Position numbers and translations under genes: made by a program | NCBI GenBank assembly: GCA_030693145.1 | Contig: JAUYBI010000015.1 | Location: 8,619 to 72,618, forward strand | Source: Candidatus Omnitrophota bacterium | GTDB taxonomy: Bacteria > Omnitrophota > Gorgyraeia > Gygaellales > Profunditerraquicolaceae | Direction of reading: 5' to 3' | Length of the DNA: 64,000 nucleotides | Notes under the pieces: model-generated | Database searches by the model: none | What the model saw: only the letters and a program-made list of their open reading frames with translations | Told to the model about the DNA's origin: nothing | Shown here: positions 1 to 64,000 of the stretch, in pieces | Layout of the letters: every line of letters starts with the position of its first letter | Position numbering within the stretch: the first letter of the stretch is position 1

Positions 1-35
1 GCGGTTTTAGCGTTATTGATTATTTATAATTTATT

Positions 36-160
36 CGCGAAATAAAGAGAAGAATCAAGGGGACGCTTCTATTTTTTCTTCGCGAAGTAAAGAGAAGAAT
101 CAAGGGGACGGTTCTCTTAAGTAAGAGAACCGTCCCCGGGATTTTCGTCCCCGGGATTCC
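36..160. repeat. HpB-family elements upstream of the atp operon: a 35-bp direct repeat (CGCGAA[A/G]TAAAGAGAAGAATCAAGGGGACG[C/G]TTCT, x2), the hairpin GGGGACGGTTCTCTTA-AG-TAAGAGAACCGTCCCC, and a duplicated CGTCCCCGGGATT tail
   Basis: Read directly. The ATG of the b/delta-like gene lies 21 nt downstream. Confidence 0.75.
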
Positions 161-180
161 TTGATTAAAGAAGGGAGCGC

Positions 181-900
181 ATGCTTTTAAATTTATTAAT
201 TATTCAGGGGATTACCTTTATCGGAATATTTATCCTTTTACGTTTTCTTTTTTCCCGCCATTTAAATACTGCCTTAAGCAGGTTAAATACCCTGCATGAA
301 GAGAATTTAGCTAAAGAGCAGCAACTCACAGAAGAACTTAAACGCGCCCAAGAAGAAGGGGCTACCGAGATTAAACGCGCCCAAGAAGAAGCCGGCTTAA
401 TTATTGAAGAGGCGCGTAATGATAGCCTCAAGTTACGCCGGAACCTGGAGGATCAGGCTAAAATCCAGGTAACGAAAATTATTGCCGATGGCAATATTGA
501 AGCGGAGAGATTTAAAGAAAAAAGCATAAAAGAGACAGAGGCCCACAGTTTGGATTTAGCCATGAAACTGGTCGAGCAGCTTTTAAGTGAAAAAGAAAAA
601 GAAAATATGCAGCAAGAGTTTATCTCTGAGATAATCTCTGAGATTGCTAAACTCTCTAAAGATCAATTCAGCATGGTTTCGGATCGGGCCAGGGTGAGCT
701 CCAGCCAGAGCTTGAGGAAAGACCAGAAAGAAATCCTGCAGCAGGTTTTAAGAGAAAAAACCGGCAGGGAGATGATTTTTGAGGAGATTTTAAGAGAGGA
801 TCTCATCGGTGGATTAATTGTTGAAATCGGCGGTTTAGTAATTGACGGGACATTAAAAAATAAACTGCTCAGGATTCTCCCCTATTTTAGAAAAAAATAA
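181..900 (+). CDS. F-type ATP synthase stator subunit: b-like N-terminal TM helix and coiled coil with a delta(OSCP)-like C-terminus (short b/delta-like fusion)
   Basis: 239-aa ORF. One N-terminal hydrophobic helix, then a long charged coiled coil. C-terminal GGLIVEIGGLVIDGTLKNKL resembles the delta-subunit C-terminal signature. It is directly followed by atpA with a 1-nt gap. Confidence 0.55.
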   Translation: MLLNLLIIQGITFIGIFILLRFLFSRHLNTALSRLNTLHEENLAKEQQLTEELKRAQEEGATEIKRAQEEAGLIIEEARNDSLKLRRNLEDQAKIQVTKIIADGNIEAERFKEKSIKETEAHSLDLAMKLVEQLLSEKEKENMQQEFISEIISEIAKLSKDQFSMVSDRARVSSSQSLRKDQKEILQQVLREKTGREMIFEEILREDLIGGLIVEIGGLVIDGTLKNKLLRILPYFRKK

Positions 901-901
901 T

Positions 902-2377
902 ATGCAAATTCAAGCTTTAGATATTAAAGAAGTCGGCAGGGTGGAAGAGGTCAGGCAGGGGATTATCAAGATCAGCGGCCTGCCGAGCTGTTCTTATGGG
1001 GAGGTCATTGAGCTAGCTAATGGCTATAAAGGAATGATTATTGAATTTAATCCTACCGGAGCCTACGGAATTGTTTTTGGTGATGAGCAGGGGGTTAGAG
1101 TCGGGGATCTGGTTTCCAGTAAAGGGGAATTATTAAACGTTCCGGTGGGAGAAAATTTTATCGGCCGGGTGGTGGATGCCTTAGGCAAGCCTTTGGACGG
1201 CCGGGAGGAGATTGAACCGGCAGGTTTTAACCCGGCATTCCGGGAAGCGGCCGGGGTTATGGAACGTGAACCGATTAACCAGGCGCTGCATACGGGAATT
1301 AAAATTATTGACCTTTTAATTCCTTTAGGCAAAGGGCAGCGTGAGTTAATCGTCGGTGACCGGCAGATCGGCAAGACCAGCGTGGGCCTGGATACGATTA
1401 TTAATCAAGTTGGGAAAAATATTATTTGTATCTATTGCTGGATTGGAGGCAATAACGCCGCTTTTAATAAAATTATCCAACAGTTAAAACAAAAAGGTTT
1501 GATGGATTATATCCTGGCGGTTTCCGCTCCTGCCGGAAGTTCTGCCGCCGAGCAGTACCTTTGCCCTTATACCGCCGCTTCTTTAGGTGAATATTTTATG
1601 TATAAAGGTAAAGATGTTTTAGTGGTTTTCGATGATCTGACCAAACACAGCTGGGTTTATCGGCAGATGTCCCTTTTATTAGAGCACGCGCCCGGGCGCG
1701 AAGCGTATCCCGGAGATATTTTCTTTTTGCATTCCCAGCTGATGGAGCGGGCCGGCCGCCTAAAAACTAAATTTGGCGGCGGGTCAATGACCTTTCTGCC
1801 TCTAGCGGAAACCTTACAAGGGGATATTACCGGTTATATTTGCTCCAATATTGTTTCGATGACCGATGGACAGATTTATTTAAATACCAGTCTTTTTCAG
1901 GAAGGGTTTAAGCCGGGAATTGATTTAGAGTTATCGGTTTCACGTATTGGCAGTAAGGTGCAATGTCCGGCGATTAAAGAATTAAGCAAGGGGCTGCGTT
2001 ATGAGTATGTGCAGTTCCGTTCTTTATTGCGCTTAACGCGCTTAAGAACCAAGCTTTCTCCGGAGGCTGCCGCTCAACTACAGCGCGGACGGACTCTTTA
2101 TGAAATTTTAACGCAGGAAAATAATGCTCCGGTTACTCAGGCCGAAGAGATTGCCCTCTTCTATGCTTTTCAGAAAAGGATTTTAGAAGCCTTGGATATC
2201 GCTCAAGTAAAAATATTTAAGCATGAATTTTTTAATCATTTAAAAAAACATAATCAAAGCTTAATTGAGGATTTAGATAGCCGGGGGGAGTTAACCGAAG
2301 AAATTAAGCTGCAGTTAGATAAAGTGATTAAAGAGTTCTTCAGGACCCTTATGCCGGGTGCTAATGAGCCAAAGTAG
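902..2377 (+). CDS. atpA: F-type ATP synthase alpha subunit
   Basis: 491 aa. Walker A is GDRQIGKTS (canonical GDRQTGKT). The sequence is alpha-like throughout, and the gene sits between the b/delta-like and gamma genes. Confidence 0.9.
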   Translation: MQIQALDIKEVGRVEEVRQGIIKISGLPSCSYGEVIELANGYKGMIIEFNPTGAYGIVFGDEQGVRVGDLVSSKGELLNVPVGENFIGRVVDALGKPLDGREEIEPAGFNPAFREAAGVMEREPINQALHTGIKIIDLLIPLGKGQRELIVGDRQIGKTSVGLDTIINQVGKNIICIYCWIGGNNAAFNKIIQQLKQKGLMDYILAVSAPAGSSAAEQYLCPYTAASLGEYFMYKGKDVLVVFDDLTKHSWVYRQMSLLLEHAPGREAYPGDIFFLHSQLMERAGRLKTKFGGGSMTFLPLAETLQGDITGYICSNIVSMTDGQIYLNTSLFQEGFKPGIDLELSVSRIGSKVQCPAIKELSKGLRYEYVQFRSLLRLTRLRTKLSPEAAAQLQRGRTLYEILTQENNAPVTQAEEIALFYAFQKRILEALDIAQVKIFKHEFFNHLKKHNQSLIEDLDSRGELTEEIKLQLDKVIKEFFRTLMPGANEPK

Positions 2378-2474
2378 GGGAGGTTTAAACCTCCCCTACA
2401 GATGTGGATAACTAATGAGCCAAAGTAGGGGGAGAAGTGTCAATTACAGTAGGGTGGGTTTAAACCCACCCTAC
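2374..2474. repeat. Two PalA copies (G-variant GTAGGGGAGGTTTAAACCTCCCCTAC and T-variant GTAGGGTGGGTTTAAACCCACCCTAC) around a 20-bp duplication of the atpA 3' end (CTAATGAGCCAAAGTAGGGG)
   Basis: 26-bp perfect palindromes. The direct repeat at 2361-2380 and 2412-2431 is read directly from the sequence. Confidence 0.85.
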
Positions 2475-2490
2475 TATTGGAAGGACAGTA

Positions 2491-3330
2491 ATGATTCCGA
2501 TTGGGAAGTTAAAGCAGAACCTGCTCTTTAATAAGAATCTCGGGGATTTAATTGAGGTTATGAAGATGGCGGCTACCTTGCAGTTTAATCAGTTCCGCGC
2601 GCATCAGGAGCCCGCGGAAAACTTTTATACTTTACTGAATTCCGCCTATAGCGCATTGCCGCTGGATGAGTCGACGCATAGTTTTTTTAATCCGCCGCCA
2701 AATCTGCCGGGTTTGACTGTTTTGATTAGTTCCGACGGAGGATTTTTAGGGGAACTCAATATTCTTTTAGTCAACCGACTCCTGGATACCAAGCGCCCGC
2801 AGGATGAAATTGTCGTTTTAGGCCAGCAGGGGATCAGTTATCTTAATGAAGCCAAAATTAGTTTTATTAGTTTTGAATCTCCGGGGGATAAGTTAGATAC
2901 CCAGAAAATTGGCCTGCTGAGGGATTATCTGGCGAAACGTTATTTTAAACAACAGATCAGCGGGGTAACTGTAATTTATTCTAAGTTTATTAATATTACT
3001 ACTCAGCAGGTAGAAGTGGAGAACCTTTTGCCTTTAGAGCACAAAGAAAATGTTGTGCGTAAAGGCAAGGAGGTTCTGGTTGAGCCGGATATTAAATCCG
3101 TCCTGGAGGGATGGATTAAATTATGGCTGGATTTTCGTTTTTATCATATTTTCTGGTCAAGTAAACTGGCAGAGCATGCTGCCCGGATTATGCATCTGGA
3201 AGGAAGCTCGCAGGAGTTGACTAAGATTAATCAGCATTTGCATATGGAGTATTTTAAATATTTGCACGGGCTTTCGGATAAGTCGATTCGTGAGCTTTCC
3301 GCGGCGCGCCTGATGAGAAGGAATAATTAG
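2491..3330 (+). CDS. atpG: F-type ATP synthase gamma subunit
   Basis: 279 aa. N-terminal LIEVMKMAATLQF matches the gamma ITKAMKMVAAAKL motif. It lies between atpA and atpD. Confidence 0.8.
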   Translation: MIPIGKLKQNLLFNKNLGDLIEVMKMAATLQFNQFRAHQEPAENFYTLLNSAYSALPLDESTHSFFNPPPNLPGLTVLISSDGGFLGELNILLVNRLLDTKRPQDEIVVLGQQGISYLNEAKISFISFESPGDKLDTQKIGLLRDYLAKRYFKQQISGVTVIYSKFINITTQQVEVENLLPLEHKENVVRKGKEVLVEPDIKSVLEGWIKLWLDFRFYHIFWSSKLAEHAARIMHLEGSSQELTKINQHLHMEYFKYLHGLSDKSIRELSAARLMRRNN

Positions 3331-3342
3331 GGATGTAAATAA

Positions 3343-4853
<1,511 letters not shown>

Positions 4854-6469
4854 GTTAAAAAGAATATGGTTACACAGCAACAGGTTAATGAGGCATTGAA
4901 AGAATCCGGGGATAATGGGGATATGTTGGGCAAGATTTTAGTCAACCGGGGGTTAATTAAAGAAATCGACCTTTTAAAAGTGCTTGCTGAACAGTTTAAC
5001 TTACCTTTCCATTTGCATTTAAAAGAAGTGCATATATCTACTGATGCAATTAAAGCCGTGCCGGCGAAATTCGTCCAGCATTACGGTTTTATGCCGATTA
5101 GCCTGGAGGGGTCGGTTTTAACGGTGGCGGTATATAATCCCATGGATATCTGGCTGGCGGAAAATATCAAATTGAACTTAGGGTTTGCCGTAAAAAAAGT
5201 TTTAGCCACGCGGCGCGAGGTGGAGATAGCCATACATAAATATTATGGCGCAGTGGCCGGGACAGTGGATAAGATTATGGAAGGCAAGGTGAGCGCGGGG
5301 ACGAAATTGATTAAGGATGAGAGCGTGGAAGATATTGAAAAAAACGCCGATGAAGCATCGGTAATTAAGCTCGTTAATCAGATCATCACCGAGGCGATTA
5401 AGATGCAGGCCACGGATATCCACATTGAGATTTATGTGGATAAAGTAGTTTTGCGTTACCGGATTGACGGAGTTTTGCGGGAAATGAAGATGCCCCAGGA
5501 TGCTTATTATATTGAGCCGGCGATTGTTTCGCGGATTAAAATTATGTGCCATTTAGATGTGGTGGAGCACCGCGTTCCGCAGGACGGCCGGGCTAAGGTC
5601 CGGCTCCTGGACGGCCAAGAAGTGGATTTAAGGGTTTCTATTCTGCAGGGTTATTTTGGAGAGAATGTCGTTATCCGGATTTTACCTTCCCATGTACTTT
5701 TAGATTTAGATAAAATCGGATTCCTGCCGCAAGATTTAGATACAATTAATAAGCTTATCCAAAAACCGAACGGGATTATTTTAATTACCGGCCCCACCGG
5801 AAGCGGCAAGACGACTACGCTTTATACCTGTTTGACCCGCCTGAACCGTAAAGAGGTAAAGATCATCAGTATTGAGGACCCGGTAGAATACGCGATCGAA
5901 GGCATCACCCAGATTCATGTCAATCCTAAAGTGGGGCTGACCTTTGCCAGCGCCTTAAGAAGCGTCTTAAGGCATGACCCGGATATTATGATGATTGGCG
6001 AGATTCGCGATTCGGAGACAGCCGACCTGGCCATCCGCTCATCGCTTACCGGGCATTTGGTTTTTTCTACTTTGCACACTAATGATTCTGCTACCGGTAT
6101 CGCCCGGCTGATGGACATGGGGATCCAGCCTTATTTATTAGCTTCTTCGGTAGAGGCAATTATCGCTCAGCGTTTAGTGCGTTTACTTTGCCTGCAATGC
6201 AGAGGCAAAGGATGTGAAGCTTGCAGTGAAACAGGATTTAAGGGCCGCCGGGCAATTTATGAGATTATGACAATTGATGATGATATACGGAATTTAATTA
6301 TTGAACATAAGAGCGCGCAGGAGATTAAAGCTAAGGCCCGCGAAAAAGGTATGCGCACGCTGATGGAAAACGGAATGCTTTTGGTGGAACAGGGATTAAC
6401 GAGCAAGGAAGAAATTTTACGCGTAGTGGAATTGGAGTGATATTCGTCATTGCGGGGAGCAAAGTAGAG

Positions 6470-6509
6470 TAGAGGAGGTTTAAACCTCCCCTACAGATGT
6501 GGATAACTC
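6470..6509. repeat. PalA copy (GTAGAGGAGG..CCTCCCCTAC) with the CAGATGTGGATAACT tail
   Basis: Palindrome with one arm mismatch. The tail contains TGTGGATAA. Confidence 0.8.
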
Positions 6510-6522
6510 GGGGAAAATAAAA

Positions 6523-7746
6523 ATGCAATTTAAATATAAAGCCAAAAAGAACTTAAATGAGATGGTCGAGGGCAATATCGAAGGAATCAGCGTCAAAGGA
6601 GTGCTCGAGGATCTTCAGGAGCAAGGCCTGGTGCCGATTTGTGTTGAGCCATTGGCGATACCCGCGGCTTCGGAAACGCTGAACTTAAAAAGCAAAGCGA
6701 AATTAAAAACCGGAAAATATGGCTTAAAACAGTTAGTTTTATTCACGCAAAAACTCTATAATTTAATTAATTCCCGGGTAGAGTTATTAAGCGCCTTAAG
6801 GCTGCTGGAAAAGAATTCTGATAATCAGACGGAGAAAACATTGCTCGCAGAGATTATCCGGAATATCAAAGACGGCGTCCCGTTTTCCGCGTGTTTGGCC
6901 CGTTATCCGCAATACTTTCCCCGGCTTTATATTAATATCGTGCACACCGGGGAGTCAACCGGAAAGCTTAAAGATGCCTTAATGCAGCTTTTAGAGCATT
7001 TACGCCGGCTCCAGGATTTAAAGTTAAAAGTTAAGCAAGCCCTGGCTTATCCGATATTTATGAGCCTGGTCGGCGTAGGCACAATTTTTGTGATGCTTAC
7101 TTTTGTCCTTCCGCGCCTAGCCGGAATGTTTGATGATTTCCAGGCCAAGCTTCCTTTACCGACACTAATCCTGCTGAAGATCTCTAATTTTTTACAAAGT
7201 TATTGGTGGGGGATAATTATTTTAATGGCGTTGGTTGTTTTTGCCTTAAAGCTAAAGCCCGCGGGCAAAGAAAGCATTTTTAACCGGTTAAAATATTATA
7301 TTCCGGTGGTTAAAGAGATTGTTTATAAACAGTCAGTGGCTAATTTTTCGCAGAGTTTATCTTTACTTTTAAAAAGCGGAGTAAATCTACTTTCCGCGTT
7401 AGCCGATGCCGGCCCGATAATCGGAAATCCGGTTTATATCTTACAATTAGAACAGGTACGCAAAGATATTGGGGAAGGGGTTCCTTTTTCCGCTGCCCTG
7501 GAAAAATTTAAAATCTTCTCGGATTTTTTTGTGCAGATGATTCGTGTCGGTGAAGAAGGGGGAAGGCTGGATAGCGTGCTTGCGGATATCGCCGAGTCTT
7601 ATGAGAAAGAGATAGAGGCAGATTTAAAAATCGTCAGTTCTCTTATCGAGCCGGCAATAATTTTAGTTCTGGGTTTAGTGATTGGGGCAATGGTGATTGC
7701 CATGCTTTTGCCGATATTTAATATGAATAGTATTGTTGGTGGTTGA
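6523..7746 (+). CDS. gspF: Type II secretion / T4P inner-membrane platform protein (GspF/PilC family)
   Basis: Two GspF repeat domains with TM segments. The upstream in-frame start of the ORF track (6499, GTG) lies inside the palindromic repeat. The ATG at 6523 gives MQFKYKAKK.., a typical GspF N-terminus. Confidence 0.8.
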   Translation: MQFKYKAKKNLNEMVEGNIEGISVKGVLEDLQEQGLVPICVEPLAIPAASETLNLKSKAKLKTGKYGLKQLVLFTQKLYNLINSRVELLSALRLLEKNSDNQTEKTLLAEIIRNIKDGVPFSACLARYPQYFPRLYINIVHTGESTGKLKDALMQLLEHLRRLQDLKLKVKQALAYPIFMSLVGVGTIFVMLTFVLPRLAGMFDDFQAKLPLPTLILLKISNFLQSYWWGIIILMALVVFALKLKPAGKESIFNRLKYYIPVVKEIVYKQSVANFSQSLSLLLKSGVNLLSALADAGPIIGNPVYILQLEQVRKDIGEGVPFSAALEKFKIFSDFFVQMIRVGEEGGRLDSVLADIAESYEKEIEADLKIVSSLIEPAIILVLGLVIGAMVIAMLLPIFNMNSIVGG

Positions 7747-7750
7747 TTAT

Positions 7751-7807
7751 TCTTTTCGTCATTCCCGCGTAAGCGGGAATCTGATCCCCGCTTTCGCGGG
7801 GATGACA
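7751..7807. repeat. Nested double-hairpin element (GTCATTCCCGCGTAAGCGGGAATC..ATCCCCGCTTTCGCGGGGATGAC)
   Basis: Read directly. Its minus-strand translation gives the spurious RKRGSDSRLRGNDE peptide. Confidence 0.7.
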
Positions 7808-7833
7808 ATTTTGCTGTCTCTATTTAACTAATT

Positions 7834-9207
7834 ATGAGAACGAAAGTAATCGTTGAGCTCGTAGAATCATGCCTGAAAGTCTGCATTGGCCGCAAGATCG
7901 CGGTTGAATTTCTATCTAATACTGAACCTGCCTTTATTTCCGCGGCCTTAAGCAAGATATTAAAACAAAACAGATGCGGCAAGGATTTTGATGTTTTTGT
8001 AGTGTTTAACCGCAATAAAATAACCGTGCGCCGCGTAGAACTGCCTTCGCAAGACCCCAAGGAAATCGAACAGATGCTGGGCTTGTATCTTATGCGCCAG
8101 ATACCTTATCAGAAAGAGGAGGTTTGCTGGTCATACCAGAATTTAGGGTTTGATGGCATAAGTAACAGCCATCTGATCTTAGCCGTGGTTTTAAAAAATG
8201 TTTTCAAGAACATTGTCAGTTCTTTTGTTCCGGTAAATATTCTTCCCGAAGCTATTTTAATGAGCTCTCAGGGGTTGATCTATTATGTAGTTGATGCCTG
8301 CAGAAATAAAATTGATTTGCCAAATTCGTATATGATTTTAGATATTGATACAAATTACAGCGATTTGGTTTTGGTGTATAATCAAAAATTGGGCTCTAGC
8401 GTCGTAATCCCCCAAGGCGCTGAGCAGCTGCAGGACCCTTTGGAAAAAGAAAAATTTGCCGCGGAATTTAAGCAGGCCCTGGGGGCTTTAAATAATGAGA
8501 TACCGGATGCCCGTTGTGAGAAAATATTTTTAACCGGCTCAGCGAGTTCTTTAGTATTGTTTGTGGAAAATATTTCAGCCCAGGATTTTAATTTGAAGGC
8601 CCAGTATCTTTCTTTTAAGGAATATGATAATTTCCTGGCCCATAGCTTAAAAGACATTTCTTTATCCGCGATATTGGGTTTTAGCACCCAGGTGGCCAAG
8701 GATGACCTTAAATTTATTCTTCCGGAAATCCAGATCAAGAAGGAGATGAAGCTTAAGTTAAAGCAATTAATGATCTTGGGAGTGAGCCTGATCTATATTT
8801 TAATTATGTTGGGCGGGATTGCCCTAGTCCGGCTGGCTCAGCGGCAAGCATATGCTTTGAATTTAAAAAATAGGGTTGCATCTTTAGGCAAGGATGTCAA
8901 AGAGCTGGAGGATATTACCAGTAAGTTAAAGATTGCCCGGCAATACGCGGATGCTAAATCCTCGGCGTTAACTTATCTTAACGGTTTGAACCGCTTGTGC
9001 CCGGATAATATTATTATTACCAATTATAATTGGGAATTAGGCAAGCCGTTTACCATTAGAGGTTATGCCCAGGCAATTCCGGATATTTTAGATTTTACCA
9101 ATACCCTGGGAAATACGGAAACCTTTAAAGGCGCGCAGAACCGTTATACGCGTAGAAGGAAATTAAAAGACAAAGATGTGATCGATTTTGAGATTTTTGT
9201 AAAATGA
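7834..9207 (+). CDS. GspL-like / PilM-PilN fusion-like assembly protein
   Basis: 457 aa. A cytoplasmic region of about 300 aa with an actin-like (PilM-like) flavour, one TM helix (LMILGVSLIYILIMLGGIALV), then a periplasmic coiled-coil domain. Sits in the gspE-F-.-G operon. Confidence 0.5.
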   Translation: MRTKVIVELVESCLKVCIGRKIAVEFLSNTEPAFISAALSKILKQNRCGKDFDVFVVFNRNKITVRRVELPSQDPKEIEQMLGLYLMRQIPYQKEEVCWSYQNLGFDGISNSHLILAVVLKNVFKNIVSSFVPVNILPEAILMSSQGLIYYVVDACRNKIDLPNSYMILDIDTNYSDLVLVYNQKLGSSVVIPQGAEQLQDPLEKEKFAAEFKQALGALNNEIPDARCEKIFLTGSASSLVLFVENISAQDFNLKAQYLSFKEYDNFLAHSLKDISLSAILGFSTQVAKDDLKFILPEIQIKKEMKLKLKQLMILGVSLIYILIMLGGIALVRLAQRQAYALNLKNRVASLGKDVKELEDITSKLKIARQYADAKSSALTYLNGLNRLCPDNIIITNYNWELGKPFTIRGYAQAIPDILDFTNTLGNTETFKGAQNRYTRRRKLKDKDVIDFEIFVK

Positions 9208-9734
9208 GAAAATTAAATAACAAGGAAAAAATATTAGCAGCTGCGATCGGGGCCCTGTTGATTTTGCTGGCGCTTAAGGTTTTTGTTTTGGGCCCGATTT
9301 ATGATAAGACGGGTATTTATTCCAGCGAGATTGAACAGGCCAAAGTAACGATCCGCAAATATACGGCCTTAGAGCATAACCGCATGGAGATCCTCAAGGC
9401 CCAAAAACAGATTGAAGGGTATTCCAGCCTCAAGGGCTCGGATGAAGATAAGTCCGCGATGGTGATGAGCAAACTGGAAGCCGAGGCCAGAAGGTCTAAG
9501 CTGCAGATATTGGATATGAACTCCACCGGGGTGACTAAGGTTAAAGGCGGGGTAACTCTTTACCGGGTTAATTTAAGTGCTGAGGGCCAGTTAAAAGATT
9601 TTCTGGATTTTATTTCCGGGATTGAGGGGGCAAATATCCTGTTGCAGGTGGAGAAGATTACTTTAGCGGTTAAGGGTGAAAATACCGGATTATTAAAAAT
9701 TGATGTGGTGATTTTAGGAGTCGCTTTTGCTTAA
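9204..9734 (+). CDS. GspM/PilO-like bitopic inner-membrane protein
   Basis: 176 aa. N-terminal TM helix followed by a periplasmic domain. Its start overlaps the upstream stop (ATGA). Operon position after the GspL-like gene. Confidence 0.4.
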   Translation: MRKLNNKEKILAAAIGALLILLALKVFVLGPIYDKTGIYSSEIEQAKVTIRKYTALEHNRMEILKAQKQIEGYSSLKGSDEDKSAMVMSKLEAEARRSKLQILDMNSTGVTKVKGGVTLYRVNLSAEGQLKDFLDFISGIEGANILLQVEKITLAVKGENTGLLKIDVVILGVAFA

Positions 9735-9859
9735 TAAGCAGGGGAGGTTGAAACCTCCCCTACAGCTGTTAATAATCAACTATGGAGGATACTTTTGCTT
9801 AATGAGTAGGGGAGGTTTAAACCTCCCCTACAGCTGTTGATAATCAACTAGGGAGGATA
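9724..9859. repeat. 68-bp tandem duplication, each unit holding a PalA copy (GCAGGGGAGGTTGAAACC.. and GTAGGGGAGGTTTAAACC..) plus a CAGCTGTT(A/G)ATAATCAACTA tail
   Basis: The two units, 9724-9791 and 9792-9859, differ at about 5 positions. The first unit includes the gspM-like stop codon. Confidence 0.8.
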
Positions 9860-9861
9860 CA

Positions 9862-10260
9862 ATGAAGCGAGGTTTTACTTTAATTGAGCTGATGCTCGTG
9901 GTTATTATTATCGGCGTTTTATCGGCGATGGTTGTGCCGCGGCTTGCCGGAAGGAGCGAGCAGGCGCGTATACAAGCGGCAAAAACGGATATTAATTCCA
10001 GTATCCCGCTGGCGCTTGACCTCTATGAAATGGATACGGGCCATTATCCGGAGCTGCTGGATTACCTCAGGATTAATTCGGGGTTAGGCGCGGAAAGCTG
10101 GCGCGGGCCATATTTGAAGAAAAAACCCATGGATCCCTGGAATAAGCCGTATAGCTATAAATCCCCGGGTGAACATAATCAGGATGGTTATGATCTTTTT
10201 TCTTCCGGCAGTGATGGGCAGCCGGGGACAACGGATGATATTGTAAACTGGGGTGAGTAA
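9862..10260 (+). CDS. gspG: Major pseudopilin, type II secretion GspG
   Basis: MKRGFTLIELMLVVIIIGVLSAMVVP prepilin cleavage/methylation N-terminus and the typical GspG C-terminus (GYDLFSSGSDGQPGT.DDIVNW). RBS gggaggat. Confidence 0.85.
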   Translation: MKRGFTLIELMLVVIIIGVLSAMVVPRLAGRSEQARIQAAKTDINSSIPLALDLYEMDTGHYPELLDYLRINSGLGAESWRGPYLKKKPMDPWNKPYSYKSPGEHNQDGYDLFSSGSDGQPGTTDDIVNWGE

Positions 10261-10645
10261 GTTGAAGGGGTTTACATTAGTGGAGATAATGATCAGCGTG
10301 CTTATACTGGGAGTGGGTTTGACCCTGGTGGCCAATTCTTATCTTGTCGCTTTAAAAGGGGTAAATGCCGTTGCCAGTAATCTTGAAGCCTTGAATTTGG
10401 CTAAAGAGAAACTGGAGGCGCTGGAGGTTTTAAGTTTAAAAGACGGTTTGCTTGCTTCTAATACCAGTGAGGCCATAAAAACTCCTGCCAAGAATTATAA
10501 TTTTACGCAGGCAGTCGTGGAGATAACCCAGCCAAAAGTTTTGGCTGAGCACCTCGTGCAGGCCTGCTTAACGCTCAACTGGCAGGAACAAAATTCCGTA
10601 AAAAATGTTACCATTTCTACGTATCTATCCAAGCAAAAAAAATAA
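10253..10645 (+). CDS. Minor pseudopilin (GspH/GspI-like)
   Basis: GTG start. N-terminus KGFTLVEIMISVLILGVG is a prepilin-type motif. 130 aa. Confidence 0.6.
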   Translation: MSKLKGFTLVEIMISVLILGVGLTLVANSYLVALKGVNAVASNLEALNLAKEKLEALEVLSLKDGLLASNTSEAIKTPAKNYNFTQAVVEITQPKVLAEHLVQACLTLNWQEQNSVKNVTISTYLSKQKK

Positions 10646-11207
10646 ATTAAACTCAGGCGCTTTTACTTTGGTTGAGCTGCTGATCGCTGTTTCTATCTTC
10701 TCTGTCGTCAGTATTGCCATTTATTCGACTTTTAGTTCAGGGGCCGCTATTTTGCGCCGGGTAAAAAATATTGACCTTGCCCAACAAAGGATTTTACTCA
10801 AAACTGAAAGATTTTCCCGCGAGTTAAGGGAACAGGCCGTTTATAAAAAAAAGTTATTTTCAGGAACCAAAACAAAAATTATTTTTCCGGGAAATTCTGA
10901 TTATCTTCCCTGCCGGATAACTTATTATTATGACCCCTCCTCTTTTTGCCTGATGCGCGTCGTGGACAAACTAAGCGCAATCATCACCCCGGAGGGGAAA
11001 GTGGATGCGGAATTAAAATCAAAGCCGCAGGTTTTTTTATCCTCAATTAAAGAAGCAAATTTTTCCTATCTCTTTCTGGATTTAAAGAAGAATGTATATA
11101 GCTGGACAGAGGAATGGCGGCAAGATTATCTTCCTCTGGCGGTTAAGCTCACTATTATTAGCGAAAATTATGAACATGCCTCGACAATATTTTTACCCAC
11201 AGCATAA
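10605..11207 (+). CDS. Minor pseudopilin (GspJ-like), prepilin-type N-terminal domain
   Basis: SGAFTLVELLIAVSIFSVV prepilin-like motif. The leader before Gly is unusually long and the start codon is uncertain. About 180-200 aa. Confidence 0.45.
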   Translation: MLPFLRIYPSKKNKLNSGAFTLVELLIAVSIFSVVSIAIYSTFSSGAAILRRVKNIDLAQQRILLKTERFSRELREQAVYKKKLFSGTKTKIIFPGNSDYLPCRITYYYDPSSFCLMRVVDKLSAIITPEGKVDAELKSKPQVFLSSIKEANFSYLFLDLKKNVYSWTEEWRQDYLPLAVKLTIISENYEHASTIFLPTA

Positions 11208-12081
11208 TCAAGCAAGTATCCTGGTGGTTTGTCTTTGGGTGATCATGATCCTTTCCATGCTGGGCATGGGCCTGACCGGCCTGGTTTTTCAGGAGATAAA
11301 GTTTGCTAAGGTTTATCAGCGGATAAGTTTTTCCCTGCCCGCCGCCAAAGCCGCGCTGAAAACAGTTTTTTACCTGAGGCAGAGCGATCCTACGCCCGGT
11401 TTTGATACTTTTGAGGAGCTGGTAGAAGAAAATACTTGGGTTTTGTGCGCGGATAATTCCTATAAATATTATTTCGCGGATAAAAATAATTCCGCGGACG
11501 GGATTGAGGTTATTGACGAAGGCGCGTTGATTAATTTGAATACTGCCTCCCTGGATGTGCTGAAAAGGCTGCCGGGGATGGATGAGGATCTGGGGGAAAG
11601 TATCGTTAATTCCGGGGTGCGGCCGCTTAGTTCAATTCATGAAGTATTTTTGATTGAAGGTATGAGTAAGGATAAATTTATACTTTTTAAAGACTTAGTT
11701 ACTATATATGGAACAGGCAAGATCAATATTAATACCGCCAGCAAAGCGGTGTTATTAGCTTTGGGTTTGGATAATGAATTAGCAGGGGCGATTTTGCGTT
11801 TTCGGCAGGAATATAAGATCAAGAATCCTGATCCGGAATCTACCGAGGACTTAGGGTATGGTTTTTCCAGTGTGAATAAAATAATTGATGACTTAAGGAG
11901 TTTTACTTTTTTGGGTTTAAGGCAGGAGCAGGATCTCCTGGTGCTGCTTTCTGTATTCGACGTAAAGAGCGAGTACCTGCGCTTTAATATTATCCCTTAC
12001 TCCGGCGGCAGGGAGGGGCTGCACTACAGCATTGTTATTCATCCCGCAACTAAAAAGCTTCTTTCCTGGAACGAGTATTGA
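11170..12081 (+). CDS. gspK: Type II secretion minor pseudopilin GspK
   Basis: Two helix-hairpin-helix NINTAS repeats (INLNTASLDVLKRLPGM, ININTASKAVLLALGL) typical of GspK. N-terminal TM helix. The ATG at 11170 (MNMPRQ..) is preferred over the track start at 11092, which overlaps the previous gene by 115 nt. Confidence 0.7.
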   Translation: MNMPRQYFYPQHNQASILVVCLWVIMILSMLGMGLTGLVFQEIKFAKVYQRISFSLPAAKAALKTVFYLRQSDPTPGFDTFEELVEENTWVLCADNSYKYYFADKNNSADGIEVIDEGALINLNTASLDVLKRLPGMDEDLGESIVNSGVRPLSSIHEVFLIEGMSKDKFILFKDLVTIYGTGKININTASKAVLLALGLDNELAGAILRFRQEYKIKNPDPESTEDLGYGFSSVNKIIDDLRSFTFLGLRQEQDLLVLLSVFDVKSEYLRFNIIPYSGGREGLHYSIVIHPATKKLLSWNEY

Positions 12082-12100
12082 TACTATTTTAAACTCTGCT

Positions 12101-12185
12101 GATTAACAATAGTAGGGTGGGTTTAAACCTTGGTTAACAATAGTAGGGTGGGTTTAAACCCACCCTACTATTGTTAACCAAGGTT
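12101..12185. repeat. One-and-a-half PalA T-variant copies. 12130-12181 is a 52-bp perfect palindrome (TTGGTTAACAATAGTAGGGTGGGTTTAAACCCACCCTACTATTGTTAACCAA)
   Basis: Read directly. Preceded by an extra left half, TTAACAATAGTAGGGTGGGTTTAAACC. Confidence 0.85.
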
Positions 12186-12240
12186 TGTTATACAGTCGGA
12201 GATTAATTGACTTGACAAAGGAGCCTATCTTTACTAAAAT

Positions 12241-12302
12241 TATATAGTAAAATTTTACTATATGCAAAAGTAGCGCAGGTTTAAACCCGCACTACTTTTG
12301 GG
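12241..12302. repeat. AT-rich 24-bp perfect palindrome (TATATAGTAAAATTTTACTATATA) followed by a degenerate PalA variant (GTAGCGCAGGTTTAAACCCGCACTAC)
   Basis: Read directly. Lies in the intergenic gap before the PCP_red gene and could be an operator or promoter region. Confidence 0.6.
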
Positions 12303-12348
12303 TTATTCAGTTGGTAAAATAACTCTTTTATATCACTAAGGCTAAATC

Positions 12349-12618
12349 ATGGTTTGGGAAGCAGCGACTGAAAGCAAGTTTAAGGTCTTAATTTCTAAGA
12401 TCCCGATATTCCATCGGCGGATTACCGAATCCGTAGTTAGGCGTCAAGCTGAAGAGATTGCCGCCAGGCGTAATGCATCTGGAGTCCAAGAGCAGGATGT
12501 GGTGGCGGCTTTTTTTTCGGATGTTCCCTCGCCATTTTACAGTATGATGGTCCGCCTGCTCGGGCAAAATGGGTTTGATTATAAAAAGTACGGTTTTCCT
12601 AAAAACATTAAAAAATAA
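12349..12618 (+). CDS. Small PCP_red-domain protein (protochlorophyllide-reductase 57 kDa C-terminal-domain-like), function unknown
   Basis: 89 aa. W..A...K....KIPIF.RR......R..AEE.A motif resembling the Pfam PCP_red domain. Directly precedes the oxidoreductase gene. Confidence 0.45.
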   Translation: MVWEAATESKFKVLISKIPIFHRRITESVVRRQAEEIAARRNASGVQEQDVVAAFFSDVPSPFYSMMVRLLGQNGFDYKKYGFPKNIKK

Positions 12619-13622
12619 TGCGGATTGCGGTTATTGGTGCCGGAGCCATAGGTTGTTTAGTCGCGGGTTACCTTAAAGAAAAAGGCGAAGAGGTAACTTT
12701 AGTCGGGCATGGCCATACAGTTAAGGCGATTCATGAGCATGGTGTCGCTATCTCCGGGGCCAGGGGAAGTTTTAAGGTGCCGGTGAGCATTGCCGACACC
12801 TTAAACTATATTCCGGATTTAGTAATTTTAACCACTAAAACGCAAAATATTGATTCGGCTTTAGCGGATAGCGCGCATTTAATACAAAACTCTTTGTTGC
12901 TCACCACGCAAAATGGCGTGCAGGCGGATAAGTTGGCGGCAAAATACCTGCCTGCCGAAAAGATTATTTCCAGCATCGTGATGTTCGGCGCGACCAGCTT
13001 AGAAAGCGGCAAGGTGGTGCATAATTTTGAAGGCAGCTGGATAATCGGCAGCCTTTTTAATTCCCACCCTACGGAATCCCTGATTTCTTTAAGCTTGGTT
13101 TTAGACAAGGCCTTTCCTGTGATTATCAGCCAGGATATGCAGGGAATGAAATATTTGAAAATTTTTGTCAATGCTAATAATTGCCTGCCGGCGATTATCG
13201 GCAAGAGCATGCAGGAAGTTTTTAGCGATTTAACGATGAGCCGGATCAGTATCGCTATCTGGAAAGAGGCTTTTGAGGTTTTTGATAAAATCGGGATAGA
13301 TTTAGTTTCTCTTCCCGGGTTTCCGGTGGAGAACCTCACCAAATTTACTACCATGCCCAGCGCGCATGCCGCGGAGATCTTTTCGGCCATGATGAGGAAT
13401 CTAAGCAAAGACCCGTTGTACGGCTCAATATTGCAGAGCATCATGCGCGGTAAACTTTCGGAGATTGATTATATTAACGGTGAATTCGTGCGCCTGGCTG
13501 AGGAAAACAATCTGCAGGCGCCATTGAATAAAATTTTGGTGGACATGGTGCATCAGGTAGAAGCAAACCGAAGATTTTTTAGTAAAGAAGATTTAATCCA
13601 GAAGACTAAGGAGCTGGTTTAG
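12618..13622 (+). CDS. 2-dehydropantoate 2-reductase family oxidoreductase (ApbA/PanE-like)
   Basis: N-terminal MRIAVIGAGAIGCLVAGYL Rossmann motif, DLVILTTK, and a C-terminal ApbA_C-like region (SEIDYINGEFV). 334 aa. Confidence 0.75.
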   Translation: MRIAVIGAGAIGCLVAGYLKEKGEEVTLVGHGHTVKAIHEHGVAISGARGSFKVPVSIADTLNYIPDLVILTTKTQNIDSALADSAHLIQNSLLLTTQNGVQADKLAAKYLPAEKIISSIVMFGATSLESGKVVHNFEGSWIIGSLFNSHPTESLISLSLVLDKAFPVIISQDMQGMKYLKIFVNANNCLPAIIGKSMQEVFSDLTMSRISIAIWKEAFEVFDKIGIDLVSLPGFPVENLTKFTTMPSAHAAEIFSAMMRNLSKDPLYGSILQSIMRGKLSEIDYINGEFVRLAEENNLQAPLNKILVDMVHQVEANRRFFSKEDLIQKTKELV

Positions 13623-13625
13623 ATA

Positions 13626-14213
13626 ATGAATGAAGTAAATACCCCCTTTCCGCGGCTAAGGCTTACCGTAACCCAAGTTATGGGTGTCTGTTACCATGGT
13701 TACAAAATTGGCGATGAGATTATTTTAGAAGATTTTACGCATGGGCCTAAACATTTCTGTTTAGGATTGGCGCACGCTCTTTTTCCGGTAATCTACGCTT
13801 TAAGCTTTGGCGCAAAATTTGGTTTTCGTGATAATCAGCGCTCGCTGTTGGTGACCTGTCCGGATGGAGGCAAGCTGGAGTTTAAAGCCGAGATTTTGGA
13901 TAAACAGGGTAAGCTTGAGGAAATTCCGCGCGACCCGGAACATAAGGGGCCGCAGCCTAAGAAAATGATTCTGGAAGTAGTGCAATCCAAGGGCAAGTGC
14001 ACTTTTGGATATAAAGTAGGTGATAAATGGGAAACGCAGGGTTTAAAATGTATTCCGGATTTTTGCGGAGCGGCATTTCACACTGCTTTTCCGGCTTTGT
14101 TTGCTTTAAATTTTGGAGCCCAGTTTTTCTTTATGCCCAATCCGGATACAATTGATACGGTTACTTGCCCGGATGGCGGGAATATTATTTTTAAAGTGAA
14201 AAGGATAGATTAA
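13626..14213 (+). CDS. Tandem-duplicated TIGR04076-like domain protein, function unknown
   Basis: Two internal repeats. Each carries C.HG.KIGDE ... FC.G.AHA.FP...AL.FGA.F ... CPDGG..F, the pattern I recall for the TIGR04076 small-protein family. Confidence 0.45.
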   Translation: MNEVNTPFPRLRLTVTQVMGVCYHGYKIGDEIILEDFTHGPKHFCLGLAHALFPVIYALSFGAKFGFRDNQRSLLVTCPDGGKLEFKAEILDKQGKLEEIPRDPEHKGPQPKKMILEVVQSKGKCTFGYKVGDKWETQGLKCIPDFCGAAFHTAFPALFALNFGAQFFFMPNPDTIDTVTCPDGGNIIFKVKRID

Positions 14214-14219
14214 AGTAGA

Positions 14220-14259
14220 GTAGGGGAGGTTTAAACCTCCCCTACAGTTGTGGATAACT
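14220..14259. repeat. PalA G-variant with the CAGTTGTGGATAACT tail
   Basis: Perfect 26-bp palindrome at 14220-14245. The tail carries TGTGGATAA. Confidence 0.85.
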
Positions 14260-14283
14260 CACAGTGTGAAAGGAAAAAGAGAA

Positions 14284-15543
14284 GTGATTAAACGCAGGGT
14301 AGTGATTACCGGCATTGGGGTAATTTCGCCTAATGGCATCGGTAAAAAGAATGCCTGGGAAGGTTTTGCCGGCGGAAAATCCGGGGTACGTTTAGTTGAT
14401 GGTTTTGATGTCTCAGTATTTAATACTAAAATTGCCGCGGAGGTGCGCGATTTTGATCCTTTTAAATTAGGCTTAAGCCATGAAGAAGCCATGCGCATGG
14501 ATCGCTATGTGCAATTTGGCGTAGCTGCCGGTAAAATGGCAGTGGAAGACAGTAAGTTGGACTTTTCTCAAGAAGATGTTCAGCGCATCGGCGTTTGTTT
14601 AGCTAATGCTATCTGCGGGACCAAATATATGGAAGAAGAGTTTGCTTTGGTTACTGACGACGGGAAAAAACCCATAGATCCGAGTTTAGTGCGGCCGGAT
14701 TTATATGATGCGGCAATGTTTAATACTCCGTCAATTGAAATCAGCGCGCGTTTCGGCTTAAAAGGAAGTTGTAATACTATTTCCACCGGATGCACCGCAG
14801 GCACGGATTCCTTAGGTTTTGGCCTGGAAAGTATTCAGGATGGGTCGTTGGATGTGATGATTTGCGGAGCAGCCGAAGCGCCGCTTACTCCGATTACCTT
14901 TGGCGCTTTTGACGTGGTAAATGTCTTATCAGTGCATAATGATGAGCCGCAAAAAGCATCGCGCCCCTTTGATAATAAAAGGGATGGGTTTGTTTTAGGA
15001 GAGGGGGCCGGGATACTGGTGCTGGAGGAATTAAATCACGCCTTAAAGCGGAATGCCCCGATTTATTGCGAGATTTTGGGTTTCGGCACCAGTTGTAATG
15101 CTTTTCATATGACGGATCTTCCTTCTGATGGACGGGCAATGGAGACCTGTATTGCCCTGGCCTTAAAAGATGCGCAGGTTAAACCCTCTGAAATTGATTA
15201 TATCAACGCGCATGGCTCAAGTACGCGGATGAATGATATTTTTGAAAGTAATGCTTATAAAGCGATTTTTGACGAAGCTGCCTATCAGCTGCCTATCAGT
15301 TCATTTAAATCTATGATCGGCCACCCTCTGGCTGCGGCTAATGCTATTGAGATGACGATTGCCGCGATGATTTTTGAGAAAAATATTCTTCCTCCGACGA
15401 TAAACCAAGAGGAAAAAGACCCGCAGTGTGACCTGTATTATATTCCCAATGAAGCGATACAGAAAAAAGTAAATATTATTTTAAAAACCAGCAGTGGTTT
15501 TTCAGGGATACACTCTTCGCTGGTTTTGAAACGATTTAAATAA
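14284..15543 (+). CDS. Beta-ketoacyl synthase (FabF/KS-alpha-like), catalytic Cys-His-His present
   Basis: VVITGIGVISPNG. Active-site ISTGCTAGTD. Conserved His residues at HGSSTRMND and SMIGHPLAAA. The track start (14248, TTG) lies inside the palindromic repeat. The GTG at 14284 gives MIKRRVVITG. Confidence 0.85.
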   Translation: MIKRRVVITGIGVISPNGIGKKNAWEGFAGGKSGVRLVDGFDVSVFNTKIAAEVRDFDPFKLGLSHEEAMRMDRYVQFGVAAGKMAVEDSKLDFSQEDVQRIGVCLANAICGTKYMEEEFALVTDDGKKPIDPSLVRPDLYDAAMFNTPSIEISARFGLKGSCNTISTGCTAGTDSLGFGLESIQDGSLDVMICGAAEAPLTPITFGAFDVVNVLSVHNDEPQKASRPFDNKRDGFVLGEGAGILVLEELNHALKRNAPIYCEILGFGTSCNAFHMTDLPSDGRAMETCIALALKDAQVKPSEIDYINAHGSSTRMNDIFESNAYKAIFDEAAYQLPISSFKSMIGHPLAAANAIEMTIAAMIFEKNILPPTINQEEKDPQCDLYYIPNEAIQKKVNIILKTSSGFSGIHSSLVLKRFK

Positions 15544-15611
15544 AGGGGACGGTTCTATTTTTTATAGAGCCTGTTTGATAAAAAAATAGAACCGTCCCCG
15601 GGATTTTAACT
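15543..15611. repeat. HpB hairpin with GGGATTTTAACT tail between the KS and CLF-like genes
   Basis: AAAGGGGACGGTTCTATTTTTT..AAAAAATAGAACCGTCCCC-GGGATTTT, ending at the ATG. Confidence 0.8.
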
Positions 15612-16841
15612 ATGAATAAAATTGCTATCACGGGTATCGGCGTAGTCAGCCCCTCAGGGATCGGCAAGCGGCAATTCTGGGCGAATATTAAAAGCGGACG
15701 CTCGTTCATTAAAAAGATTACGCGTTTTGATGCCAGCCTTTATCCTGCGCATATTGCCGGGCAAATTGATGACCTGGAAAAGTATAGCCATATCTCCGAG
15801 AGGCTGCTGAAGAAAATTGATGCTTTTTCACATATGGCGCTGGTGGCCGCAGAGCTGGCTTTGCAGGATGCCGGGATTGATATTAAGAATGAAGATCCGA
15901 ACCTGGTGGGTATCTTTTTAGGTAATGCTATTGGCGGCTGGCTTTACGCGGAGACAGAGTTAAGGGACCTGTATTTAGAGGGGCGCCAGGGTGTCTCACC
16001 TTACATGGCTAGCGCCTGGTTTCCGGCGGCACCTCAAGGCCAGGTTTCAATTTATTATGGGATTAAAGGTTTTAGCAAGACCGTAGTCAGCGACCGGGCC
16101 AGCTCCCTGATGGCGCTGGGCTATGCCCGGAAAGTTTTGGCTAAAAATAAACTAAACATGATTTTAGCCGGAGGGATGGAGGCGCCGGTTACTCCGTATG
16201 CTTTATTATGTTGTAATACCTATGGGGCGCTCTCTAAAAACAATGATCATCCGGCGGCAGCTTATCGTCCATTTGACCAGGAGCGCAGCGGTTTTGTGAT
16301 TGGCGAAGGCGCGGGGATTGTGGTCATGGAAAGTATTCAACGCGCCAGGGGCCGGGGCGCGAATATTTTAGGCTTAATTAGCGGCTATGGCACTTCTTGT
16401 GACGGGGTAAATAGAATTAATTGCGCTAGCGACGGGAAGGAACTGGCGCGGGCGATAAATATGGCGCTGGCGGATGCCCAAGTGGCTGCTGAAGAAATTG
16501 GTTATATCAGTTTAGACGGCTTGGCAGTGGAGCTTTGGGATAACTCCGAAATTAAAGCGCTAGAATTAGTTTTTGGGGAGAACTTAAAGAAAATTCCTGT
16601 AAGCTGCCCAAAATCTATGTTCGGGAATTTGCTGGGGGCTTCCGGTGTTTTAGATATGATTATCGCGCTTTTAACTATGGAGCATAGTTTAGTCCCTCCG
16701 ATATTGAATTTAGAGAAGCCGGCTTTAAACAGTTTAAATTATGTGGCTAAAGAGTCCAGGGAATATAAGGTAAGTAAATCTTTGATTATTTCACGCGGAA
16801 GAGGCGGGATTAATTCGGTTTTGGTTGTTGAGAAATTATAA
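15612..16841 (+). CDS. Ketosynthase-like partner lacking the catalytic triad (chain-length-factor / KS-beta-like)
   Basis: KS fold (IAITGIGVVSPSG). At the active-site position the sequence is VVSDRASSLMALG, with Arg in place of Cys. Neither conserved His is present (LDGLAVELWD, SMFGNLLGAS). Confidence 0.75.
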   Translation: MNKIAITGIGVVSPSGIGKRQFWANIKSGRSFIKKITRFDASLYPAHIAGQIDDLEKYSHISERLLKKIDAFSHMALVAAELALQDAGIDIKNEDPNLVGIFLGNAIGGWLYAETELRDLYLEGRQGVSPYMASAWFPAAPQGQVSIYYGIKGFSKTVVSDRASSLMALGYARKVLAKNKLNMILAGGMEAPVTPYALLCCNTYGALSKNNDHPAAAYRPFDQERSGFVIGEGAGIVVMESIQRARGRGANILGLISGYGTSCDGVNRINCASDGKELARAINMALADAQVAAEEIGYISLDGLAVELWDNSEIKALELVFGENLKKIPVSCPKSMFGNLLGASGVLDMIIALLTMEHSLVPPILNLEKPALNSLNYVAKESREYKVSKSLIISRGRGGINSVLVVEKL

Positions 16842-16842
16842 G

Positions 16843-16882
16843 GCAGGGGAGGTTTAAACCTCCCCATGTTTTAAAACGGAGG
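16843..16882. repeat. Truncated PalA (GCAGGGGAGGTTTAAACCTCCCC) fused to the ATGTTTTAAAACGGAGG RBS module
   Basis: A chimera of the two repeat families directly upstream of the radical SAM gene start. Confidence 0.7.
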
Positions 16883-16886
16883 AAAT

Positions 16887-18347
16887 ATGAAAATACTATT
16901 TGTTATGCCGAAAGTCGGTGCTTGGGCAACGCATGGAACACATCGTTCTCCGAATCAGTTATACGCGCATTGGGCGGCTTATGCGCGCGAAAGAGGCTAT
17001 GAGGATGTTTCTGTCTTAGACGGTAAAGCAGATCAAATTCCGATGGACGCTCTGATTGAACAAGTAAAACTTAAAAATCCGGATATCGTGGTGATGGGGG
17101 AGCAGCTGCACGGTTATGGCGGATATGGAGTTCTGCGGCATTTTAAAGATGCGGCCCTGGGGATTAAAAAAGCGCTGCCGAGAACAAAAATAATTCTCGG
17201 TGGGTTATGGTATTCCGCAATGCCGGTGCCGACATTAGAGGAGAATCCCGCGGTTGATTTTGTGGTGATGGGGGAAGAAGAATCTTTCGGAGATTTGATT
17301 GAGGCCATCGATAAAAATAAGCCTTTTGGCGACGTGGGCGGAGTCACTTCCCGCGTTGCCGGGGAAATTGTCATGGGCCCCCATAAGCCGCTGATGGAAG
17401 ATTTAGACAAGCTTCCTCTGCCGGCCTATGATTTATTTCCGATGGATAAATATGTAGGCCACACCTATTGGAAACCATTTGTGGATATCGTTACTTCGCG
17501 GGGATGCCCTTCAGCGTGCACCTTTTGTTATGAATGGGATCAGTTTGACCCGCGTTCACCTTCAGATTTCTTGAAATGGCGGGCGAAGTCTCCGGAAAGA
17601 GTTATGGAGGAGCTGAATCTTTTGCATCGAAAGTACGGAGTTAAAGTCGTGGTTATCCAGGACGACAATTTTAATGTCGACCCTAAAAGAGTACAGAAGT
17701 TCTGTGAACTTAAAAAAGCATCGAACAATCCGATTAAGTGGGTATCTTTAGGCCGGGCTATTGATTGGGTTAATTGTGAATCCATCCTGCCCCTGATGAA
17801 GGAAAATGGTTTATTCATGGGTGTTTTCGGTATTGAGGTTACCACGCAATCAGAGCTCAAGCGCATCGCTAAAGGTATTACCATTGACCAGATTAAGAAA
17901 ACCATAGAGATCCTGCGCAAAAATGATATCGCGATTGTCGCCGATATCATGATGGGTTTTGATTATGACACCGAAGCGATTATCAAGCAGCGTTTTGAGT
18001 TTACGGATCAGGTGGATCCGGATATTCTTTGGGTGGGCTATGTTACTCCTGCCCCGAATTCGCCGATGTGGAGGATTGCTTTAAAGAAAAACTGGATTGA
18101 TCCTAAAAAAGTAGATTTTAGCCGGTGGGATTTCTTGCATCCGGTAATTCCTACGGACCATCTGTCTACGGAAGATCTCGGACGCCTGGGTTCCTGGTGT
18201 ATGCGTGAATTTTTTTCCAAGCCCGGGCGCATTAATAGAATTATGGAAAGTGATTTTGATCCATTAGCTAAGCTTTGCTTTCAGGACGTGATGGCCGGAG
18301 TTGGTAAATGGGAAGCAGCCGCAACCAAGGGCGAAGTGCAGATATAG
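16887..18347 (+). CDS. B12-binding-domain radical SAM enzyme (class B radical SAM)
   Basis: N-terminal cobalamin-binding-like domain. Radical SAM core with a CPSACTFC (CxxxCxxC) cluster motif. 486 aa. Confidence 0.8.
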   Translation: MKILFVMPKVGAWATHGTHRSPNQLYAHWAAYARERGYEDVSVLDGKADQIPMDALIEQVKLKNPDIVVMGEQLHGYGGYGVLRHFKDAALGIKKALPRTKIILGGLWYSAMPVPTLEENPAVDFVVMGEEESFGDLIEAIDKNKPFGDVGGVTSRVAGEIVMGPHKPLMEDLDKLPLPAYDLFPMDKYVGHTYWKPFVDIVTSRGCPSACTFCYEWDQFDPRSPSDFLKWRAKSPERVMEELNLLHRKYGVKVVVIQDDNFNVDPKRVQKFCELKKASNNPIKWVSLGRAIDWVNCESILPLMKENGLFMGVFGIEVTTQSELKRIAKGITIDQIKKTIEILRKNDIAIVADIMMGFDYDTEAIIKQRFEFTDQVDPDILWVGYVTPAPNSPMWRIALKKNWIDPKKVDFSRWDFLHPVIPTDHLSTEDLGRLGSWCMREFFSKPGRINRIMESDFDPLAKLCFQDVMAGVGKWEAAATKGEVQI

Positions 18348-18352
18348 AATTA

Positions 18353-18430
18353 AATCAAGGGGACGGTTCTATTTTTCCGTCGCCCAACTGGTTTGAAAAA
18401 CAGAACCGTCCCCATGTTTTAAAACGGAGG
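18353..18430. repeat. HpB hairpin plus the conserved ATGTTTTAAAACGGAGG RBS module upstream of the ACP gene
   Basis: AATCAAGGGGACGGTTCTATTTTTCCGTCGC...CAGAACCGTCCCC-ATGTTTTAAAACGGAGGATAAATG. Confidence 0.8.
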
Positions 18431-18434
18431 ATAA

Positions 18435-18671
18435 ATGGATACAAAAATAAAAATAAAAGAAGTATTGAGCAGTTTATTAAAAGTAAAAATTGAGGAATTA
18501 AAAGACGGCTCTACTTTAATTGACAGCATCGGCGTGGATTCTACGGAGATGGTGGAATCGGTGATTGCCCTGGAAAAATCATTCGGGGTGAAGCTTAGCC
18601 CCAAAGAGATTACCAAGAACTCAACGATTAACGATATCGTAAATAATATCCAGTCAAAGTTAAATAAATAA
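18435..18671 (+). CDS. Acyl carrier protein
   Basis: 78 aa. Phosphopantetheine attachment motif LIDSIGVDSTEMVE (DSxGxDS). Confidence 0.8.
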   Translation: MDTKIKIKEVLSSLLKVKIEELKDGSTLIDSIGVDSTEMVESVIALEKSFGVKLSPKEITKNSTINDIVNNIQSKLNK

Positions 18672-18673
18672 AG

Positions 18674-18711
18674 TTATCCACAACCGTAGGGTGGGTTTAA
18701 ACCCACCCTAC
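18674..18711. repeat. PalA T-variant in inverted tail orientation (TTATCCACAACC-GTAGGGTGGGTTTAAACCCACCCTAC)
   Basis: Perfect palindrome. TTATCCACA precedes it. Confidence 0.85.
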
Positions 18712-18740
18712 AGGGGTAAATAAAAAGAGGAGCCAGCCGG

Positions 18741-19541
18741 GTGAAGATAGTTGATTTAAGCCTGCCCATCGATGAGTCGGCTTTTGAGGTGCACAAGGTG
18801 GATATTGAACGGATAACGCATCGAGCCGGTGTAGATAAATTTAATCGCGTGATTATGGGCAAGGCCCTGTGGGGTAAAATAAAATACGCCTTAGGACAGC
18901 GCATCGTGAAAAAAGAACAGCTGCCCGACGAAGAATTTCTCTCCTTAGAGATCGTGCACGCTCCGGTGCATATCGGAACACACCTGGATTATTCTTTCCA
19001 TTACGGCTCAAAATCAGAGAACCGCGCCTCCAAGACCGCGGATGAGATCCCGTTAGAATATTGTTATCAGGATGGGGTTAAACTTGATTTTAGGCATAAA
19101 AAACCCAATGAGGTAATCAAGGCAGCGGATATAGAAAGCGCTCTAAAGAAGACAAATTATCAACTTAAGCCTTTAGATATTGTATTATTACAGACGGCAG
19201 CGGATAAGCTTTATGGCGGGCCAAAATATTTTTCCGATTATCCTGGCGTAGATCCCTCAGCTATAGAATATCTTTTAGATAAAGGAATTAAGATCTTTGG
19301 CGTAGACACGATGGGGATTGACCGGCCGTATAGATTTATGCTCAGTGAATTTATTAAGACCAAAGATCCAAAGACATTTTATCCAGCGCATTTTTATGGC
19401 CGTAAAAGAGAATTTATCCATATCGAGCGGCTGGCGAACCTGGAAAAAATACCGGATTCCGGTTTTAAGATTCTTTGTTTTCCGATACGCATAAAGAATA
19501 CTGGCGCAGCTTGGGCCAGAGTAGTTGCTCTTTTAGATTAA
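18741..19541 (+). CDS. Cyclase-family protein (Pfam Cyclase / kynurenine-formamidase-like fold)
   Basis: GTG start after RBS aagaggag. HAPVHIGTHLDYSFHYG matches the HxGTHxDxPxH metal-binding motif of the putative cyclase family. Confidence 0.65.
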   Translation: MKIVDLSLPIDESAFEVHKVDIERITHRAGVDKFNRVIMGKALWGKIKYALGQRIVKKEQLPDEEFLSLEIVHAPVHIGTHLDYSFHYGSKSENRASKTADEIPLEYCYQDGVKLDFRHKKPNEVIKAADIESALKKTNYQLKPLDIVLLQTAADKLYGGPKYFSDYPGVDPSAIEYLLDKGIKIFGVDTMGIDRPYRFMLSEFIKTKDPKTFYPAHFYGRKREFIHIERLANLEKIPDSGFKILCFPIRIKNTGAAWARVVALLD

Positions 19542-19548
19542 AATTAAA

Positions 19549-19626
19549 AATCAAGGGGACGGTTCTGTTTTTCCGTCGCTTAATCTAATTGAAAAATAGA
19601 ACCGTCCCCATGTTTTAAAACGGAGG
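19549..19626. repeat. HpB hairpin plus the ATGTTTTAAAACGGAGG module upstream of the SRPBCC gene
   Basis: About 85% identical to the 18353 copy, including the loop TTTTTCCGTCGC. Confidence 0.8.
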
Positions 19627-19631
19627 GACAA

Positions 19632-20072
19632 ATGGGCCACACGTGTAACTCGATTATTATTAATGCGCCTTATGGTTTAGTTTTTGATATTTCTAATGAT
19701 ATTACGCGTTGGACGGAGTTATTCGGTACGGAATATAAAAAAGCAGAGGTAGTGAAGAAAGAATCCAATAAGATTACTTTTCGCCTGACGGATGAAGATG
19801 ATAAATCCTGGCAATCCTGGCGGCTGCTTTTTAAGGATAAGTATTTTGCCTATGCGGAAAGGGAGGAGCCCAAATTTCCTTTTAAATATATGAAGATCAT
19901 CTGGCTTTATACGCCTAAACCAGAAGGAATAGAAATGGCCTGGATCCAACATTTTGAGATGGAGCAAAAGGCTAAGTTTAATGATGCGCAGATTGAAGGG
20001 TTTATTAATGAAGGCTCGCAGGATAATTTGAAGATTTTTAAAGAGATTATTGAAAAAGAAGCGCTGAAGTGA
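19632..20072 (+). CDS. SRPBCC-fold protein (polyketide cyclase/dehydrase-like, Polyketide_cyc2-like)
   Basis: 146 aa. N-terminal IINAPYGLVFDISNDITRWTELF resembles the I.AP.E.VW..L.D.E.WP.W start of Polyketide_cyc2/SRPBCC proteins. Confidence 0.45.
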   Translation: MGHTCNSIIINAPYGLVFDISNDITRWTELFGTEYKKAEVVKKESNKITFRLTDEDDKSWQSWRLLFKDKYFAYAEREEPKFPFKYMKIIWLYTPKPEGIEMAWIQHFEMEQKAKFNDAQIEGFINEGSQDNLKIFKEIIEKEALK

Positions 20073-21199
20073 AAAAGGCTACATTTAGTATACTTTGCCT
20101 GGAAGGAGCGGTTTTATCATTTAATGTGGCCGCTGCCGCAGCCCTGATCCCGTCAATTGCCGCGGATTTTGCTCTTTCTCAGTTTTTTGTGGGTAAGATA
20201 ATTTGGCTATATATGCTCCCCTATGGACTGGCGGCATTTCTTTATGGGCCGCTGGTGCGCGCTTTTGATGCGCGGAAAGTAGAGCTGGCCTGTATCTTCT
20301 TATTCTCCCTGGCTAATCTTCTGGCAGGTTTAGCTCCGGATATTCATACGCTTTTTGCAGCCAGGTTTCTCATGGGGATTTTTGGCGCCTCGGTAATTCC
20401 GCTGGGTTTAATTCTGATTGCTAAACATATCCGGCAGAATAAGCGCGGAGGCTATGTGGGAATATTTTTTGGCTGGACCTTTGTTGCTTCTTTACTGGGG
20501 TTATTTTTAAGCGGGTTAATTCCCTGGCGCTGGATATTTATAATTCCGGCAGTTTTAGGGCTGGTTCTGTGGGTTTTTATGTATTTTTATTTGCCTAGTT
20601 TTAAAGAAGGCCTGGGGGTTTTTCGTTTCGGGTATCTGGAAGCATTTAAAGATAAGAAAGTAGCGAGGATCTTTCTTTACATCTTTCTGATTAGTTTAAT
20701 TTATCATGGGGTGCAGCAGTGGCTGGGGGTTTATTTTTCTACGCAGCTTTTCTTAAACCAGTTTACGATTAGCATGATGATTACCTTAACCAGCTTGAGC
20801 GGAATATTCGGGGAATTTTGGGGAGGACATCTTGCGGATCAGCTAGGCAGGCCCAGAGTAGTAAGCCTGGGTATTATTGCCATGGTTCTGGGCATCCTTT
20901 TGCTTTTATTAAAATTGCCTTTAACCTTACTCGGCCTGGCGATGATCATTTGGGGCTTGGGTTGGACCTTTAATCATGTAGGCTTGGCGACGATGTTAAC
21001 GGACCTGCCGCCAGAATTCTTAAATGAAGCGGCTAGCTTAAATAGCGGAGTGCGTTTTATTGCCGGCGGGCTGGGGGTAAGTTTAGGCGGCCTGTTGATG
21101 CTTAAAAGTTTTAATTTTGGTTTTGTTATTTTTGGCAGCGCGCTGGTTTTGCTTTTATTTTCAGGCAGAGTGTTTAAATTTAAACAACCGGCAAATTGA
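20069..21199 (+). CDS. MFS transporter
   Basis: 376 aa. About 12 predicted TM helices with MFS-like loops (DQLGRPRV). The GTG start overlaps the upstream stop (GTGA). Confidence 0.75.
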   Translation: MKKATFSILCLEGAVLSFNVAAAAALIPSIAADFALSQFFVGKIIWLYMLPYGLAAFLYGPLVRAFDARKVELACIFLFSLANLLAGLAPDIHTLFAARFLMGIFGASVIPLGLILIAKHIRQNKRGGYVGIFFGWTFVASLLGLFLSGLIPWRWIFIIPAVLGLVLWVFMYFYLPSFKEGLGVFRFGYLEAFKDKKVARIFLYIFLISLIYHGVQQWLGVYFSTQLFLNQFTISMMITLTSLSGIFGEFWGGHLADQLGRPRVVSLGIIAMVLGILLLLLKLPLTLLGLAMIIWGLGWTFNHVGLATMLTDLPPEFLNEAASLNSGVRFIAGGLGVSLGGLLMLKSFNFGFVIFGSALVLLLFSGRVFKFKQPAN

Positions 21200-21239
21200 C
21201 CGGGGCCGTTGTAGAGAGAATTTCAAAGGAGGATTTATC

Positions 21240-22016
21240 ATGGGTACGGATTTAAAAGGACGTGTTGCTATCATTACCGGAGCCAGCCGCGGTATTGGCA
21301 AGGCCCTGGCTTGCACTGCGGCAAGCCTGGGAATAAATTTGGTGATCGGCGCCCGCGGCCAGGAAGCTTTAAATGAGGCCGCCGCAGAGATTGCCGGAAA
21401 ATTTAAAGTACAGGTTTTGCCGGTGGCTTGCGATGTGACCAAGCTGGAGGATTTGGAGAAGCTGGTTAAAAGCGCCAAGGAAAAGTTTGGCCAGATCGAT
21501 ATTCTGATCAATAATGCCGGAGTTTCCAGCCAGTATCCTTTTCAGGATCAGCCAATCGAAGATTTCGAAAGGTTGGCCCACACCAATTACCTGGGTTATG
21601 TCAGGCTTATCCGCCTGGTGATTAATGATATGATCAAGAATAAAAGCGGAGCGATTATTAATATGGTTTCCGGCTCGACTTTATGCGACCCGCTGCCTAG
21701 GAATTTTATCGTTTACAGTTCACTTAAGGTTGGCTTAAGGGCATTTTCTAAAGGATTATTTTGGGAACTGCGCGATCATGGGATCAAAGTGACTTCGATA
21801 TTGCCCGGAGTAACCGATACGGATTTAACCGGTAAATTACAGGAGATTACCGCGGATACCTCGCGTTTAATGACTACCGAAGCGATTGAGAATGCCGTGC
21901 GTTTTGCTTTGACTGTGCCGGCGAATGTCTGCCCTTTAGAGATCGCGGTGATTAACCAACAGACACCCTGGACTGCTCCGGTGATACCGTTTCAACAGCG
22001 GCATCCGGGAAAGTAA
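21240..22016 (+). CDS. Short-chain dehydrogenase/reductase (SDR, ketoreductase-like)
   Basis: GRVAIITGASRGIGKALA NAD(P)-binding motif and INNAG. The ATG at 21240 follows RBS aaggagg. The track start at 21117 overlaps the MFS gene. Confidence 0.8.
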   Translation: MGTDLKGRVAIITGASRGIGKALACTAASLGINLVIGARGQEALNEAAAEIAGKFKVQVLPVACDVTKLEDLEKLVKSAKEKFGQIDILINNAGVSSQYPFQDQPIEDFERLAHTNYLGYVRLIRLVINDMIKNKSGAIINMVSGSTLCDPLPRNFIVYSSLKVGLRAFSKGLFWELRDHGIKVTSILPGVTDTDLTGKLQEITADTSRLMTTEAIENAVRFALTVPANVCPLEIAVINQQTPWTAPVIPFQQRHPGK

Positions 22017-22025
22017 AAAGGAAAT

Positions 22026-22445
22026 ATGAATAATCAGGATATTAAGAATTTAAAGAAGCGTTATTTTATCTGGCTCTATAAAGCCGCCAAAGAAACCTTT
22101 GATAAATACGAGCGTAAGTTTACGCAAGTGGATATTGATAAGGATATCCTGGAAGAGATGGAGAAAGAGCTTTTAGGCTCCTATCTTCCTCATGAAAAAG
22201 ACGCCCTGCAAATGCAGATCAACGATTTTCAAAAATATATCGAGAATAAAGAAAAGTCTTGTTCAGAATTCAGGGATCAGCATAAAAAGATCAATCCGGA
22301 TTTTATTTTCTCAGAGATAAAACTGAATGCTATTGAGAAAGTAATTGTTAAGGGGTTAGGCAAAAGAGGCTTAGAGGAAATAAAATCCCTTTATGAAAAA
22401 GAAATGACTGAACGCATCTTAAAGAATACGGAGCTTTCCCGGTAA
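22026..22445 (+). CDS. Hypothetical helical protein
   Basis: 139-aa ORF inside the operon. Lys/Glu-rich with no recognisable motif. Confidence 0.4.
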   Translation: MNNQDIKNLKKRYFIWLYKAAKETFDKYERKFTQVDIDKDILEEMEKELLGSYLPHEKDALQMQINDFQKYIENKEKSCSEFRDQHKKINPDFIFSEIKLNAIEKVIVKGLGKRGLEEIKSLYEKEMTERILKNTELSR

Positions 22446-23356
22446 TGTTAATTGACGCGCATAGCCATTGGCTGCCGGAAGAAATAATTACTAATGCCCA
22501 TTTTTTTCATAAAGGATGGGGTGAGATTGAGGTGCAGCTTAAGGTTATGGATGAGGCAGGAATTGACCGGGCAGTCTTAAGTTATCCCACAACAGACGCG
22601 CATTTAAAGTTAGGCAGTATCAGCCAAGTAGCGCATATTTATAATGATAATGTTGCCAAGATTTTAAAAGCTTATCCGGAAAGATTTATCGGTGCGGCGG
22701 TTTTACCGGTAGATAATTCTTATGATATGCTGGAAGAGCTAAAGCGGGCAATCAATGAGTTAGGTTTTAAGGCAATTTCCCTTGCCTCAAGTTATAACGG
22801 TATATATTTGGATGACAAGATGTTTTTACCTATATATAAAGAAGCACAAGAAAAGGATATCCCGATCTTTGTGCATGCGCAAATTGTGAACCCGATAGGT
22901 TTTGAGCGGGTTAAGGATCCTCTGCTTACCCCGGTAGTGGAATATGTTTTTGATACTACGATTTCAATCGGCAAGCTTTTAATGTCGGATATTCTACGGC
23001 AGTATCCTAAGGTAAAATTTATTTTCGCCCATTTTGGCGGGGCAATCTGCTATCTAAAGCAGCGCTTTGACGCCACTTATCAGATGCTGCGGGAGATGAA
23101 CTTTGTTAAAGACTTACAGGGGCTTCCTTCAGATTATTTTAAGAATATCTACGTCGATACCAGCGGCGATACGACTAAGGCGAATTTCCTGCTTGCTCTT
23201 GAACTCATGGGCCCAGAACATATTTTGTGGGGCTCTGACTGGCCAGCTAAAAAAGATATGGCCAGTGGTATTAAAGCTGTCAATGATTTGGATATATCTG
23301 GAGAGGATAAACAAAATATCTTGGGTAGTAATTTAGAGAAGATATTCGCTCTTTAG
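22445..23356 (+). CDS. Amidohydrolase-2 family protein (ACMSD/decarboxylase/hydratase-like TIM-barrel metalloenzyme)
   Basis: MLIDAHSHWLPEE N-terminal metal-binding motif typical of Amidohydro_2. The start overlaps the upstream stop (TAATG). Confidence 0.65.
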   Translation: MLIDAHSHWLPEEIITNAHFFHKGWGEIEVQLKVMDEAGIDRAVLSYPTTDAHLKLGSISQVAHIYNDNVAKILKAYPERFIGAAVLPVDNSYDMLEELKRAINELGFKAISLASSYNGIYLDDKMFLPIYKEAQEKDIPIFVHAQIVNPIGFERVKDPLLTPVVEYVFDTTISIGKLLMSDILRQYPKVKFIFAHFGGAICYLKQRFDATYQMLREMNFVKDLQGLPSDYFKNIYVDTSGDTTKANFLLALELMGPEHILWGSDWPAKKDMASGIKAVNDLDISGEDKQNILGSNLEKIFAL

Positions 23357-23462
23357 CAATTTTTGCGGGTCCCCGCCACTAAATCGTTGGCGGGCAGGCT
23401 GTCTTGGGTATTTTCTAGCGCTGACGCGCGTCGAAAACACCCAAGCCACCCGCAAAATAGAC
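23357..23462. repeat. GC-rich palindromic element, family D (TTTTTGCGGGT..CTTGGGTATTTTC..GAAAACACCCAAG..ACCCGCAAAA) with an internal 26-bp hairpin insert. Left boundary of the AT-rich islet
   Basis: Near-reverse-complement of the 28745 element. About 65% GC in a ~42% GC background. Confidence 0.7.
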
Positions 23463-23528
23463 AAATTAATAGACTCTCAGAGTTAGTGAAAATAGAAACG
23501 GTCCCATTATTTTCTCAAGGAGGGGGCG

Positions 23529-24191
23529 ATGGAAAAAGAAACATTAGCGCTGATTCAGGTAATATCAGAGAATTCATCGTTCAAAGAATCTATTCTAAAA
23601 ACATTATTAGTAGCAATTTTAAGTGGTACAGCAGTATATTATGTTCCTAGATTGTTCAAGTTGATTAAACACCGCAGTAAACCGATTCTAACTTATCATT
23701 TTAATGGAGATACTTATTTAGAGTTAGATAAAATAAGACATTCTTTTGGGAAGAAAACGGTGGATAAGGGTGCGTCTAATGGTAAAGCGTGGGAACATAC
23801 AACGGATCAGATAGATGGAGGAGCAACTACCTGTTATGGGCCATACACCAAAGAGATACCTTTTCGAGGGAAATATAAAGCAAGATTTCGAATAAAACTC
23901 TGCGGAATAAAAGACAATAATTCCCATATTATAACTTTAGATGTTGCTTATGGGAAGTTAAGTGCAGATGAAACTAAGATGCAATTAGGGTTGCTTAAAA
24001 CCGAGAGACACTTGAGAACTGCAGATTTTATTGATGGTAAATATAAAGATTTTGATGTCGAATTCGAATACGACGGAGAATCATTGGTAGAATTTAGATG
24101 TTCAGTGCTTAGTCCTTTTAATTTTACAAATAGAGTTAGCCGAATATTTTTTGATAATGTAAAAGTATTTTTGGTATCAGAATTAATTTAG
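23529..24191 (+). CDS. Hypothetical single-TM protein, AT-rich, function unknown
   Basis: 220 aa. N-terminal TM helix (LLVAILSGTAVYYV) and a soluble domain with no recognisable motif. Flanked by degenerate inverted half-copies of the GGACGGTTCT hairpin family. RBS aaggaggg. Confidence 0.5.
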   Translation: MEKETLALIQVISENSSFKESILKTLLVAILSGTAVYYVPRLFKLIKHRSKPILTYHFNGDTYLELDKIRHSFGKKTVDKGASNGKAWEHTTDQIDGGATTCYGPYTKEIPFRGKYKARFRIKLCGIKDNNSHIITLDVAYGKLSADETKMQLGLLKTERHLRTADFIDGKYKDFDVEFEYDGESLVEFRCSVLSPFNFTNRVSRIFFDNVKVFLVSELI

Positions 24192-24205
24192 TTTCTGTAA
24201 TAAAA

Positions 24206-24856
24206 GTGACCGTTTCTATTTTTTTCAAGGAGATTTTAAAAGAAATGACCAAATATGAAAAATGCGATCTTATAATTGCTGCTGTAGCTGCTTTTTTTAC
24301 AACTACGGCTATAATCTGGGTTTTATTTAAAGAAACAATACTGGCTCGCTGGAGAGCGCCAAAATTACAAAGTCTTATTAATATGGATATGCCTTATGTA
24401 ACAAAACAAGGGAGAACTTATTATTATCATTTAGGGATTAAGAATATTGGTAGGGCGACTGCTCAAAATTGTCGTGGTTATGTCGACAGAATTTATGAAT
24501 ATAATAATGGACAATATGAAAGAATAAAGAATTTTATGCCTATGCCGTTATATTGGGCTAGAGAAGAGAAGTCAGCCACATTCATTGGGCCAGACCAGGA
24601 GAAATTCCTGGATTTGGGTACTATTGACACAGATTGTTCATATGCTGTAGGTAAGCGCCCATTTGTATTATGGTTTAGAGAATATAGTGATACCAGCCGG
24701 CTTTTCCTGGGTAGATATAAGATTAGGATTATTTTATATTCCGAAAATACAGAAAGTTTACCTGTAGAATTATATATTAGTTGGAGTGGTCAGGCTAAAG
24801 AAGAATATATGGATATGCTGAAAGAATTAATAATAAGTAAAGAATTAATAAAATAA
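24206..24856 (+). CDS. Hypothetical single-TM protein, AT-rich, function unknown
   Basis: 216 aa. N-terminal TM helix (LIIAAVAAFFTTTAIIWVLF) and a soluble domain rich in Tyr/Arg. No recognisable motif. Confidence 0.5.
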   Translation: MTVSIFFKEILKEMTKYEKCDLIIAAVAAFFTTTAIIWVLFKETILARWRAPKLQSLINMDMPYVTKQGRTYYYHLGIKNIGRATAQNCRGYVDRIYEYNNGQYERIKNFMPMPLYWAREEKSATFIGPDQEKFLDLGTIDTDCSYAVGKRPFVLWFREYSDTSRLFLGRYKIRIILYSENTESLPVELYISWSGQAKEEYMDMLKELIISKELIK

Positions 24857-24865
24857 GGTAGGGAT

Positions 24866-24955
24866 ATATTTTAGCGGGTGACACGGAGGCGGGTCCCCTG
24901 CCGCGCGCAACGCAAGTGAGCACGGTAGGGTGCCGCAGTGGCAGGACGCGCGTAA
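24866..24955. repeat. GC-rich structured element (TTTTAGCGGGTG...CGCGCG) directly upstream of crcB
   Basis: About 70% GC with multiple complementary GC-rich blocks. It does not fit the fluoride riboswitch consensus by eye. Confidence 0.55.
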
Positions 24956-24960
24956 GTATT

Positions 24961-25335
24961 ATGATGAAATTATTGAACTTGATTATTGGGGGAGCGGTAG
25001 GGACAGTTGCCAGGTATTTTTTAGCCGGCGTTGTTTACAGGTTTATGGGTGCTGGGTTCCCTTATGGTACATTAATTGTAAATATCAGCGGCTGTTTTAT
25101 CCTGGGTTTTTTAGCTGCTTTATCGGATAAGAAATTTATTCTTGGGCCGGATGCGCGCCTATTGTTGATGATTGGTTTTTGCGGGGCTTTTACCACATTC
25201 TCAACCTTGATCTTTGAGTCTGATAGCTTAGTTAGAAATGGCCAGGCAATCCGTGCTTTTACTAATATCTTTGCCAGCGTAATTTTAGGCTTTATATTAT
25301 TTAGAGTAGGCAGTTTATTAGGAGAGATAATATGA
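24961..25335 (+). CDS. crcB: Fluoride ion channel CrcB/FluC
   Basis: 124 aa from the ATG at 24961 (MMKLLNLIIGGAVGTVARY..., GFCGAFTTFSTL). Four TM helices typical of the Fluc family. The upstream part of the track ORF translates a GC-rich structured element. Confidence 0.8.
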   Translation: MMKLLNLIIGGAVGTVARYFLAGVVYRFMGAGFPYGTLIVNISGCFILGFLAALSDKKFILGPDARLLLMIGFCGAFTTFSTLIFESDSLVRNGQAIRAFTNIFASVILGFILFRVGSLLGEII

Positions 25336-25661
25336 AAATTCCCGCGGATGGAAAACTTTTGCGTATTTTTATTGGTGAAGCAGACAAATGGAATGGCAAG
25401 CCACTTTATGAAGAGATTGTGTTTTTAGCCAAGAAAAACGGTTTAGCTGGAGCAACGGCAATTAAAGGGTTTATGGGGTTTGGCTGTAAAAGCCATATGC
25501 ATACGGCTAATTTACTGCGGCTTTCCGAGGACCTGCCGGTGGTTATTGAAATCGTGGATAGCGAAGAAAAAATCAATCAATTTATTCCCCAACTGGATAG
25601 CATGGTTAAGGAAGGATTGGTTACTCTTGAAAAGGCAAACGTGATTATGTACCGGGCTTAA
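25332..25661 (+). CDS. DUF190-family small protein (commonly paired with crcB)
   Basis: 109 aa. LLRIFIGEADKWNGKPLYE ... GATAIKGFMGFG resembles DUF190. Start overlaps the crcB stop (ATGA). Confidence 0.6.
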   Translation: MKIPADGKLLRIFIGEADKWNGKPLYEEIVFLAKKNGLAGATAIKGFMGFGCKSHMHTANLLRLSEDLPVVIEIVDSEEKINQFIPQLDSMVKEGLVTLEKANVIMYRA

Positions 25662-25744
25662 TTTAAGAAAAAACGAGCGGGAAGATATGAGCTTGACAAT
25701 GTTCTCAGATATGATACAATTGTTCTCAAAGGGAGAACAGTAAG

Positions 25745-26323
25745 ATGCTCAGTGCGTTAATATCGTCTGGCTCGCGAAGAAAAATCCTGACTCAATTTTT
25801 GTCTCATCCGGATGAGAAATACTATGTCCGGCAGTTAGCGGTTATTCTTGGAGTATCAGTGGGAACAATTCATCGTGAGCTTATTCGGCTGCAGGGCAGC
25901 GGTATATTAAATTCGGATAACGTAGGTAATTTAAGGTTTTTCCGCGTAAATAAAGCGTCGCCGGTTTTTAAAGAATTAAAACAGATTATCTTTAAAACCG
26001 AGGGTGTCCAGGGCAGGCTTAAAGCAAAGTTAAAAGACCTAAAAGGGCTTAAAACCAGCTTTATTTATGGATCATTTGCCAAGAGAGAAGAAAACGCGCA
26101 TAGCGATATTGATCTTTTTCTCTTAGGTGATATTTCCGAAGATGAGTTAATTCAAAGAATAAGTGCTTTGGAGGGAGAGTTTGACAGGGAAATAAATTTT
26201 ACAATTTATACGGTTTCTGATTTTAAGAAAGAGATGAAAAGAGGTGGCTCTTTTCTAAGAGATGTAATTAAGAACCCGAAGATTTTTTTGGTTGGTAGTA
26301 TGGATGTGTTGAATGGATTATAA
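25745..26323 (+). CDS. Winged-HTH plus minimal nucleotidyltransferase (MNT) protein
   Basis: N-terminal ArsR-like HTH (YVRQLAVILGVSVGTIHRELIRL). NTase motif GSFAKREENAHSDIDLFLLGD (GS..DxD). Confidence 0.65.
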   Translation: MLSALISSGSRRKILTQFLSHPDEKYYVRQLAVILGVSVGTIHRELIRLQGSGILNSDNVGNLRFFRVNKASPVFKELKQIIFKTEGVQGRLKAKLKDLKGLKTSFIYGSFAKREENAHSDIDLFLLGDISEDELIQRISALEGEFDREINFTIYTVSDFKKEMKRGGSFLRDVIKNPKIFLVGSMDVLNGL

Positions 26324-26780
26324 TAAATTTATTGAAGATTATTTATCCCGTGGTTTAATTAAAAAACAGCCTGTTGGTTTTGATCAGATAAATAGTTTTA
26401 TAACACAATCAAAGCAGGAATTAAAAGATTGTAATAATATATTGGATATAAGCGCGAAAATCGCCTATTCATCGGCGTATACGGCAATGCTTTACGCGGC
26501 GCGGGCGTTGATGTTACTTGCCGGGTATCGGCCGGCGGGAGTTAATCAGCATAAGACAGTAATTGAATTTGTTGGCGTATGCGCGGGGGATGAATATAGA
26601 GATTTGATTAAGAAGTTTGACGTGATGCGTAAGAAAAGAAATTTACTTATGTATGAACCTTGGGAGGTTAATGTGTCTCCTGCCGATTCTAGAAATGCGG
26701 TAAATACTGCCGCGGAGTTTATCGAGTTTATCATAGTTAAGATTAAGAAAGATAATCCGCAGGATGAATTTGAGTTTTAG
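26313..26780 (+). CDS. HEPN-domain protein (partner of the upstream MNT)
   Basis: 155 aa, overlapping the MNT gene by 11 nt. HEPN-like helical region AKIAYSSAYTAMLYAARALMLLAGYRP. Confidence 0.6.
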   Translation: MDYNKFIEDYLSRGLIKKQPVGFDQINSFITQSKQELKDCNNILDISAKIAYSSAYTAMLYAARALMLLAGYRPAGVNQHKTVIEFVGVCAGDEYRDLIKKFDVMRKKRNLLMYEPWEVNVSPADSRNAVNTAAEFIEFIIVKIKKDNPQDEFEF

Positions 26781-26892
26781 CTTTTCGTAAATAAAAGTTT
26801 ATTTAGAAGTAATGGGGTCAGAATTATTTGTTGACGGAAAAATGAGAGTGGGTAGTAGGTACTAGAGATAATTAACAGAAAGGTAAAATAAG

Positions 26893-27058
26893 ATGCAAAT
26901 GCAAAAAACGTTCATTTAACTGGAAAAGATCTGACGGAGATGGTGCAGCTTCGGAGGCAGGATGTGGGCAAGTACGCGATTGTGCCTGGGCCGCGCGACC
27001 GTTTGGATGTATTAATGAAAAAAATTGAGAATCCGGTGCGTAATTTTTCATTTATGAA
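26893..27058 (+). pseudogene. Degenerate 5' fragment (about 56 codons, frameshifted) duplicating the start of the phosphorylase gene at 27992
   Basis: About 90% nucleotide identity to 27992-28157 (agatgcaaatgcaaaa...taatttttcatttatg). A 1-nt deletion near codon 5 breaks the frame. It ends at a half copy of the GGGGACGGTTCT hairpin. Confidence 0.6.
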
Positions 27059-27078
27059 ATAAAGGGGACGGTTCTATT

Positions 27079-27165
27079 TAGCGGGTGGCGAGGCTTGGAC
27101 TCGAGCAGCATCTCAAAAATTCGAGCGGGCACGGTCCCGCCAAGACTCTTGGCGGGGAGCGAGAA
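27079..27165. repeat. GC-rich structured element (TTTAGCGGGTGGCGAGGCTTGG...CCAAGACTCTTGGCGGGGAGCG) upstream of the Phd/Doc module
   Basis: Complementary arms are read directly. It directly follows a half HpB repeat. Confidence 0.55.
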
Positions 27166-27199
27166 TTAGATAAAATATTTCGTTTGACTGAAGATATTT

Positions 27200-27262
27200 T
27201 TATGTTAACCTAATGGTGTATGGTTAACATATGTTAACTAAGATAACATTGGTTAACAAGAG
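27200..27262. promoter_or_regulatory. Four GTTAAC-centred half-sites forming two inverted repeats, a candidate operator for the HTH antitoxin, directly upstream of the Phd/Doc module
   Basis: GTTAAC at 27204, 27223, 27233 and 27252. The central pair forms the perfect 16-bp palindrome GTTAACATATGTTAAC. Confidence 0.5.
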
Positions 27263-27267
27263 GAGAT

Positions 27268-27534
27268 ATGATGCAAAGTAAAGAGAATGAATATGTTACG
27301 ATACCTGAATTGGCAAAGATACTTGGTTTAAGCAGGATCGCTGTTTTTAAAAAGGTAAAGAAAGGCGAGATTAAGGCCATTAAGATAGGAAAAACCTACG
27401 GAATTTCCAGAAAGCACGTAGAAAGCCTATTAGGGAAGGTTTTGGGCGAAGATGAGAAGAAAGAAATTGACCTGGCGGTAAAAAGAACTGTTAGCGAATA
27501 CGGCCAAACATTGAAGCTTTTGGGTAAAGATTAG
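27268..27534 (+). CDS. HTH DNA-binding protein (excisionase/MerR-like HTH), putative antitoxin partner of Doc
   Basis: 88 aa. VTIPELAKILGLSRIAVFKKVKKGEIKAIKIG helix-turn-helix. Its stop overlaps the doc start. Confidence 0.55.
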   Translation: MMQSKENEYVTIPELAKILGLSRIAVFKKVKKGEIKAIKIGKTYGISRKHVESLLGKVLGEDEKKEIDLAVKRTVSEYGQTLKLLGKD

Positions 27535-27956
27535 TGAAGAAACTCACGGTTAAAGAAGTTGAATATATTGCTTTTAAGTTAGCGCAGGAGTTGTTATCTT
27601 TTAAGGAGCCGATACCCGATTTTGCTACGCGTTATCCCAATATTTTGGAGAGTTGTCTGGCGACGCCATTCCAATCTTTTGGCGGGAAGTCAGGTTACCC
27701 CTCATTTATTGATAAGGCGAGCATTCTGTTTTATCTATTGATTAAAAATCACCCTTTTCAAAATGGTAATAAGAGAGTTGCCATGACAACGCTGTTGGTA
27801 TTTTTGCATAAAAATAAAAAATGGCTTAAAGCTGACACACAGGAATTCTATAATTTTACAATGTGGATAGCCCAAAGCTCGGCAAAATATAAAGAAGAAA
27901 CAATAAAAGCAATTCAGAAGTTTTTAAAAGCAAGCATAGTTGAGTTAATAACGTAA
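27534..27956 (+). CDS. doc: Doc (death-on-curing) toxin, Fic fold
   Basis: 140 aa. HPFQNGNKRVAMTTLLVFL carries the Fic/Doc motif HxFx(D/N)GNKR. Confidence 0.8.
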   Translation: MKKLTVKEVEYIAFKLAQELLSFKEPIPDFATRYPNILESCLATPFQSFGGKSGYPSFIDKASILFYLLIKNHPFQNGNKRVAMTTLLVFLHKNKKWLKADTQEFYNFTMWIAQSSAKYKEETIKAIQKFLKASIVELIT

Positions 27957-27991
27957 GCGAATTAATTAACTATTAAAAGGGAGAATAAAAG

Positions 27992-28741
27992 ATGCAGATG
28001 CAGAAGGATGTTCATTTAACCGGAAGAGATTTAACGGAGATGGTGCAGCTTCGGAGGCAGGATGTGGGTAAATACGCGATTGTGCCCGGGCCGCGCGACC
28101 GGCTGGATGTATTAATGAAGAAAATAGAAAATCCTGTACGTAATTTTTCATTTATGGAATATACCATGTATACCGGTACGTATGAAGGGATCAAGGTTAC
28201 CGGAATTAACGGCGGAAGATTTTCCACGGATACTTCGATTACTACGGAGGTAATGTGTAATGCCGGAATACAAAATATTATCCGCATCGGCACAGCCGGC
28301 TCGCTTGATGAAGATATTAAGGTCGGCGATTTATTTGTGGTAGATGAGGTTATCCGCGGAGATGGGGTAACTCCTTATTATGTAGATAAGGATTTTAAAA
28401 CAGTCAGCGATAAAAAAATCTCCGACCTTCTTTTTGAGATTGCCAAAGGTATGGGGTTAAATGTGCATCGCGGCAAGGCCTGGACCACGGATGCGCTTTT
28501 GCGCGAAACCCGCGAAATTGTCGAAGCCAAGCGTAAAGAAGGAGCAAGGGCAGTGGATATGGTATCTTCAACCCTATTAACTATTTGTCAGACATATAAT
28601 ATTAAGGCGGGATCGATATTAGCCGTAAGTGACAACGTGATTACCGGCGAGATGGGTTTTATGAACCCACTTTATTATCTGGCAGAAAGTAACTTAATCA
28701 AAATCGCGTTGGAGTTAGTGAAGAAATTGGAAGGAAAATAG
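27992..28741 (+). CDS. PNP/UDP-family nucleoside phosphorylase (uridine-phosphorylase-like; possible 5'-deoxyadenosine/MTA phosphorylase)
   Basis: 249 aa. DVHLTGRDL...YAIVPGPRDRLD aligns with the uridine phosphorylase N-terminus (DVFHLGLTK..LAIVPGDPDRV). Also RIGTAGSL. Confidence 0.7.
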   Translation: MQMQKDVHLTGRDLTEMVQLRRQDVGKYAIVPGPRDRLDVLMKKIENPVRNFSFMEYTMYTGTYEGIKVTGINGGRFSTDTSITTEVMCNAGIQNIIRIGTAGSLDEDIKVGDLFVVDEVIRGDGVTPYYVDKDFKTVSDKKISDLLFEIAKGMGLNVHRGKAWTTDALLRETREIVEAKRKEGARAVDMVSSTLLTICQTYNIKAGSILAVSDNVITGEMGFMNPLYYLAESNLIKIALELVKKLEGK

Positions 28742-28744
28742 AAT

Positions 28745-28818
28745 TTTTGCGGGTGGCTTGGGTGTTTTCGTAGCGCGTCAGCGCAAGAAAATACCCAAGA
28801 CAGGACCCGCAAAAAAAG
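28745..28818. repeat. GC-rich palindromic element, family D (TTTTTGCGGGTGGCTTGGGTGTTTTCG-TAGCGCGTCAGCGC-AAGAAAATACCCAAGACAGGACCCGCAAAAA), right boundary of the islet
   Basis: Imperfect 27-bp arms read directly. Lies between the phosphorylase and the MtnA-like gene. Confidence 0.7.
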
Positions 28819-28825
28819 GACGGAC

Positions 28826-29740
28826 ATGAAATTCTCTCCATTATTTTGGCCGATACAATTAAAAGGTAACGTTATTTATATTTTGGATGAGACCCAACTT
28901 CCTCAAAAGCTCGTCTACATAAAGGCGAAGAACTATCTTCAGGCCTGCGCGGCAATTAAACAGATGAAAACCCGCGCCGTGGGGCAGGTGCTCTTGGTAA
29001 TGTATACTTTTCTTTTAAGCAAGCGGCAGAACAAAAATTTAGCCAAAGTTGCCGCAGCGATTAATGCCACGCGGCCGACCTTGTCTTTTAAATTTTTAAC
29101 GGAGATGGTTTTAGGCTGGGAAAAAAGCGGGATGCCATTTGAGAAAAGTATTTTGGGTTTCCTGGAGATGCTTAAAGCCAAGCGTATCGAGCAGGCCGGA
29201 GAGATGGCTAAATTGCTTAAAGACGGCGAAGTGGTCCTTACGCACTGTAATATCAGCGGCCTGATGCCTTTAATTGCCCAGTTTGCTTTAGAGCAGGGCA
29301 AAAAAATAAGTTTCTATGTTACGGAGACGCGGCCATATTTGCAAGGGTCGCGCCTTACTGCCTGGGAAATTATGCGCGCGGGTTTTGAGGTAACCATCAT
29401 TACCGATAATATGGTGGCGTATTTATTATCTTTAGGTAAAGTAACTAAAGTTATCGTCGGAGCAGACCACTTAACCTTAAACGGGGACATCGCCAATAAA
29501 ATCGGCACTTATCAGATGGCGATAGTTGCCAGGTATTTTAAGATCCCTTTTTATGTAATTTGTCCGCCGGCATCGAAATTAAAAAGCGGAAAAGAAATTA
29601 AAATTGAAATCCGTCCGGGCAATGAATTAAAGATTTATCAAGGGCTGCATTTAGCGCCCAAAGAGGTTAAAGCGTATTATCCGGCTTTTGATGTTACGCC
29701 GAATAAGCTTATTACTAAACACATTTATTTAGGGGTGTAA
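28826..29740 (+). CDS. eIF-2B-family sugar-phosphate isomerase (MtnA-like methylthioribose-1-P / 5-deoxyribose-1-P isomerase)
   Basis: 304 aa. N-terminal ILDETQLPQK. C-terminal VGADHLTLNGDIANKIGTYQMAIVARYFKIPFYVICP matches the MtnA/eIF2B C-terminal signature. Confidence 0.7.
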   Translation: MKFSPLFWPIQLKGNVIYILDETQLPQKLVYIKAKNYLQACAAIKQMKTRAVGQVLLVMYTFLLSKRQNKNLAKVAAAINATRPTLSFKFLTEMVLGWEKSGMPFEKSILGFLEMLKAKRIEQAGEMAKLLKDGEVVLTHCNISGLMPLIAQFALEQGKKISFYVTETRPYLQGSRLTAWEIMRAGFEVTIITDNMVAYLLSLGKVTKVIVGADHLTLNGDIANKIGTYQMAIVARYFKIPFYVICPPASKLKSGKEIKIEIRPGNELKIYQGLHLAPKEVKAYYPAFDVTPNKLITKHIYLGV

Positions 29741-29755
29741 AATAGAGGTGTAGAT

Positions 29756-30751
29756 ATGTCTGAACATGAATTAAGGCTGGAGATAATTAAGGTTGGTAAG
29801 CGGCTTTATACTGCCGGCCTGGCCGTAGCTAAATCCGGAAATTTAAGCGCGCGCCTGGATAACGAGAATATTCTCATTACTGCCACCGGGGCAGCTTTAG
29901 GCCAGTTAAAAGAAAGCGACATCGTTAAGGTTAATTTAGCCAGCGGTAAATCCGAGGCAGGGCCAAACCCCAGCTCTGAGCTGCCTTTGCACAGTTTAGT
30001 CTATAAAAATTTTACGGCTCAGGCGGTAATTCATTGCCACCCTCCTTTAATTAACGGATATTTCGCGGTTACCAAGACACTCAAAGCGATGAGTTTTGAA
30101 ACTAAATTTTATCTCGGGGATATTCCGGTAATTCCCCAGGAAACGCCGACGGTGACGGCTCCGGCGCCGGTGATTGCCGCTTTAAAAACAAATAATCTGG
30201 TTATTCTCAAGAATCACGGGACAGTGGCGATTGCCGATAAGTTCCAAGAAGCGCTTAATATTACTGAAGCATTAGAGGAGGCAGTTAAAAGTGCTGCCAT
30301 TGCCCGCCTGTTTGATAAAAACATCCTGGATGATTTAGACCTGGCTTTAAAAGAGGATTTAAAGCGTAATGATCCGGCCTATACCATGTTTAGCCGTCAG
30401 CATATTCAGGCAATCGTGGATTTAGTTAATCAGGATGAATTTATCGCTCAAAAAGGGAAAGAGTTAGATTTAACTGTAAAATTAGCGATTAAACTTGACG
30501 ATAGCGGAGAGGTTTTTAAATTTAATTTTGAAAAAGGGAAAATCATAAAATTAGATACGGATAGCGATGCCCCTTTTGTCATTTCTGCGCCGGCGTCAGT
30601 CTGGGAGCAGGTATTTTTAGGTAAGTTGGATTCGTTTGTAGCGGTTACCCAGGGCAAGATGAAATTAAGCGGCCAATTAGGCCAGCTTTCTAAATGGTAT
30701 GTTCCATTTAACCGGCTTTTCGCTTTATTTAAAGAGGTGAAGGTCAAATGA
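29756..30751 (+). CDS. Class II aldolase/adducin-family protein with a C-terminal SCP2-like extension
   Basis: N-terminal 200 aa: SGNLSAR, AVIHCHPP (His ligands) and NHGTVAIA. C-terminal 120 aa: MKLSGQLGQL, resembling the SCP2 sterol-carrier fold. Confidence 0.7.
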   Translation: MSEHELRLEIIKVGKRLYTAGLAVAKSGNLSARLDNENILITATGAALGQLKESDIVKVNLASGKSEAGPNPSSELPLHSLVYKNFTAQAVIHCHPPLINGYFAVTKTLKAMSFETKFYLGDIPVIPQETPTVTAPAPVIAALKTNNLVILKNHGTVAIADKFQEALNITEALEEAVKSAAIARLFDKNILDDLDLALKEDLKRNDPAYTMFSRQHIQAIVDLVNQDEFIAQKGKELDLTVKLAIKLDDSGEVFKFNFEKGKIIKLDTDSDAPFVISAPASVWEQVFLGKLDSFVAVTQGKMKLSGQLGQLSKWYVPFNRLFALFKEVKVK

Positions 30752-32235
30752 ATTTAAAATGCCCGCTTTATATAAACGGCCAATTTATCGAAACCCCGGA
30801 AAAACAGAATATTGTTAATCCTTCCACCGGCAAAGTAATTGCCGAGGCTTCACTGGCTTCGATAAAAGAGGCAGAGTTGGCTTTATCCGCTGCCCGGGAG
30901 GCTTTTGACTATGGGCCGTGGACGCAATTTTCTTTGTTTGAACGCAAGGAATTTATCTCTAAGCTTGCCCAGGGTATTTTGGATAATGCCGGGATGCTCG
31001 CGGCGCTAGAAACGCAGAATACCGGTAAGCCTATTAAAGAGACTACTTTTATGGATATTCCTTCCAGCGCCAAAACATTTGAATTTATGGCGAATAATTT
31101 TATTGATTATTTGGATAATGAGAAGATTAACGTATCCGCGGACACAAAAGCAGAGTTAATCCGCGAGCCGATGGGGGTGGTAGTTTTAATTATTCCCTGG
31201 AATTATCCGCTTTTAATTGCCTGTTGGAAATTGGCTTCCGCCCTGGCTGCAGGCAATACGGTTATTCTGAAACCTTCCAGCCTTACTCCGCTTACTGCTT
31301 TGGAGCTGGCAAAAATTATCCAGCAGGCCGGTTTTCCTGCTGGAGTGGTGAATATAATTAATGGCAGCGGCGCAAAAATAGGCGAGACACTTTGCGCGGA
31401 TAAGCGCGTAGACATGATTTCTTTTACCGGAAGTAATGAAACAGGCAAACAGATTCTGCAATATTCTTCGAAAAATGTGAAGAAGACGATTATGGAGTTG
31501 GGTGGTAAATCTGCCAGCCTGATATTTAATGATGTGGATTTAGAGGTTGCGGTAAATAGCTCTTTGGCCTCTATTTTTCTAAATCAGGGCCAGATGTGCA
31601 CAGCGATGTCCAGGATTTTCGTACAAGAGGAGATTTACGATAATTTTCTGGCCAGTTTTGCCGAAAAGGCTAAACGCATAAAATTAGGTTTAGCCGATAA
31701 TCCTGAAACCCAGATGGGCCCCTTGATTAGCGACGCGCAGCGTAAAAGAGTAATTGCCTATATTGATAAGGCTAGAGCTGAAGGAGGGCGGGTAGTCTGC
31801 GGCGGGAAAATACCGGAAAACGCGGAATTGATCAATGGCTATTTCTTTGAGCCCACAGTATTAGTGGATGTGAGCACGCATTCGCACATATTTAAAGAAG
31901 AGGTTTTTGGCCCGGTAGTTTTGATGCATAAGTTTTCCGGATCGGATGAGGCGGCAAGTTTAGCCAACAGCGTGGATTTTGGTTTGGCCTGTTGCATCTG
32001 GAGTAAGGATCTACTTCTAGCGCAGGAGTTAGCCGGTAAGATAAATGCCGGCACGGTTTGGATTAATACTTATGGCATGTTTTACAATGAGCTTGCTTAT
32101 GGCGGATTCAAGCAGAGCGGTTTTGGCAAGGAGTTAGGGCGTGAAGGGTTTCTGGAGTATGTCCGTTTTAAGAATGTAATTGTAGATCAGTCGCCCGAAG
32201 GCAAACCGCTGGTTAATTACTGGTATGGATTTTAA
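30748..32235 (+). CDS. NAD(P)-dependent aldehyde dehydrogenase
   Basis: 495 aa. ELGGKSASLIF and the catalytic-Cys motif GQMCTAMSRIFVQE. Start overlaps the upstream stop (ATGA). Confidence 0.85.
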   Translation: MNLKCPLYINGQFIETPEKQNIVNPSTGKVIAEASLASIKEAELALSAAREAFDYGPWTQFSLFERKEFISKLAQGILDNAGMLAALETQNTGKPIKETTFMDIPSSAKTFEFMANNFIDYLDNEKINVSADTKAELIREPMGVVVLIIPWNYPLLIACWKLASALAAGNTVILKPSSLTPLTALELAKIIQQAGFPAGVVNIINGSGAKIGETLCADKRVDMISFTGSNETGKQILQYSSKNVKKTIMELGGKSASLIFNDVDLEVAVNSSLASIFLNQGQMCTAMSRIFVQEEIYDNFLASFAEKAKRIKLGLADNPETQMGPLISDAQRKRVIAYIDKARAEGGRVVCGGKIPENAELINGYFFEPTVLVDVSTHSHIFKEEVFGPVVLMHKFSGSDEAASLANSVDFGLACCIWSKDLLLAQELAGKINAGTVWINTYGMFYNELAYGGFKQSGFGKELGREGFLEYVRFKNVIVDQSPEGKPLVNYWYGF

Positions 32236-33758
32236 TGAATGTCGTTAATGTTTTAGAAGAGTGCGCTAAAATCTACGCGCATAAATCGGCGATTATCTTT
32301 CGCCAGGAGCAGCTTTCCTTTGTCCAGTTAAGAGATAAAGTCTTTGCTCTTGGCCAGGCCCTGCTTAAGCTGGGGGTAAAGCCCGGAGACAGGGTTGCAA
32401 TTTATCTTCCCAACTGGCCGGAATATGTTTTAAGTTATTTGGCTATTTGGTCCATCGGCGCATGCAGTGTGCCTTTGGATTTTATGCTTACGGAAGATGA
32501 AATACTTTCCTGCCTGGACCACTCCGAGGCCAAAATCCTGATCACTAAACACAAGGCTAATATTTCATTTGCGCAGCTTAAGGCAAAATTACCTTCATTG
32601 AAGAATATTATATCCTGCCAATCAGAAGATCAGGAAAGTTTAAGTTTTGAAAAACTTCTGGCAGAGGGGAGGAGTTGTTCTCCCGAGGTAAAGATTGATG
32701 AAAGGGATTGCGCCATAATTTTTTATACCTCCGGTACTACCGGTAAGCCCAAGGGCGTTTTAATCAGCTATGTTCAGCTGGATGCGCCGCCAAAATCCAT
32801 GGCTTTTTTTGTGAATTCGGATTTAAGTGCAAAAGATACCGCGCTCTGTGCTTTGCCATTTTCGCATTTAGGGGGATTGATTTATATCCAGAATACGATT
32901 ACCTTCGGGCTGACCCTGGTGTTGATGGAGCGTTTTATGCCGCTGGATTTTTTAAGGAACATCCAGAATTATAAAGTTAATTTTTTCTGGATTGTCCCTT
33001 CGATGTATTACGCGCTTTTGCAATTGAAAGAGTTTGAAACCTTTGATTTATCCAGTTTGCGCTGGATTGTGACTTTTGGCGCGTCGAATTCACCGGAGGC
33101 TTTGCGCCGGTTCCAGCAATTCTGCCCGCAGGCCTGCTTGTTAAATGGCTGGGGCTTAACTGAGACCAATGCTCCGACGGTAGTTTTACCGATGGGTTCA
33201 AAGAATATCGAAAGCGTGGGCCGTCCGGCGCCCTGGATTGTGGTTAAGATATTTTCAGATAGCGGCCAAGAGCTGCCTGTTGGCCAGATAGGTGAGGTAG
33301 TAGTAAAAAGCTGGGTAGTAACCCAGGGATATTTTAAGGATACAAAGTTAACACAGGAAACTATTCGCAATGGTTGGTTTCACACCGGAGACCTGGGTAG
33401 GTTTGACGCAGAAGGCTTTCTTTATATCGTGGGCAGAAAAAAAGAGATGATTAAAGTTAGCGGAGAGATTGTTTTTGAGCCGGAGGTAGAGGCGAGTTTG
33501 CAAAAACATCCGGATGTTGCTGAGGCAGCCGTAATCGGGATAGCGGATAAATTAAGAGGAGAGGTACCCAAAGCCTTTGTGGTAGTCAAAGAAGGAAAAA
33601 GTATTTCCACGGAAGAGTTGCGTTATTTCCTGCGCCAGCATCTGGCGCATTTTAAGATTCCGCATTATTTTGAATTTTGCGACTCACTTCCTAAGAACCG
33701 TGTTGGTAAAATTGATAAGGAGCAGTTGAGTAAGTTAGATTATAATAAATCCTGCTGA
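32235..33758 (+). CDS. AMP-dependent synthetase/ligase (acyl-CoA synthetase family)
   Basis: 507 aa. IFYTSGTTGKPKGV AMP-binding motif and a C-terminal GEIVFEPEVE...PKNRVGKIDK. Confidence 0.8.
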   Translation: MNVVNVLEECAKIYAHKSAIIFRQEQLSFVQLRDKVFALGQALLKLGVKPGDRVAIYLPNWPEYVLSYLAIWSIGACSVPLDFMLTEDEILSCLDHSEAKILITKHKANISFAQLKAKLPSLKNIISCQSEDQESLSFEKLLAEGRSCSPEVKIDERDCAIIFYTSGTTGKPKGVLISYVQLDAPPKSMAFFVNSDLSAKDTALCALPFSHLGGLIYIQNTITFGLTLVLMERFMPLDFLRNIQNYKVNFFWIVPSMYYALLQLKEFETFDLSSLRWIVTFGASNSPEALRRFQQFCPQACLLNGWGLTETNAPTVVLPMGSKNIESVGRPAPWIVVKIFSDSGQELPVGQIGEVVVKSWVVTQGYFKDTKLTQETIRNGWFHTGDLGRFDAEGFLYIVGRKKEMIKVSGEIVFEPEVEASLQKHPDVAEAAVIGIADKLRGEVPKAFVVVKEGKSISTEELRYFLRQHLAHFKIPHYFEFCDSLPKNRVGKIDKEQLSKLDYNKSC

Positions 33759-33777
33759 CTTTTGTTAATTATTAATT

Positions 33778-33809
33778 ACAGTAGGGGAGGTTTAAACCTC
33801 CCCTACTGT
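33778..33809. repeat. PalA G-variant, extended palindrome ACAGTAGGGGAGGTTTAAACCTCCCCTACTGT
   Basis: Read directly. Lies between the CoA-ligase gene and rlmN. Confidence 0.85.
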
Positions 33810-33822
33810 TGAAAGGCAGGTT

Positions 33823-34875
33823 TTGAGTAAAGAACCGTCCCTGATTATTATGCAAGACATTAAGGAGTTAAGCTTAAAAGAGCTGGAAGATAAATTACTC
33901 TCCTGGGGGAGCCCTAAATATTATGCTCGGGGGATATACGATTGGATTTATCAGAAAGGCGCTTATGAGTTTAGCCAAATGAGCAATTTGCCCGCTCCTT
34001 TAAGGAAGGCCTTAACTGATGAATTCAATATTTTAAACTTAAGGTTGGCGGATTTACGGGAGTCTGGCGACGGAACAACTAAATTTCTTTTGGAGTTAAC
34101 GGATAAGAACCTGGTGGAAGCAGTAAATATTCCCGCGCTCAAGCGTGCCACCGGATGTATTTCATCGCAGGTGGGTTGTAAATTTGGCTGCAATTTTTGC
34201 GCCAGCGCTTTAGGAGGGTTTAAGCGCAATTTAACAACCAGTGAAATTTTAGAGGAGGTACTTTATTTAAAGAATAACCTAAAAGCAGGCCAGCTGACGC
34301 ATATCGTATTTATGGGCACCGGTGAGCCGTTGGATAATTATGAAAACGTGCTGGGCGCAATCCGCCGGATTAATTCGCCGCTGGCTTTTAATATCGGAGC
34401 CAGGCGGATTACTGTTTCTACCTGCGGGATTATTCCGGGAATAGAAAGGCTTGCTCTTGAGGATTTGCAGATAGAGTTTTCCATATCTTTGCATGCCGCT
34501 GATGATAAAACCCGCAGCCAGCTTATGCCGGTAAATAATAAGTATCCCTTGGCCGCACTGATTAAGTGTTGTCAGGAATATATTGCCAAAACTAACCGCC
34601 AGATTACTTTTGAGTATATTTTAATTAAGGGGGTTAATGCGGATTTAACGGCAGCGCAAAATTTAGTCAGGCTGCTTGAGGATTTAAGATTAGCTAAAGT
34701 TAATTTAATTCCGGCAAATTCCATACCGGAATCAAGGATCAATCCCGCGGATAGCGCGCAGGTGATTTCTTTTAAAGAATATTTACTTAAAGCCGGGCTG
34801 AATGTGACCTTAAGGCGCCCGCGCGGGCAAGATATCGATGCGGCCTGCGGACAACTGAGGTTAAGGCATGAATAG
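33823..34875 (+). CDS. rlmN: 23S rRNA/tRNA adenine C2 methyltransferase RlmN (radical SAM)
   Basis: 350 aa. GCKFGCNFCAS radical SAM cluster motif in an RlmN/Cfr-family context, and the conserved C-terminal Cys (IDAACGQL). Confidence 0.75.
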   Translation: MSKEPSLIIMQDIKELSLKELEDKLLSWGSPKYYARGIYDWIYQKGAYEFSQMSNLPAPLRKALTDEFNILNLRLADLRESGDGTTKFLLELTDKNLVEAVNIPALKRATGCISSQVGCKFGCNFCASALGGFKRNLTTSEILEEVLYLKNNLKAGQLTHIVFMGTGEPLDNYENVLGAIRRINSPLAFNIGARRITVSTCGIIPGIERLALEDLQIEFSISLHAADDKTRSQLMPVNNKYPLAALIKCCQEYIAKTNRQITFEYILIKGVNADLTAAQNLVRLLEDLRLAKVNLIPANSIPESRINPADSAQVISFKEYLLKAGLNVTLRRPRGQDIDAACGQLRLRHE

Positions 34876-34911
34876 GATTAATTCAGTTATTACTGAAAAA
34901 CCCATTTTTCC

Positions 34912-34993
34912 ATCTGCTGTCATTCTGAGGAACCCCGCCTTTGGCGGGGCGACGAAGAATCTCTTGAGATCCTTCGTCGCTTTGCTCCTCAGG
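34912..34993. repeat. Nested hairpin (GTCATTCTGAGGAA-CCCCGCCTTTGGCGGGG-CGACGAAGAATCTCTTGAGATCCTTCGTCG-..CTCCTCAGGATGAC) directly upstream of the GDSL lipoprotein start
   Basis: Inverted-repeat arms read directly. Shares GTCATTC/GGATGAC ends with the 7751 element. Confidence 0.65.
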
Positions 34994-35602
34994 ATGACGA
35001 AAAGGGGTTTTTTAGTAATTATTTTGAGTATTTTTTTATCTGGCTGCGTGAAACATGAGATTAGAAATCTTGATGCTCAAGGCGCAAGTATTATTTGTTT
35101 CGGGGACAGCATTACTTTTGGCTACGGAGCAAACCCGGGAGAAGATTATCCCACAGCTTTGAGGAAATTGGTTAATTTACCGGTTATTAATGCCGGCGTT
35201 GACGGAGATACCACCTTTGCCGCTTTAGAGCGCTTAGAAAATGATGTTTTAGCTAAAAAGCCGCGTCTGGTTATCGTGGAGTTTTGCGGGAATGATTTTC
35301 TTAAAAAAATTCCTAAGGAAAATACGGTTAAAAATTTAGCTCAAATTATTGAGCGCATTCAGGAAAAGGGCGCGATGGTGGCTTTGGTGGATATTAGCGC
35401 GGGGATGTTCTTTTGGGAGTATGGAGTAGCTTTTAAAAAGTTAGCTGCCGAGAAAAGGGCAATATTTATTCCTGTAATTTTAAATAGGATTATTACTAAC
35501 CCGGCGATGAAAAGCGATTTTTTCCATCCGAATGCCCGCGGTTATCAAATTATTGCCAAGCGCATCTACCGGGTAATCGCCGCTTATATCCAGGATAAAT
35601 AA
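34994..35602 (+). CDS. SGNH/GDSL hydrolase lipoprotein (arylesterase/lysophospholipase-like)
   Basis: The ATG at 34994 gives MTKRGFLVIILSIFLSGC with a lipobox. GDSL motif ICFGDSITFGYG. The upstream part of the track ORF (from 34868) translates a nested hairpin repeat. Confidence 0.7.
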   Translation: MTKRGFLVIILSIFLSGCVKHEIRNLDAQGASIICFGDSITFGYGANPGEDYPTALRKLVNLPVINAGVDGDTTFAALERLENDVLAKKPRLVIVEFCGNDFLKKIPKENTVKNLAQIIERIQEKGAMVALVDISAGMFFWEYGVAFKKLAAEKRAIFIPVILNRIITNPAMKSDFFHPNARGYQIIAKRIYRVIAAYIQDK

Positions 35603-35623
35603 TAGAGCCAGTTAAAAATTTAA

Positions 35624-35706
35624 TGCTGGAGGAGGGAGTTGAACCCTCACGGAGTTGCCCCCATCGGTTTTTGAGACCGACGTGTATGCCATTCCACCAC
35701 TCCAGC
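35624..35706 (-). tRNA. tRNA-Leu (anticodon CAA), type II with long variable arm
   Basis: Minus-strand read GCTGGAG-TG-GTG..CAC-G-TCGGT-CTCAAAA-ACCGA-(15-nt variable arm)-GAGGG-TTCAACT-CCCTC-CTCCAGC-A. The cloverleaf was folded by hand. Confidence 0.8.
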
Positions 35707-35756
35707 AAAGATTTTTAAGTTGACGCTAAGCATTTTATATTCTAAAATAGCAAAGG

Positions 35757-36527
35757 TCAATAGATAAATTTTTGGGGCTGTAGCTCAGCTGGGACGAGCA
35801 TTTGCCTGGCAGGCAAAGGGTCGAGGGTTCGATCCCCTCCAGCTCCACTTTTTATAATTATTTCGCCAATCGACTGTAGCTTAAACTGAAGGTTAGTGCT
35901 TAGGTAATGTACGGCGCATATCCCTTTGTAGTCTTTCTTTAAAGTAGGTTTTCCTTTTGTACGGCTATCCGGTTTGCTCTTGTAAAAATTATGTAAAGGT
36001 ATCCCCGTTATATTCGACCAATATTTATTGAGTTTTTTTAAGTTTTGGTCGTATCTACACATTATCCTACAACGTAATTTTCCTTCATCAATATTAAAAG
36101 AGTTTCTTAATAAATTAATAAAGCAACGTATTATCCAGGGATCAGAATTACCAAAAACCAAACATCTGGTAGAAGGATATTTTGATCCTTCGCAAAGATA
36201 AAGAATACCACAGATAAGTTTTCCGAGTTTCGGATTTTCAAGGGAGATATTTTCAAAATGTTTTACAGAATTTTGGATATTTTCTTTCCATTGCTGAATT
36301 TTTCGGCGGTTCGCGGCAACAGCTAAGGGCCTTCCGGTTGCCGCGGAATTGATTATTTTTGTTTTTATCCGCTCTTCTTGTTGTTTAGTCATCTTGATAT
36401 CATTAACCCAACTGGAAATAGTATTCTTTGGGATTCTCATTTTTAGGTTAATTTCACCTACGGACCAACCTTTAAGCCTTAAATTTCGCGCTCTTTGTTT
36501 AGTTATTTTCGAATATACCTTTGACAT
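35757..36527 (-). CDS. AT-rich HTH-domain protein with a possible LAGLIDADG-like motif (homing-endonuclease-like?), C-terminal 30 codons overlap tRNA-Ala on the opposite strand
   Basis: 256-aa ORF. N-terminal HTH (LRLKGWSVGEINLKMRIPKNTISSWV). KLICGILYLCEGSKY resembles a LAGLIDADG-type motif. The last ~30 codons (GAGGDRTLDPLPARQMLVPAELQP) are the reverse translation of tRNA-Ala. Confidence 0.4.
   Translation of the reverse strand: MSKVYSKITKQRARNLRLKGWSVGEINLKMRIPKNTISSWVNDIKMTKQQEERIKTKIINSAATGRPLAVAANRRKIQQWKENIQNSVKHFENISLENPKLGKLICGILYLCEGSKYPSTRCLVFGNSDPWIIRCFINLLRNSFNIDEGKLRCRIMCRYDQNLKKLNKYWSNITGIPLHNFYKSKPDSRTKGKPTLKKDYKGICAVHYLSTNLQFKLQSIGEIIIKSGAGGDRTLDPLPARQMLVPAELQPQKFIY
35774..35847 (+). 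tRNA. tRNA-Ala (anticodon GGC) with G3:U70 identity pair
   Basis: GGGGCTG-TA-GCTC..GAGC-A-TTTGC-CTGGCAG-GCAAA-GGGTC-GAGGG-TTCGATC-CCCTC-CAGCTCC-A. Followed by a T-run. CCA is not encoded. Confidence 0.85.
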
Positions 36528-36633
36528 TTGCCCTCCTTTGTAAATGAGTTCCTATTAACAATAGACGTAATTAATAGTAGTTTCTAACTATAACCTTGAC
36601 GCTCATTTTAGGAGGGGGTATAATCTAAGCATT

Positions 36634-37482
36634 ATGATTCTAGGCGTGCATGTTTCTGGAGCAGGGAAGATTTACCAGGCGTTGGATATCGCCCATGATT
36701 TAGGGTGCGCTACGATGCAGATCTTCAGCCGCTCCCCGCAGTCCTGGCGTAACGGCGCTCAGATTGCTCCCGAAGATATTAAGGAATTTATTGCCCGGCG
36801 CAAGAAATATAAAATCAACCCGGTTTTTCTCCATATATCTTACCTGATTAATTTAGCTTCCCCTGATGCGCGCCTCTACCACGGCTCTATTCAGGCTTAT
36901 ATCGAGGATATCCAGGAGGCGGATAAGTTAGGAGCGGATTATATTGTTACGCATATGGGCAGCCATAAGGAAACTTCCGAAGATGCCGGGATTAAGCGGT
37001 TGATTGAGGCGCTAAATAAAATAATCGAAAAGACTAAAAGTTCTAAAGTCGGAATATTATTGGAAAATACTTCCGGAAGCGGATCCTGGCTGGGCTATAG
37101 ATTCTATCATCAGCATAAAATTATCAAGGGCATCAAAGAAAAATCCCGCGTAGGTTTGTGCCTGGACACCGCCCATGCTTATTTGGCCGGTTACAATCTG
37201 TCGACCAAAGCCGGGCTTGATAAAATGATTGATGAAATTGATGAGATGGCCGGGACAAAATTAATTAAGCTCATCCACCTTAATGATGCCGCCGGAGAGC
37301 TGGGCTGCCACCATGACCGGCACGACCATATCGGCCAGGGACACATTGGCCTGGCGGGGATGAAAAGAATTATCAATCATCCTAAATTAAAGAATATCCC
37401 GATGATTTTAGAGACACCTAAAAGCACTCCAGACAGCGATAAAGAAAATTTAGCATTAGTGAGAAAATTAAACCGAAATTAA
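36634..37482 (+). CDS. nfo: Endonuclease IV (AP endonuclease family 2)
   Basis: 282 aa. HVSGAG, HISYLINLAS, SRVGLCLDTAHAY and IHLNDAAGELGCHHDRHDHIGQG (metal-binding His/Asp) match Nfo. Confidence 0.85.
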   Translation: MILGVHVSGAGKIYQALDIAHDLGCATMQIFSRSPQSWRNGAQIAPEDIKEFIARRKKYKINPVFLHISYLINLASPDARLYHGSIQAYIEDIQEADKLGADYIVTHMGSHKETSEDAGIKRLIEALNKIIEKTKSSKVGILLENTSGSGSWLGYRFYHQHKIIKGIKEKSRVGLCLDTAHAYLAGYNLSTKAGLDKMIDEIDEMAGTKLIKLIHLNDAAGELGCHHDRHDHIGQGHIGLAGMKRIINHPKLKNIPMILETPKSTPDSDKENLALVRKLNRN

Positions 37483-37490
37483 ATTATTAT

Positions 37491-37523
37491 CAGTAGTAGG
37501 GGAGGTTTAAACCTCCCCTACTG
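37491..37523. repeat. PalA G-variant between nfo and leuS
   Basis: CAGTAGTAGGGGAGGTTTAAACCTCCCCTACTG. Confidence 0.85.
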
Positions 37524-37555
37524 AGAGATGTATAATTTAATAGCAATAAAATAAA

Positions 37556-39955
37556 ATGCATTACGATTTTAAAAAGATCGAAGAAAAATGGCAGAAAAAA
37601 TGGCAAAAAACGCGGGCCTTCCGCGCGCAAGCCGACCCTAAGCGCAAAAAATACTATTTACTGGAAATGTTCCCCTATCCCAGCGGTAAAATCCATATGG
37701 GCCATGTGCGTAATTACACTATCGGCGATGTCGCCAGCCGTTTTAAAACCTTAGAAGGTTATAACGTAATGCACCCGATGGGCTTTGATGCCTTTGGCCA
37801 GCCGGCAGAGAATGCGGCAATAAAAAATAAAACTAAGCCCGCTGACTGGACGCGTAAATGTATCAAGGAGATGGAAACAGAATTAAAGAAGATGGGTTTT
37901 TCCTATGACTGGGAGAGGGAGGTTTCTACCTGCTCAAGCGATTATTATAAATGGAACCAGTGGATCTTCTTAAAAATGTTTCAACGCGGCCTGGCCTACA
38001 GAAAGGCTTCGCAAGTTAACTGGTGCCCAAGCTGCGCAACAACTTTAGCTAATGAAGAAGTAATCGAAGGTGAATGCTGGCGTTGCCATGCAAAAGTAGA
38101 GCAGAAGGAGTTGGAGCAATGGTATTTAAAGATTACCGAATATAAAGAAAGATTACTGGAGGATTTAAATCAGCTTAAAGATTGGCCGGGGCGGGTTGTG
38201 GCGATGCAGAATAACTGGATCGGCAAAAGCAGCGGCGTAGATATTTATTTTCGTTTGGAAAATAGTGATAAATTGATCTCTGTTTTTACTACCCGGGTAG
38301 ATACTATTTTTGGAGCAACTTACATTGTTCTGGCCCCGGAGCACCCTTTAGTTTTAGGTTTGATTAAAGGCAAGCCACAGGAAAATGAGGCTTTAGGGTT
38401 CATTAAAAAGGTTGCCAGTGAAAGTAAGGTAGTGCGCGCCGCATCCGATGTTAAAAAAGAAGGGGTTTTTACCGGAAGCTTTGCAATTAATCCGGTAAAT
38501 AATGAAAAGGTTCCGGTTTGGATTGCCGATTATGTTCTGATGGAGTATGGGACAGGTGCAATTATGGCTGTGCCCACCCATGACCAAAGGGATTTCCTGT
38601 TTGCTAAAGAACATAGTTTGCCAATGCGGACTGTAATCCGGAGGACGGAGGACGGAGGACAGAAGGCAGAGGATTTAACAGGGGCTTACGAAGGCGATGG
38701 TGTTCAGGTAAATTCCGGAGAATTTGATGGGTTAAGTAATCAGGAGGCAAAGACAAAGATTGCCCAATGGATGGAGGATAAAGGTATTGGTAAAATCCAG
38801 ACACATTTTCGCTTGCGTGATTGGCTGATTTCCCGGCAGCGTTATTGGGGCACTCCCATACCGATGATTTATTGTCCGGCTTGCGGCATCGTCCCGGTTC
38901 CGGATAAAGATTTGCCCGTAGAACTGCCTCCTGATGCGCCTTTTACCGGAGAAGGCGGAAGCCCTTTAAGTAAGGTTAAGAAATTTGTAGAAGTAAATTG
39001 TCCTAAGTGTAAAGTAAGGGCCAGGCGTGAAACTGATACAATGGCCACCTTCTTTGACTCCTCCTGGTATTTCTTAAGGTTCTGCTCGCCTAAATTTAAT
39101 GCTGCGCCATTTGATGTGCATGAAGCTAAATACTGGATGACTGTTGATCAGTATATCGGCGGTATTGAACACGCGATCCTGCATTTATTATATTCCCGCT
39201 TTTTTACTAAATTTTTCCAGGATTTAAAGATGATTGATTTTAGTGAGCCATTCGCTAAACTGCTTACTCAGGGGATGGTTTTAAAGGACGGCGAAGTTAT
39301 GTCCAAGTCCAGGGGTAATATTGTTGACCCGGATTCCATGATCAAAAATTATGGCGCGGATGCCCTGCGCTTGTTTATTTTGTTCGCCGCTCCGCCGGAG
39401 ACAGAGTTGGAGTGGGAGGAACGCGGGTTAGAAGGCGCATACAAATTTTTAAACCGGGTCTGGCGGATTCAGGAAAATTTAAAGGATAATGCAGATCCGC
39501 AGGTATTAAAAGCTTTACACAAGACAATAAAAAAAGTAGGTACGGATTTTAGTGAATTTAAGTTTAATACTGCCATTGCCAGCCTGATGGAGTTAACCAA
39601 TGTTATTTATCAGTCAGGCGCGGATAAACAGGTATTTTCCAGCCTGGTGATTATGCTCAGCCCGATTGTCCCGCATTTTGCCGAAGAGCTTTGGGGGATT
39701 TTAGGGAACAAAGAGAGCATTTTTAAAGCTGCCTGGCCCAAATATGACCTTAAATTACTGGTTGAAGAAAATGTGGAGTTAGTGATTCAGATTAATGGTA
39801 AAGTGCGCAGTAAAATCGAAGTGCCCCGCGGTATATCCGAAGATAAGCTTAAGGAATTAGTGCAGAAAGACGAGAAATTGATTCCTTGGCTGGAAGGCAA
39901 AACCCCGAAGAAATTCATCATTGTCCCGCAGAAGCTTGTTAATATTGTAATTTAA
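37556..39955 (+). CDS. leuS: Leucyl-tRNA synthetase
   Basis: 799 aa. FPYPSGKIHMGHVRNY (HIGH) and VMSKSRGN (KMSKS). LeuRS-specific architecture with a CP1 editing region. Confidence 0.95.
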   Translation: MHYDFKKIEEKWQKKWQKTRAFRAQADPKRKKYYLLEMFPYPSGKIHMGHVRNYTIGDVASRFKTLEGYNVMHPMGFDAFGQPAENAAIKNKTKPADWTRKCIKEMETELKKMGFSYDWEREVSTCSSDYYKWNQWIFLKMFQRGLAYRKASQVNWCPSCATTLANEEVIEGECWRCHAKVEQKELEQWYLKITEYKERLLEDLNQLKDWPGRVVAMQNNWIGKSSGVDIYFRLENSDKLISVFTTRVDTIFGATYIVLAPEHPLVLGLIKGKPQENEALGFIKKVASESKVVRAASDVKKEGVFTGSFAINPVNNEKVPVWIADYVLMEYGTGAIMAVPTHDQRDFLFAKEHSLPMRTVIRRTEDGGQKAEDLTGAYEGDGVQVNSGEFDGLSNQEAKTKIAQWMEDKGIGKIQTHFRLRDWLISRQRYWGTPIPMIYCPACGIVPVPDKDLPVELPPDAPFTGEGGSPLSKVKKFVEVNCPKCKVRARRETDTMATFFDSSWYFLRFCSPKFNAAPFDVHEAKYWMTVDQYIGGIEHAILHLLYSRFFTKFFQDLKMIDFSEPFAKLLTQGMVLKDGEVMSKSRGNIVDPDSMIKNYGADALRLFILFAAPPETELEWEERGLEGAYKFLNRVWRIQENLKDNADPQVLKALHKTIKKVGTDFSEFKFNTAIASLMELTNVIYQSGADKQVFSSLVIMLSPIVPHFAEELWGILGNKESIFKAAWPKYDLKLLVEENVELVIQINGKVRSKIEVPRGISEDKLKELVQKDEKLIPWLEGKTPKKFIIVPQKLVNIVI

Positions 39956-39960
39956 AACCC

Positions 39961-40030
39961 TAGAATAAAGGGACCGTTTCTATTTTTTAAAAGAAAAAAT
40001 AGAAACGGTCCCTTTATTCTGAAACGGTCC
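39961..40030. terminator. Bidirectional intrinsic-terminator-like perfect hairpin between convergent leuS and the response-regulator gene
   Basis: ataaagggaccgtttctatttttt-aaaag-aaaaaatagaaacggtccctttat forms a 24-bp perfect stem flanked by T/A runs. It is a variant of the GGGACNGTTCT hairpin family. Confidence 0.5.
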
Positions 40031-40032
40031 CT

Positions 40033-40407
40033 TTATTCTATATTCCCCAGAACGTCTTTAATGTCAAAAAGTAATCTTTGGTAATCAATGGGTTTTTCGA
40101 GATAGACGGTGATTCCGCTTTTAGCGGCAATATGTTTATCAATTTCTTCGTGTTTTAGGGAGGTGGCGATAATCGGGGTATCCGCAAATTCAGGCAGGGC
40201 CTTGATATCCTGGGCAACTTTAAACCCGCTTTCATCCGGCAGGACCAGATCCAGGAGCACGCAATCCGGTTTTTCCGCTTTTAGTTTTTCTATACCCTCT
40301 TTAGCGCTGTAGGCAATAACTACGGTATAACCTGCCCTAAGCAATTCTTCCTTACTCTTTTTGGCGATATTATAATCATCGTCAATCACCAGGATTTTCT
40401 TGGGCAT
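40033..40407 (-). CDS. Single-domain response regulator (CheY-like receiver)
   Basis: 124 aa. ILVIDDD at the N-terminus, the phospho-acceptor Asp in VLLDLVLPD, and a conserved Lys in YLEKP. Confidence 0.8.
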   Translation of the reverse strand: MPKKILVIDDDYNIAKKSKEELLRAGYTVVIAYSAKEGIEKLKAEKPDCVLLDLVLPDESGFKVAQDIKALPEFADTPIIATSLKHEEIDKHIAAKSGITVYLEKPIDYQRLLFDIKDVLGNIE

Positions 40408-40472
40408 AAATTAAGTATACACTAAAACATCAGCGATTACAATTTGTTAGTGTCAAGAACCCTGCCGACTTT

Positions 40473-40555
40473 CAGTAGGGTGGGTTTAAACCCACCCTAC
40501 TGTTGTTAATAAACTCTACTTTCAACAGTAGGGGAGGTTTAAACCTCCCCTACTG
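40473..40555. repeat. Two PalA copies (T-variant 40475-40500, G-variant 40528-40553), each with CAGT/ACTG extensions
   Basis: Read directly. Lies in the divergent intergenic region between the response-regulator gene and comEA. Confidence 0.85.
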
Positions 40556-40665
40556 TAATTGATAAAAGTCCGCAGGGCCTTTTTTGTCAGTTAGATTTAT
40601 TTTCTTTCTTCGTCTATTGAGGTGAGGGCATATTGAAAGCCAAAGTTAGTAAGGAGGGTTTAGCC

Positions 40666-40995
40666 ATGCTTAATTTTACACCTGAAGAAAGAAAAGTTAC
40701 TTTGTTTCTTTTGGGTTTAGCGCTTTGCGGCTTGATTTTAAATAACTTAATTAAGGTTAACTGCCGGATTGCCGGGGTGGTTTATCCACAAATGCAATTA
40801 GCCAGGTTAAATCTTAATAAAGTAAGCCTGACAGAGCTAATCGAGGCTAAGTGTGTTCCGGTGAAATTAGCCCAACGGATCATCGAATATCGGAATTTGC
40901 GCAAAGAGTTTGGCAGCTTAGAAGAGTTAAAAGAAGTCAAAGGTGTCGGTGACCAACGCTATGGGAAATTAAAAGAGTTATTCTTTGTGGAATGA
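40666..40995 (+). CDS. comEA: ComEA-like competence protein (helix-hairpin-helix DNA-binding)
   Basis: N-terminal TM helix. LNKVSLTELIE and LEELKEVKGVGDQRYGKLKE helix-hairpin-helix motifs. The ATG at 40666 follows RBS taaggaggg. The track start at 40633 has no RBS. Confidence 0.75.
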   Translation: MLNFTPEERKVTLFLLGLALCGLILNNLIKVNCRIAGVVYPQMQLARLNLNKVSLTELIEAKCVPVKLAQRIIEYRNLRKEFGSLEELKEVKGVGDQRYGKLKELFFVE

Positions 40996-42404
40996 AAAGG
41001 CCGCTGGTAATCTTAGCCGTATTTTATGTCCTGGGAATTATTTTGGCGGGCTTAATCCGCCTGGATTTTTGGCTGGTTATGGGGGTGGCCATTGTAGTTT
41101 TTGCCTGCGTCAGCTTAGGGGTAAGAGAAAAACATTTATTTCTGGTTTCAGTATTATTTTTAGCGCTGCTTGCCGGAGGCCTGAACCTGAAAAATTCCCA
41201 TAGATTGCCCGGATGCCATATTCGTAATTTTGTTGCCCATAAAGATAACGCAGTTTATTGCCTGAATGGATTTATCGCTAGCCAGCCGGAATTCAAAAAT
41301 GATCATCTTTGGTTTATTTTACGGGCTCGCCAAATCCAAGCAGATAAACTAAGATATAAATGTTGCGGAGAGGTACTGGTTAAAATGGATTTTAAGCAAG
41401 CATTAAATTACGGGGAGAATTTAACGCTTATCGGTGGTTTAGGCCGGCCGCAAGTTTTCAGCCGCAGCCAGGGTTATCGGGATTTTCTGGCGCGTCAAGG
41501 TATTTATCTGATCATGCCGATTCAAAATCACCGTCAAATTATCCGGCAGGATAAATTCAGCGGCGGGCAATTAATCCGGGGTTGCCTTTGGCTGCGTTTT
41601 TATTTGGAACAAATTATTAGCCGGCACCTTCCGGCTTTGCCGGCGAGTATACTTTCGGCTATGGTTTTAGGCCAAAAGCAGGGTATTCCCTGGCTCGTCA
41701 GTAACTCTATGATTAAAGCCGGCACCGTGCATATTTTGGTAGTCAGCGGTTTTAACGTAGGTATCGTGGCTTTTGTAATTAACTTATTGCTTAAAATCCT
41801 GCGCCTTCCGCGTAAGGGGCGCATCATCCTGACAGCAATTTGCCTGCTTATTTATTGCTTAATTACCGGAGCAACTAACCCGGTTATTCGCGCTACGGTT
41901 ATGGGTTTAGTTTTTTTAGCGGCGTATCTTTTAAAAAGGGAAGCGGATATCTATAATTCTCTGGTGAGCGCGGCATTATTTATCCTGGTGATTAATCCCC
42001 GGCAGCTTTTCGATGTTGGTTTCCAGCTCTCTTTTATCAGTGTGCTGGCCATCGTATATTTCTATCCTAAGTTAAAAGCCCGGGTTCATTTGGAGTCCTG
42101 CAAAATAAAAATATTGAAATTTATCATTGAAGGCTGTTTAGTCTCGTTTTCTGCCTGGCTGGGTACGCTGGTAATTATTGCTTTGAATTTTCGCATTATT
42201 GCCCCGGTAACTGTTTTGGCTAATATTTTGATTGTTCCGTTGGCTACGCTTATTACTTTATGCGGGTTTATCCTGGTTTTATCCGGCCTGATTTATCCGG
42301 ATTTAGCCAATCTTTTTAGCCTGCCTACCATGGCGTTGATTACCCTGCTTTTAAATATAAATGCCTCCTTGATCAAGCTGCCTGGTGCTTATATTTATTT
42401 CTAA
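40992..42404 (+). CDS. comEC: ComEC/Rec2 DNA internalisation channel (short form without the metallo-beta-lactamase domain)
   Basis: 470 aa. DUF4131-like N-terminal region and the Competence domain (LSAMVLGQKQGIPWLVSNSMIKAGTVHILVVSGFNVGIV), with multiple TM helices. Start overlaps the comEA stop (ATGA). Confidence 0.75.
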   Translation: MKRPLVILAVFYVLGIILAGLIRLDFWLVMGVAIVVFACVSLGVREKHLFLVSVLFLALLAGGLNLKNSHRLPGCHIRNFVAHKDNAVYCLNGFIASQPEFKNDHLWFILRARQIQADKLRYKCCGEVLVKMDFKQALNYGENLTLIGGLGRPQVFSRSQGYRDFLARQGIYLIMPIQNHRQIIRQDKFSGGQLIRGCLWLRFYLEQIISRHLPALPASILSAMVLGQKQGIPWLVSNSMIKAGTVHILVVSGFNVGIVAFVINLLLKILRLPRKGRIILTAICLLIYCLITGATNPVIRATVMGLVFLAAYLLKREADIYNSLVSAALFILVINPRQLFDVGFQLSFISVLAIVYFYPKLKARVHLESCKIKILKFIIEGCLVSFSAWLGTLVIIALNFRIIAPVTVLANILIVPLATLITLCGFILVLSGLIYPDLANLFSLPTMALITLLLNINASLIKLPGAYIYF

Positions 42405-42417
42405 GAGCTCTAATATA

Positions 42418-42520
42418 GTAGGGGAGGTTTAAACCTCCCCTACTATTAAAGGCTCGCTTTAAACCTCCCCTACTATTAAAGGCTCGCTTTAAACCTCCCC
42501 TACTATTAAAGGCTCGCTTT
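42418..42520. repeat. PalA G-variant followed by a 3x tandem array of a 30-bp unit (TTTAAACCTCCCCTACTATTAAAGGCTCGC) made from the PalA right half plus flank
   Basis: The three units, 42428-42457, 42458-42487 and 42488-42517, are identical. Confidence 0.85.
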
Positions 42521-42524
42521 AGAA

Positions 42525-42573
42525 TATAGGGGACGGTTCTGTTTTTTAAATAAAAAAATAGAACCGTCCCCTA
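42525..42573. repeat. HpB hairpin (ATAGGGGACGGTTCTGTTTTTT-AAATA-AAAAAATAGAACCGTCCCCTAT), perfect palindrome
   Basis: Read directly. Terminator-like, lying after comEC. Confidence 0.8.
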
Positions 42574-42630
42574 TATTTGCTTGATTTTACCTTTGACAAA
42601 GCCGTCCGGCTATGGTAAATTCATAATATT

Positions 42631-43575
42631 ATGAAACGCATAATCTTAAGTTTGTTAATAATTTCTTTTTTCGCTATCCAACCGGCGCACGCTTACTGGA
42701 TTTGGACCCCTAAGAGCGGGAAATGGGTTAATCCCAAGAACCTGCCTAAGGATAATCCCAAGGAGCAGTTTGCATACGCCAAGTCTTATTTTGATAATAA
42801 TAAATACGAAGAGGCAAAGCGTGAATTCCGTAAACTGCTTAAGGCTTATCCTAAGTCAGCCGAGGCAGCGGAAAGCCAATATTATCTGGGCTTAGCCGAG
42901 GAACAGCAGAGTAAATTATATGAAGCATTTCAGGCTTATCAACTAGTTATCGATAAATACCCTTTTAGTGAGCGCATTCAGGAGATTATCGAGAAGGAAT
43001 ATAAAATTGCCGAGAAATTTATGGCCGGGGAAAAACGTAAAGCATTGGGTATAGATCTACCGGTGGAGAATCCGGCGATTGAGATATTCGGCAAGGTGGT
43101 TGAAAATTCTACCTACGGGCCCCTGGCCCCTAAAGCGCAGTATAAATTAGGCCTGGTTTTAAAAGGATTAATGCGTTATTACGAAGCAGAGGAGGAGTTT
43201 GGCAAGGTGGTTTCCCGTTACCCGGATAGTGAATGGTCAGCGGCAGCCAAATTCCAGATTGCTTCCTGCCGGGCAAGTCTATCCAAGGGTTTTGCTTATG
43301 ACCAGGGTTCAGCCCAGGAGGCTAAAGAGAAGTTCCAGGAGTTTGTCAAGGAGCATCCGGATGCCGTGCTTTCTTTGGATGCGGAAAAAAATATCGGCCA
43401 AATCCGGGAGAAAGAGGCAGAGGCAAGCTACAATACCGCACTTTTTTACGAAAAACAAAAAGCTTTTGATTCAGCCAAAATTTATTATAATAGTATAGTC
43501 AATGATTACGCGCAGAGCCCTTGGGCAGGGCAGGCCGCGGCCAGATTACAGCTAATGGAGGAGAAAAAGAAATGA
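42631..43575 (+). CDS. Secreted TPR-repeat protein (BamD/YfiO-like or YbgF-like)
   Basis: 314 aa. Signal peptide with no lipobox Cys, then several TPR-like repeats (AEAAESQYYLGLAEEQQ, AQYKLGLVLKG). Confidence 0.4.
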   Translation: MKRIILSLLIISFFAIQPAHAYWIWTPKSGKWVNPKNLPKDNPKEQFAYAKSYFDNNKYEEAKREFRKLLKAYPKSAEAAESQYYLGLAEEQQSKLYEAFQAYQLVIDKYPFSERIQEIIEKEYKIAEKFMAGEKRKALGIDLPVENPAIEIFGKVVENSTYGPLAPKAQYKLGLVLKGLMRYYEAEEEFGKVVSRYPDSEWSAAAKFQIASCRASLSKGFAYDQGSAQEAKEKFQEFVKEHPDAVLSLDAEKNIGQIREKEAEASYNTALFYEKQKAFDSAKIYYNSIVNDYAQSPWAGQAAARLQLMEEKKK

Positions 43576-44204
43576 TAGAAGTCAGAAGTCAGAAGTCAGA
43601 AGCCAGAAAACAGAAAACAGAAAATCTTCTTTTCCGTCTTCCGTCTTCCGTCTTCCGTCTTCTGTCTTTTATCCTCTGTCTTCTGTTTTTAACAACCGGC
43701 TGTGGTTATACTACCCGCTCCATGATTTCCGGGAAATACAAAACAATTTACATCGCTCCTTTCCTGAATAAAGTGGACATAACCCAGGAAACCTATTCGG
43801 CTAATAAATACCGTATTTACCGGCCGATGCTGGAAACGGATATTACCAAAAAGGTAATTAACCGGTATCTTTTTGACGGTAATCTCAAGCCCGTAAAAGA
43901 GGCGGCTGCGGATTTAGTGTTGAAGGGGGAGCTGCTGGAGTACCGTAAGGATCCTTTAAGTTATGATAAAAATAATGAAAATGTTACTGAATACCGTATT
44001 AATATTTATGTAAATTTAAGCCTTTGGGATACCCAGGAGAATAAGTTGGTTTGGCAGGAGAATAACTTTAACGGCAATTATTCTTATTTTACCGATGATA
44101 ATGTTAACAGCGCTAGTGTCAAAGTGCCTGAGGCTACTGCGGTGAATAATGCTGTCGAGGATTTGGCCCGCCGCATCGTTGAACGTACAGTTGAGCAATG
44201 GTAA
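43572..44204 (+). CDS. lptE: LptE-like LPS-assembly lipoprotein
   Basis: Lipobox LTTGCGYTTRS. Sits in the conserved leuS-lptE-holA arrangement. The start overlaps the upstream stop (ATGA). The 5' coding region contains tandem heptamer repeats. Confidence 0.55.
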   Translation: MIEVRSQKSEARKQKTENLLFRLPSSVFRLLSFILCLLFLTTGCGYTTRSMISGKYKTIYIAPFLNKVDITQETYSANKYRIYRPMLETDITKKVINRYLFDGNLKPVKEAAADLVLKGELLEYRKDPLSYDKNNENVTEYRINIYVNLSLWDTQENKLVWQENNFNGNYSYFTDDNVNSASVKVPEATAVNNAVEDLARRIVERTVEQW

Positions 44205-44205
44205 T

Positions 44206-44844
44206 ATGGTTTATCTACTTATCGGCCAGGATATCGCGGCCAAAGAAACTCAGCTTAAGAAAATAAAGCAGGAATCCCTTTCCCCAGAGCTGCAAGATTT
44301 TAATCTGGATACCTTATACGCCAAAGAAATAACCTTAAAAGATATCCAAGAGCGCCTTCTGGCCATTCCGCTAAAAAGCGCTAAAAGAGTGATGGTAATT
44401 AAAGACGCGGATTCTCTTAATGAAGAATCCCGCAATTTCCTCTTGAGCTATGCCAAAAAACCGCATAAACAATTAGTCCTGGTTTTAGATTTCGCACAAT
44501 ACGATTATAAGGATGAGTTTATCAAGGGTATCTGCGCGCATGCCAGCATCCTGCGTTTTAAGGAAATAGTTAACCCGGATACTTTTGCCCTGAATCGGCA
44601 GATTGAATTAAGAAAAACAGATTCTGCTTTGCGCCTATTGCAGCAACTGCTTAAAAACGGAGAGGCTCCGGAACGTATTCTGGGGGGCTTACGTTACGGC
44701 TGGGAGAAGCAGGATATTCAGAGCCCCGGTGCCCGAAGGAAGTTAAAACTTCTTTTGGGGGCTGACCTGGAAATGAAGACAGGCAGGCTAAAGCCTGCCT
44801 GTGCCTTGGAAAAATTAGTAGTAAGTTTATGCGGTTTTGCTTAA
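44206..44844 (+). CDS. holA: DNA polymerase III delta subunit (short)
   Basis: N-terminus MVYLLIGQDIAAKETQLKKI is HolA-like. Position immediately after lptE as in E. coli. The 212-aa length is short for HolA. Confidence 0.6.
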   Translation: MVYLLIGQDIAAKETQLKKIKQESLSPELQDFNLDTLYAKEITLKDIQERLLAIPLKSAKRVMVIKDADSLNEESRNFLLSYAKKPHKQLVLVLDFAQYDYKDEFIKGICAHASILRFKEIVNPDTFALNRQIELRKTDSALRLLQQLLKNGEAPERILGGLRYGWEKQDIQSPGARRKLKLLLGADLEMKTGRLKPACALEKLVVSLCGFA

Positions 44845-45090
44845 GCGGCGCATCAGGCGCGATTTTCTGCGGTTAGCGGTAGCCGGGTGAATAATATTTT
44901 TTTTGGCGGCTTTATCCAGCTGGGAAAAAACCTTAGAAATGAAGGCCTTAGCTTCAACAGTGTTTTCTTTAGTAAGTAATTCCTGAAACTTCTTAATTGT
45001 TTTCTTAAGTTGTCCCTTTACCTTAAGATTGCGGGTATGTTTTCTCTTGTTTACGCGGTTACTTTTTAATGATGTTCTGCGTCTGGGCAT
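44827..45090 (-). CDS. rpsT: 30S ribosomal protein S20
   Basis: 87 aa. Basic N-terminus MPRRRTSLKSNRVNKRKH and an all-helical sequence of S20 length and composition. Convergent with holA, overlapping it by 18 nt. Confidence 0.85.
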   Translation of the reverse strand: MPRRRTSLKSNRVNKRKHTRNLKVKGQLKKTIKKFQELLTKENTVEAKAFISKVFSQLDKAAKKNIIHPATANRRKSRLMRRLSKTA

Positions 45091-45150
45091 ATGTTCTCCT
45101 TAGTTAATTTTACAGTAACAATTTAGTTGTTGGGAACATTCGAGGAGTCC

Positions 45151-45176
45151 GTAGGGCAGGTTTAAACCTGCCCTAC
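45151..45176. repeat. PalA C-variant (GTAGGGCAGGTTTAAACCTGCCCTAC)
   Basis: Perfect palindrome. The same compensatory change (G to C) is present on both arms. Confidence 0.8.
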
Positions 45177-45219
45177 TACTACATTTTATGAAGTATATTA
45201 TTAGCATAATTAATTACCC

Positions 45220-46776
45220 ATGTCAATAAACAAATATATCCCGGATAGTCAAAATCAGGCGGTTGCCCGCTCGGCAACGATGATCAGCCTGGCTACCCTT
45301 GCTTCGCGCGTTCTCGGTTTTATCCGGGATGTAATTATTGCCCGCCTGTTCGGAGTTTATCTTTATGCCCAGGCTTTTGTTATTGCTTTTCGTATCCCTA
45401 ATCTTTTCCGCGATCTGGTAGGGGAAGGTGCTGCTAACGCGGCAATTATCCCGGTTTTAAGCGAATATAATCTTAAGCATTCTCGTCAAGAGTTTTGGGA
45501 GCTGGCCAATATTTTACTTAATCTTTTGGCGGTAATCTTAAGCGCGATAACTATATTGGGAATAATTTTTTCTCCTTTGATTGTGCGCCTGATCGCCCCG
45601 GGTTTTATCGGATCCGCGGATAAGCTGCAAGCGACGATTAATTTAAACCGGATTATCTTTCCCTATATCCTGCTGATCGGCCTGGCGGCTTATGCCACGG
45701 CGGTGCTTAATTCGCTGAAGAGTTTTGCTCTCTCCGCATTTGCGCCCTGTTTTTTAAATATTGCGATAATTGTTTGCGCCCTGCTTTTTGGAGAAGGCAC
45801 CATGGGGTTGGCCGCCGGGGTCTTGTTGGGAGGTATTTTACAGCTGGCAGTGCAGGTTCCCCTTTTATATAAAAAGGGATTGCGCCCGAAATTTATTTTG
45901 TGTTTCCGGCATCCTGGCATAGTACAAATCCAAAAATTAATGTTGCCGCGGCTGGCTAGCTCCAGTATTTACCAGTTAAATAATTTTGTGGATTCAATTT
46001 TTGGTTCATTAGCCGCCATTGTGGGAGAGGGGGGAGTCGCGGTGCTGTATTTTTCCTATCGGCTTATACAATTTCCCATCGGTATTTTTAGTAATGCTAT
46101 TGCGCAGGCAATTTTACCTACTTTCTCTACCCAGGTATTAGAGGAAAATCAGGAAAATCTTAAAAATACGCTTTCCTGGGGGTTACGCCTAGTTTTTTTT
46201 GTGATGTTGCCAACAACCGCGCTGTTTATGGTTTTAGCTGACCCGTTAGTTTTTGGCCTTTTTGGCGGAGGCAAATTTGATTTTAACTCCGCGCGCTTAA
46301 CGAGCAATGCCCTATTTTTCTATAGCATTGGCTTAACTGCTTACGGAGGCACCAAGATATTACAATCCTGTTTTTTCGCCCTTAAAGATACGGTTACCCC
46401 TACCAAAATAGCCGGTTTAGCCTTGTTGATGAATATTATTCTAAATGCGCTATTAATGTTTCCGCTTAAAATGGGAGGCTTGGCTTTGGCTACCTCAATT
46501 TCAGGGGTAATTTCTTTTTTATTTTTATTTTTTATCCTCCGCCGCCGCCTGGGTGGTTTTGGAGAACATAAAATATTAAAGTCATTCTCGCGTATTCTGG
46601 CTGCCGCTTTGTGCATGGCCGCGGTATGTTTTTTGGTGAATCGAGCGTTAAATTTTGGCTGGGCATTATTTTGTGCCGCATTAGCCTATATCTTTTTTTG
46701 TGTTCTTTTTAAGGTAGCAGAACTAAAAGAGCTCATGAATTGGTTTTTCCATAAAAATTTAAGGCAATCTTTATGA
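45220..46776 (+). CDS. murJ: Lipid II flippase MurJ (MviN)
   Basis: 518 aa. ISLATLASRVLGFIRDVIIARLFG and AFRIPNLFRDLVGEG are MurJ signatures. About 14 TM helices. Confidence 0.85.
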   Translation: MSINKYIPDSQNQAVARSATMISLATLASRVLGFIRDVIIARLFGVYLYAQAFVIAFRIPNLFRDLVGEGAANAAIIPVLSEYNLKHSRQEFWELANILLNLLAVILSAITILGIIFSPLIVRLIAPGFIGSADKLQATINLNRIIFPYILLIGLAAYATAVLNSLKSFALSAFAPCFLNIAIIVCALLFGEGTMGLAAGVLLGGILQLAVQVPLLYKKGLRPKFILCFRHPGIVQIQKLMLPRLASSSIYQLNNFVDSIFGSLAAIVGEGGVAVLYFSYRLIQFPIGIFSNAIAQAILPTFSTQVLEENQENLKNTLSWGLRLVFFVMLPTTALFMVLADPLVFGLFGGGKFDFNSARLTSNALFFYSIGLTAYGGTKILQSCFFALKDTVTPTKIAGLALLMNIILNALLMFPLKMGGLALATSISGVISFLFLFFILRRRLGGFGEHKILKSFSRILAAALCMAAVCFLVNRALNFGWALFCAALAYIFFCVLFKVAELKELMNWFFHKNLRQSL

Positions 46777-46786
46777 GTTATTAACA

Positions 46787-46818
46787 ACAGTAGGGGAGGT
46801 TTAAACCTCCCCTACTGT
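46787..46818. repeat. PalA G-variant between murJ and uvrC
   Basis: ACAGTAGGGGAGGTTTAAACCTCCCCTACTGT. Confidence 0.85.
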
Positions 46819-46824
46819 AAGATT

Positions 46825-48066
46825 ATGGATTACTTGCAAACGATAAGGGAAAAAATTTTATCCGCCCCGGATTCTTGCGGTGTTTATTTAATGCGGGATT
46901 GTTTGGGCCGGGTACTTTATGTCGGTAAGGCCAAGGCGTTAAAGAAACGCTTGCTTAATTACCTGGGCCGGGATCTAGGCGGTAAAACTCAGAGCCTAAT
47001 GGCTAAAGTGGCAGATGTTGAGTTCAGGTTGGCTCCTAATGAGGCGATGGCTTTGTTGCTGGAGTTTAAGCTTATCCACGAGTTTAATCCCAAATACAAC
47101 ACCTCTCTTAAAGATGATAAAAGTTTTCCTTTTGTCAGGATCTCACCGGAGGAATTTCCTTCAATTCAAGTTACCCGTAAGAAAAATGATGCGTCCGGGC
47201 GATATCTAGGGCCCTACACTAACGCTAAACTTCTAAAAAACGCTCTTAAAATAATCCGTTTTGAGTTTGCCTACCGCACCTGCCGGCATTTTCCCAAGCA
47301 AAGTTGTATTTACCATAAGATTAACCTTTGTCCGGCGCCCTGCATTGGCAAGATCAGCCCTAAAGCCTACAAGCAGCGCATGGATAATATTATTCTAATT
47401 TTGGAGGGTAGGGGAGATTTATTGATACGCAAGCTGACTAAATCTATGCAGGATAAATCGAATGCCCAAGATTTTGAAGCGGCAGCCAGGATGCGTGATC
47501 AGATTATTATTTTGTCCGGAATGTCCGGCCAGCCAAATGATTCCAGCCGCAAAAATGAGTTGGAGCTCCTGGCGAGAAGCTTAAACTTAAAAAATTTGCC
47601 AACCAGGATTGAAGGATTTGATATTTCTAATCTTTCCGGTTCGCAGGCTGTGGGAGCAATGGTAAGTTTTTACAATGGCCAGCCGGAAAAAAATAACTAC
47701 CGTCGTTTTCGGATAAAAAGTTTTTCCCGGATTGATGATTATAAGATGCTTGCGGAAGTATTGCGCCGGCGTTATACCCGGCTGTTAAAAGAAAAGAAAG
47801 CCTTGCCGGATTTATTGCTGATTGACGGAGGCAAGGGGCATCTTTTAACCGCCCAGGCTGAGCTTAAAGCGTTAAATTTACATATTCCGCTGGTGAGTAT
47901 TGCCAAAGAAAAAGAGAATATTTATAGCAGCCAGCCCGGTAAACTGACGGTGGCTTTAGCCAAGGATGGGCCGGCTTTGAATTTAATCCGCCGCATCCGC
48001 GATGAGGCGCATAGGTTTGCCGTAGGCTACCACCGGCTCCTGCGCCAGGAGGATTTATTTAGATGA
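46825..48066 (+). CDS. uvrC: Excinuclease UvrC-like protein (GIY-YIG, Cys-rich, UVR and RNase H-like endonuclease domains; no C-terminal HhH)
   Basis: GVYLMRDCLGRVLYVGKAKALKKRL (GIY-YIG), UVR motif FEAAARMRDQI, IDGGKGHL endonuclease domain. At 413 aa it is about 200 aa shorter than canonical UvrC. Confidence 0.7.
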   Translation: MDYLQTIREKILSAPDSCGVYLMRDCLGRVLYVGKAKALKKRLLNYLGRDLGGKTQSLMAKVADVEFRLAPNEAMALLLEFKLIHEFNPKYNTSLKDDKSFPFVRISPEEFPSIQVTRKKNDASGRYLGPYTNAKLLKNALKIIRFEFAYRTCRHFPKQSCIYHKINLCPAPCIGKISPKAYKQRMDNIILILEGRGDLLIRKLTKSMQDKSNAQDFEAAARMRDQIIILSGMSGQPNDSSRKNELELLARSLNLKNLPTRIEGFDISNLSGSQAVGAMVSFYNGQPEKNNYRRFRIKSFSRIDDYKMLAEVLRRRYTRLLKEKKALPDLLLIDGGKGHLLTAQAELKALNLHIPLVSIAKEKENIYSSQPGKLTVALAKDGPALNLIRRIRDEAHRFAVGYHRLLRQEDLFR

Positions 48067-49031
48067 TTACTTTTCAAAGGATAAGAGGAGTTTTATTTTA
48101 TATAAGTTTATTTTCATTTTTTATCGGCCTGCCTTTTATTCTTTCTTTTGCTTTAGGATATAAATTTAATACCCATACTTTAAAATTCGTAAAGACCGGG
48201 TTAATTTTTGTCAAGACTCAGCCCGCAGGAGCTAAAGTTTATCTTAACGGTGAACTTATTGCTGAAAGGAGCCCCACTAGTATGCAGGAGCTGCTTCCCG
48301 GCTCTTATAAAGTTACCTTGGAATTAGCGCAACATTATCCCTGGAAGGGCCAGGTGGAAGTCGAGGCAGGCAAGGTTAGCCGGGTAGATAAAGTTATTCT
48401 TTTCCCGGCGCGGCCTAATCTGCGGCAGTTGAACCAGGAAAAATTCTCTTCTTTTCGCATTGATACTGAAAAAAAAGTGGTTTATTATCTGGATCAAGAG
48501 AAGAAAGTACTGTATCGCTCGAATTTAGACGCGAACAACTTTGAAGATATCGCCAGCCTCCCGGATAAGTTTACCCAGGTTAACGGCTGGGAGGTTTCTT
48601 CGGATAAAAGAAAGCTATTTATTTTTAATCAACATCAAATTAGCGTGATTTTTTTTGATACCCAGGTTGATTATGAATACGCGGCCTCTACGGTGTTTTT
48701 GGATTATCCGCAGGAGAAAATCATGGATGTTTTCTGGCATTCGGATAGCTACCATTTAGTGGTATTGACGGATAAAAATGTTCAGGTAATTGAATCCCGC
48801 CCGGGCGCAGCAGCGATTAATCTGGTAGCCTTAAATAAAGCAGGATCGGCTGCATTTTACGATACCAAAGAAGATGCGCTTTATTTTAGCGATAGTCAAA
48901 GAAGCCTTGATGGCAGTGCTTATAATAATCTGTATAAGTTGGAATTAAGCGCTAATCTTTATTTATTAGAAAAGTTGATCAGTCAGCCTTTTGGGAAAGT
49001 TAATCCTGAACAAAAGGAAAGGCAGGAATGA
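48063..49031 (+). CDS. PEGA-domain membrane-anchored protein
   Basis: N-terminal TM helix. PAGAKVYLNGELIAERSPTSMQELLPGSYKVTLEL is a PEGA-like motif. The C-terminal domain is unknown. Confidence 0.5.
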   Translation: MITFQRIRGVLFYISLFSFFIGLPFILSFALGYKFNTHTLKFVKTGLIFVKTQPAGAKVYLNGELIAERSPTSMQELLPGSYKVTLELAQHYPWKGQVEVEAGKVSRVDKVILFPARPNLRQLNQEKFSSFRIDTEKKVVYYLDQEKKVLYRSNLDANNFEDIASLPDKFTQVNGWEVSSDKRKLFIFNQHQISVIFFDTQVDYEYAASTVFLDYPQEKIMDVFWHSDSYHLVVLTDKNVQVIESRPGAAAINLVALNKAGSAAFYDTKEDALYFSDSQRSLDGSAYNNLYKLELSANLYLLEKLISQPFGKVNPEQKERQE

Positions 49032-50521
49032 ATAAGGCGCTATTTTTAAAGCGTATTCTTGAAATTATACCCGGAGGATTATCCTGGAGTATAATTATCC
49101 TATTGATCGCATTGTCTTTTTTGCATCCGGTATCCAGCGCGATTATTATCATCTCTTTTGATTTTTATTGGATTATCCGTACGCTGTATTTAACCACGCT
49201 TCTAGTGATGGCGCATTCGCGGCTTTTCCGCCAGAGGAATGAGGATTGGTTGGCGCGCTGCCGGAGTTTGCCCACGGATTTGGGTTTTTCAGAACTGTAT
49301 CAGGTAGTGATCTTTCCGGTTTGCAACGAGGGGCTGGAAGTTTTGCGCCCATCGTTGGCGGCTTTGAGCGGGAGCCGTTATCCTTGCGAGAAGATCATCG
49401 TGGTGATGGCTTTTGAAGCAAGGAATACCTGCGCGCATGACAACGCTTTAATTTTAGAGAAAGAATTTAGCGGGAGGTTTGGCGCGTATCTATCCACATT
49501 CCATCCTGATGATTTGCCCGGGGAGAGCCGGACTAAAGGCGCTAATGCTACCTGGTCGGCAAAAGCGGCCAGGGAATTCCTGGATACCCGCAGGATTGCT
49601 TATGAGCAGGTAGTAGTTTCCTGTTTCGACGCGGATACTTGTGTGGATAAGGAATATTTCGGTTGTTTAAGTTATCATTTTCTGACTTCTGATAAGAGGC
49701 ATCAGGCAAGTTATCAGCCGATGCCGGTTTATAATAATAATATCTGGCAGGCACCGTCTTTTGCCAGGCTGGTTGAGATTAGCAGTTCATTTTGTCAGAT
49801 GATTGAAAGCATGCGTTTGGAGAAGTTTGTTACCTTCTCCAGCCATAGTATGAGTTTTAAGACCTTGGTCCAAATAGATTACTGGCCAACCAATATGATC
49901 TCGGATGATTCGGTGATTTATTGGAAAGGTTATTTGTATTATAACGGAGATTATCGCGTGATTCCGTTATATGTTACGGTTTCTCTGGATGTGGCTTATT
50001 CCAGCAATATCTGGCGGACCATGGTTGTGCAGTATAAACAGAAAAGAAGGTGGGCCTGGGGGGTAGAGAATTTTCCTTTTGTGGTAAATGGTTTTATTAA
50101 CAATAAGAATATTTCCCTGTTTAATAAATTAAGAAGATCTTTCCATCTCTTGGAGAGCCATGTTACCTGGGCGGTCTGGGCGGTAATCCTGGTAGTGATT
50201 GGGCCGCTGCCCATACTCTTTGGGGGAACATTTTTTAGCCAGATGGCCATTGCTTATAACCTGCCAAAAATTACCGGCTTATTGTTCAAATTCACTCTCT
50301 TTACTAGTTTGACTTGGATTTTTTTAAGTTGGACAATTTTACCTCCCCGGCCTAAGGGGATAAGCTGGCTTAAACACGTGCTTTTAATTCTGGAATGGAT
50401 TTTTGTGCCATTGATCATATTGATTATCGGTTCGGCTCCGGCACTTGATGCCCAAACTCGGCTGATGTTTGCTAAATACATGGAATTTAACCCTACATTA
50501 AAAGGGGATAAGGTGTTATAA
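49028..50521 (+). CDS. Family 2 glycosyltransferase, processive (cellulose-synthase-like, QxxRW)
   Basis: Several TM helices. DAD (DxD) motif and QYKQKRRWAWG (QxxRW). Confidence 0.7.
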   Translation: MNKALFLKRILEIIPGGLSWSIIILLIALSFLHPVSSAIIIISFDFYWIIRTLYLTTLLVMAHSRLFRQRNEDWLARCRSLPTDLGFSELYQVVIFPVCNEGLEVLRPSLAALSGSRYPCEKIIVVMAFEARNTCAHDNALILEKEFSGRFGAYLSTFHPDDLPGESRTKGANATWSAKAAREFLDTRRIAYEQVVVSCFDADTCVDKEYFGCLSYHFLTSDKRHQASYQPMPVYNNNIWQAPSFARLVEISSSFCQMIESMRLEKFVTFSSHSMSFKTLVQIDYWPTNMISDDSVIYWKGYLYYNGDYRVIPLYVTVSLDVAYSSNIWRTMVVQYKQKRRWAWGVENFPFVVNGFINNKNISLFNKLRRSFHLLESHVTWAVWAVILVVIGPLPILFGGTFFSQMAIAYNLPKITGLLFKFTLFTSLTWIFLSWTILPPRPKGISWLKHVLLILEWIFVPLIILIIGSAPALDAQTRLMFAKYMEFNPTLKGDKVL

Positions 50522-50542
50522 TATTTATACGGAGGAAAAAAT

Positions 50543-51616
50543 ATGGATATTAAAAAATTAATGCAAGAGATGGTGGATAAGAATGCTTCAGATCTTTTTC
50601 TTCGAGCCGGAGGGGTGCCGCGTCTACGCATTGATGGCAAGGTTCTCCCTATGGATACCAGGAATTTAAACATAGAGGATCTAATGTTCGCCATGGAACA
50701 GCTGGCGATTACTAAACAGTGTGAGGCTTTTAGGAATAAGCTGGATGTTGATTTTGCCGTATTCCTGCCGGAATTTAACCGGCGTTTCCGGGTGAGTATA
50801 TTTACGCAGAGAAATTGGCCGGCGATTGTTATCCGCAACGTCCGCAATAGCATCTCTTCTTTTGAGGAGTTAAATCTTCCCGCGGAAATATTAAAAAAAC
50901 TATCGCTGGAAACCCGGGGCCTGGTACTTTTAACCGGAAGTATGGGCAGCGGAAAATCCACGACCATTGCCAGTATGGTAGAATACATAAATAATAATGC
51001 CAAGAAACATATCTTGACTGTTGAGGAACCGATTGAATTTACCTTTGAGGATAAACAGTCAATTATTAATCAACGGGAGCTGGGGATTGATGTGTCTAGT
51101 TATCCGGTGGCGCTGCGCGCCTTTACCTTACAAAGCCCGGACGTCATATTTATCGGTAATATCCGTGATTATGATACAGTCTCAGCCGCCATGTCTGCCG
51201 CGGAGACGGGAGTTTTAGTTTTAAGTACTTTGCATACGATCAATGCTTCGCAGACCGTGGAAAGGTTAATTAATCTTTTCCCTCCGCATCAACATCAAGA
51301 GGTAAGGAATCAGCTCGCCACACTGTTAAAAGGAGTAATTTCTTTACGCCTGGTGCCGGCGAAGAGTGGTGCGGGCCGGGTTCCGGCTTATGAAGTAATG
51401 CTGCTGACTCCGACGATCGGCCGTTTAATCCGTGAAGGAAAAATTTGGGAAATCCCGCAATTTATTGATGATGGAACGGTATTTGGGATGCAATCATTTA
51501 ATCAGTCTTTGGTTAGGTTAGTGCATGAGGGTAAGGTGGCTTTGGAGGATGCGGCGTTAGCTGCAGACAGCCGCGAGGAATTTATGTTGGCTTATAGAGG
51601 AATTAAGAAAAGTTAA
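50543..51616 (+). CDS. pilT: Twitching-motility ATPase PilT
   Basis: 357 aa. Walker A LLTGSMGSGKSTT. PilT-like AIRNxxxxF region (VIRNVRNSISSF). Confidence 0.85.
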   Translation: MDIKKLMQEMVDKNASDLFLRAGGVPRLRIDGKVLPMDTRNLNIEDLMFAMEQLAITKQCEAFRNKLDVDFAVFLPEFNRRFRVSIFTQRNWPAIVIRNVRNSISSFEELNLPAEILKKLSLETRGLVLLTGSMGSGKSTTIASMVEYINNNAKKHILTVEEPIEFTFEDKQSIINQRELGIDVSSYPVALRAFTLQSPDVIFIGNIRDYDTVSAAMSAAETGVLVLSTLHTINASQTVERLINLFPPHQHQEVRNQLATLLKGVISLRLVPAKSGAGRVPAYEVMLLTPTIGRLIREGKIWEIPQFIDDGTVFGMQSFNQSLVRLVHEGKVALEDAALAADSREEFMLAYRGIKKS

Positions 51617-51648
51617 TTTACTAACCCAGAGGAGGAAATAAGATAACC

Positions 51649-52747
51649 ATGATTGAAGAGATTAAAGCTAAGCTGGTGGAGATTGGCGTAAGGATGGAGA
51701 ACTTAAGAGGTTATCTTTGACGTTGCCCATAAAAGGCAAAAGATTGATGCTTTAAACGAGCAGATGTCGAGCGAAGGTTTTTGGAATAATACAGAACGTT
51801 CAACCAGCGTAGTTAAGGAATTAAAAAACCTTAAAACAACGGTTGAGCCTTGGGAGTTAGCTTATAAAAAATATCAGGAACTGGCTGAGCTTATTCCTTT
51901 ACTTCAAGAGAATGATCAGGATTTGGTTTCAGAGTTAACGCGTAATGCCTCAAGCCTTATCGGGATAATTGATAAGTTAGAATTTCAGGTGCTTTTAGGG
52001 GGGGCGTTTGATAAACATAGCGCAATCTTAAGCATTAATGCCGGAGCCGGCGGCACGGAATCCTGTGATTGGGCAGGAATGCTTTTAAGGATGTATAGCC
52101 GTTTTGCCGAAAGCCACGACTATAGCGTAAAAACAATTGATATCCTTTCCGGGGAAGAAGCGGGAATTAAAAATGTTACTTTGCTCATCGAGGGCCCGTA
52201 TGCCTTTGGCTATTTAAAGGCAGAACGGGGGGTGCATCGATTAGTGCGTATTTCGCCTTTTGACGCGAATAAGCGCAGGCATACTTCTTTTGCTTCAGTG
52301 GACGTGATTCCGGAGATAGAGGAAGAATTAGAGCTAAAAATCCAGGAGAGTGATCTGCGCGTAGATGTTTTTCGGGCCAAGGGCGCCGGCGGCCAAAGCG
52401 TGAACACCACGGATTCAGCGGTAAGAATTACCCATTTGCCCAGTGGAATTGTCGCGCAATGCCAGAATGAGCGTTCGCAATTTCAAAATAAACAAACGGC
52501 TTTAAAGATACTTAAGGCGCGTATTTATGAAGCAGAGCAGGCTAAAAAAGCAGAAGAGGTAAAACAGCAGGACTCAGATAAAAAGAGGATTGAGTGGGGC
52601 AGCCAGATTCGTTCCTATGTTTTACATCCCTATAATTTAGTGAAGGATCACCGCACGGATTTTGAAACCGGAGATAGCCAAAAGATTTTAGACGGCGGCC
52701 TGGATGATTTTATCGAGGCGTATTTAAAGTTTAGCGCGAATAAATAA
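51649..52747 (+). CDS. prfB: Peptide chain release factor 2, made by a programmed +1 ribosomal frameshift at CTT TGA C
   Basis: ORF0 runs 51649-51720 (MIEEIKAKLVEIGVRMENLRGYL*) and ends in AGAGGT TAT CTT TGA C. The +1 frame continues with DVAHKRQKIDALNEQ... into the 51764 ORF, which carries SPF and GGQ. Confidence 0.85.
51715..51721 (+). promoter_or_regulatory. prfB programmed +1 frameshift site CTT TGA C, with an upstream SD-like AGAGGT
   Basis: Matches the canonical RF2 autoregulatory frameshift cassette. Both reading frames were reconstructed by hand. Confidence 0.85.
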
Positions 52748-52762
52748 GGGGATTTAAAAAAA

Positions 52763-52815
52763 CAAGGGGACGGTTCTCTTATTTAAGAGAACCGTCCCCG
52801 GGATTTTAAAAATTC
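52763..52815. repeat. HpB hairpin with GGGATTTTAAAAATTCAGGAG tail upstream of secA
   Basis: CAAGGGGACGGTTCTCTTATTTAAGAGAACCGTCCCC-GGGATTTT. Confidence 0.8.
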
Positions 52816-52824
52816 AGGAGTAAA

Positions 52825-55767
52825 ATGCTAGGTTTAATTAAAAAAGTTATTCTTAAGAATAAGCAGGGCGAAATCAGGAAGAGATTTCCCAAATTAAATA
52901 TCACCTTGCATGTTGAGATGCCCAGCCCCTCCATGAATAAAATGGTGGAGGTAGCGCGGCTGGTTAATTTGGTAAATTCTTTTGAAAGCCGGATCAGCGC
53001 CTTAAGCGATAGCCAGCTTGCCGCCAAGACAGATGAGTTTAGGGAGCATTTAAAAAATAAATCTGAAAAGTTTAACCAGGAGCTAGAAGAACTGCAGCAG
53101 GCGATGCTGAAGGTGGCGATGCCTGAAGAAAAAGAGAAATTAAAAGAAAAGTTAAAAATTAGCCGCAACAGAATTTTTGCGGAAATATTACCCGAGGCTT
53201 TCGCGGTAGTCAGGGAGGCATCAGGCCGGACAATAGGTTTAAGGCATTTTGATGTGCAGATTATCGGGGGTATTATTTTACATGAGGGCCGGATCGCGGA
53301 GATGTCTACCGGGGAAGGAAAGACCCTGGTGGCTACACTGGCGGCATATCTGAATGCTTTATTGGGCAAGGGCGTGCATATTATTACGGTCAATGATTAC
53401 CTGGCCCGGCGCGACCGGGAGTGGATGGGGCCGATCTATGAATTTTTGGGTTTATCCGTAGGCACTATCCAGCATGATATGTCGGATGAGCAAAGAAAAG
53501 TTGCTTATGCTTCTGATATAACTTATGGCACCAATAATGAGTTTGGTTTTGATTATCTGCGCGACAATATGAAGTATTCTACAGAAGATCTGGTACAGAG
53601 GCCTTTTTATTACGCGATTGTGGATGAAGTAGATTCTATATTAATTGATGAAGCGCGTACTCCTTTGATCATCTCCGGACCGGCGGAAGAGTCCACAGAA
53701 AAATATTATAACGCTAAGAAAATAGTTGAACAATTAGATGGGCGCCGGGTTACGGAGCGTGATGAGATTGACGCAAAATATAAAGGGATAGATTTAGGCA
53801 AAGGTTTTGATTACGTAGCGGATGAGAAGGCGCAAACCGTAGCTTTGACCGAAGCCGGGGAGATTAAGGCTTCTAAGCTTTGGGGCGTGGATACCCTGCA
53901 TTCCTTAGAGACAATCGAATACCGGCACCATACTATTCAGGCTTTACGGGCAAAAGAGTTTTTCCAGAGGGATGTGGATTATGTAATTAAGGATGGGGAG
54001 GTAATTATCGTCGATGAATTTACGGGCCGGTTGATGCCGGGCCGGCGTTGGTCAGACGGCCTGCATCAGGCTGTCGAGTCTAAAGAGGGCTTGAAGATTG
54101 AGCGGGAAAATCAGACTTTAGCCACGATTACCTTTCAGAATTATTTCCGGATGTATGAAAAATTAGCGGGAATGACCGGTACGGCTTTTACGGAAGCGAA
54201 TGAATTTAAAAGTATCTATCAGTTAGATGTCGTGGTTTTACCGACCAATCAGCCTTTAGTGCGTAAGAATTATCCGGATCGTATTTATAAAACGGAAGAA
54301 GAAAAATTTGCGGCTGTAGTTGAAGAGATTGCCCAGTTAAGTGACTTAGGTAAACCCGTATTGGTAGGCACCATTACCATTGATAAATCTGAAAGGCTCT
54401 CTGAGATGCTTAAACGCCGGGGGATTAAGCATCAGGTGTTAAATGCTAAATATCATGAAATGGAGGCCCAAATTATCTCCCAGGCGGGCAGCTATAAAGG
54501 CGTAACCATTGCTACGAATATGGCCGGCCGCGGCACAGATATACTTTTGGGAGGGAATCCCGAGTTTGTAGCCAAAAATGTGGCCAAACAGAAATTAAAC
54601 CCTCAAGACCCGGATTATCTTGTTGAATATAAAAAGATTCTCCAGCATTATAAATCTATAGCTGCCGTTGAGCATAATCAGGTAGTAGGATTAGGGGGCC
54701 TGCATGTTTTAGGCACGGAGCGCCATGAAGCCAGGCGGATTGATAATCAGCTGCGCGGCCGCAGCGGCCGTCAGGGGGACCCCGGAAGTTCACGTTTTTA
54801 TGTATCCTTAAAGGATGACCTGATGCGTTTGTTTGGTTCTGACCGGATTATCGGATTAATGGAAAAACTGGGCTTGGAAGAAGGCCAGGTTATTGAACAT
54901 CCATGGGTTAGCGGCTCGATTGAGATCGCTCAGCGCCGGGTAGAGCAGCATAACTTTGAGATTAGAAAGCAACTCTTAGATTATGATAATGTAATGAATA
55001 AACAGAGAGAGATCATCTATGGCCAGCGCCGCCAGATTCTGGAAGGATTCTCTTTGCGAGAAAATATCATCGAGATTATTTCTAAACTGGCCCGGGATTA
55101 TTTAGTAATTTATAAACAGCCGGAGACTTCTGAAATTGATAGCGCAGGCTTAACTAGTTTTATAGACTTAAATTTTGGCCTGCAATTAGATGCGCAAACA
55201 TTTAATCATCAAAGCGCTGAAGAGGCCGGGGAGAAACTAACGCAGGAGCTGCTGGCGGCTTATGAAAATAAAGAGAAATTAATCGGCCGGGAGTTATTGC
55301 GAAATTTAGAGCGGATGGTTTTCCTGCAGATCATCGATAGCAAATGGAAAGATCATCTTTATGCCATGGATAGTTTGCGTGAAGGTATCGGCCTGCGGGC
55401 CTATGGACAAAGGGATCCTTTAATTGAGTATAAGCGCGAAGCTTTTGAGATGTTTACTCAAATGATTAGCGCTATCGAAGAAGATGCCGCGCAGACTATT
55501 TATAAATTAGAGTCGGTTAAACCAGAGAGGTTCCAGGGGGTTTTCAGTTCTTTACCTAAAGAGCTAAGCCACCCGGAATTAGCGATTTTTCCGGCCGATA
55601 CTGCGCAAGCAATCCCTGCGTCATTAGCGGTTACCCCTCAGAAACAATCCGCTAAGCCTGTGCCGGCAAATCAGCCGAAAGTGGGCCGAAATGACCCCTG
55701 TCCCTGCGGGAAAACAGATTCCATAACCGGAAGATTGTTGAAATATAAAAAATGTTGCGGAAAATGA
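52825..55767 (+). CDS. secA: Preprotein translocase ATPase SecA
   Basis: 980 aa. MLGLIKKV N-terminus, [10 protein letters not shown] and [10 protein letters not shown] (DEAD-like motor). C-terminal Zn finger CPCGK...CCGK. Confidence 0.95.
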
Positions 55768-57233
55768 GTGTTGTGATCCTGCCCATTCTCACGTCAATTT
55801 TGTTGTCGCTTTCATTCTCCAGTTTTAATCTTTGGCTGTTTGCCTGGTGCGGGTTTATTCCTTTATTTATTGCGCTAGAGAATAAATCCTTGCGCCAATC
55901 ATTTATCATCACCTGCCTGTGCGGAGTTGTTTTTTGGTCACTAACTCTATATTGGCTTATCCATGTTACCCTGCTTGGCCAAATAATCCTGGTTTTATAC
56001 CTGGCTATTTACTTTGGCCTCTTTGGCTGCGTAATTTATTTATCGCGATTTCTTTCGGTTAATCGCCGCCTGCTTTTCCTGCCCGCAAGTTGGGCCTTAT
56101 TGGAATATTTGCGTAGTTATTTATTTACCGGATTTCCCTGGGCCTTAATCGGGCTTTCACAATATAAAAATTTGCCGATTATTCAGATCGCGGATATTAC
56201 CGGCGCCTGGGGAGTTTGTTTTCTGATAGTTTTAGTGAATACCGCGCTGTATTTATTTTTACGCAGGCATTCAGGGGTAAAAATTTTATTCATCCCTATA
56301 CTCATACTGTTTTTATCTCTCGGCTACGGCGCCACGAGGTTAAGTTATAAACCGGACCGGTGCAGCGATAAAGAGCAGCTTAAAATTTCTGTAGTTCAGG
56401 GTAATATCCCCCAGGATCTAAAATGGGATAAGCGGGCGGCTGCTTTTATTCAAAGCAGGTATAAGGAATTAACGGTTGAGGCAGCTGCGCAGAAGCCTGC
56501 TCTGATTATCTGGCCGGAGGCAAGCGTGCCGGGGCTCTGGGGCCGGGATGATGCTGAATTTGCCCAAGTTTTTTCTTTAGCCGGCCAACTTGATACTAAT
56601 CTTTTGGTAGGCGCGGTCTCGTATTTTAACCAAAATTATTTTAACAGCGCTTTGTTTATTAATCATTTAGGGAGTCCGGCAGCAACTTACAACAAGCTGC
56701 ATCTGGTTCCCTTCGGGGAATATATACCGCTGAAGAATATTTTTCCATTTTTAGAGACGATTGCTCCGATCGGGGATATCCAGCCGGGCAGGGAGTATAC
56801 GTTATTCAGGCAGCCTGCTAATTTTGGCGTGCTTATTTGTTTTGAGGATCTTTTTCCGGAGCTGTCACGTGAGTTTATAAAACGGGGGGCAAGATTCCTG
56901 GTTAATATTACCAATGATGCCTGGTATAAAGAAGGCAGCGCTCCGTATCAGCATTTTGCCGCTTCGGTTTTCAGGTCGGTTGAGAATCGTGTATATTTAG
57001 CCCGCGCCGCCAATACCGGAATTTCCGGGTTTATTGATCCGGCCGGCAGGATCTTAGGGGTAGTCCGAAATGATCAAGGTAAAGAGATTTTTGTCGAAGG
57101 TTATTACAGCCAGAGTATTTGTTTAGCCGCAGGCAGGCGTACAATTTATAACCGTTACGGGGATTTTTTTGTTGTTTTTTGCCTGCTGCTTGACGCGGGT
57201 GTTATCATCTCTATTTTAATTAATAAAAAATGA
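55752..57233 (+). CDS. lnt: Apolipoprotein N-acyltransferase
   Basis: Six N-terminal TM helices. C-terminal CN-hydrolase domain ([11 protein letters not shown], catalytic Cys). An alternative start, ATG 55764, overlaps the secA stop. Confidence 0.8.
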
Positions 57234-57331
57234 TAAAAAAAATCTTATTAATTATTTTAGCCTTGATTTGCGCCAGTGTGTTTTTGGGCCTGGCCCGGAT
57301 GGATAAACGTTATCTGCCCGCTTGAATATAT

Positions 57332-58210
57332 CTAGCGGCCTTGGGGTTCCATGTGCACTACGACATCGGTTATCCCGGGAATGGCGGATTTAATCGCTTC
57401 TTCAATACGGCAGCTTATCTGGTGGGCGTCATCCATATGCATGCTGGGATTAACCTGCACATGTAAATCGATATAGACATCATCAATTCTTCCGCGGCTG
57501 CGAATTTTATGGCAGGTGAGCACTCCTTTTGTTTTTAGTACGATATCCCTGACCTTTTGATCATCCAGGAAAACAGCAGTATCGCAAAGGACATCCGAGC
57601 TTTGTTTAACGATCGCAAAAGCAGCATAACCGATAAATAACGCTATGAGTATGGTAACGATAGGGTCAATTGCAGGGAATCCCAGCTTGGTTACAACCAG
57701 AGAAATAATTACTGAAAATGAGGTGAAGATGTCTGCCCGGGTATGCAGGGAATCCGAAATCAGGATGTCGCTTTTTAGGGCCCGGCCTTTTCTATGCTCA
57801 TAGCGCATTACATAGATATTTACCGCTAAGGTAATCAGCATTACCGCGAAACTACCCCAGTCAGGCTTAAACAAGACAGGCTGCTGCAGGTGCTGCCAGC
57901 CGGTTTTTAAGAGGTTAAAAGAAACAAGAAATAACATGCCGGCAATACCCAGGGAAAACAGCGTCTCATATTTTTTATGTCCGTAGGGGTGGTCTTTATC
58001 CACCGGTTGACAGGCAAAATGAATCCCGATGAGGCCAATAACGTTGGAAGTCCCGTCGCTTAAAGAATGGAACCCATCTGCGGTCATGCTAAAACAGCGG
58101 CTGCTTAAGCCGTAAATGATTTTGGCTAAAGCTACTGCCCAGTTTAAGGCAAGCACAATAATCAGGATTTTTCTGATTTTTTGATAATGCTTAGCTAGAT
58201 TAACGTGCAT
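57332..58210 (-). CDS. Cation diffusion facilitator (CDF) family metal efflux transporter
   Basis: 292 aa. HSLSDG and DHPYGHKKYE motifs, six TM helices and a C-terminal cytoplasmic domain. Confidence 0.8.
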   Translation of the reverse strand: MHVNLAKHYQKIRKILIIVLALNWAVALAKIIYGLSSRCFSMTADGFHSLSDGTSNVIGLIGIHFACQPVDKDHPYGHKKYETLFSLGIAGMLFLVSFNLLKTGWQHLQQPVLFKPDWGSFAVMLITLAVNIYVMRYEHRKGRALKSDILISDSLHTRADIFTSFSVIISLVVTKLGFPAIDPIVTILIALFIGYAAFAIVKQSSDVLCDTAVFLDDQKVRDIVLKTKGVLTCHKIRSRGRIDDVYIDLHVQVNPSMHMDDAHQISCRIEEAIKSAIPGITDVVVHMEPQGR

Positions 58211-58269
58211 AAAGATATTCTATAATAATTTCCGGGCCTTGTAAATGACATTGTAATAAACATGACATT

Positions 58270-58372
58270 GTAATAAACTCCGCTGATTTTTATCAATTGC
58301 CAAGTACAGTAGGGTGGGTTTAAACCCACCCTACTGTACTTGGCAAAAGTCCACAGGGTTTATTATAATGTT
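58270..58372. repeat. Extended PalA T-variant (50-bp perfect palindrome TTGCCAAGTACAGTAGGG..CCCTACTGTACTTGGCAA) with ATAAACTC(C/T)GC(T/G)GATTTTTAT and AAAAGTCCACAGGGTTTATTATAAT flanks
   Basis: The flanks are shared with the copies at 60331 and 61553. The right flank contains TTGGCA-N17-TTATAAT. Confidence 0.8.
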
Positions 58373-58402
58373 CTCGATTAAAAATTAGTTAAATGCTAGA
58401 AT

Positions 58403-59815
58403 GTGAGCATGTCTAAATTAAGATTATTAATGGTGGCGTTGGTTTTGTTATGCGTTGGCTGTGCGCGTATACCCAAGCCCGATGCCGGCGCTGGAGATCG
58501 TTACGCGGAATTAGAGCCGTTTAAAAAGAATGAACGAATTTTAATTTTAGCTCCGCACCCTGATGATGAGGCGATTGCCTGCGCGGGGGTTATTCAAAAG
58601 GCGCTTAAGGCAGGCGCTCAGGTTAAGGTGGTTTATTTAACCAACGGCGACCATAATGAGCTTGCTTTTATCGTTTATGAAAAGAGGATAGTCATGCGCC
58701 AGGGCGCGTTCATTTATCTGGGTAAAATGCGCCAGCAAGAGTCAATTAAGGCCATGAAGTTTTTAGGATTATCCGAAAAAGACCTGGTATTTTTAGGATA
58801 CCCGGATTACGGAACTTTTGAGATTTTTTGCAAATATTGGCAGGTTGGAAAACCTTTCCGTGACCGGTTAACCCGGATATCCAGCGTGCCCTATGCGCAG
58901 AGCCCTTCTTATGGAGCCAAATATTACGGGGAAAATATCTTAAGTGACCTGACTAAACAGATCCTGGATTATCAGCCGGATAAAATATTTGTTTCGCATC
59001 CGGCGGACGTTAATGTCGATCATAAAGCACTGTACTTGTTTCTCCAGGTGGCCTTGAGTGACCTGGAGGCGCGTATGGCTAAACCTGAAATCTATCCTTA
59101 TCTGGTGCATCGTGTGGGTTGGCCTAAACCGCGGCATTATCATCCGGAGTTAGCGCTATATCCTCCGGAGGAATTTAACGGCTCTAAGATCAACTGGCAG
59201 CGTTTGGATTTAAGCGCTGCGGAGTTAGGCAAAAAATACCGGGCAATCCTTTTCTATAAAAGCCAGACACAATCCAGCGCTTTTTATCTATTTTCTTTTG
59301 CCAGGAAGAATGAACTCTTTAGTGATTATCCGGAGCTGGAGTTGAAACCCCAAGCAGTATCAGCAGGCGAGGATCTTTTTTATTCCGATACTTCGGAGAT
59401 GTTCAAGGAAAAAGAATATCCCTTAGATTCAAAACAGATTGAAGCGCTTGAGGATAAGGGAGGCGTAAGCTATGCCGCAGAAGACGGATATTTTGTTGCG
59501 CGCCTGGATAAACCCAAGAAGTTGAGCAGCAGGTTCGGGGTAATACTCTATATTTTTGGGTATAGCCAGAGTACTCCTTTTGCCCAAATGCCCAAGATCC
59601 GCATTATCACTAAGGGGAAAAACTGCAAAGTATTTAGTTCCAAAAACCGGATAAAGGACCCGGGGGCAAGAATAGATTTCGGCAGAAACTCTTTAATTAT
59701 AAAAATCCCGCTTAAGCTTTTAGGCCAGCCGGATTATACGCTTACGGCGCTGAAGGCTTATCATGGTAATTTGCCTATTGATGGAGCGGCTTTTCGCAAA
59801 GTCAAGATTAAATAA
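58403..59815 (+). CDS. PIG-L/LmbE-family deacetylase lipoprotein with a C-terminal extension of about 200 aa
   Basis: Signal peptide with Cys (LLCVGCA). ILILAPHPDDEAIACAGVI and HxxH (GDHNE) motifs of the LmbE/PIG-L family. C-terminal domain unknown. Confidence 0.6.
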   Translation: MSMSKLRLLMVALVLLCVGCARIPKPDAGAGDRYAELEPFKKNERILILAPHPDDEAIACAGVIQKALKAGAQVKVVYLTNGDHNELAFIVYEKRIVMRQGAFIYLGKMRQQESIKAMKFLGLSEKDLVFLGYPDYGTFEIFCKYWQVGKPFRDRLTRISSVPYAQSPSYGAKYYGENILSDLTKQILDYQPDKIFVSHPADVNVDHKALYLFLQVALSDLEARMAKPEIYPYLVHRVGWPKPRHYHPELALYPPEEFNGSKINWQRLDLSAAELGKKYRAILFYKSQTQSSAFYLFSFARKNELFSDYPELELKPQAVSAGEDLFYSDTSEMFKEKEYPLDSKQIEALEDKGGVSYAAEDGYFVARLDKPKKLSSRFGVILYIFGYSQSTPFAQMPKIRIITKGKNCKVFSSKNRIKDPGARIDFGRNSLIIKIPLKLLGQPDYTLTALKAYHGNLPIDGAAFRKVKIK

Positions 59816-59830
59816 AGAGAGGAGTGTTGG

Positions 59831-60316
59831 ATGTTAGAACTCAAAATAGTGAAGATTGATAAACCTGCGGATTTGAATTTTATTTTAGGGCAAAGCCATT
59901 TCATTAAAACCGTAGAGGACCTTTATGAAGCTTTAGTAAATAATGTTCCCGGGATAAAGTTTGGTTTGGCTTTTGCTGAAGCATCCGGGGCATGCAAAAT
60001 CAGAAGCGAAGGCAATGATCCGGCTCTGGTAGATCTGGCCTGTAAGAATATGCTGGAACTTGGCTGCGGGCATAGCTTTATTGTCTTTCTTAAAGAGGCG
60101 TATCCGATCAATGTTTTGAATGCCATTAAAAACATCCCTGAGGTATGCAATATATATTGTGCTACGGCCAATCCTGCAGAAGTAATTGTGGCCCAGAGCC
60201 AGGCCGGCCGCGGGATATTAGGAGTGATTGATGGGGCAATTCCTCAAGGGTTGGAAGAGGCAACAGATATCGCCTGGCGTAAGAATCTCTTACGTAAAAT
60301 TGGCTATAAGCTTTAG
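59831..60316 (+). CDS. Conserved hypothetical protein (possibly adenosine-specific-kinase-like, PF04008-like)
   Basis: 161-aa ORF with RBS gagagga. The family assignment is from memory only, with no sequence alignment made. Confidence 0.3.
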   Translation: MLELKIVKIDKPADLNFILGQSHFIKTVEDLYEALVNNVPGIKFGLAFAEASGACKIRSEGNDPALVDLACKNMLELGCGHSFIVFLKEAYPINVLNAIKNIPEVCNIYCATANPAEVIVAQSQAGRGILGVIDGAIPQGLEEATDIAWRKNLLRKIGYKL

Positions 60317-60324
60317 GCATTATA

Positions 60325-60450
60325 ATAAACTCTGCGGATTTTTATTAATTGTCAAGTAGAGTAGGGTGGGTTTAAACCTCCCCTACAGCTTATTAACAAC
60401 TGTAGGGTGGGTTTAAACCCACCCTACAGTTGAAAGTCAGGTGTGAATTG
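60325..60450. repeat. Two PalA copies. The first is a chimera of a T-variant left arm with a G-variant right arm (GTAGGGTGGGTTTAAACCTCCCCTAC). The second is a T-variant
   Basis: The chimeric copy at 60361-60386 is not self-complementary. The second copy is at 60403-60428. Confidence 0.85.
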
Positions 60451-60513
60451 TCAGGGTTGATTTTTCTTGCAATTTAAGGGCAGTTTGCTATAATTTGTTT
60501 AACTTAAATCAAA

Positions 60514-61425
60514 ATGGACTCTAAAAAAATTCGTAAGGGCTTTAGCCGTTTTGCGGCTTGGCTGGGAATAAATATATGCTCTTTGATAGTTAAGGTTATT
60601 CCGGCAACTTATCTTTACGCCTTTGCTAAAAATATTGCCGCTTTAGCGTATTTTTTTGCCAAAAAACAGAGAAAAATTGCTTTAGATAGTTTAAGTATTG
60701 CTTTTGGTAAAGAAAAGTCTTATCAAGAAATTGAAAGAATCGCTAAAGATTGCTTTATTTATATGGCTAAAAGCGCGGTGGAATTGATGTTCTTTTTTGA
60801 TAAACCGCAGGCTTTAAGAAATCGGGTTCAGATTCAGGGCCGGGAAAATCTCGATAAAGCATTAGCTTGCGGCCGGGGTGTTATTCTGGTGAGCGCGCAT
60901 TTTGGTAATTTTCCGCTGCTCTTAGGAAGACTGGCAGTGGAGGGTTATAAAACCGGCGGAATTATGAAGCCGATGCACGATGCCAGGATGGAAAAAATCT
61001 TCCTTAAAAAAAGGGAGAGGTTTGGGGTGAGGACTATTTACAGCCAGCCGCGTAATGAGTGCGTGAATAAGTCGATTAATGCCCTGCGTAATAATGAATT
61101 GCTTTTTATTCCTATTGATCAGAATTTTGGAACCGGGGGAGTATTCGTAGATTTCTTCGGACAAAAAGCAGCCACGGCTACCGGCCCGGTGATCTTGGCG
61201 CAGAGGACGAAAGCCGCGCTGATTCCATGTTTTATTATCAGGCAGCCCGATGATCAACACAAGATAATTTTTGAAACAGAGTTAAAATTAGAAGAAGGTA
61301 AGGGCTCTGAGGATGTTATTCTGGTAAATATTCAGAAGCTTACGCGTATAATTGAGTCTTATATACGTGCATATCCTGCGGAGTGGGGTTGGATCCATCG
61401 CAGATGGAAAAGTAAACCCCGTTAA
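60514..61425 (+). CDS. Lipid A biosynthesis (Kdo)2-lipid IVA acyltransferase family (LpxL/HtrB-like)
   Basis: 303 aa. N-terminal TM helix, a lysophospholipid-acyltransferase region (LVSAHFGNF) and C-terminal WGWIHRRWK, typical of the HtrB family. Confidence 0.7.
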   Translation: MDSKKIRKGFSRFAAWLGINICSLIVKVIPATYLYAFAKNIAALAYFFAKKQRKIALDSLSIAFGKEKSYQEIERIAKDCFIYMAKSAVELMFFFDKPQALRNRVQIQGRENLDKALACGRGVILVSAHFGNFPLLLGRLAVEGYKTGGIMKPMHDARMEKIFLKKRERFGVRTIYSQPRNECVNKSINALRNNELLFIPIDQNFGTGGVFVDFFGQKAATATGPVILAQRTKAALIPCFIIRQPDDQHKIIFETELKLEEGKGSEDVILVNIQKLTRIIESYIRAYPAEWGWIHRRWKSKPR

Positions 61426-61463
61426 ATAGAGACAGTGTAACAAACCTTGTTGATTTTCAATAG

Positions 61464-61591
61464 TAGGGGAGGTTCCTGCCTACCGGCAAGTAGGTAAACT
61501 TCCCCCACTGCTTATTAACAATAGTAGGGTGGGTTTAAACCCACCCTACTGTACTTGACAATTGATAAAAGTCAGCAGAGTTTAATATAAT
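61464..61591. repeat. PalA G-variant interrupted in its centre by a 21-bp insert (CCTGCCTACCGGCAAGTAGGT), followed by an intact T-variant with the TTGACAATTGATAAAAGTCAGCAGAGTTTAATATAAT flank
   Basis: GTAGGGGAGGTT-[insert]-AAACTTCCCCCAC is read directly. Confidence 0.8.
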
Positions 61592-61609
61592 GTCTAAATA
61601 GACATTCGG

Positions 61610-61692
61610 CGCTAAGTGGAATTGCGCCGGTGTTGTGTTACTACGCGAGACACCCGGCGCTTATTGGAATTGCGCCGGTGTTATGTATCTAC
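61610..61692. promoter_or_regulatory. Two tandem 33-bp direct repeats (GGCGCT[A/T]A[G/T]TGGAATTGCGCCGGTGTT[G/A]TGT), each with an internal GGCGC/GCGCC hairpin, upstream of the Cys-rich small protein gene
   Basis: Read directly. The spacer CTACGCGAGACACCC is partly complementary to the repeats. Confidence 0.45.
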
Positions 61693-61707
61693 ATAAGGAG
61701 GTGTTTA

Positions 61708-61932
61708 ATGGCAGCAGAAGAGAAAAAATGTTGTGGCACAGAAAAGAAGTGTTGCGATCCTAAAAAGGCCTTAGCTACACTTTTTAAGGTTGTTTTAGGC
61801 CTGGCGTTTCTGGTTTTAGGAGGCTGGGCAATTTTGAAGTTTTGGGGAGAGCTTCTGGTGATGATCAAAGGTTGCATTGGTTTATTCTTGATTTTAGCCG
61901 GTGTAATTACTTTAGCCATCGCTAAGGAATAA
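61708..61932 (+). CDS. Small Cys-rich membrane protein (CC-x4-CC N-terminus, two TM helices), function unknown
   Basis: The ATG at 61708 follows RBS ataaggagg. MAAEEKKCCGTEKKCCDPKK followed by two hydrophobic helices. The track ORF (61630) extends upstream into a repeat region. Confidence 0.45.
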   Translation: MAAEEKKCCGTEKKCCDPKKALATLFKVVLGLAFLVLGGWAILKFWGELLVMIKGCIGLFLILAGVITLAIAKE

Positions 61933-61938
61933 AAAAAT

Positions 61939-62005
61939 AAGGGGGACGGTTCTATTTTTCCGCCTGGCTTCTGGGTAAAAATAGAACCGTCTCCATGTTT
62001 TAAAT
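61939..62005. repeat. HpB hairpin plus an ATGTTTTAAATTC tail downstream of the small Cys-rich gene
   Basis: AAGGGGGACGGTTCTATTTTTCCGCCTGGC..AAAAATAGAACCGTCTCC-ATGTTTTAAA. Confidence 0.75.
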
Positions 62006-62016
62006 TCTAAAAATAG

Positions 62017-63025
62017 TTGAAAAACCTTTCCTCAAAGCTGCTTTCTTTATTTCTATTGGCCTTTTCCCTGGGGGCGGGTGCTAGTTTTTCCGGAATGAAC
62101 GCGCATCAGTCTCTGTCTATAGGTATATTCTCCGCTTCAATTTTAGGGACTCTTTTCTTTTGGGATTTCCGCCTCAGTTTTGCTTTTATCGGCACCTCAA
62201 TATTATTAATGACTAAGACCATTGACTTGGAGCATGTCATTGAATTTTCATCGCTGGAGGTAATTCTTTTCCTGGTAGGGATGATGGTGATTATCGGGTT
62301 ATTAAAAGATTCCGGAGTTTTTGCCTGGATTGTCAGCCTGATGTTACGGATTCCAAAATTAACCGGTAAAAAATTTGTTTTGCTTATTGGTTTCTTATCT
62401 GCCTTGCTTGCCTGTACGATTGACGAAGTAACCTCGATTATTTTTATGGTGGTAGCGGTCTTAGAAATTTGCGATTATTTTGAGGTTAATCCGGTGCCTT
62501 TTGTGATTATTTCTGTTTTGGCGACCAATATTGGATCTGCGGCTACGGTTCTGGGAAATCCCATCGGCATACTTATTGCTTCCAAATCCGGCTTGACCTT
62601 TGAAGACTTTATCACCAAAGCTTTCCCTTTGGCTTTGCTTTGTTTAGCCGTTACTATTTTTATTCTTTTGTTTTGGTATAGAAAATCCATAAAATTTCTG
62701 GATGCGCAGATGGGTAAGCGCGATAGGTTCAAGTGTTTTGGATAATGTCGTTCTGGTGGCGGCTTTTATTCCTGTAGTCCAGGGTTTTGGAAATTTAAAT
62801 ATTAATTTACAGCCGTTGTGGTGGGCCTTGCTTTTTGGCGGCTGTCTGGGCGGCAATATTACGCTGATCGGCTCTACCGCTAATATTGTGGCTATCGGGA
62901 TTTTAGAGAAGGAAAAACGCCTGAAGATAAGTTTCCTGGATTGGTTTTGGGTGGGCTTGAGTGTGGGCTTAGTTACTACCCTGGTGGTTATGGCAGCGCT
63001 TGTTTTTCTGCCGTTTTATAGATAA
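62017..63025 (+). pseudogene. Disrupted ArsB/NhaD-superfamily permease (two adjacent ORFs, 62017-62745 and 62702-63025, in different frames)
   Basis: The N-terminal ORF has permease TM helices. The C-terminal ORF carries the family motif GGCLGGNITLIGSTANIVAIG. The combined length of about 350 aa is short, and a frame change falls near 62700-62760. Confidence 0.4.
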
Positions 63026-63081
63026 CTTGACAAGTAAGAAAACTTGTGATAATTTGAAGACAACCTTAGAGGAGGTATAAG

Positions 63082-63741
63082 ATGAATTTGAAGAAAGCTG
63101 TTGTTTTATCCGGGCTTGCTATTGGAATGATGGTTACTGCGCAAATTGTCCTTGCCGAAGAGGCGGCGGTTGCACCCACAGATTCCGTGGTGATTACTTC
63201 TAATCAACAGGCTGCTTCACAAAAAGAGAACGATACGCAGTGGGCCTGGGGAGAGGTAACGAATTTAGACAATCAGGCTAAAACCATTACTTTAAAACAT
63301 CTTGATTATGAAACGGATCAAGAGAAGGAACTGGTTTTGGTTGTTGATGAAAAAACAGTCTTAGAAAATATTAAAGATTTTAATGAGTTGAAATTAAAAG
63401 ATACTTTAAGTGTTGACTATATGTTAGGAGCGGATAATAAAAATATTGTTAAGAATATTAGTTTTGAGAAACCGGATGCTGCATCTTCTGCGCCTGCGCC
63501 GGCGGTAGAAAATACCCAGCCGTTTACTCCGTCAATTAGCAAAGAGCAACCCGCGGTTGAGGCAGCGCAGCCGCCTGTACCTGCGCAGACAGTTGTTCCT
63601 AATTTAGCGCAGCCGGCAATTCAATCAGAAACACCCGTGGATTCATCTATCGCGGCAAATGCGGCGCCAGGGTCGATAGAGCCAGCCCCAGCACCGGTAG
63701 AATCAGGGCCAGTACCGGCTGTTCAGGAGCAAACCCAGTAA
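63082..63741 (+). CDS. Secreted protein with a Pro/Ala-rich C-terminal tail, function unknown
   Basis: Signal peptide MNLKKAVVLSGLAIGMMVTAQIVLA. The C-terminal 90 aa are low-complexity P/A/Q/V. Confidence 0.4.
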   Translation: MNLKKAVVLSGLAIGMMVTAQIVLAEEAAVAPTDSVVITSNQQAASQKENDTQWAWGEVTNLDNQAKTITLKHLDYETDQEKELVLVVDEKTVLENIKDFNELKLKDTLSVDYMLGADNKNIVKNISFEKPDAASSAPAPAVENTQPFTPSISKEQPAVEAAQPPVPAQTVVPNLAQPAIQSETPVDSSIAANAAPGSIEPAPAPVESGPVPAVQEQTQ

Positions 63742-63822
63742 TTATTCTTGATTATTTCACTCGCAAGGACTGCGTTAGATAAAAGCTGCAAGGTATTAAA
63801 ATTCGCGCATTAACTCATTCAT

Positions 63823-63848
63823 TTAATAGGCAGGGCCTTAAAACCCTG
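63823..63848. repeat. Degenerate PalA-like hairpin (TAGGCAGGGCCTTAAAACCCTGCCTA)
   Basis: Imperfect palindrome upstream of the HAD gene. Confidence 0.5.
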
Positions 63849-63860
63849 CCTAAACTTTAT

Positions 63861-64000
63861 TATGGAAAATATAAAATTAATTATTTTCGATTTGGACGGT
63901 ACCTTAATAGATGCCTATGCGGCGATAAGCAACAGCTTCAATTATGTAATGCACAGATTAGGCCTAAAAACGCAAAGCGCAGGTTTAATCCGGAGTTTGG
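63861..64000 (+). CDS. HAD-superfamily hydrolase (partial, runs off the window end)
   Basis: IKLIIFDLDGTLIDAY is the HAD motif I (DxDGT). Confidence 0.5.

Follow-up and report, generated by a model that had tools for sequence, protein, structure and literature searches.

What does a ketosynthase-fold protein do once the residues that would make it a condensing enzyme are gone? The question is raised by a gene pair in a 64,000-nucleotide stretch of Candidatus Omnitrophota DNA (the window), in which the gene of a ketosynthase (KS-alpha) is followed on the same strand by a second KS-fold gene with arginine at the position of the active-site cysteine. From the letters alone, the initial annotation had called this arginine unusual against the glutamine of canonical chain-length factors (CLFs) and had taken it to imply a non-decarboxylating, purely structural or gating partner. 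We find that the protein is the KS-beta (CLF) of a type II aromatic polyketide synthase (PKS) that is non-actinobacterial and of the "ancestral" type. It belongs, as an ordinary member, to a CLF branch on which little has been written, and is not a new kind of enzyme.

A ketosynthase fold with a dead active site

The Pfam profiles PF00109 and PF02801 both match the second ORF end to end, and exactly this protein is deposited as MDP3041407.1. It has a complete KASII (thiolase-like) fold, with Foldseek TM-scores of 0.96 to FabF and 0.93 to the act CLF; the search against the PDB does not separate CLF from FabF, as every KASII structure scores about 0.95.

Within this fold, arginine indeed takes the place of cysteine. 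HMMER against the FabF structures 3o04, 5sxo and 1j3n, BLASTP against the upstream KS and a MAFFT alignment all place R162 (in VVSDRASS, preceded by D161) in the nucleophile column, where none of them puts Cys or Gln. Both histidines are gone as well, as had been claimed. The second His column was correctly located and reads N339 (in KSMFGNLL, codon 16626-16628), whereas the first had been read at VELWD (residues 306-310), 4-8 residues downstream of the true column, which holds D302 (in ISLDGLAV, codon 16515-16517). The lysine is kept (K334), and in the MAFFT alignment R395 and R397 form an RGR motif where KS proteins have their GFG gate loop. In the AF2 model of the monomer (pLDDT 90.8), R162 lies at the N-terminus of helix 161-177. 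Segment 111-140 is of low confidence, and it is there that a dimer-interface loop would be expected. The anammox protein FabFmut has a loop, which we assume may correspond to this segment, that lacks order when the subunit is alone and gains it in the heterodimer (bioRxiv 10.64898/2026.05.19.726425).

The upstream gene supplies what the CLF lacks, in keeping with the earlier proposal that the two are partners: KS-alpha retains C182 (14791-14793), H322, K354 and H359, together with the gate residue F418. The TTG at 14248 may not be its start codon, which could be found a few codons further downstream. Its best solved relatives are AntD (6smo_B, 378 bits) and the act KS (1tqy_A, 372 bits), with FabF lower (350 bits).

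Assignment to the chain-length factors

In a neighbour-joining tree (Kimura distances, 100 bootstraps), the ORF falls with the act CLF into a clade of inactive partners in 93/100 bootstraps, apart from a KS-alpha clade recovered in 94/100; the tree is crude, its sampling is biased to relatives of the query and its act CLF sequence is partial. The ORF and 1tqy_B have the hallmarks of CLFs in common, namely an acidic residue at -1, Asp for the first His, the retained Lys and RGR for GFG. Cys and both His are absent (R162, D302, N339), and an intact KS-alpha adjoins the gene in an operon-like array that also holds an ACP, an aromatase/cyclase (ARO/CYC) and a PF04199 cyclase. The canonical actinobacterial signature, Gln in the nucleophile column, is replaced by Arg162, but it is known to be missing from accepted CLFs such as AntE as well (Asp, PMC6638757). 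One observation points the other way: the raw sequence score favours FabF (286 bits) over the act CLF (246 bits), which counts against a CLF placement.

Other identities were considered and rejected. The protein is not a plain FabF paralogue, because its TIGR03150 score of 367 bits lies below the equivalog cutoff of 493.75 and the triad is absent. KSQ loading domains and the FabF C163Q variant resemble it in that the cysteine of a KS fold is replaced, but KSQ retains both His and is an active decarboxylase; such an enzyme needs Gln and both His, and here Arg is found and both His are lost. Nor does a cispentacin-type AmcF/AmcG system fit. AmcG is a truncated, motif-less KS partner from 2-oxoglutarate-primed clusters (PMC10698177), whereas our protein has a full-length KS fold, and the match to NF058662 (AmcF, the KS subunit) is generic and below cutoff.

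How unusual is the arginine?

That canonical, actinobacterial CLFs carry Gln holds true: the act CLF reads AEQAGG. The rarity of Arg does not. Within the protein's own branch, D-R-A-S/G is found in 14 of about 25 stand-alone representatives (36-59% identity), and our survey of CLF residues meets the D-R motif in the CLFs of C. beijerinckii and C. puniceum and in myxobacterial and cyanobacterial homologues. By these sequences D-R is the common state of the sampled non-actinobacterial CLF branch, and Arg is normal there. A literature search found no paper discussing Arg at the CLF nucleophile site.

A close comparison comes from the two producers of clostrubin, C. beijerinckii and C. puniceum, whose CLF (WP_077837155.1 and WP_077846909.1; P0130 and P0385 in our set) is a stand-alone KS-beta encoded directly downstream of KS-alpha, as here. 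It is 43-44% identical to the Omnitrophota CLF and has D-R (VADRASG or VADRTSG), an acidic residue at the first His (Glu there), the Lys and R395. It differs in the second His column, where the histidine is retained (R/E/K/H, as opposed to R/D/K/N here). The clostridial cluster likewise encodes a PF04199 cyclase, an SRPBCC cyclase, an amidohydrolase-2 protein and an ACP; it further holds PPTases, alpha/beta-hydrolases and a KSIII, and its CLF and ACP genes do not have a B12 radical-SAM gene between them. ClrB has been named as the clostrubin CLF and placed in an "ancestral" non-actinobacterial CLF group (PMC7693217), and the occurrence of P0130 in both clostrubin producers suggests that it is ClrB. 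If so, an Arg-type CLF would be compatible with a working aromatic PKS.

More distant systems bracket this picture. The act CLF (ActI-ORF2, 1tqy_B) has the same KASII fold and dead triad and pairs with a KS-alpha, an ACP and an ARO/CYC, but it has Gln161 against Arg162 and Arg against Asn339, is only about 31-34% identical and belongs to an actinobacterial, O2-dependent tailoring context, which the Omnitrophota CLF does not. AntE, which serves as CLF in the anthraquinone PKS of Photorhabdus (PDB 6smo), has Asp at the site (PMC6638757, S2 Fig legend). It is also non-actinobacterial and devoid of Gln, with Asp in place of our Arg; no solved structure is closer to the Omnitrophota KS-alpha than that of its partner AntD, and AntE itself, too divergent, is absent among the listed PDB matches of the Omnitrophota CLF.

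The site is also variable among clusters with the same core genes, where Ile (P0128, L004), Ser (Nitrospirota P0272), Lys, Thr, Ala or Met can be found. The presence of Ile and Ser argues against a universally required catalytic role of Arg. Taken as a test of a salt bridge, sites 162, 302 and 395 covary only partially (R/D/R, S/N/Q and I/A/T, but also R/E/Q, R/A/I and R/N/C), and most changes at them trace to single clades. Arg is a poor basis for calling the partner non-decarboxylating, structural or gating: CLFs without Gln were already known, and the loss of His is common to all CLFs. In fact, the act CLF has Asp and Arg in its His columns, so that His loss is canonical and not an additional oddity. 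A structural, non-decarboxylating partner is a plausible reading of the sequence, but because both His are lost, as in all CLFs, not because of Arg.

A strongly conserved residue in a constrained gene

Could the substitution be an artefact of sequencing or the mark of a decaying pseudogene? This is almost certainly not the case. The residues R/D/K/N are invariant in 121/121 close homologues (82-98% identity to the CLF). In a genome scan for the AWFPAA-motif family, of which we analysed the 80 best-scoring among at least 570 loci and whose occurrence outside Omnitrophota was in part recovered by a profile search, Arg162 is present in 80/80 species-level Omnitrophota genomes. All six codons encode it among these loci (CGG 35, AGG 22, CGC 14, CGT 3, AGA 3, CGA 3). 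The pN/pS of the CLF is 0.07-0.11, the same as that of the active KS, with synonymous sites near saturation, and median identities across the 80 best of the at least 570 loci are close (80.5% for CLF, 83.1% for KS). Purifying selection on the CLF thus equals that on the KS. A frameshift or sequencing error, which the initial annotation had named as a possible cause of the substitution, is ruled out, as is pseudogene decay, by an intact 409-residue ORF, the same residue in 121 independent assemblies and 80 species and a pN/pS of about 0.08; we found no support for these readings. The substitution is real, since Arg is kept throughout both samples by way of six codons and at low pN/pS, and the CLF is a real, strongly conserved and catalytically dead partner subunit.

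The surrounding cluster

The CLF lies within a type II PKS cluster (Table 1) whose order, from ApbA-like reductase, TIGR04076 protein, KS-alpha, CLF, B12 radical-SAM, ACP, PF04199 protein, TcmN-like ARO/CYC, MFS transporter and SDR to the amidohydrolase-2 protein, is syntenic across Omnitrophota; the synteny counts that follow refer to the best 80 of at least 570 loci.

Table 1. Features of the PKS cluster, in positions of the window
Feature	Position	Strand	Evidence and remarks
Small conserved ORF, 89 aa, 5' cluster edge	12349..12618	+	Pfam sub-threshold only (DUF2621, PCP_red)
ApbA/PanE-family NAD(P)H reductase, candidate ketoreductase	12618..13622	+	PF02558 + PF08546; TIGR00745 185 bits, above cutoff
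Tandem TIGR04076-family protein	13626..14213	+	TIGR04076 E 1e-27, two stretches
KS-alpha	14248..15543	+	PF00109 + PF02801; triad intact
CLF (KS-beta)	15612..16841	+	409 aa, ATG start, no interruption
Arg162 codon CGG	16095-16097	+	Residue flagged in the initial annotation
B12-binding radical SAM (BchE-like class B), between CLF and ACP	16887..18347	+	PF02310 + PF04055
ACP, 78 aa	18435..18671	+	PF00550 E 9e-11; phosphopantetheine site GVDSTEM
PF04199 "putative cyclase" family protein	18741..19541	+	PF04199 E 2e-29
TcmN/WhiE-type aromatase/cyclase (SRPBCC)	19632..20072	+	PDB 2rez/2rer TcmN E ~1e-24; WhiE 3tvr E 4e-23; PF03364
MFS transporter	20069..21199	+	PF07690 E 7e-47
SDR, FabG-like ketoreductase	21117..22016	+	PF00106 E 6e-51
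Conserved 139-aa protein	22026..22445	+	No family match
Amidohydrolase-2 family, candidate aromatic-acid decarboxylase or hydrolase	22445..23356	+	PF04909 E 3e-32

At the 5' edge, the small ORF is syntenic in 64/80 loci (many of them too short to reach it) with a median identity of 69%, the ApbA-like reductase in 65/80 and the TIGR04076 gene in 74/80 (median identity 83%). Downstream of the CLF, the ACP is found in 62/80 loci, the SDR in 53/80 (median identity 84.7%; its start is probably the ATG at 21240), the gene of the 139-residue protein in 44/80 and the amidohydrolase-2 gene in 46/80. Some of these genes accompany other KS/CLF pairs as well: the reductase is also present in L001 and L004 and the amidohydrolase-2 gene in L001, L003 and L004, and the PF04199 gene, whose product is a putative OxyN-type polyketide cyclase, adjoins the pair in L001, L003, L004 and L005. 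The most conserved gene of the cluster is the B12 radical-SAM (median identity 89.7% in the best 80 of at least 570 loci), whose top NCBIfam match is BchE at 204 bits, below cutoff.

It is this radical-SAM gene between CLF and ACP that raises another reading, in which a fatty-acid-type pair of a KS and a dead FabF would make a radical-SAM-modified lipid of the "ladderane" type, as in anammox bacteria, and not an aromatic polyketide. The anammox amxFabF2/amxFabFmut system similarly sets a KS and a dead partner beside a radical-SAM, and its dead subunit is structurally nearest FabF, as ours is in the Foldseek search; the higher score of our CLF with FabF than with the act CLF agrees with this, as do "ladderane" BGCs reported by antiSMASH in Omnitrophota MAGs (PMC9902471). 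Gene content and scores nevertheless speak against it. The anammox context is fatty-acid-like, with FabZ and without ARO/CYC; here a clear TcmN/WhiE homologue (E 1e-24) and a PF04199 cyclase are present, and profile searches found no FabZ/FabA dehydratase or enoyl reductase within 12349-23356. The KS-alpha is nearest AntD and the act KS. The radical-SAM scores 66 bits against rSAM_ladder_B12 (TIGR04072), where the cutoff is 360. The match of the CLF to 9s5h_C, tentatively identified as the dead subunit from anammox bacteria (the heterodimer being probably PDB 9s5h/9s5i), is weaker still than those above, at only 176 bits. Finally, the dead subunit lies upstream of the KS in anammox bacteria and downstream of it here. 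Gene content and the weak score against TIGR04072 lead us to reject a ladderane- or anammox-type lipid cluster, and we regard such a product as very improbable.

What would the partner do?

We consider it likely that the protein serves as the CLF of a non-actinobacterial type II aromatic PKS, as the probable obligate heterodimer partner of KS-alpha, and that Arg162 occupies a vestigial site and is not catalytic. With no Cys and no His-His pair, the CLF cannot condense. It would most likely stabilise the KS as its obligate partner and presumably determine chain length through the form that it gives to the interface tunnel. KS-alpha would be in charge of acyl transfer, of Claisen condensation on the ACP and probably of decarboxylating malonyl-ACP. 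The TcmN-like ARO/CYC and the PF04199 cyclase would next fold the resulting poly-beta-ketone, which the B12 radical-SAM, the reductases and the amidohydrolase-2 protein would tailor without O2. Natural KS-CLF fusions, one of which (P0131) has Arg in its second half, give a Rosetta-stone hint that the two halves may be physically coupled. The two genes here are separated by a 68-bp gap with a strong hairpin inside and lack translational coupling, which weighs against the heterodimer-partner view.

Arg162 itself would belong to a group of buried residues, charged and polar (D161, R162, D302, K334, N339, R395, R397), that fills the dead site and closes it, a possible salt-bridge network that we deduce from the adjacency of columns in KS structures. 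We think of it as the lineage-typical occupant of a vestigial nucleophile site. The conservation of Arg in 80 species across all six of its codons is stronger than a mere filler would need, and weighs against this view. Might the arginine then be at work? The CLF could have a further site that does not condense, where a carboxylate or phosphate would be bound by the guanidinium, and so act as a priming or cyclisation factor; the candidate ligands are malonyl-ACP (in priming decarboxylation), the carboxyl terminus of the chain while it grows or once it is folded, and the phosphopantetheine arm. Besides the absolute conservation of Arg despite codon turnover, in all 80 species analysed (from the best of at least 570 loci) and in each of the 121 close homologues, the two further arginines in place of the gate-loop Phe residues (R395, R397) would suit such a site. 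The FabFmut structure has an open tunnel to the mutated triad (bioRxiv 10.64898/2026.05.19.726425), and AmcG sets a precedent for a KS partner that has taken on a new role, as a "cyclization factor" (PMC10698177). But both His that KS and KSQ need for decarboxylation are absent from the CLF, clusters with the same core genes do with Ile, Ser, Lys, Thr, Ala or Met at the site, and the act CLF has the RGR loop too, yet carries Gln. We therefore judge a functional arginine unlikely.

Priming decarboxylation has been located at the KS cysteine (2025 review PMC12664062), and in the anammox heterodimer, whose FabFmut has Val/Thr at the site, malonyl-ACP is decarboxylated through the live KS subunit (bioRxiv 10.64898/2026.05.19.726425). 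The tolerance of the site for residues other than Arg likewise speaks for KS-alpha as the subunit in charge of priming decarboxylation.

What the arginine means

A more far-reaching version of the functional reading can be drawn, although we hold it to be improbable: Arg162 would be selected as an anchor for a carboxylate or phosphate in priming or as a holder of the nascent chain, and the Arg type would be the ancestral state of CLFs, arginine being a single-step bridge from Cys (TGY to CGY) to Gln (CGR to CAR). The cluster, present in at least 80 Omnitrophota species with KS-like constraint and a 90%-conserved B12 radical-SAM, would then make a physiologically core, anaerobically tailored aromatic polyketide, not an accessory antibiotic.

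On the reading that we prefer, with Arg162 as a lineage-typical occupant of a dead site, the value of the finding is mostly corrective: the textbook statement that the CLF carries Gln describes the actinobacterial enzymes. Rules for annotation and genome mining that are keyed to Gln will miss or mislabel Arg-type CLFs, which currently go under the name "beta-ketoacyl-ACP synthase family protein". Beyond this, a whole PKS cluster keeps its gene order under strong constraint throughout a phylum of ultra-small anaerobes that are uncultured. For a "secondary" metabolite this degree of conservation is unusual, and the product is therefore worth identifying.

Catalytic columns of the ketosynthase partner

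The partner of the upstream ketosynthase (KS) is encoded by an uninterrupted ORF that starts with ATG (409 aa) and covers both ketosynthase-fold halves end to end (PF00109, E 3.5e-45; PF02801, E 3.1e-25). Its catalytic columns were read from three independent alignments, all of which agree: HMMER against FabF crystal sequences (3o04, 5sxo, 1j3n), BLASTP against the upstream KS, and a MAFFT alignment (A2) with B. subtilis FabF, the upstream KS and the actinorhodin chain-length factor (act CLF). The nucleophile Cys column is occupied by neither Cys nor Gln but by Arg162 (VVSD-R-ASS), the first His column by Asp302 (ISL-D-GLAV) and the second by Asn339 (KSMFG-N-LL); Lys334 is kept. The initial annotation, which reported Arg for Cys and the loss of both His, was accurate except that the VELWD it took for the first His position sits 4-8 residues past the true column. 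The upstream KS, its proposed active counterpart, indeed keeps C182, H322, K354, H359 and the gate Phe. Judged by its residues, the partner cannot be a condensing enzyme, and it also lacks the two His used by KS and KSQ enzymes in malonyl decarboxylation.

The Arg substitution is real and under strong selection. The quartet R/D/K/N (nucleophile, His1, Lys, His2) is invariant in 121/121 closest homologues (82-98% identity), and an identical protein is deposited from a Candidatus Omnitrophota MAG (MDP3041407.1). With one genome scanned per species, the gene was present in at least 80 Omnitrophota species (76-98% identity; best 80 of at least 570 loci), and 80/80 carry Arg. All six Arg codons are in use (CGG 35, AGG 22, CGC 14, CGT 3, AGA 3, CGA 3); thus, the amino acid stays fixed as its codon changes. 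Against ten relatives, pN/pS of the partner is 0.07-0.11 (pS 0.5-0.76), next to 0.08-0.10 for the catalytic KS and 0.05-0.11 for the radical-SAM gene, the ApbA-like reductase being under looser constraint (0.13-0.30). A frameshift, a sequencing error or a decaying gene as the source of the substitution is ruled out by the intact ORF, the invariant residues and these pN/pS values.

An aromatic polyketide cluster

The partner gene lies in an array of genes all on one strand (Table). The SRPBCC protein is clearly homologous to the aromatase/cyclases TcmN and WhiE (E about 1e-24), the KS scores best against type II PKS ketosynthases (AntD, the Photorhabdus anthraquinone KS, 378 bits; act KS 372 bits; FabF 350 bits), and neither FabZ/FabA nor an enoyl reductase is found in the array. 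On these grounds the cluster is, by its predicted gene content, a type II aromatic PKS, and it has a core similar to the KS-CLF-ACP-TcmN-OxyN architecture termed ancestral and non-actinobacterial (PMC7693217), with the PF04199 protein as the probable counterpart of the OxyN-type cyclase. Candidatus Omnitrophica KS-CLF pairs were listed, without comment on residues, in a 2023 catalogue (PMC10132072). An aromatic PKS cluster with a radical-SAM gene is phylum-wide in Omnitrophota: the array is syntenic across the 80 species loci (best 80 of at least 570), with median identities of 89.7% for the radical-SAM enzyme, 83.1% for KS, 80.5% for the partner, 74.4% for ACP and 60.8% for ApbA. Such constraint is unusually strong for a "secondary" pathway.

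Features of the PKS cluster and its surroundings (window coordinates)
Feature	Position	Remarks
F-type ATP synthase subunits; type II secretion / type IV pilus-like set	181-12081	5' of cluster; set: ATPase, platform protein, PilN-like protein, pseudopilins, T2SK-like protein
Gene 1	from 12349	small conserved ORF
Gene 2		ApbA/PanE-like reductase
Gene 3	13626-14213	tandem TIGR04076 protein
Gene 4	14248..15543	KS
Gene 5	15612..16841 (+)	Arg-bearing partner
Gene 6		B12-binding radical-SAM enzyme; BchE-like, under every equivalog cutoff
Gene 7		ACP, 78 aa; PF00550, GVDSTEM
Gene 8		PF04199 "cyclase"
Gene 9		SRPBCC protein
Gene 10		MFS transporter
Gene 11		SDR
Gene 12		139-aa protein of unassigned family
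Gene 13	to 23356	amidohydrolase-2 protein
Island	24916-27956	CrcB and DUF190 (fluoride-related), nucleotidyltransferase/HEPN pair, Fic/DOC protein
PNP_UDP_1 nucleosidase/phosphorylase, MtnA-like isomerase, class II aldolase	27992-30751	shortly 3' of cluster
REP-like copies	104-137, 15545-15599, 18359-18413, 19555-19609, 42529-42571, 52766-52799, 61942-61994	
REP-like half-sites	59-71, 27064-27076	

A REP-like palindrome, GGGGACGGTTCT...AGAACCGTCCCC, is repeated in intergenic gaps of the window (16 arm matches observed, 0.03 expected by chance). Three copies occupy the KS/CLF, rSAM/ACP and cyclase/ARO-CYC junctions of the cluster. The first of these (fold -30.9 kcal/mol, z = -5.9) sets the KS and CLF genes apart, whereas in actinomycetes the two are translationally coupled. 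The 8-mer arm occurs in 13/80 Omnitrophota loci, paired mainly in two of the nearest relatives; being largely missing from the others, the element is genome-specific.

The PNP_UDP_1, MtnA-like and aldolase genes 3' of the cluster look like a set for MTA / 5'-deoxyadenosine salvage, which could serve the radical-SAM enzyme. The same set lies 3' of the cluster in the related locus L001 (59% identity; 18447-21242 there), and in many relatives PNP_UDP_1 directly follows amidohydrolase-2, with the island of the window intervening here. The Cys/His-rich TIGR04076-family protein, a tandem duplicate, is always directly 5' of KS (83% conserved); unannotated small ORFs take its position in L001 (196 aa) and in a second locus, L004 (89 and 83 aa). 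L001 (4851-6824 and 14177-16156) also carries genes for two aldehyde:ferredoxin oxidoreductases and an amine-oxidase-like flavoprotein, along with an MMPL transporter and a DUF1329 protein, which hints at anaerobic redox tailoring and product export.

A chain-length factor outside the canonical type

Loss of both His is a CLF trait and no peculiarity of the partner, because the same two residues are gone from the canonical act CLF. Beyond the dead triad, the partner and act CLF (matched residue by residue to PDB 1tqy_B) have specific derived columns in common: the residue before the nucleophile column is acidic (D-R and E-Q, respectively), His1 has become Asp, Lys is kept, and the G-F-G gate loop of KS has become R-G-R (SRGRGG and ARGRWG). 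They differ at the second His column, which is Arg in act CLF. In a distance-based NJ tree of 45 KS-family sequences (100 bootstraps, FabF outgroup, partial act CLF sequence), whose sampling is biased toward the partner's relatives, the stand-alone inactive partners, act CLF and this protein included, form one clade (93/100), and a KS-alpha clade (94/100) unites the window KS with AntD, the C. beijerinckii KS and others. In raw score FabF (286 bits) ranks above act CLF (246 bits) as a match to the partner, and the partner's AF2 model (pLDDT 90.8; TM 0.96 to FabF, 0.93 to act CLF) does not separate the two. The partner resembles in this the dead FabF of anammox bacteria, whose closest structural relative is B. 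subtilis FabF (bioRxiv 10.64898/2026.05.19.726425). The partner is best filed as a CLF from the non-actinobacterial branch of type II PKSs, where the dead nucleophile site usually has Arg instead of Gln.

We propose that it would be the obligate heterodimer mate of KS-alpha and would shape an interface tunnel with it. Three observations suggest this role. Some proteins of other lineages are natural fusions of KS and CLF in a single chain of ~800-870 aa (P0122, P0131, P0140, P0148 and others), with an intact first half (C/H/K/H) and a dead second half that in P0131 carries Arg at the nucleophile column. Residues 111-140, the one part of the monomer model with low confidence, fall where a dimer-interface segment would be expected. 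Finally, in the anammox dead subunit one loop, to which this segment may correspond, is ordered in the heterodimer and disordered alone (bioRxiv 10.64898/2026.05.19.726425). Priming would most simply fall to KS-alpha, since the anammox heterodimer, with Val/Thr in its dead subunit, decarboxylates malonyl-ACP (same preprint) and a 2025 review assigns decarboxylation to the KS cysteine (PMC12664062).

Arg162 itself, with D161, D302, K334, N339, R395 and R397, is best read as part of a buried charged/polar cluster plugging the vestigial pocket. The Cys, both His and the gate loop of KS structures touch one another, so that their replacements in the partner should also be in contact. Several of these positions change jointly in sister lineages (R/D/R, S/N/Q or I/A/T at columns 162/302/395), a covariation that is partial and lacks phylogenetic independence. 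Being conserved so strictly, the Arg may, with lower probability, have a functional role of its own. The initial inference of a non-decarboxylating structural or gating partner is reasonable but not Arg-specific.

Distribution and origin of the Arg

An all-against-library search yielded about 25 stand-alone representatives (36-59% identity to the partner). D-R-A-S/G occupies the site in 14 of them, with D, E, H, A, N or S at the His1 column; others show K (2), A (2), I, T or M in place of the Arg. Thus, the Arg is unusual, as initially claimed, relative to actinobacterial CLFs, but common in the partner's own branch. A profile search of members outside Omnitrophota gave D-R proteins in Clostridium beijerinckii, Leptolyngbya, a Bacillota MAG, Polyangium, Sorangium and other Polyangia. 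Relatives in Nitrospirota carry D-S with Asn/Asn; four proteins from Nitrospirota and MAGs (P0272, P0274, P0278, P0285; 50-53% identity) form a sister group that shows D-S / Asn / Lys / Asn and whose gate loop has Gln or Ile. Within this group, one protein has Cys at the nucleophile column, without His. P0128, from L004, has Ile at the Cys column and Ala at His1; its cluster shares ApbA, KS, CLF, ACP, cyclase, SRPBCC and amidohydrolase-2 genes with the window but lacks the radical-SAM, MFS and SDR genes. In the literature searched, we found no mention of Arg at this CLF site. Non-Gln CLFs are already on record, AntE (the CLF of AntD) having Asp according to a figure legend (PMC6638757, S2 Fig legend), and the anammox FabFmut has Val or Thr (bioRxiv 10.64898/2026.05.19.726425).

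We speculate that Arg may have been a step between Cys and Gln in CLF evolution. A single transition separates Arg from Cys (TGY->CGY), as it does Arg from Gln (CGR->CAR), and going straight from Cys to Gln takes three substitutions. On the NJ tree, a biased sample with one Gln-type sequence, Fitch parsimony reconstructs Arg for the root of the CLF clade as sampled; AntE, with Asp, branches deeper still in published trees.

The proteins of C. beijerinckii and C. puniceum, which we take to be known clostrubin producers, fall in the same 90% cluster and both read VADR(A/T)SG. C. beijerinckii is the source of clostrubin (PMC4382683), and two clostrubin CLFs, ClrB and "ClrB Cp", have been listed (PMC7693217). 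The C. beijerinckii D-R protein is probably ClrB; if so, an Arg-type CLF works in a proven aromatic PKS.

Follow-up and report, generated by a model that had tools for sequence, protein, structure and literature searches.

The window, i.e. the whole 64-kb stretch of DNA analysed, carries an AT-rich group of accessory genes with GC-rich hairpin elements in and beside it, between the end of a conserved biosynthetic cluster and an MtnA-like gene. The features are as follows (window coordinates, strand; loci of relatives are given L numbers):

22445..23356, + strand: Amidohydro_2 gene (Pfam PF04909, E 2.7e-32), last gene of the conserved biosynthetic cluster and left flank of the hotspot discussed below
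23360..23457, - strand: D(L), hairpin-superfamily copy beginning 3 nt past the amidohydrolase stop, GTCC-first on the + strand
23490..23512, + strand: solo arm (AAAATAGAAACGGTCCC) from the GGGACCGTTTCT hairpin family, also present in L010, homology to which stops directly after
23529..24191, + strand: unk1, predicted membrane-anchored, with a beta jelly-roll like those of carbohydrate-binding modules after a long N-terminal helix
24245..24856, + strand: unk2, 203 aa, with a hydrophobic N-terminal stretch, membrane-anchor-like by eye
24866..24958, + strand: E1, degenerate superfamily member identified by motif matches (5' TTTTAGCGGGTGAC ... 3' GGCAGGACGCGCGTAAG)
24964-25335, + strand: crcB, fluoride exporter (Pfam, NCBIfam)
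25332-25661, + strand: DUF190 (Pfam, NCBIfam)
25693..26780, + strand: MNT/HEPN cassette (Pfam), with HTH-nucleotidyltransferase 25745-26323 and HEPN 26313-26780
26894..27062, + strand: PNP 5' relic, 56 codons, frameshifted by a 1-nt deletion
27063..27170, + strand: solo arm GGGGACGGTTCTATTT fused to E2, the copy of a long (160-280 nt) superfamily member that is cut short at its 3' side, without the ...GACAGGACCCGCTAAA end
27180..27956, + strand: HTH_17-Doc cassette (Pfam, NCBIfam TIGR01550, PADLOC PDC-S23), with a GTTAAC-rich operator/promoter region, antitoxin-like HTH 27268-27534 and Fic/Doc toxin 27534-27956
27992..28741, + strand: PNP_UDP_1 nucleoside phosphorylase (Pfam), a core gene and the true right flank of the hotspot
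28745..28818, + strand: D(R), GGC-first hairpin-superfamily copy, an insert in the PNP|MtnA junction that begins 3 nt past the PNP stop
28826..29740, + strand: MtnA-like (IF-2B family) gene (NCBIfam and synteny), core

In the windowed GC profile, positions 23357-27991 have a GC content of 0.377 versus 0.427 for the whole window and form its lowest-GC 4635-bp stretch. The preliminary description had taken a 5.4-kb block, 23357-28818, as the unit: the GC dip is indeed present, but it sits in the cargo, and the right limit does not hold because the block includes the core PNP gene (249 aa, normal GC of 0.435), which lies outside the dip and was missing from the first gene list. The real variable region is the gap between Amidohydro_2 and PNP, 23357-27991. 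Its genes, said to be about one third GC, are so for unk1 and unk2 (GC 0.33, GC3 0.24 and 0.26, respectively, z about -5, with the unk2 ORF counted from GTG 24206), but not for the toxin-antitoxin genes (0.36-0.38) or crcB-DUF190 (0.41-0.42), the latter showing no deviation in composition.

Pfam matches bear out the reading of crcB, DUF190, MNT/HEPN and Doc, along with two unknown proteins that have no Pfam match. These two also lack any match in NCBIfam and PADLOC. For unk1, homologues number 36, of which L042 carries one at this hotspot too, and a protein from an Omnitrophota MAG at NCBI is 100% identical; its AF2 model (pLDDT 87.7) matches CBM22, CBM4 and CBM16 in Foldseek (E about 1e-6). 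The second protein, unk2, belongs to a diffuse unnamed family of 277 representative clusters at E ≤ 1e-3. The crcB-DUF190 pair is 87% identical in nucleotides to that of L009. The MNT/HEPN cassette, preceded by a promoter-like site (25693-25720, 11/12 matches in the promoter scan), is the sole hotspot occupant in L013 and L015, with 93-97% amino acid identity. Like type VII MntA/HepT, it is a translationally overlapped nucleotidyltransferase and HEPN pair, matching the PADLOC candidate system PDC-M05A/B (E 1e-55 and 2e-17); unlike it, the nucleotidyltransferase has an N-terminal ArsR-like HTH and scores 23 bits, far under the MntA equivalog cut-off of 60 bits. The cassette named Phd/Doc does encode a Doc toxin with the Fic fold (TIGR01550), as in type II Phd/Doc, but its partner is an HTH_17/excisionase-type protein, not Phd/YefM; it is also found at the hotspot in L010 (91% nucleotide identity), L022 and L002.

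We then compared 75 Omnitrophota loci carrying both flanks, Amidohydro_2 and PNP. Amidohydro_2 lies upstream of PNP in all of them, across a gap ranging from 5 bp to 4635 bp, the longest being that of the window. PNP amino acid identity is 83-98% in 80 of 80 genome loci and 85-94% in the protein collection. In 23 of the 75 loci, the gap is at most 223 bp and contains no ORF of 60 aa or more, so that the suggested synteny check, whether Amidohydro_2 and MtnA adjoin in relatives, comes out positive with a modification: the next conserved gene past the empty site is PNP and not MtnA. The MtnA-like gene in turn usually overlaps or abuts PNP, the PNP|MtnA junction being 6 bp or less in 57 loci. The commonest occupant among relatives is crcB-DUF190 (21 of 75 loci, window counted); others are MNT/HEPN, HTH-Doc, response-regulator receiver, Mrr_cat, SLFN AlbA_2 (Schlafen), AbiJ, MazG, SduA_C (Shedu) and GIY-YIG. 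The earlier view of an accessory, mosaic block is upheld by these loci, which are empty or carry different cargo, and by a blastn mosaic map in which successive segments of the islet match different relatives. The window is the largest allele among the compared loci (4.6 kb, 8 genes), a patchwork whose modules are found one at a time in relatives.

Our preferred explanation, which we hold with good confidence when taken as a whole with the hairpins described below, is that the interval between Amidohydro_2 and PNP serves this Omnitrophota lineage as a recombination hotspot, where small self-contained modules would be gathered and exchanged. Most of these are toxin-antitoxin or defence-type cassettes that bring their own promoters, alongside crcB-DUF190. 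As we found no integrase or transposase adjoining the interval, the most likely route would be for incoming DNA to recombine homologously within the conserved flanks, now and then with an illegitimate join. The islet itself is ordinary: a short AT-rich stretch of exchangeable accessory genes between two conserved Omnitrophota genes.

The hairpin family is modestly novel. D(L), D(R) and the two further GC-rich elements noted earlier within the block, E1 (24866-24958) and E2 (27078-27170), are one non-coding hairpin superfamily, for which no Rfam family was matched (for E1, none at E ≤ 5). Comparison of copies shows common termini and differing cores. The invariant foot reads CGGGTGRC...GRCAGGACCCG; from the outside inwards, three paired bases of variable sequence lead to the foot, 6 bp that do not vary (GCGGGT/ACCCGC). 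An asymmetric internal loop, likewise invariant (GG or GA facing ACAGG or GCAGG), comes between the foot and a stem of at least 11 bp of free, covarying sequence with a variable tip, for a total of 49 to about 300 nt. The motif TTDGCGGGTG occurs four times in the window versus 0.42 expected, each time at one of these elements; all four members lie in or beside the islet, and there may thus be a local association with hotspot DNA. A census over 1.28 Mb of Omnitrophota loci gave 37 copies with a near-invariant foot. Covariation shows in the 3-bp extension, paired at 84% versus 47% in shuffles, and in the inner stem, at 86% versus 53%. Full-length relatives of E2 are present in L025 (about 9090-9275), L002 (8320-8490) and L022 (8863-9160). 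E1 is not a crcB leader; intact relatives with canonical termini lie at PNP|MtnA (L015, L018, L035) and elsewhere in L003 and L037. The foot also turns up in metagenome stretches, at least 120 in number and mostly high-GC; three were placed in Solirubrobacterales (soil Actinomycetota).

Superfamily copies colonise AT-rich spacers at many intergenic sites, most beginning 5-11 nt past the upstream stop codon, in either orientation relative to transcription (19 against 12). Occupancy is polymorphic at three orthologous junctions, where several unrelated palindromes compete for the same sites. In their behaviour the hairpins would resemble non-autonomous mobile DNA of the REP or MITE type. When transcribed within operons they are expected to form very stable RNA structures, probably altering how stable neighbouring cistrons are or how they are translated. 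We found neither a transposase nor a target-site duplication nor an autonomous partner for them, so that site polymorphism alone points to their mobility. Alternatively, they could primarily be modules of RNA (or single-stranded DNA) that function in cis and are under selection where they stand, e.g. intercistronic mRNA stabilisers, processing sites or translation modulators between the stop codon and the next RBS, with the invariant foot as putative binding site of a conserved host protein. Besides the missing transposase and the tight placement past stop codons, this is favoured by a foot and internal loop invariant in two phyla while everything else covaries. It is also favoured by copies at orthologous sites being 100% conserved versus 72-90% for neighbouring coding DNA, which could mean selection for function over selfish spread, and by the presence in high-GC, Solirubrobacterales-type contigs of GGAG/GAGG (the downstream Shine-Dalgarno sequence) within 12 nt of one specific hairpin end (57 versus 5), a strong orientation bias that points to an RNA-level role. 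We nevertheless regard it as rather unlikely to be the primary explanation: one and the same orthologous junction can hold either orientation, the insert is absent there in most relatives (the 57 loci above), unrelated palindromes replace one another at the same sites, some copies are truncated or nested (E2 in the window, L017), and two lie within ORFs, a combination typical of mobile repeats. The mobile and functional views are compatible, as REPs illustrate.

ERIC/IRU, Correia/NEMIS, RUP and BOX are MITE-like imperfect palindromes. The superfamily resembles them in being non-coding (60-300 nt), intergenic and in either orientation, with complementary termini, co-transcribed with operons, nested or truncated, and sometimes in-frame in genes; it differs in having no identified target-site duplication or parent insertion sequence. 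While a census put 97.4% of cellular MITEs as specific within genus boundaries (Nadal-Molero et al, 2024, PMC11602168), its foot is common to Omnitrophota and Solirubrobacterales. REP/BIME/REPIN elements are GTAG-/CGTC-tagged GC-rich palindromes of 20-40 nt, with several families per genome, located mostly just 3' of coding regions between co-directional genes and occasionally intragenic (Di Nocera et al, 2013, PMC3733652). The likeness lies in GC-rich palindromes of several families per genome, in their place past co-directional genes and occasionally inside genes, in plausible RNA hairpins and in variable occupancy of orthologous sites. However, the superfamily has no unpaired GTAG/CGTC tag, its members are longer, and its conserved part is the paired foot with the asymmetric internal loop. 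Nor did we find an association with RAYT: the sole Y1 transposase (RAYT-like) in the compared loci (L016, L017) is flanked by GTAG-type REPs, not by these hairpins. True GTAG REPs do co-occur, with 25 copies in the window, and CGTC-type repeats are present in L010.

The pseudogene fragment of the preliminary description can be specified as the 5'-most 56 codons of PNP (90% identity to the full gene, which lies 1.1 kb further downstream), with which it forms a 152-nt direct repeat at a spacing of 1100. From the MNT gene through HEPN to the PNP relic, the window gives one unbroken blastn match in L013 and L015; in the multiple alignment, where the frameshift is visible, the 27 nt past the HEPN stop are common to the window and these two loci and are followed by a window-specific insert. 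From these sequences, the relic appears to mark one illegitimate join, the scar of a former HEPN-PNP junction: to an older MNT-HEPN-PNP arrangement, an E2-HTH-Doc-PNP segment would have been added downstream at a short AATA microhomology. Judging by the unk1 match to a MAG protein, the source seems to be a metagenome-assembled genome, and the hotspot is strongly polymorphic among related genomes, so one may ask whether an assembly chimera of co-existing strains with different hotspot alleles has produced the duplication and thereby part of the mosaic. This is very unlikely, as the relic differs from the full PNP copy by 10% plus the frameshift and stops at a junction without homology, beyond which the sequence is unique, whereas a strain switch in shared sequence would be expected to give a single hybrid PNP, not a truncated copy, 1 kb and a full copy.

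Concerning the D palindromes, we verified an inverted GC-rich pair, with arms 23399-23457 and 28745-28803 that are 95% complementary over 59 nt, the D core having exactly two copies in the window. The fold of either copy is a long hairpin, at -43 to -56 kcal/mol (z -5.6 to -8). The mirror copies of a 75-bp palindrome proposed for the two ends are, however, not two 75-mers: D(L) bears a nested 27-nt mini-hairpin (about 23370-23396), so that the copies are 98 and 74 nt long. Such an inverted pair, in a block with AT-rich cargo and all four related elements of the window, recalls a composite transposon or inverted recombination sites, with D mobilising or delimiting a single acquired 5.4-kb unit. 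This model is highly improbable and already contradicted. The core PNP gene separates the cargo from D(R), and the bases outside the copies (AGCAA left, GGACG right) are not a direct repeat by eye. Each copy also has a same-site counterpart in another genome, D(L) being 100% identical over 102 nt to L010 91-192 (versus only 72% for the adjacent 84 coding nt) and D(R) over 78 nt to L019; L010 holds a different palindrome at the right-hand site, and at PNP|MtnA three genomes have D in + orientation and five have it in -, and therefore the pair does not represent the ends of one unit. The search for family D beyond the islet gave broad non-island occurrence, the outcome named beforehand as refuting: in many relatives, among them some with an empty hotspot (L016, L017, L034), D copies follow radical-SAM and cyclase genes in the upstream biosynthetic cluster and lie at PNP|MtnA. 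The two junctions that hold D in the window also hold it in genomes with other cargo or none. The idea of an islet delimited by recombinogenic elements is thus abandoned, the D palindromes being residents of the neighbourhood, dispersed hairpin repeats and not islet borders.

In integrons, attC sites combine a conserved foot with an unpaired asymmetric spacer and a tip that varies, an architecture that the hairpins superficially resemble, and the modules here are small, promoter-bearing or promoterless, and include toxin-antitoxin pairs; yet an integron-like cassette array is scarcely credible, given elements without RYYYAAC/GTTRRRY boxes or Rfam match, in mixed orientation, between core genes without cargo and not after each cassette (the L013 MNT/HEPN has none on either side), and no integrase-type domain on record among the called genes of the conserved flanks in three relatives. 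Chromosomal integration hotspots and defence islands between core genes have conserved flanks and highly variable small cargo. The interval is like them in its cargo, rich in toxin-antitoxin, abortive-infection, restriction and Shedu-type genes, in its deviant composition and in its many empty sites in relatives. It is unlike them in having no tRNA, integrase or direct repeats, in its very small scale (0-4.6 kb) and in its site amid a conserved gene string, from the biosynthetic cluster to the MtnA-like operon.

The interval between the conserved genes for Amidohydro_2 (22445-23356) and the PNP_UDP_1 phosphorylase (PNP, 27992-28741) is a small hotspot for toxin-antitoxin/defence-type cargo between two core genes. 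We retrieved 80 genome loci (designated by L-numbers) with the PNP protein, mapped them with the proteins of the window, and added the contexts of close PNP homologues. Gene order is kept throughout (unk138, Amidohydro_2, gap, PNP, MtnA-like, class II aldolase-like) and the gap alone varies, from 5 bp to 4635 bp among the 75 loci with both flanks, the window holding the largest. In 23 of these 75 the gap is at most 223 bp and contains no ORF of at least 60 aa; crcB-DUF190 lies in it at 21, the window counted. The nucleotidyltransferase/HEPN (MNT/HEPN) cassette is the sole gap content of L013 and L015, with 93-97% amino-acid identity to that of the window, the HTH-Doc cassette (86-97% identity) is found in the gap of L010 and L022, and a homologue of unk1 in that of L042. 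Further gap contents are response-regulator receiver, Mrr_cat, Schlafen AlbA_2, AbiJ, MazG and GIY-YIG proteins and a SduA_C fragment (Shedu). At least 10 different cargo types occur at the hotspot among the 75 loci, which are polymorphic in both presence and content between conserved flanks. Homologues of the 249-aa PNP protein at 85-94% identity are present in the protein collection, and their named hosts are all Candidatus Omnitrophota/Omnitrophica; the islet protein unk1 matches, with 100% identity, a protein encoded on an 84.5-kb contig of an NCBI Omnitrophota MAG. The window is accordingly a fragment of an Omnitrophota genome, very probably of a metagenome-assembled one. Exact look-ups of two window proteins returned Amidohydro_2 on a 973-bp contig alone and no record of MtnA, and hence no second assembly of this strain.

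Pfam revealed no recombinase among the cargo genes; in three relatives, the called genes that surround the hotspot have no integrase-type domain recorded. There is no tRNA target at the hotspot, the tRNAs lying 7 kb off, and no direct repeats flank the islet, the sole direct repeat being a relic of PNP. The best explanation of the islet is that it represents one allele of a flank-recombination hotspot, whose exchange would proceed via homologous recombination in the flanks. As a small hotspot it is a textbook case and nothing out of the ordinary; its worth is to provide a clean case, from an uncultivated phylum, of toxin-antitoxin/defence cassettes shuffled between conserved genes without a dedicated integrase, and it additionally keeps a recombination scar.

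The hotspot splits a long conserved gene string (window ~12000-33800; loci L002, L003 and L006). Upstream are ketosynthases, B12-radical SAM, ACP, cyclase, polyketide-cyclase-like protein, MFS, SDR, a 138-aa unknown and the amidohydrolase, with CBM_11 additionally in relatives; downstream are PNP, MtnA-like, a class II aldolase-SCP2 fusion, aldehyde dehydrogenase, AMP-ligase, RlmN-like and GDSL. The 'methionine-salvage' genes of this string score under equivalog cut-offs and may instead serve the neighbouring pathway.

The GC dip claimed for the islet in the preliminary description was confirmed by the composition profile and per-gene analysis: GC is 0.377 at 23357-27991 versus 0.427 for the whole window, and no other stretch of 4635 bp in the 64 kb is as low. 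Not all genes share equally in the dip. The estimate of one third GC holds for unk1 and unk2 (GC 0.33, GC3 0.24-0.26, z about -5), but not for the MNT/HEPN and HTH/Doc genes (0.36-0.38) nor for crcB-DUF190 (0.41-0.42), which is normal, as is the PNP gene at 27992-28741 (0.435). By their extreme AT-richness, unk1 and unk2 mark the most foreign part of the islet.

The crcB and DUF190 genes, the HTH-nucleotidyltransferase/HEPN pair and the Fic/Doc toxin were all recovered with Pfam, NCBIfam and PADLOC; the initial gene list had left out the 249-aa PNP_UDP_1 gene that falls inside the block. The adjacent nucleotidyltransferase and HEPN genes (PF18765/PF01909 and PF05168), whose ORFs overlap at 26313-26323, correspond to the PADLOC candidate system PDC-M05A/B. 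They share with type VII MntA/HepT systems the adjacency of a predicted nucleotidyltransferase and a HEPN gene, but the nucleotidyltransferase misses the MntA equivalog cut-off (23 bits, cut-off 60). This cassette carries its own near-consensus promoter. A Phd/Doc pair had also been proposed: the Doc toxin (Fic fold; PF02661, E 1e-12; TIGR01550, 50.5 bits vs cut-off 38.65) stands, whereas its upstream partner is an HTH_17/excisionase-family protein where the type II system has the Phd/YefM antitoxin. HTH-Doc carries a GTTAAC-rich operator region common to L002, L010 and L022. The unk1 family comprises 36 sequences, from Omnitrophota and one Margulisiibacteriota, and has no Pfam domain; its AlphaFold model (pLDDT 87.7) displays a long N-terminal helix, then a beta jelly-roll matching the carbohydrate-binding modules CBM22, CBM4 and CBM16 (E about 1e-6, about 10% identity). 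unk2 lacks a named domain; its 277 representative relatives are comparable in size. No fluoride riboswitch (Rfam crcB motif) was matched upstream of crcB in the window (24866-24963, E<=5), nor, at gathering score, in L002, L004, L009, L012, L024, L025, L033 and L044. In L004, 10 bp separate the amidohydrolase stop from the crcB start.

The view of the islet as an accessory, mosaic block is borne out by the variable gap at the 75 loci and by a segment-by-segment nucleotide comparison of the window with relatives, in which successive segments match different loci.

Closest matches of successive segments of the window, from left to right
Left flank: closest to L009, 86%
D(L), 23360-23457, the left GC-rich palindrome, with the following solo repeat arm: 94% identical to L010; the hairpin alone, 100% over 102 nt
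84 coding bases adjoining D(L): 72% identical to L010
unk1: matches L042 only, 74%
crcB-DUF190: closest to L009, 87%
MNT gene through HEPN into the PNP relic: one continuous blastn match to L013 and L015, 89%
From the promoter of HTH-Doc to the MtnA-like gene, PNP included: L010, colinear, about 90-94%

What had been described as a pseudogene fragment is indeed frameshifted, and can be made specific: 26894-27062 corresponds to the first 56 codons of PNP (90% identity), with a 1-nt deletion, 1100 bp upstream of the full gene. The HEPN stop is followed by 27 nt common to L013 and L015, then by a window-specific insert, then by the relic. Given the blastn continuity from HEPN to the relic in these two loci, the relic is the remnant of an older HEPN-PNP junction. 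A segment composed of a repeat arm and the inner GC-rich element E2 (27078-27170), then HTH-Doc and PNP, would have been joined to the older PNP copy after codon 56. Homology of the relic stops at ...ATGRAATA, and the E2-type elements of L022 and L025 have AATAAAG and GAATAAG just 5', which suggests that the joining took place over a microhomology of a few bases. Note that the window E2 is 3'-truncated; full-length relatives end in GACAGGACCCGCTAAA (L025) or in a degenerate form (L002, L022).

The islet had further been described as starting and ending with near reverse-complement GC-rich palindromes. This is correct for the sequences themselves: the inverted arms of D(L) and of its right counterpart D(R), at 23399-23457 and 28745-28803, are complementary at 95% over their 59 nt, and their core occurs nowhere else in the window. 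Each D copy is in itself an extended, imperfect palindrome, with a folding energy of -43 to -56 kcal/mol (z -5.6 to -8), and D(L) holds a nested 27-nt mini-hairpin. An intrinsic terminator, in either direction, is ruled out for D because its T-run and A-run extend the stem. Palindromes nest within palindromes elsewhere too: both D(L) (23370-23396) and E2 (27136-27156) contain the mini-hairpin CCCGCCA...TGGCGGG, which L003 has on its own (about 9900-9925 and 18015-18035), and a D hairpin of L017 (10758-10845) bears at its tip CCTGCCTGCCGGCAGGCAGG, which is found alone in L071 (PNP/MtnA junction in L071 and L013).

The D pair does not, however, delimit the block as had been proposed. The core PNP gene sits between the cargo and D(R), i.e. 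inside the pair, D is present at the PNP/MtnA junction of L016, L017 and L034 despite an empty hotspot, and L010 has D(L) but not D(R). These three features contradict a composite transposon or inverted-repeat-bounded module. Outside the pair, we saw by eye no target-site duplication (outer flanks ...AGCAA on the left, GGACGGAC... on the right). With D-type copies after radical-SAM and cyclase genes and at PNP/MtnA junctions with an empty hotspot, D occurs at junctions away from cargo, the very distribution that the preliminary description had named as telling against its reading. Overall, its observation is partly confirmed and its interpretation partly supported.

D belongs with two inner elements, E1 (24866-24958) and E2, to a hairpin superfamily defined by its foot, the conserved base of the stem. 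The motif TTDGCGGGTG is found 4 times in the window versus 0.42 expected, in D(L), E1, E2 and D(R) only; a foot match at 5971-5981, within coding sequence and without element, was discarded as chance. D, E1 and E2 have common termini, T-run, GCGGGTG(G/A)C ... (G/A)CAGGACCCGC, A-run, with different cores (49 to about 300 nt). A tolerant scan of 1.28 Mb of Omnitrophota loci yielded 37 copies, with a nearly invariant foot whose end pair covaries from G-C to A-T. A slightly broader scan gave 40 copies, of which 31 have co-directional and 3 convergent genes on their two sides, and most begin 5-11 nt past the upstream stop codon; relative to transcription, 19 are oriented one way and 12 the other. 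The PNP/MtnA junction (28742-28825 in the window) is normally an overlap or at most 6 bp (57 of 85 loci) and carries inserts in 28: D, which is + oriented in the window, L019 and L028 and - oriented in L012, L014, L016, L017 and L034, E1-type copies in L015, L018 and L035, a related variant in L013, and, in the remainder, at least 4 unrelated palindromes or small ORFs. In the upstream cluster of many relatives, D-type copies come after the radical-SAM gene and after the cyclase gene, junctions that hold a different hairpin family in the window. The D(R) stretch 28745-28822 and D(L) (23360-23457) are 100% identical to L019 858-935 and L010 91-192, respectively, and the coding DNA next to these identical hairpins is just 72-90% identical between genomes, which suggests homogenisation, recent exchange or strong constraint.

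The foot extends beyond this phylum. A metagenome scan using the foot with a free core of 35-65 nt returned at least 120 stretches, most of which, among the matches listed, are soil contigs of 65-75% GC; nearly all those listed fold into strong hairpins. Proteins of three listed contigs fall into 90%-identity clusters with members that NCBI assigns to Solirubrobacterales. The foot consists of 3 variable paired bases, GCGGGU/ACCCGC, and an internal loop of G(G/A) opposite (A/G)CAGG. Over the 151 distinct copies from all fetched sequence, among the matches listed, pairing reaches 84% at the three bases just beyond the foot, versus 47% with shuffled partners, and 86% versus 53% at inner stem positions 2-10, most of these positions showing four to six pair types; bases four and five outside the foot are unpaired. 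GGAG or GAGG occurs at most 12 nt from the GCCACCCGC end in 57 copies versus 5 at the other end (high-GC set L089-L208, matches listed). The conserved foot is common to Omnitrophota and Solirubrobacterales (Actinomycetota), and it is without Rfam counterpart: searching 4227 families against the islet at E<=5, against 20 metagenome loci at E<=1 and against 8 relatives at gathering score returned only tRNAs and a spurious miRNA match, hence no fluoride riboswitch, known ribozyme or motif, or attC-like model. Literature searches with the foot sequence gave unrelated primer matches only and no paper with relevant context, and those for Omnitrophota or Solirubrobacterales repeats no paper.

In the Solirubrobacterales-type contigs (L089-L208, matches listed) the hairpin has a strongly preferred orientation with respect to the gene that follows. 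The apical part of high-GC copies often has a small internal loop in which GA, on either strand, faces GCA or GA. K-turns need tandem G.A pairs; these are absent, and a K-turn reading of the internal loop was rejected. A reading of the loop as a CsrA site was also set aside. The 72%-GC contig L172 carries identical 75-nt conserved-foot hairpins in opposite orientation (8205-8279 and 9616-9690), both at equivalent positions inside adjacent paralogous glycosyltransferase-like ORFs, which would be in-frame intragenic insertions. One exact foot match lies on a high-GC viral contig (L209 3712-3782; IMG/VR IMGVR_UViG_2933023708_000001) inside a long minus-strand ORF (2084-3952), whose product is DNA polymerase I-type-like by eye; given this position, it may be a chance match.

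For the palindromes, the best explanation is a dispersed hairpin superfamily of REP/MITE-like kind, which would be mobile and of which they are resident members. REPs lie downstream of ORFs, with intragenic copies, several families per genome and GTAG or CGTC tags (PMC3733652). Superfamily copies are likewise extragenic, mainly 3' of ORFs and between co-directional or convergent genes, but where a REP is a 20-40 bp palindrome with an unpaired GTAG/CGTC tag, they have T-run + GCGGGT ... ACCCGC + A-run and measure 62-300 nt. No RAYT flanked by D hairpins was found in the fetched loci. With an E. coli YafM sequence, used only as a probe, we found Y1_Tnp genes (IS200/RAYT-like, HUH plus Tyr; Pfam) solely at L016 3340-4127 and L017 4357-5107; these are bracketed by GTAGACCTACG-type GTAG REPs, not by D hairpins, and were discarded as partners of D. 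In these two relatives they form a REPtron-like arrangement, inserted into the conserved biosynthetic cluster between ACP and cyclase. ORF clustering over 120 of the metagenome loci gave no recurrent gene beside the hairpins, only housekeeping synteny. With MITEs, the superfamily shares complementary termini, the lack of coding capacity and insertion polymorphism at orthologous sites. As 97.4% of cellular MITEs are specific within genus boundaries (census, PMC11602168), a cross-phylum foot is an unusual feature. Hairpin flanks are AT-rich and often lengthen the palindrome rather than making direct repeats; three orthologous junctions gave no consistent target-site duplication, and the fetched loci no long element with superfamily ends, the scan for unpaired half-feet being too noisy in high-GC DNA.

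Alternatively, the hairpins would be selected cis-acting RNA modules, which is compatible with mobility; in this form the foot would be a portable RNA module between a stop codon and the next ribosome-binding site, and any effect would be exerted at the RNA level. Integron attC sites have R''/R' boxes (RYYYAAC/GTTRRRY), a uniform orientation after cassettes and intI nearby, whereas the hairpins are without boxes and in mixed orientation, a cassette without hairpins exists (L013), and no integrase-type domain is recorded for the called genes next to the hotspot in three relatives; an attC origin was rejected on these grounds. Like the composite transposon and attC, an assembly artefact is contradicted by specific results.

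Returning to the dispersed superfamily, we consider it possible, if on balance rather doubtful, that the foot defines an undescribed cross-phylum class of structured elements, either a third REP-like super-family, after those with GTAG and CGTC tags, with its own recognition protein or the portable cis-acting module. A recognition module of 17-20 nt is kept from 43%-GC Omnitrophota to 70%-GC soil Actinomycetota and the rest of the hairpin varies freely, which implies a conserved partner, be it a protein or the ribosome/RNA-decay machinery. With a transposase as this partner, the hairpins would represent a REP-like system both new and widespread; with a host factor, they would be a new regulatory module between cistrons. 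In both cases the foot offers a searchable signature for the intergenic annotation of metagenome-assembled genomes, which makes the hairpin family a more useful by-product than the islet.

Other palindromes populate the window and its relatives. By far the commonest repeat of the window is the perfect 26-nt palindrome GTAGGGGAGGTTTAAACCTCCCCTAC (variant GTAGGGTGGG), present 25 times in 64 kb and tagged with GTAG as classical REPs are. Another hairpin family, AAGGGGACGGTTCT...AGAACCGTCCCC, often leads straight into a ribosome-binding site and start codon, and occupies the radical-SAM/ACP and cyclase/next-gene junctions of the window, where relatives have D-type hairpins.

Sites of these two families in the window
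2374-2404, 9806-9836, 33781-33811: examples of GTAGGGGAGGTTTAAACCTCCCCTAC
42418-42508: overlapping partial copies of GTAGGGGAGGTTTAAACCTCCCCTAC, 30-nt spacing
49-145, 15535-15616, 18349-18430, 19545-19626, 39960-40018, 42519-42577, 52756-52807, 61932-62019: copies of AAGGGGACGGTTCT...AGAACCGTCCCC
23490-23512, 24207-24222, 27063-27079: solo arms of AAGGGGACGGTTCT...AGAACCGTCCCC

The PNP/MtnA junction is colonised by at least 6 unrelated palindrome families in about 28 of 85 loci (D, E1, GGGGTCAGAATTATTTT, the CGTC-tagged CGTCATCCTGAGG, CCTGCCTGCCGGCAGGCAGG and others), of which GGGGTCAGAATTATTTT agrees with GGGGWSAS, a motif reported for TIRYT-associated repeats; at two loci the place is taken by small membrane ORFs. 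A palindrome of about 180 nt, CTCGGGATATTGT...GCCGAAAAATTTCTAAT..., lies directly 3' of the amidohydrolase stop in several relatives, the site of D(L) in the window.

Sites of the CTCGGGATATTGT...GCCGAAAAATTTCTAAT palindrome
L002: 7513-7700
L022: 8166-8340
L025: 8174-8345
L037: cyclase junction

Follow-up and report, generated by a model that had tools for sequence, protein, structure and literature searches.

Known systems for comparison

When circular molecules recombined with the Escherichia coli chromosome by single crossovers, 109-950 bp of the homologous segment became duplicated (PMC3240628). Homology-facilitated illegitimate recombination is a documented process in transformable bacteria (de Vries & Wackernagel 2002; Prudhomme et al. 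2002, both as cited in PMC5361080) and has been put forward for stacked effector-immunity arrays (PMC5361080). The latter, together with the orphan toxin arrays of T6SS and Rhs loci (Kirchberger et al. 2017, PMC5361080), are sites with a conserved anchor for which alternative cassettes compete, the newcomer displacing the old cassette and not deleting it, which results in arrays and gene remnants. Among toxin-antitoxin systems, P1 Phd/Doc combines a Doc toxin with the motif HxFx(D/N)(A/G)NKR, a small upstream antitoxin gene that overlaps the toxin start, and palindromic operators in the promoter.

We compared these systems with a locus of an uncultivated Candidatus Omnitrophota bacterium (contig JAUYBI010000015.1; the window is the whole stretch of 64,000 nucleotides analyzed). 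As in Campbell-type insertion-duplication, an insert lies between direct repeats of a homology segment, one truncated and the other rebuilding the gene; the size of the repeat falls within the range given for E. coli, and the repeats may be reciprocal donor/recipient mosaics, to judge from alleles that are only loosely linked to cassette type. However, the window holds a natural event between alleles that are about 10% diverged, and the circle that we infer would stem from an illegitimate end-join, not from a plasmid. With homology-facilitated illegitimate recombination the locus shares one junction in a conserved gene, one at microhomology, and foreign accessory genes beside a conserved anchor, but the classic result of that process is an insertion plus a deletion with no duplication of the anchor, and the swap of allele affinities described below is not predicted. 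Competition and displacement at a conserved anchor are shared with the T6SS and Rhs arrays, whereas here the cargo consists of type II/VII-like toxin-antitoxin pairs, the anchor is the start of a metabolic gene, and the remnant derives from the anchor gene itself. Finally, the motif, the overlapping gene order, and the palindromes (in the window a putative operator) are those of P1 Phd/Doc, but the antitoxin candidate is of the HTH_17/excisionase type, not Phd/YefM, and the putative operator is a GTTAAC array.

Other kinds of elements were considered and rejected: a transposon or IS target-site duplication (the repeat is about 190 bp long with allelic differences, there is no transposase domain, and relatives lack a flanking duplication), an integrase-mediated element with restoration of a gene end (there is no recombinase among the neighbors, and the 35-nt block identical in both copies varies among relatives), and an integron gene cassette (there is no integrase nearby, the GC-rich piece occurs in non-cassette contexts, and there is no Rfam match in the region).

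The duplicated gene start and the cassettes

A repeat search confirmed a frameshifted duplicate of the 5' end of the phosphorylase gene, about 90% identical, at 26893-27058, where the sequence-only reading had placed it (Table 1). The direct repeat as a whole pairs 26870-27061 with 27966-28161; the two are about 89-90% identical, apart from a 1-nt deletion, and 152 nt of them (26910-27061 versus 28010-28161) align ungapped at 90%. Counted from the ATG, the copies agree at 150 of 169 aligned bases, plus one 1-nt gap. Similarity extends about 23 nt 5' of each ATG, in the ribosome-binding region (26870-26892 versus 27966-27991), and ends at 27056-27061 and 28156-28161, that is, at codon 55/56. 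The missing base in codon 4 brings the upstream copy to a stop after 8 codons, and the only in-frame ORF left in this truncated copy is one of 40 amino acids (26940-27062). The 35-nt identical block differs at 2-10 positions among relatives and is for that reason no fixed attachment site.

Table 1. Features around the duplicated phosphorylase gene start (window coordinates)
Feature	Coordinates	Strand	Basis or remark
First toxin-antitoxin cassette, including conserved 25-nt tail	25692..26805	+	89-94% identical and colinear with L006, L008, L163-L166; 86% with L167
Promoter-like site	25693-25720	+	11/12 consensus positions
ArsR-HTH/nucleotidyltransferase (MNT) gene	25745-26323	+	Pfam Polbeta/NTP_transf_2 above cut-off
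HEPN gene	26313-26780	+	Pfam HEPN above cut-off
Window-specific spacer	26806..26868	.	In all fetched loci, no blastn-short hit beyond the window itself and its Logan copy L082
Upstream dead copy of phosphorylase gene start	26869..27056	+	Repeat search and alignments
Upstream copy, ribosome-binding-region part	26869-26892	+	Without GGAG
Upstream copy, codons 1-55	26893-27056	+	1-nt deletion in codon 4
Identical block of both copies, 35 nt; candidate crossover site	26934..26968 (partner 28034-28068)	+	Copy alignment
Left arm only of "HpB" terminator-like hairpin repeat	27057..27079	+	23/23 identical to 15538-15560
Truncated left part of ~190-nt GC-rich intergenic repeat (GCGGGTGGCGAGGCTTGG...)	27080..27177	+	92% identical to L018 5088-5161
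Cassette control region	27178..27267	+	Homology to all Doc-cassette relatives starts at 27178-27184
TTGACT	27184-27189	+	In control region
GTTAAC palindromes, four	27204, 27223, 27233, 27252	+	In control region
GAGGAG ribosome-binding site	within 27178..27267	+	In control region
Antitoxin candidate, 88-aa HTH_17/excisionase-type DNA-binding protein	27268..27534	+	PF12728 30.9 bits, TIGR01764 33.6 bits, both above cut-off
Predicted toxin of the Doc family (death-on-curing, Fic fold), 140 aa	27534..27956	+	PF02661 at 1.1e-12; start overlaps antitoxin stop
Intact phosphorylase gene with ribosome-binding site	27966..28741	+	PF01048 at 8.7e-34
Phosphorylase coding sequence, 249 aa	27992-28741	+	First 55 codons (27992-28156) are the downstream repeat copy

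The stretch between the repeats is 0.93 kb long and holds the Doc toxin gene pair, and the phosphorylase gene is intact because a complete gene start sits downstream of the cassette, both as had been read before. Its product has 83-98% amino acid identity over the full length to 80 Omnitrophota orthologues, and in all 80 of their loci MtnA-like and class II aldolase genes lie 3' of it (exact-protein look-ups with the phosphorylase and MtnA found no record). In an independent k=31 assembly of run SRR13727537, two contigs match the window at 100%: L082 corresponds to 25850-26963 and L001 to 26939-28063, the latter covering both the fragment-to-hairpin and the Doc-to-gene junction. Both contigs end inside the 35-nt identical block.

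The material between the copies had been taken for one cassette, but 27057-27177 is an unrelated hairpin/GC repeat remnant and the conserved cassette begins only at about 27178. The half HpB repeat noticed earlier is real: the right arm is absent here, while the full hairpin (15536-15602) folds with z = -5.9. The left arm provides the AAA TAA that ends the fragment ORF, and the microhomology at the illegitimate junction (27056/27057) is at most 4-5 nt. The element that follows, described as GC-rich and structured, kept only the first attribute, as the folding of 27050-27185 was no better than that of shuffled sequences (z = -0.8), a result that also led us to drop the idea that the insert contains a structured RNA or a site resembling attC. 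It is a truncated repeat, found whole in L018, where it runs on to ...CAAGACTCGACAGGACCCGC, with further matches in L016, L019, and L015. This repeat occurs in non-cassette contexts, e.g., upstream of crcB in L016 and L018, and it is not present upstream of the cassette in L003/L083, L168, L171, L175, and L016. At gathering thresholds, Rfam gave two tRNAs in the whole window, neither of them in the region.

The two genes of the insert had been called phd/doc. The toxin is indeed a Doc protein (TIGR01550 50.5 bits versus a cut-off of 38.65; motif HPFQNGNKR in the translated sequence; a match at 4.9e-7 to PDB 9vzc, named "Death-on-curing family protein"), but its partner is not Phd. Profile searches with the antitoxin candidate gave no Phd/YefM (PF02604) match, and a PDB search gave a weak LrpA HTH match only. 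Since the upstream gene matches HTH_17 and TIGR01764 only, the module is, as far as protein matches tell, a Doc system with a candidate antitoxin of another class than Phd. An HTH homologue is found directly 5' of Doc in 76 of 76 metagenome loci with room for one, in unrelated contexts. The GTTAAC array seen in the first reading holds up as a candidate operator, with two to four sites within 120 nt upstream of the HTH gene in 57 of the 71 homologous metagenome loci against a background of 0.14 per kb. The annotation is thus corrected to a Doc toxin with an excisionase-type HTH antitoxin candidate and a conserved GTTAAC array as putative operator. A literature search returned nothing specific on Doc paired with excisionase-type antitoxins. 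Neither a relative of the Doc protein nor a copy of the junction sequence turned up on viral contigs, and plasmids contained only distant Doc homologues (<36% identity) and no close relative of the cassette. The cassette itself lacks a transposase, an integrase, and terminal repeats.

In the first cassette, the MNT and HEPN genes overlap by 11 nt and form a minimal nucleotidyltransferase/HEPN pair, with an NCBIfam MntA match below the cut-off. At the position of the spacer that follows, relatives have either a 34-nt 3' remnant of DUF190 (L006 and L008) or nothing (L167). In L006 and L008, where the remnant lies between HEPN and the gene, none of 2000 shuffles scored as high; the corresponding candidate in the window, sought between HEPN and the upstream copy, was not significant (1932 of 2000 shuffles as high) and was discarded. 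The islet in which the site lies is variable, is bounded by a conserved amidohydrolase gene on one side and by the phosphorylase gene on the other, and has the features of an accessory/defense hotspot. In 68 loci these two genes are 11 to 2953 nt apart, against 4.6 kb in the window, and the contents of the gap include CrcB-DUF190, MNT-HEPN, HTH-Doc, SduA_C, Mrr_cat, AlbA_2, AbiJ_NTD4, GIY-YIG, and MazG. Shedu-, Mrr-, and AbiJ-like genes are found at the same site in other genomes, and in some loci cassettes abut the amidohydrolase region and CrcB-DUF190 is missing.

Two cassette haplotypes and swapped allele affinities

Related Candidatus Omnitrophota genomes have either MNT-HEPN (A-type) or HTH-Doc (B-type) directly 5' of an unduplicated phosphorylase gene, and the window has both pairs stacked with the gene fragment in between. 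It is colinear with A-type loci up to 26805, where homology to them ends, and with B-type loci from 27178. A-type loci without the duplication are L006, L008, L163-L166, and L167 (which has CrcB-DUF190 on the left, like the window); the B-type is represented by seven distinct loci (L003/L083/L171-L174, L015, L016, L168-L170, and L175). One sequencing run, SRR11548472, contains contigs of both types (L166 and L174). A second copy of the gene start was found in none of 80 species-representative loci, and no second example turned up among about 90 loci with this gene. The earlier proposal that insertion of the cassette produced a target duplication does not survive these seven B-type and 80 representative loci.

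The sequence-only reading had also taken 17 or more substitutions in the upstream copy as decay after an event that was not recent. We found that 14 of the 18 substitutions between the copies fall on third codon positions (binomial p = 1.4e-4) and that 14 of the 16 changed codons are synonymous. The only two amino acid replacements, N6 and K12, are seen in 12 and 69 of 79 orthologues, respectively, and every residue of the upstream copy is also seen in these 79. When duplication followed by pseudogene decay was simulated (4000 runs at each of four transition/transversion ratios), about 10-11 replacement codons were obtained, and two or fewer in 0 of 4000 runs at every ratio. Because the differences are mostly third-position and synonymous and the replacements are common orthologue states, the pattern indicates the divergence of two functional alleles before the event and not later decay; the apparent inactivating lesions of the upstream copy come down to the 1-nt deletion and the truncation. 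Before a partial gene copy that has diverged and lies beside an insert is taken for an old, decayed footprint, it should be checked for synonymous bias.

Overall identity to species representatives was uninformative for assigning the copies to parents (both are at most 90% identical to everything), and we used a segment-wise comparison with extra loci. From codon 14 on (positions 42-165), the alleles nearest to the upstream copy come from Doc-cassette genomes, with 4 mismatches to L168/L169, 10 to the L003 group, and at least 14 to all others, versus 11 to the downstream copy of the window itself. Of the diagnostic sites, 10/10 match the upstream copy in L168/L169 and 8/10 in the L003 group. 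The downstream copy, which is the one next to Doc, differs from Doc-genome alleles at 15 positions, and three of the five A-type alleles (L163, L165, and L167) match it at 7-8 of the 10 sites. Affinities are thus swapped, and over positions 78-165 the upstream copy differs from the B-type allele of L168 once and the copy next to Doc 11 times, in a comparison whose relatives are just 89-91% identical in the cassette and include no same-species parents. Some alleles break the pattern: L006 and L073 (both A-type) lean to the upstream copy at the right-hand sites, and L175 (B-type) leans to the downstream one. For positions 1-41 of the upstream copy, as for the spacer, there was no close match among the loci compared. 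Allele and cassette type are only loosely linked because, when the window is compared with its closest relative, identity is patchy everywhere, diverged patches alternating with stretches of up to 143 nt that match perfectly. A perfect 84-nt match of the upstream copy to L003 was downgraded as proof of a mosaic, since 3.3% of 84-nt segments are perfect between these genomes anyway.

Origin of the stacked arrangement

The gene fragment is best explained as a recombination scar where two cassette haplotypes of one hotspot were joined, and we put at about even the chance that this came about by way of a circle and a single crossover. The parents would be an A-type haplotype and a B-type haplotype with a diverged phosphorylase allele. 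A B-type piece of about 1.1 kb, running from the hairpin/GC repeat remnant through the promoter and the HTH and Doc genes to phosphorylase codons 1-55, would have been circularized by an illegitimate join of codon 55/56 to the left arm of the hairpin, and the scant microhomology at that junction is what such a join would be expected to leave. Integration of the circle into an A-type chromosome would have followed, through a single RecA-type homologous crossover located within the 35-nt identical block or immediately to its left. We infer the circle, the recipient genome, and the crossover position; Campbell-type insertion-duplication of this kind would double the homology segment, giving upstream a truncated copy (recipient 5' part, donor 3' part) and downstream a complete gene (donor 5' part, recipient remainder), and the upstream copy would have lost one base afterwards. 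A single crossover predicts the swapped affinities, i.e., an upstream copy that lies beside A-type DNA yet is nearest to B-type alleles. Counting against this reading, no circle or other carrier was seen, with no close relative of the cassette among viral contigs or plasmids, and the roughly 90 loci with this gene gave no second example.

Nearly as plausible, though less likely than not, is homology-facilitated illegitimate recombination of a linear fragment without any circle. Homologous exchange would have anchored the fragment on one side, in the phosphorylase operon downstream of codon 56 or else in the amidohydrolase region upstream, and its other end would have been joined illegitimately at codon 55/56 beside the hairpin arm. 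Each copy would then be the unmixed allele of a single parent, a different one for the upstream than for the downstream copy. This model, too, accounts for the junctions, for the synonymous character of the differences, and for the existence of the two parental haplotypes; one homologous and one microhomology junction are both found, as B-type homology runs on through the operon, and the hotspot has other illegitimate joints (the DUF190 remnant of L006/L008 and the cassettes abutting the amidohydrolase region). The swap is not among its predictions and would need an extra coincidental exchange within 165 nt, although pervasive patchy recombination could by chance yield a Doc-genome-like 3' part in the upstream copy. 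Tandem duplications with illegitimate novel joints are common, and a two-step origin would start from one of them: a B-type duplication of cassette plus gene start would create the 27056/27057 joint, and A-type DNA would then replace the left unit up to a point inside the first gene-start copy. This would likewise give the upstream copy a B-type 3' part, but we consider it quite unlikely, since it predicts that both copies share that part while 10 differences separate them over positions 78-147, requiring a third exchange, and no relative with a tandem cassette was found among the loci compared.

A chimeric contig of two coexisting strains was also weighed, as both haplotypes can co-occur in one sample and the identical block, where the k=31 contigs break, could mislead a short-k assembler. 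Such an artefact is very unlikely: with at most 5 nt shared, the fragment-to-hairpin junction cannot be a k-mer chimera, it is recovered in the independent contig L001, which also reaches the Doc-to-gene junction, and a frameshift to the left of the block together with a truncation to its right agrees with a single dead copy. The original model, in which the cassette inserted into the gene start with an in situ target duplication of about 190 bp followed by pseudogene decay, fits the direct repeats around the insert and the frameshift of the upstream copy. We regard it as highly improbable nonetheless, because of the substitution pattern, the same cassette at the same place without duplication in seven distinct relatives, the absence of transposase, integrase, and terminal repeats, and an upstream copy that is nearer to alleles of other genomes than to its neighbor. 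Integrative elements that restore a disrupted gene end do produce partial gene duplications of this sort, and the antitoxin is excisionase-like in fold. Yet an integrase-dependent element with an attachment site overlapping the gene start and a replacement 5' end of its own is the least probable of these explanations, as neither the insert nor the DNA next to it contains an integrase (the ORFs between 20 and 32 kb are all assigned otherwise), the 35-nt block is not conserved, and the excisionase-type protein is always paired with Doc, in 76 unrelated contexts.

Extending the circle model, it is conceivable but unlikely that toxin-antitoxin and other defense cassettes of these Omnitrophota spread from genome to genome as small nonreplicating circles with a "homing arm" made of roughly the first 55 phosphorylase codons, relying on host recombination only and always rebuilding the gene. 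If true, this would be an integrase-free system of cassette mobility that explains the hotspot, and the window would be the one case with the scar not yet removed. The understanding of recombination or of toxin-antitoxin biology is unchanged by the window, which is a tidy new example of a known process. What it offers is a base-pair view, in an uncultivated phylum, of how two alternative toxin-antitoxin cassettes competing for one hotspot can end up stacked, through recombination anchored in a conserved neighbor gene that is itself left intact.

The duplicated start of the phosphorylase gene

A repeat search of the window found an ungapped two-copy direct repeat (26910-27061 and 28010-28161, 152 nt, 90%), which gapped alignment lengthens to a left limit about 23 nt 5' of each ATG (26870 and 27966) and which ends at codon 55/56 (27056-27061 and 28156-28161). 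The upstream copy requires one 1-nt gap, at its codon 4, and 150/169 aligned bases are identical from the ATG on. The downstream copy is the 5' start of an intact PNP_UDP_1 phosphorylase gene (27992-28741, 249 aa; its NCBIfam matches are all under the equivalog cut-offs), and the upstream copy carries a frameshift and is cut short, with a single 40-aa ORF as its in-frame remainder. An independent k=31 assembly of run SRR13727537 contains two contigs that agree with the window at 100%, and the duplication described by the sequence-only reading is confirmed. The fragment-to-hairpin junction has at most 5 nt in common with the gene, and therefore a k-mer chimera is ruled out; an assembly chimera was rejected, the junction being free of common k-mers and present in the second assembly.

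Coordinates of the features in the window and in related loci
Feature	Position	Evidence or remarks
MNT-type nucleotidyltransferase and HEPN pair	25745-26323 / 26313-26780	domain matches
HTH_17/excisionase-type protein, 88 aa	27268-27534	domain matches
Doc toxin	27534-27956	TIGR01550 over cut-off; motif HPFQNGNKR; PDB Doc-family match
MtnA-like isomerase, then class II aldolase	3' of 28741	domain matches
Two ORFs (220 and 216 aa) between amidohydrolase gene and crcB	23529-24191 / 24206-24856	no Pfam match; missing from most related loci; relative of the first in L035 only
Spacer between MNT-HEPN cassette tail and upstream copy, 63 nt	26806-26868	no match in ~170 fetched loci
Terminator-like hairpin family, near-identical	98-137, 15538-15599, 18349-18413, 19548-19609, 42518-42578, 52752-52799, 61935-61991	GGGGACGGTTCTATTTTT...AAAAATAGAACCGTCCCC
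GC-rich composite hairpin repeat	28742-28815 and 23360-23455 (opposite orientation); L018 5088-5270; many loci 5' of the phosphorylase gene	conserved ends GCGGGTGGC...ACAGGACCCGC
Contig L082 (SRR13727537 assembly)	25850-26963	100%
Contig L001 (SRR13727537 assembly)	26939-28063	100%; includes fragment-to-hairpin and Doc-to-gene junctions

The stretch between the copies is a composite of several parts. The half hairpin repeat reported there is indeed a left arm alone (27057-27079), followed by the cut-off left part (27080-27177) of a ~190-nt GC-rich repeat that is whole in the related locus L018, 5' of crcB. This element had been called GC-rich and structured; the first holds, but on its own it folds no better than shuffles. 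The conserved cassette begins only at ~27178, with TTGACT and four GTTAAC palindromes, the latter in agreement with the operator array of the sequence-only reading. Of the supposed phd/doc genes, Doc is correct and Phd is not, since the protein 5' of Doc is of the HTH_17/excisionase type and the antitoxin candidate is therefore not Phd.

The full hairpin at 15536-15602 folds with z = -5.9, and the seven full hairpins in the window usually begin at, or take in, the stop codon of the gene before them; their arm is also present in other genomes (L009, L073, and L120). The GC-rich composite repeat, which is widespread between genes in these Omnitrophota, folds strongly (z = -8.0 and -4.9), and Rfam gave no match for it. 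In L018, L015, and the window, its immediate neighbor is a left arm from the other hairpin family.

The variable interval and two of its haplotypes

The phosphorylase protein search gave 80 loci from species-representative genomes (83-98% amino-acid identity), mostly labeled Candidatus Omnitrophota, with some labeled "uncultured Planctomycetales." In 80/80 the phosphorylase gene is followed by the MtnA-like gene and then the aldolase gene, and the gene start is duplicated in 0/80. The trio (27992-30751), whose class II aldolase bears a C-terminal SCP2 domain, resembles salvage of the DHAP-shunt type, for 5'-deoxy- and methylthio-nucleosides, rather than full methionine salvage. The same Amidohydro_2 gene (22445-23356 in the window) lies upstream in nearly all loci, at a distance from the phosphorylase of 11 to 2953 nt in 68 related genomes and of 4.6 kb in the window (23357-27991). 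This gap holds nothing in 20 loci, CrcB-DUF190 in 18, MNT-HEPN in L006, L008, and L073, HTH-Doc in L003, L015, and L016, and many singletons elsewhere, including SduA_C (Shedu), Mrr_cat, AlbA_2, AbiJ_NTD4, GIY-YIG, and MazG proteins. The interval is a variable accessory or defense hotspot.

Loci with MNT-HEPN directly upstream of the phosphorylase gene (A-type) include L163-L166 and L167 (CrcB-DUF190-MNT-HEPN-phosphorylase), the latter equal to the left side of the window with the gene intact. The MNT-HEPN insertion in L167 is clean, with the DUF190 stop on one side and the phosphorylase ribosome-binding site on the other. Those with HTH-Doc in that place (B-type) have the order amidohydrolase-HTH-Doc-phosphorylase (L168-L174) or CrcB-DUF190-HTH-Doc-phosphorylase (L175). 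A-type colinearity with the window runs as far as 26805 and B-type colinearity starts at 27178-27184; thus, two cassettes that elsewhere replace one another are stacked in the window, with the gene-start fragment at the seam. B-type L083/L171 are colinear with the window on either side of a 3.7-kb block (23512-27177) that is absent there. Logan contigs of the same locus with MNT-HEPN (L166) and with HTH-Doc (L174) both come from run SRR11548472, so the two parental types do encounter each other in the environment. In L006 (5948-5990), L008 (2884-2937), L163, L165, and L166, genomes whose locus is devoid of DUF190, a 34-nt piece of the DUF190 3' end, stop codon included, is left between HEPN and the phosphorylase gene; 0/2000 shuffles score as high, and this piece is a second recombination relic of the same hotspot.

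Across 80 metagenome loci with Doc 64-98% identical, an HTH homologue is directly 5' of Doc wherever the contig is long enough (76/76), and 57/71 carry two to four GTTAAC in the 120 nt upstream (elsewhere, 0.14 per kb). HTH-Doc is a widespread module with a conserved operator-like array, and the phosphorylase gene adjoins only the closest relative. The spacing GTTAAC-N13-GTTAAC-N4-GTTAAC-N13-GTTAAC (27204-27257) recurs with variations 5' of the HTH gene (L083-L162), in pairs of only 45-69% (HTH) and 64-79% (Doc) mutual identity, and its recurrence suggests that this HTH antitoxin family has an operator grammar that is conserved.

Divergence and affinities of the copies

The sequence-only reading took the 17 or more substitutions of the upstream copy as decay, and hence the event as not very recent, which the codons contradict. 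In codons 1-55, 14/18 substitutions fall on third positions (binomial p = 1.4e-4) and 14/16 changed codons are synonymous. The two replacements in the upstream copy, N6 and K12, are seen in 12/79 and 69/79 orthologues, and no residue of this copy is absent from the 79. In simulations of an in situ duplication, with one copy taking all mutations and the other synonymous ones only, ~10-11 replacement codons were expected, and two or fewer occurred in 0/4000 at each of four transition/transversion ratios. Therefore, both copies diverged while part of working genes, and lesions that postdate the event are limited to the 1-nt deletion and the truncation, with perhaps a weak ribosome-binding site.

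Over positions 42-165 from the ATG, the alleles nearest to the upstream copy are all B-type: L168/L169 (4 mismatches, 10/10 diagnostic sites) and the L003 group (10 mismatches, 8/10), with all remaining alleles at 14 mismatches or more. The Doc-adjoining downstream copy has 15 differences from these B-type alleles, and 3/5 A-type alleles agree with it at 7-8/10 sites. The affinities lean toward 3' parts swapped relative to the flanks and are not decisive, because the genomes are mutual patchwork mosaics (perfect runs up to 143 nt; 3.3% of 84-nt windows perfect), L006, L073, and L175 break the pattern, and nucleotides 1-41 of the upstream copy, like the spacer, have no close relative among the loci compared. 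Against the closest relative L003/L083, window 27183-31000 has ~90% identity, with perfect runs of 50-143 nt alternating with 80-87% patches, a patchiness which indicates that these lineages often exchange short tracts by homologous recombination.

Origin of the joint

The feature is very probably a joint where two functional but diverged alleles meet, and not an insertion footprint. The proposal that cassette insertion made the target duplication fails, as there is no recombinase and the other loci are without duplication; transposition or integrase-mediated insertion was rejected on these grounds and on the variation among relatives of the 35-nt block identical in both copies. Tandem duplication followed by replacement, also rejected, would give identical 3' parts, and 10 differing sites were found.

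Every model requires a single homologous exchange plus an illegitimate join at 27056/27057, and two variants fit. We give an even chance to a circular piece of B-type DNA (from the hairpin arm through Doc to codons 1-55) that would have entered an A-type chromosome via a single crossover, which predicts the swapped 3' parts. Single crossovers of circular molecules in E. coli gave duplications of 109-950 bp (PMC3240628), and unusually active lateral transfer has been reported for Omnitrophota (bioRxiv 10.64898/2026.05.20.726742); viral contigs and plasmids yielded no vehicle for the cassette. Linear homology-facilitated illegitimate recombination, with no circle, is the other variant and the somewhat less likely one; it predicts no swap, and the affinities lean toward one.

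The sequence-only reading described the feature well, and it is real and ordinary in kind. We read it as a recombination scar at a defense and toxin-antitoxin hotspot, together with a Doc module that has an excisionase-type HTH antitoxin candidate, known in kind.
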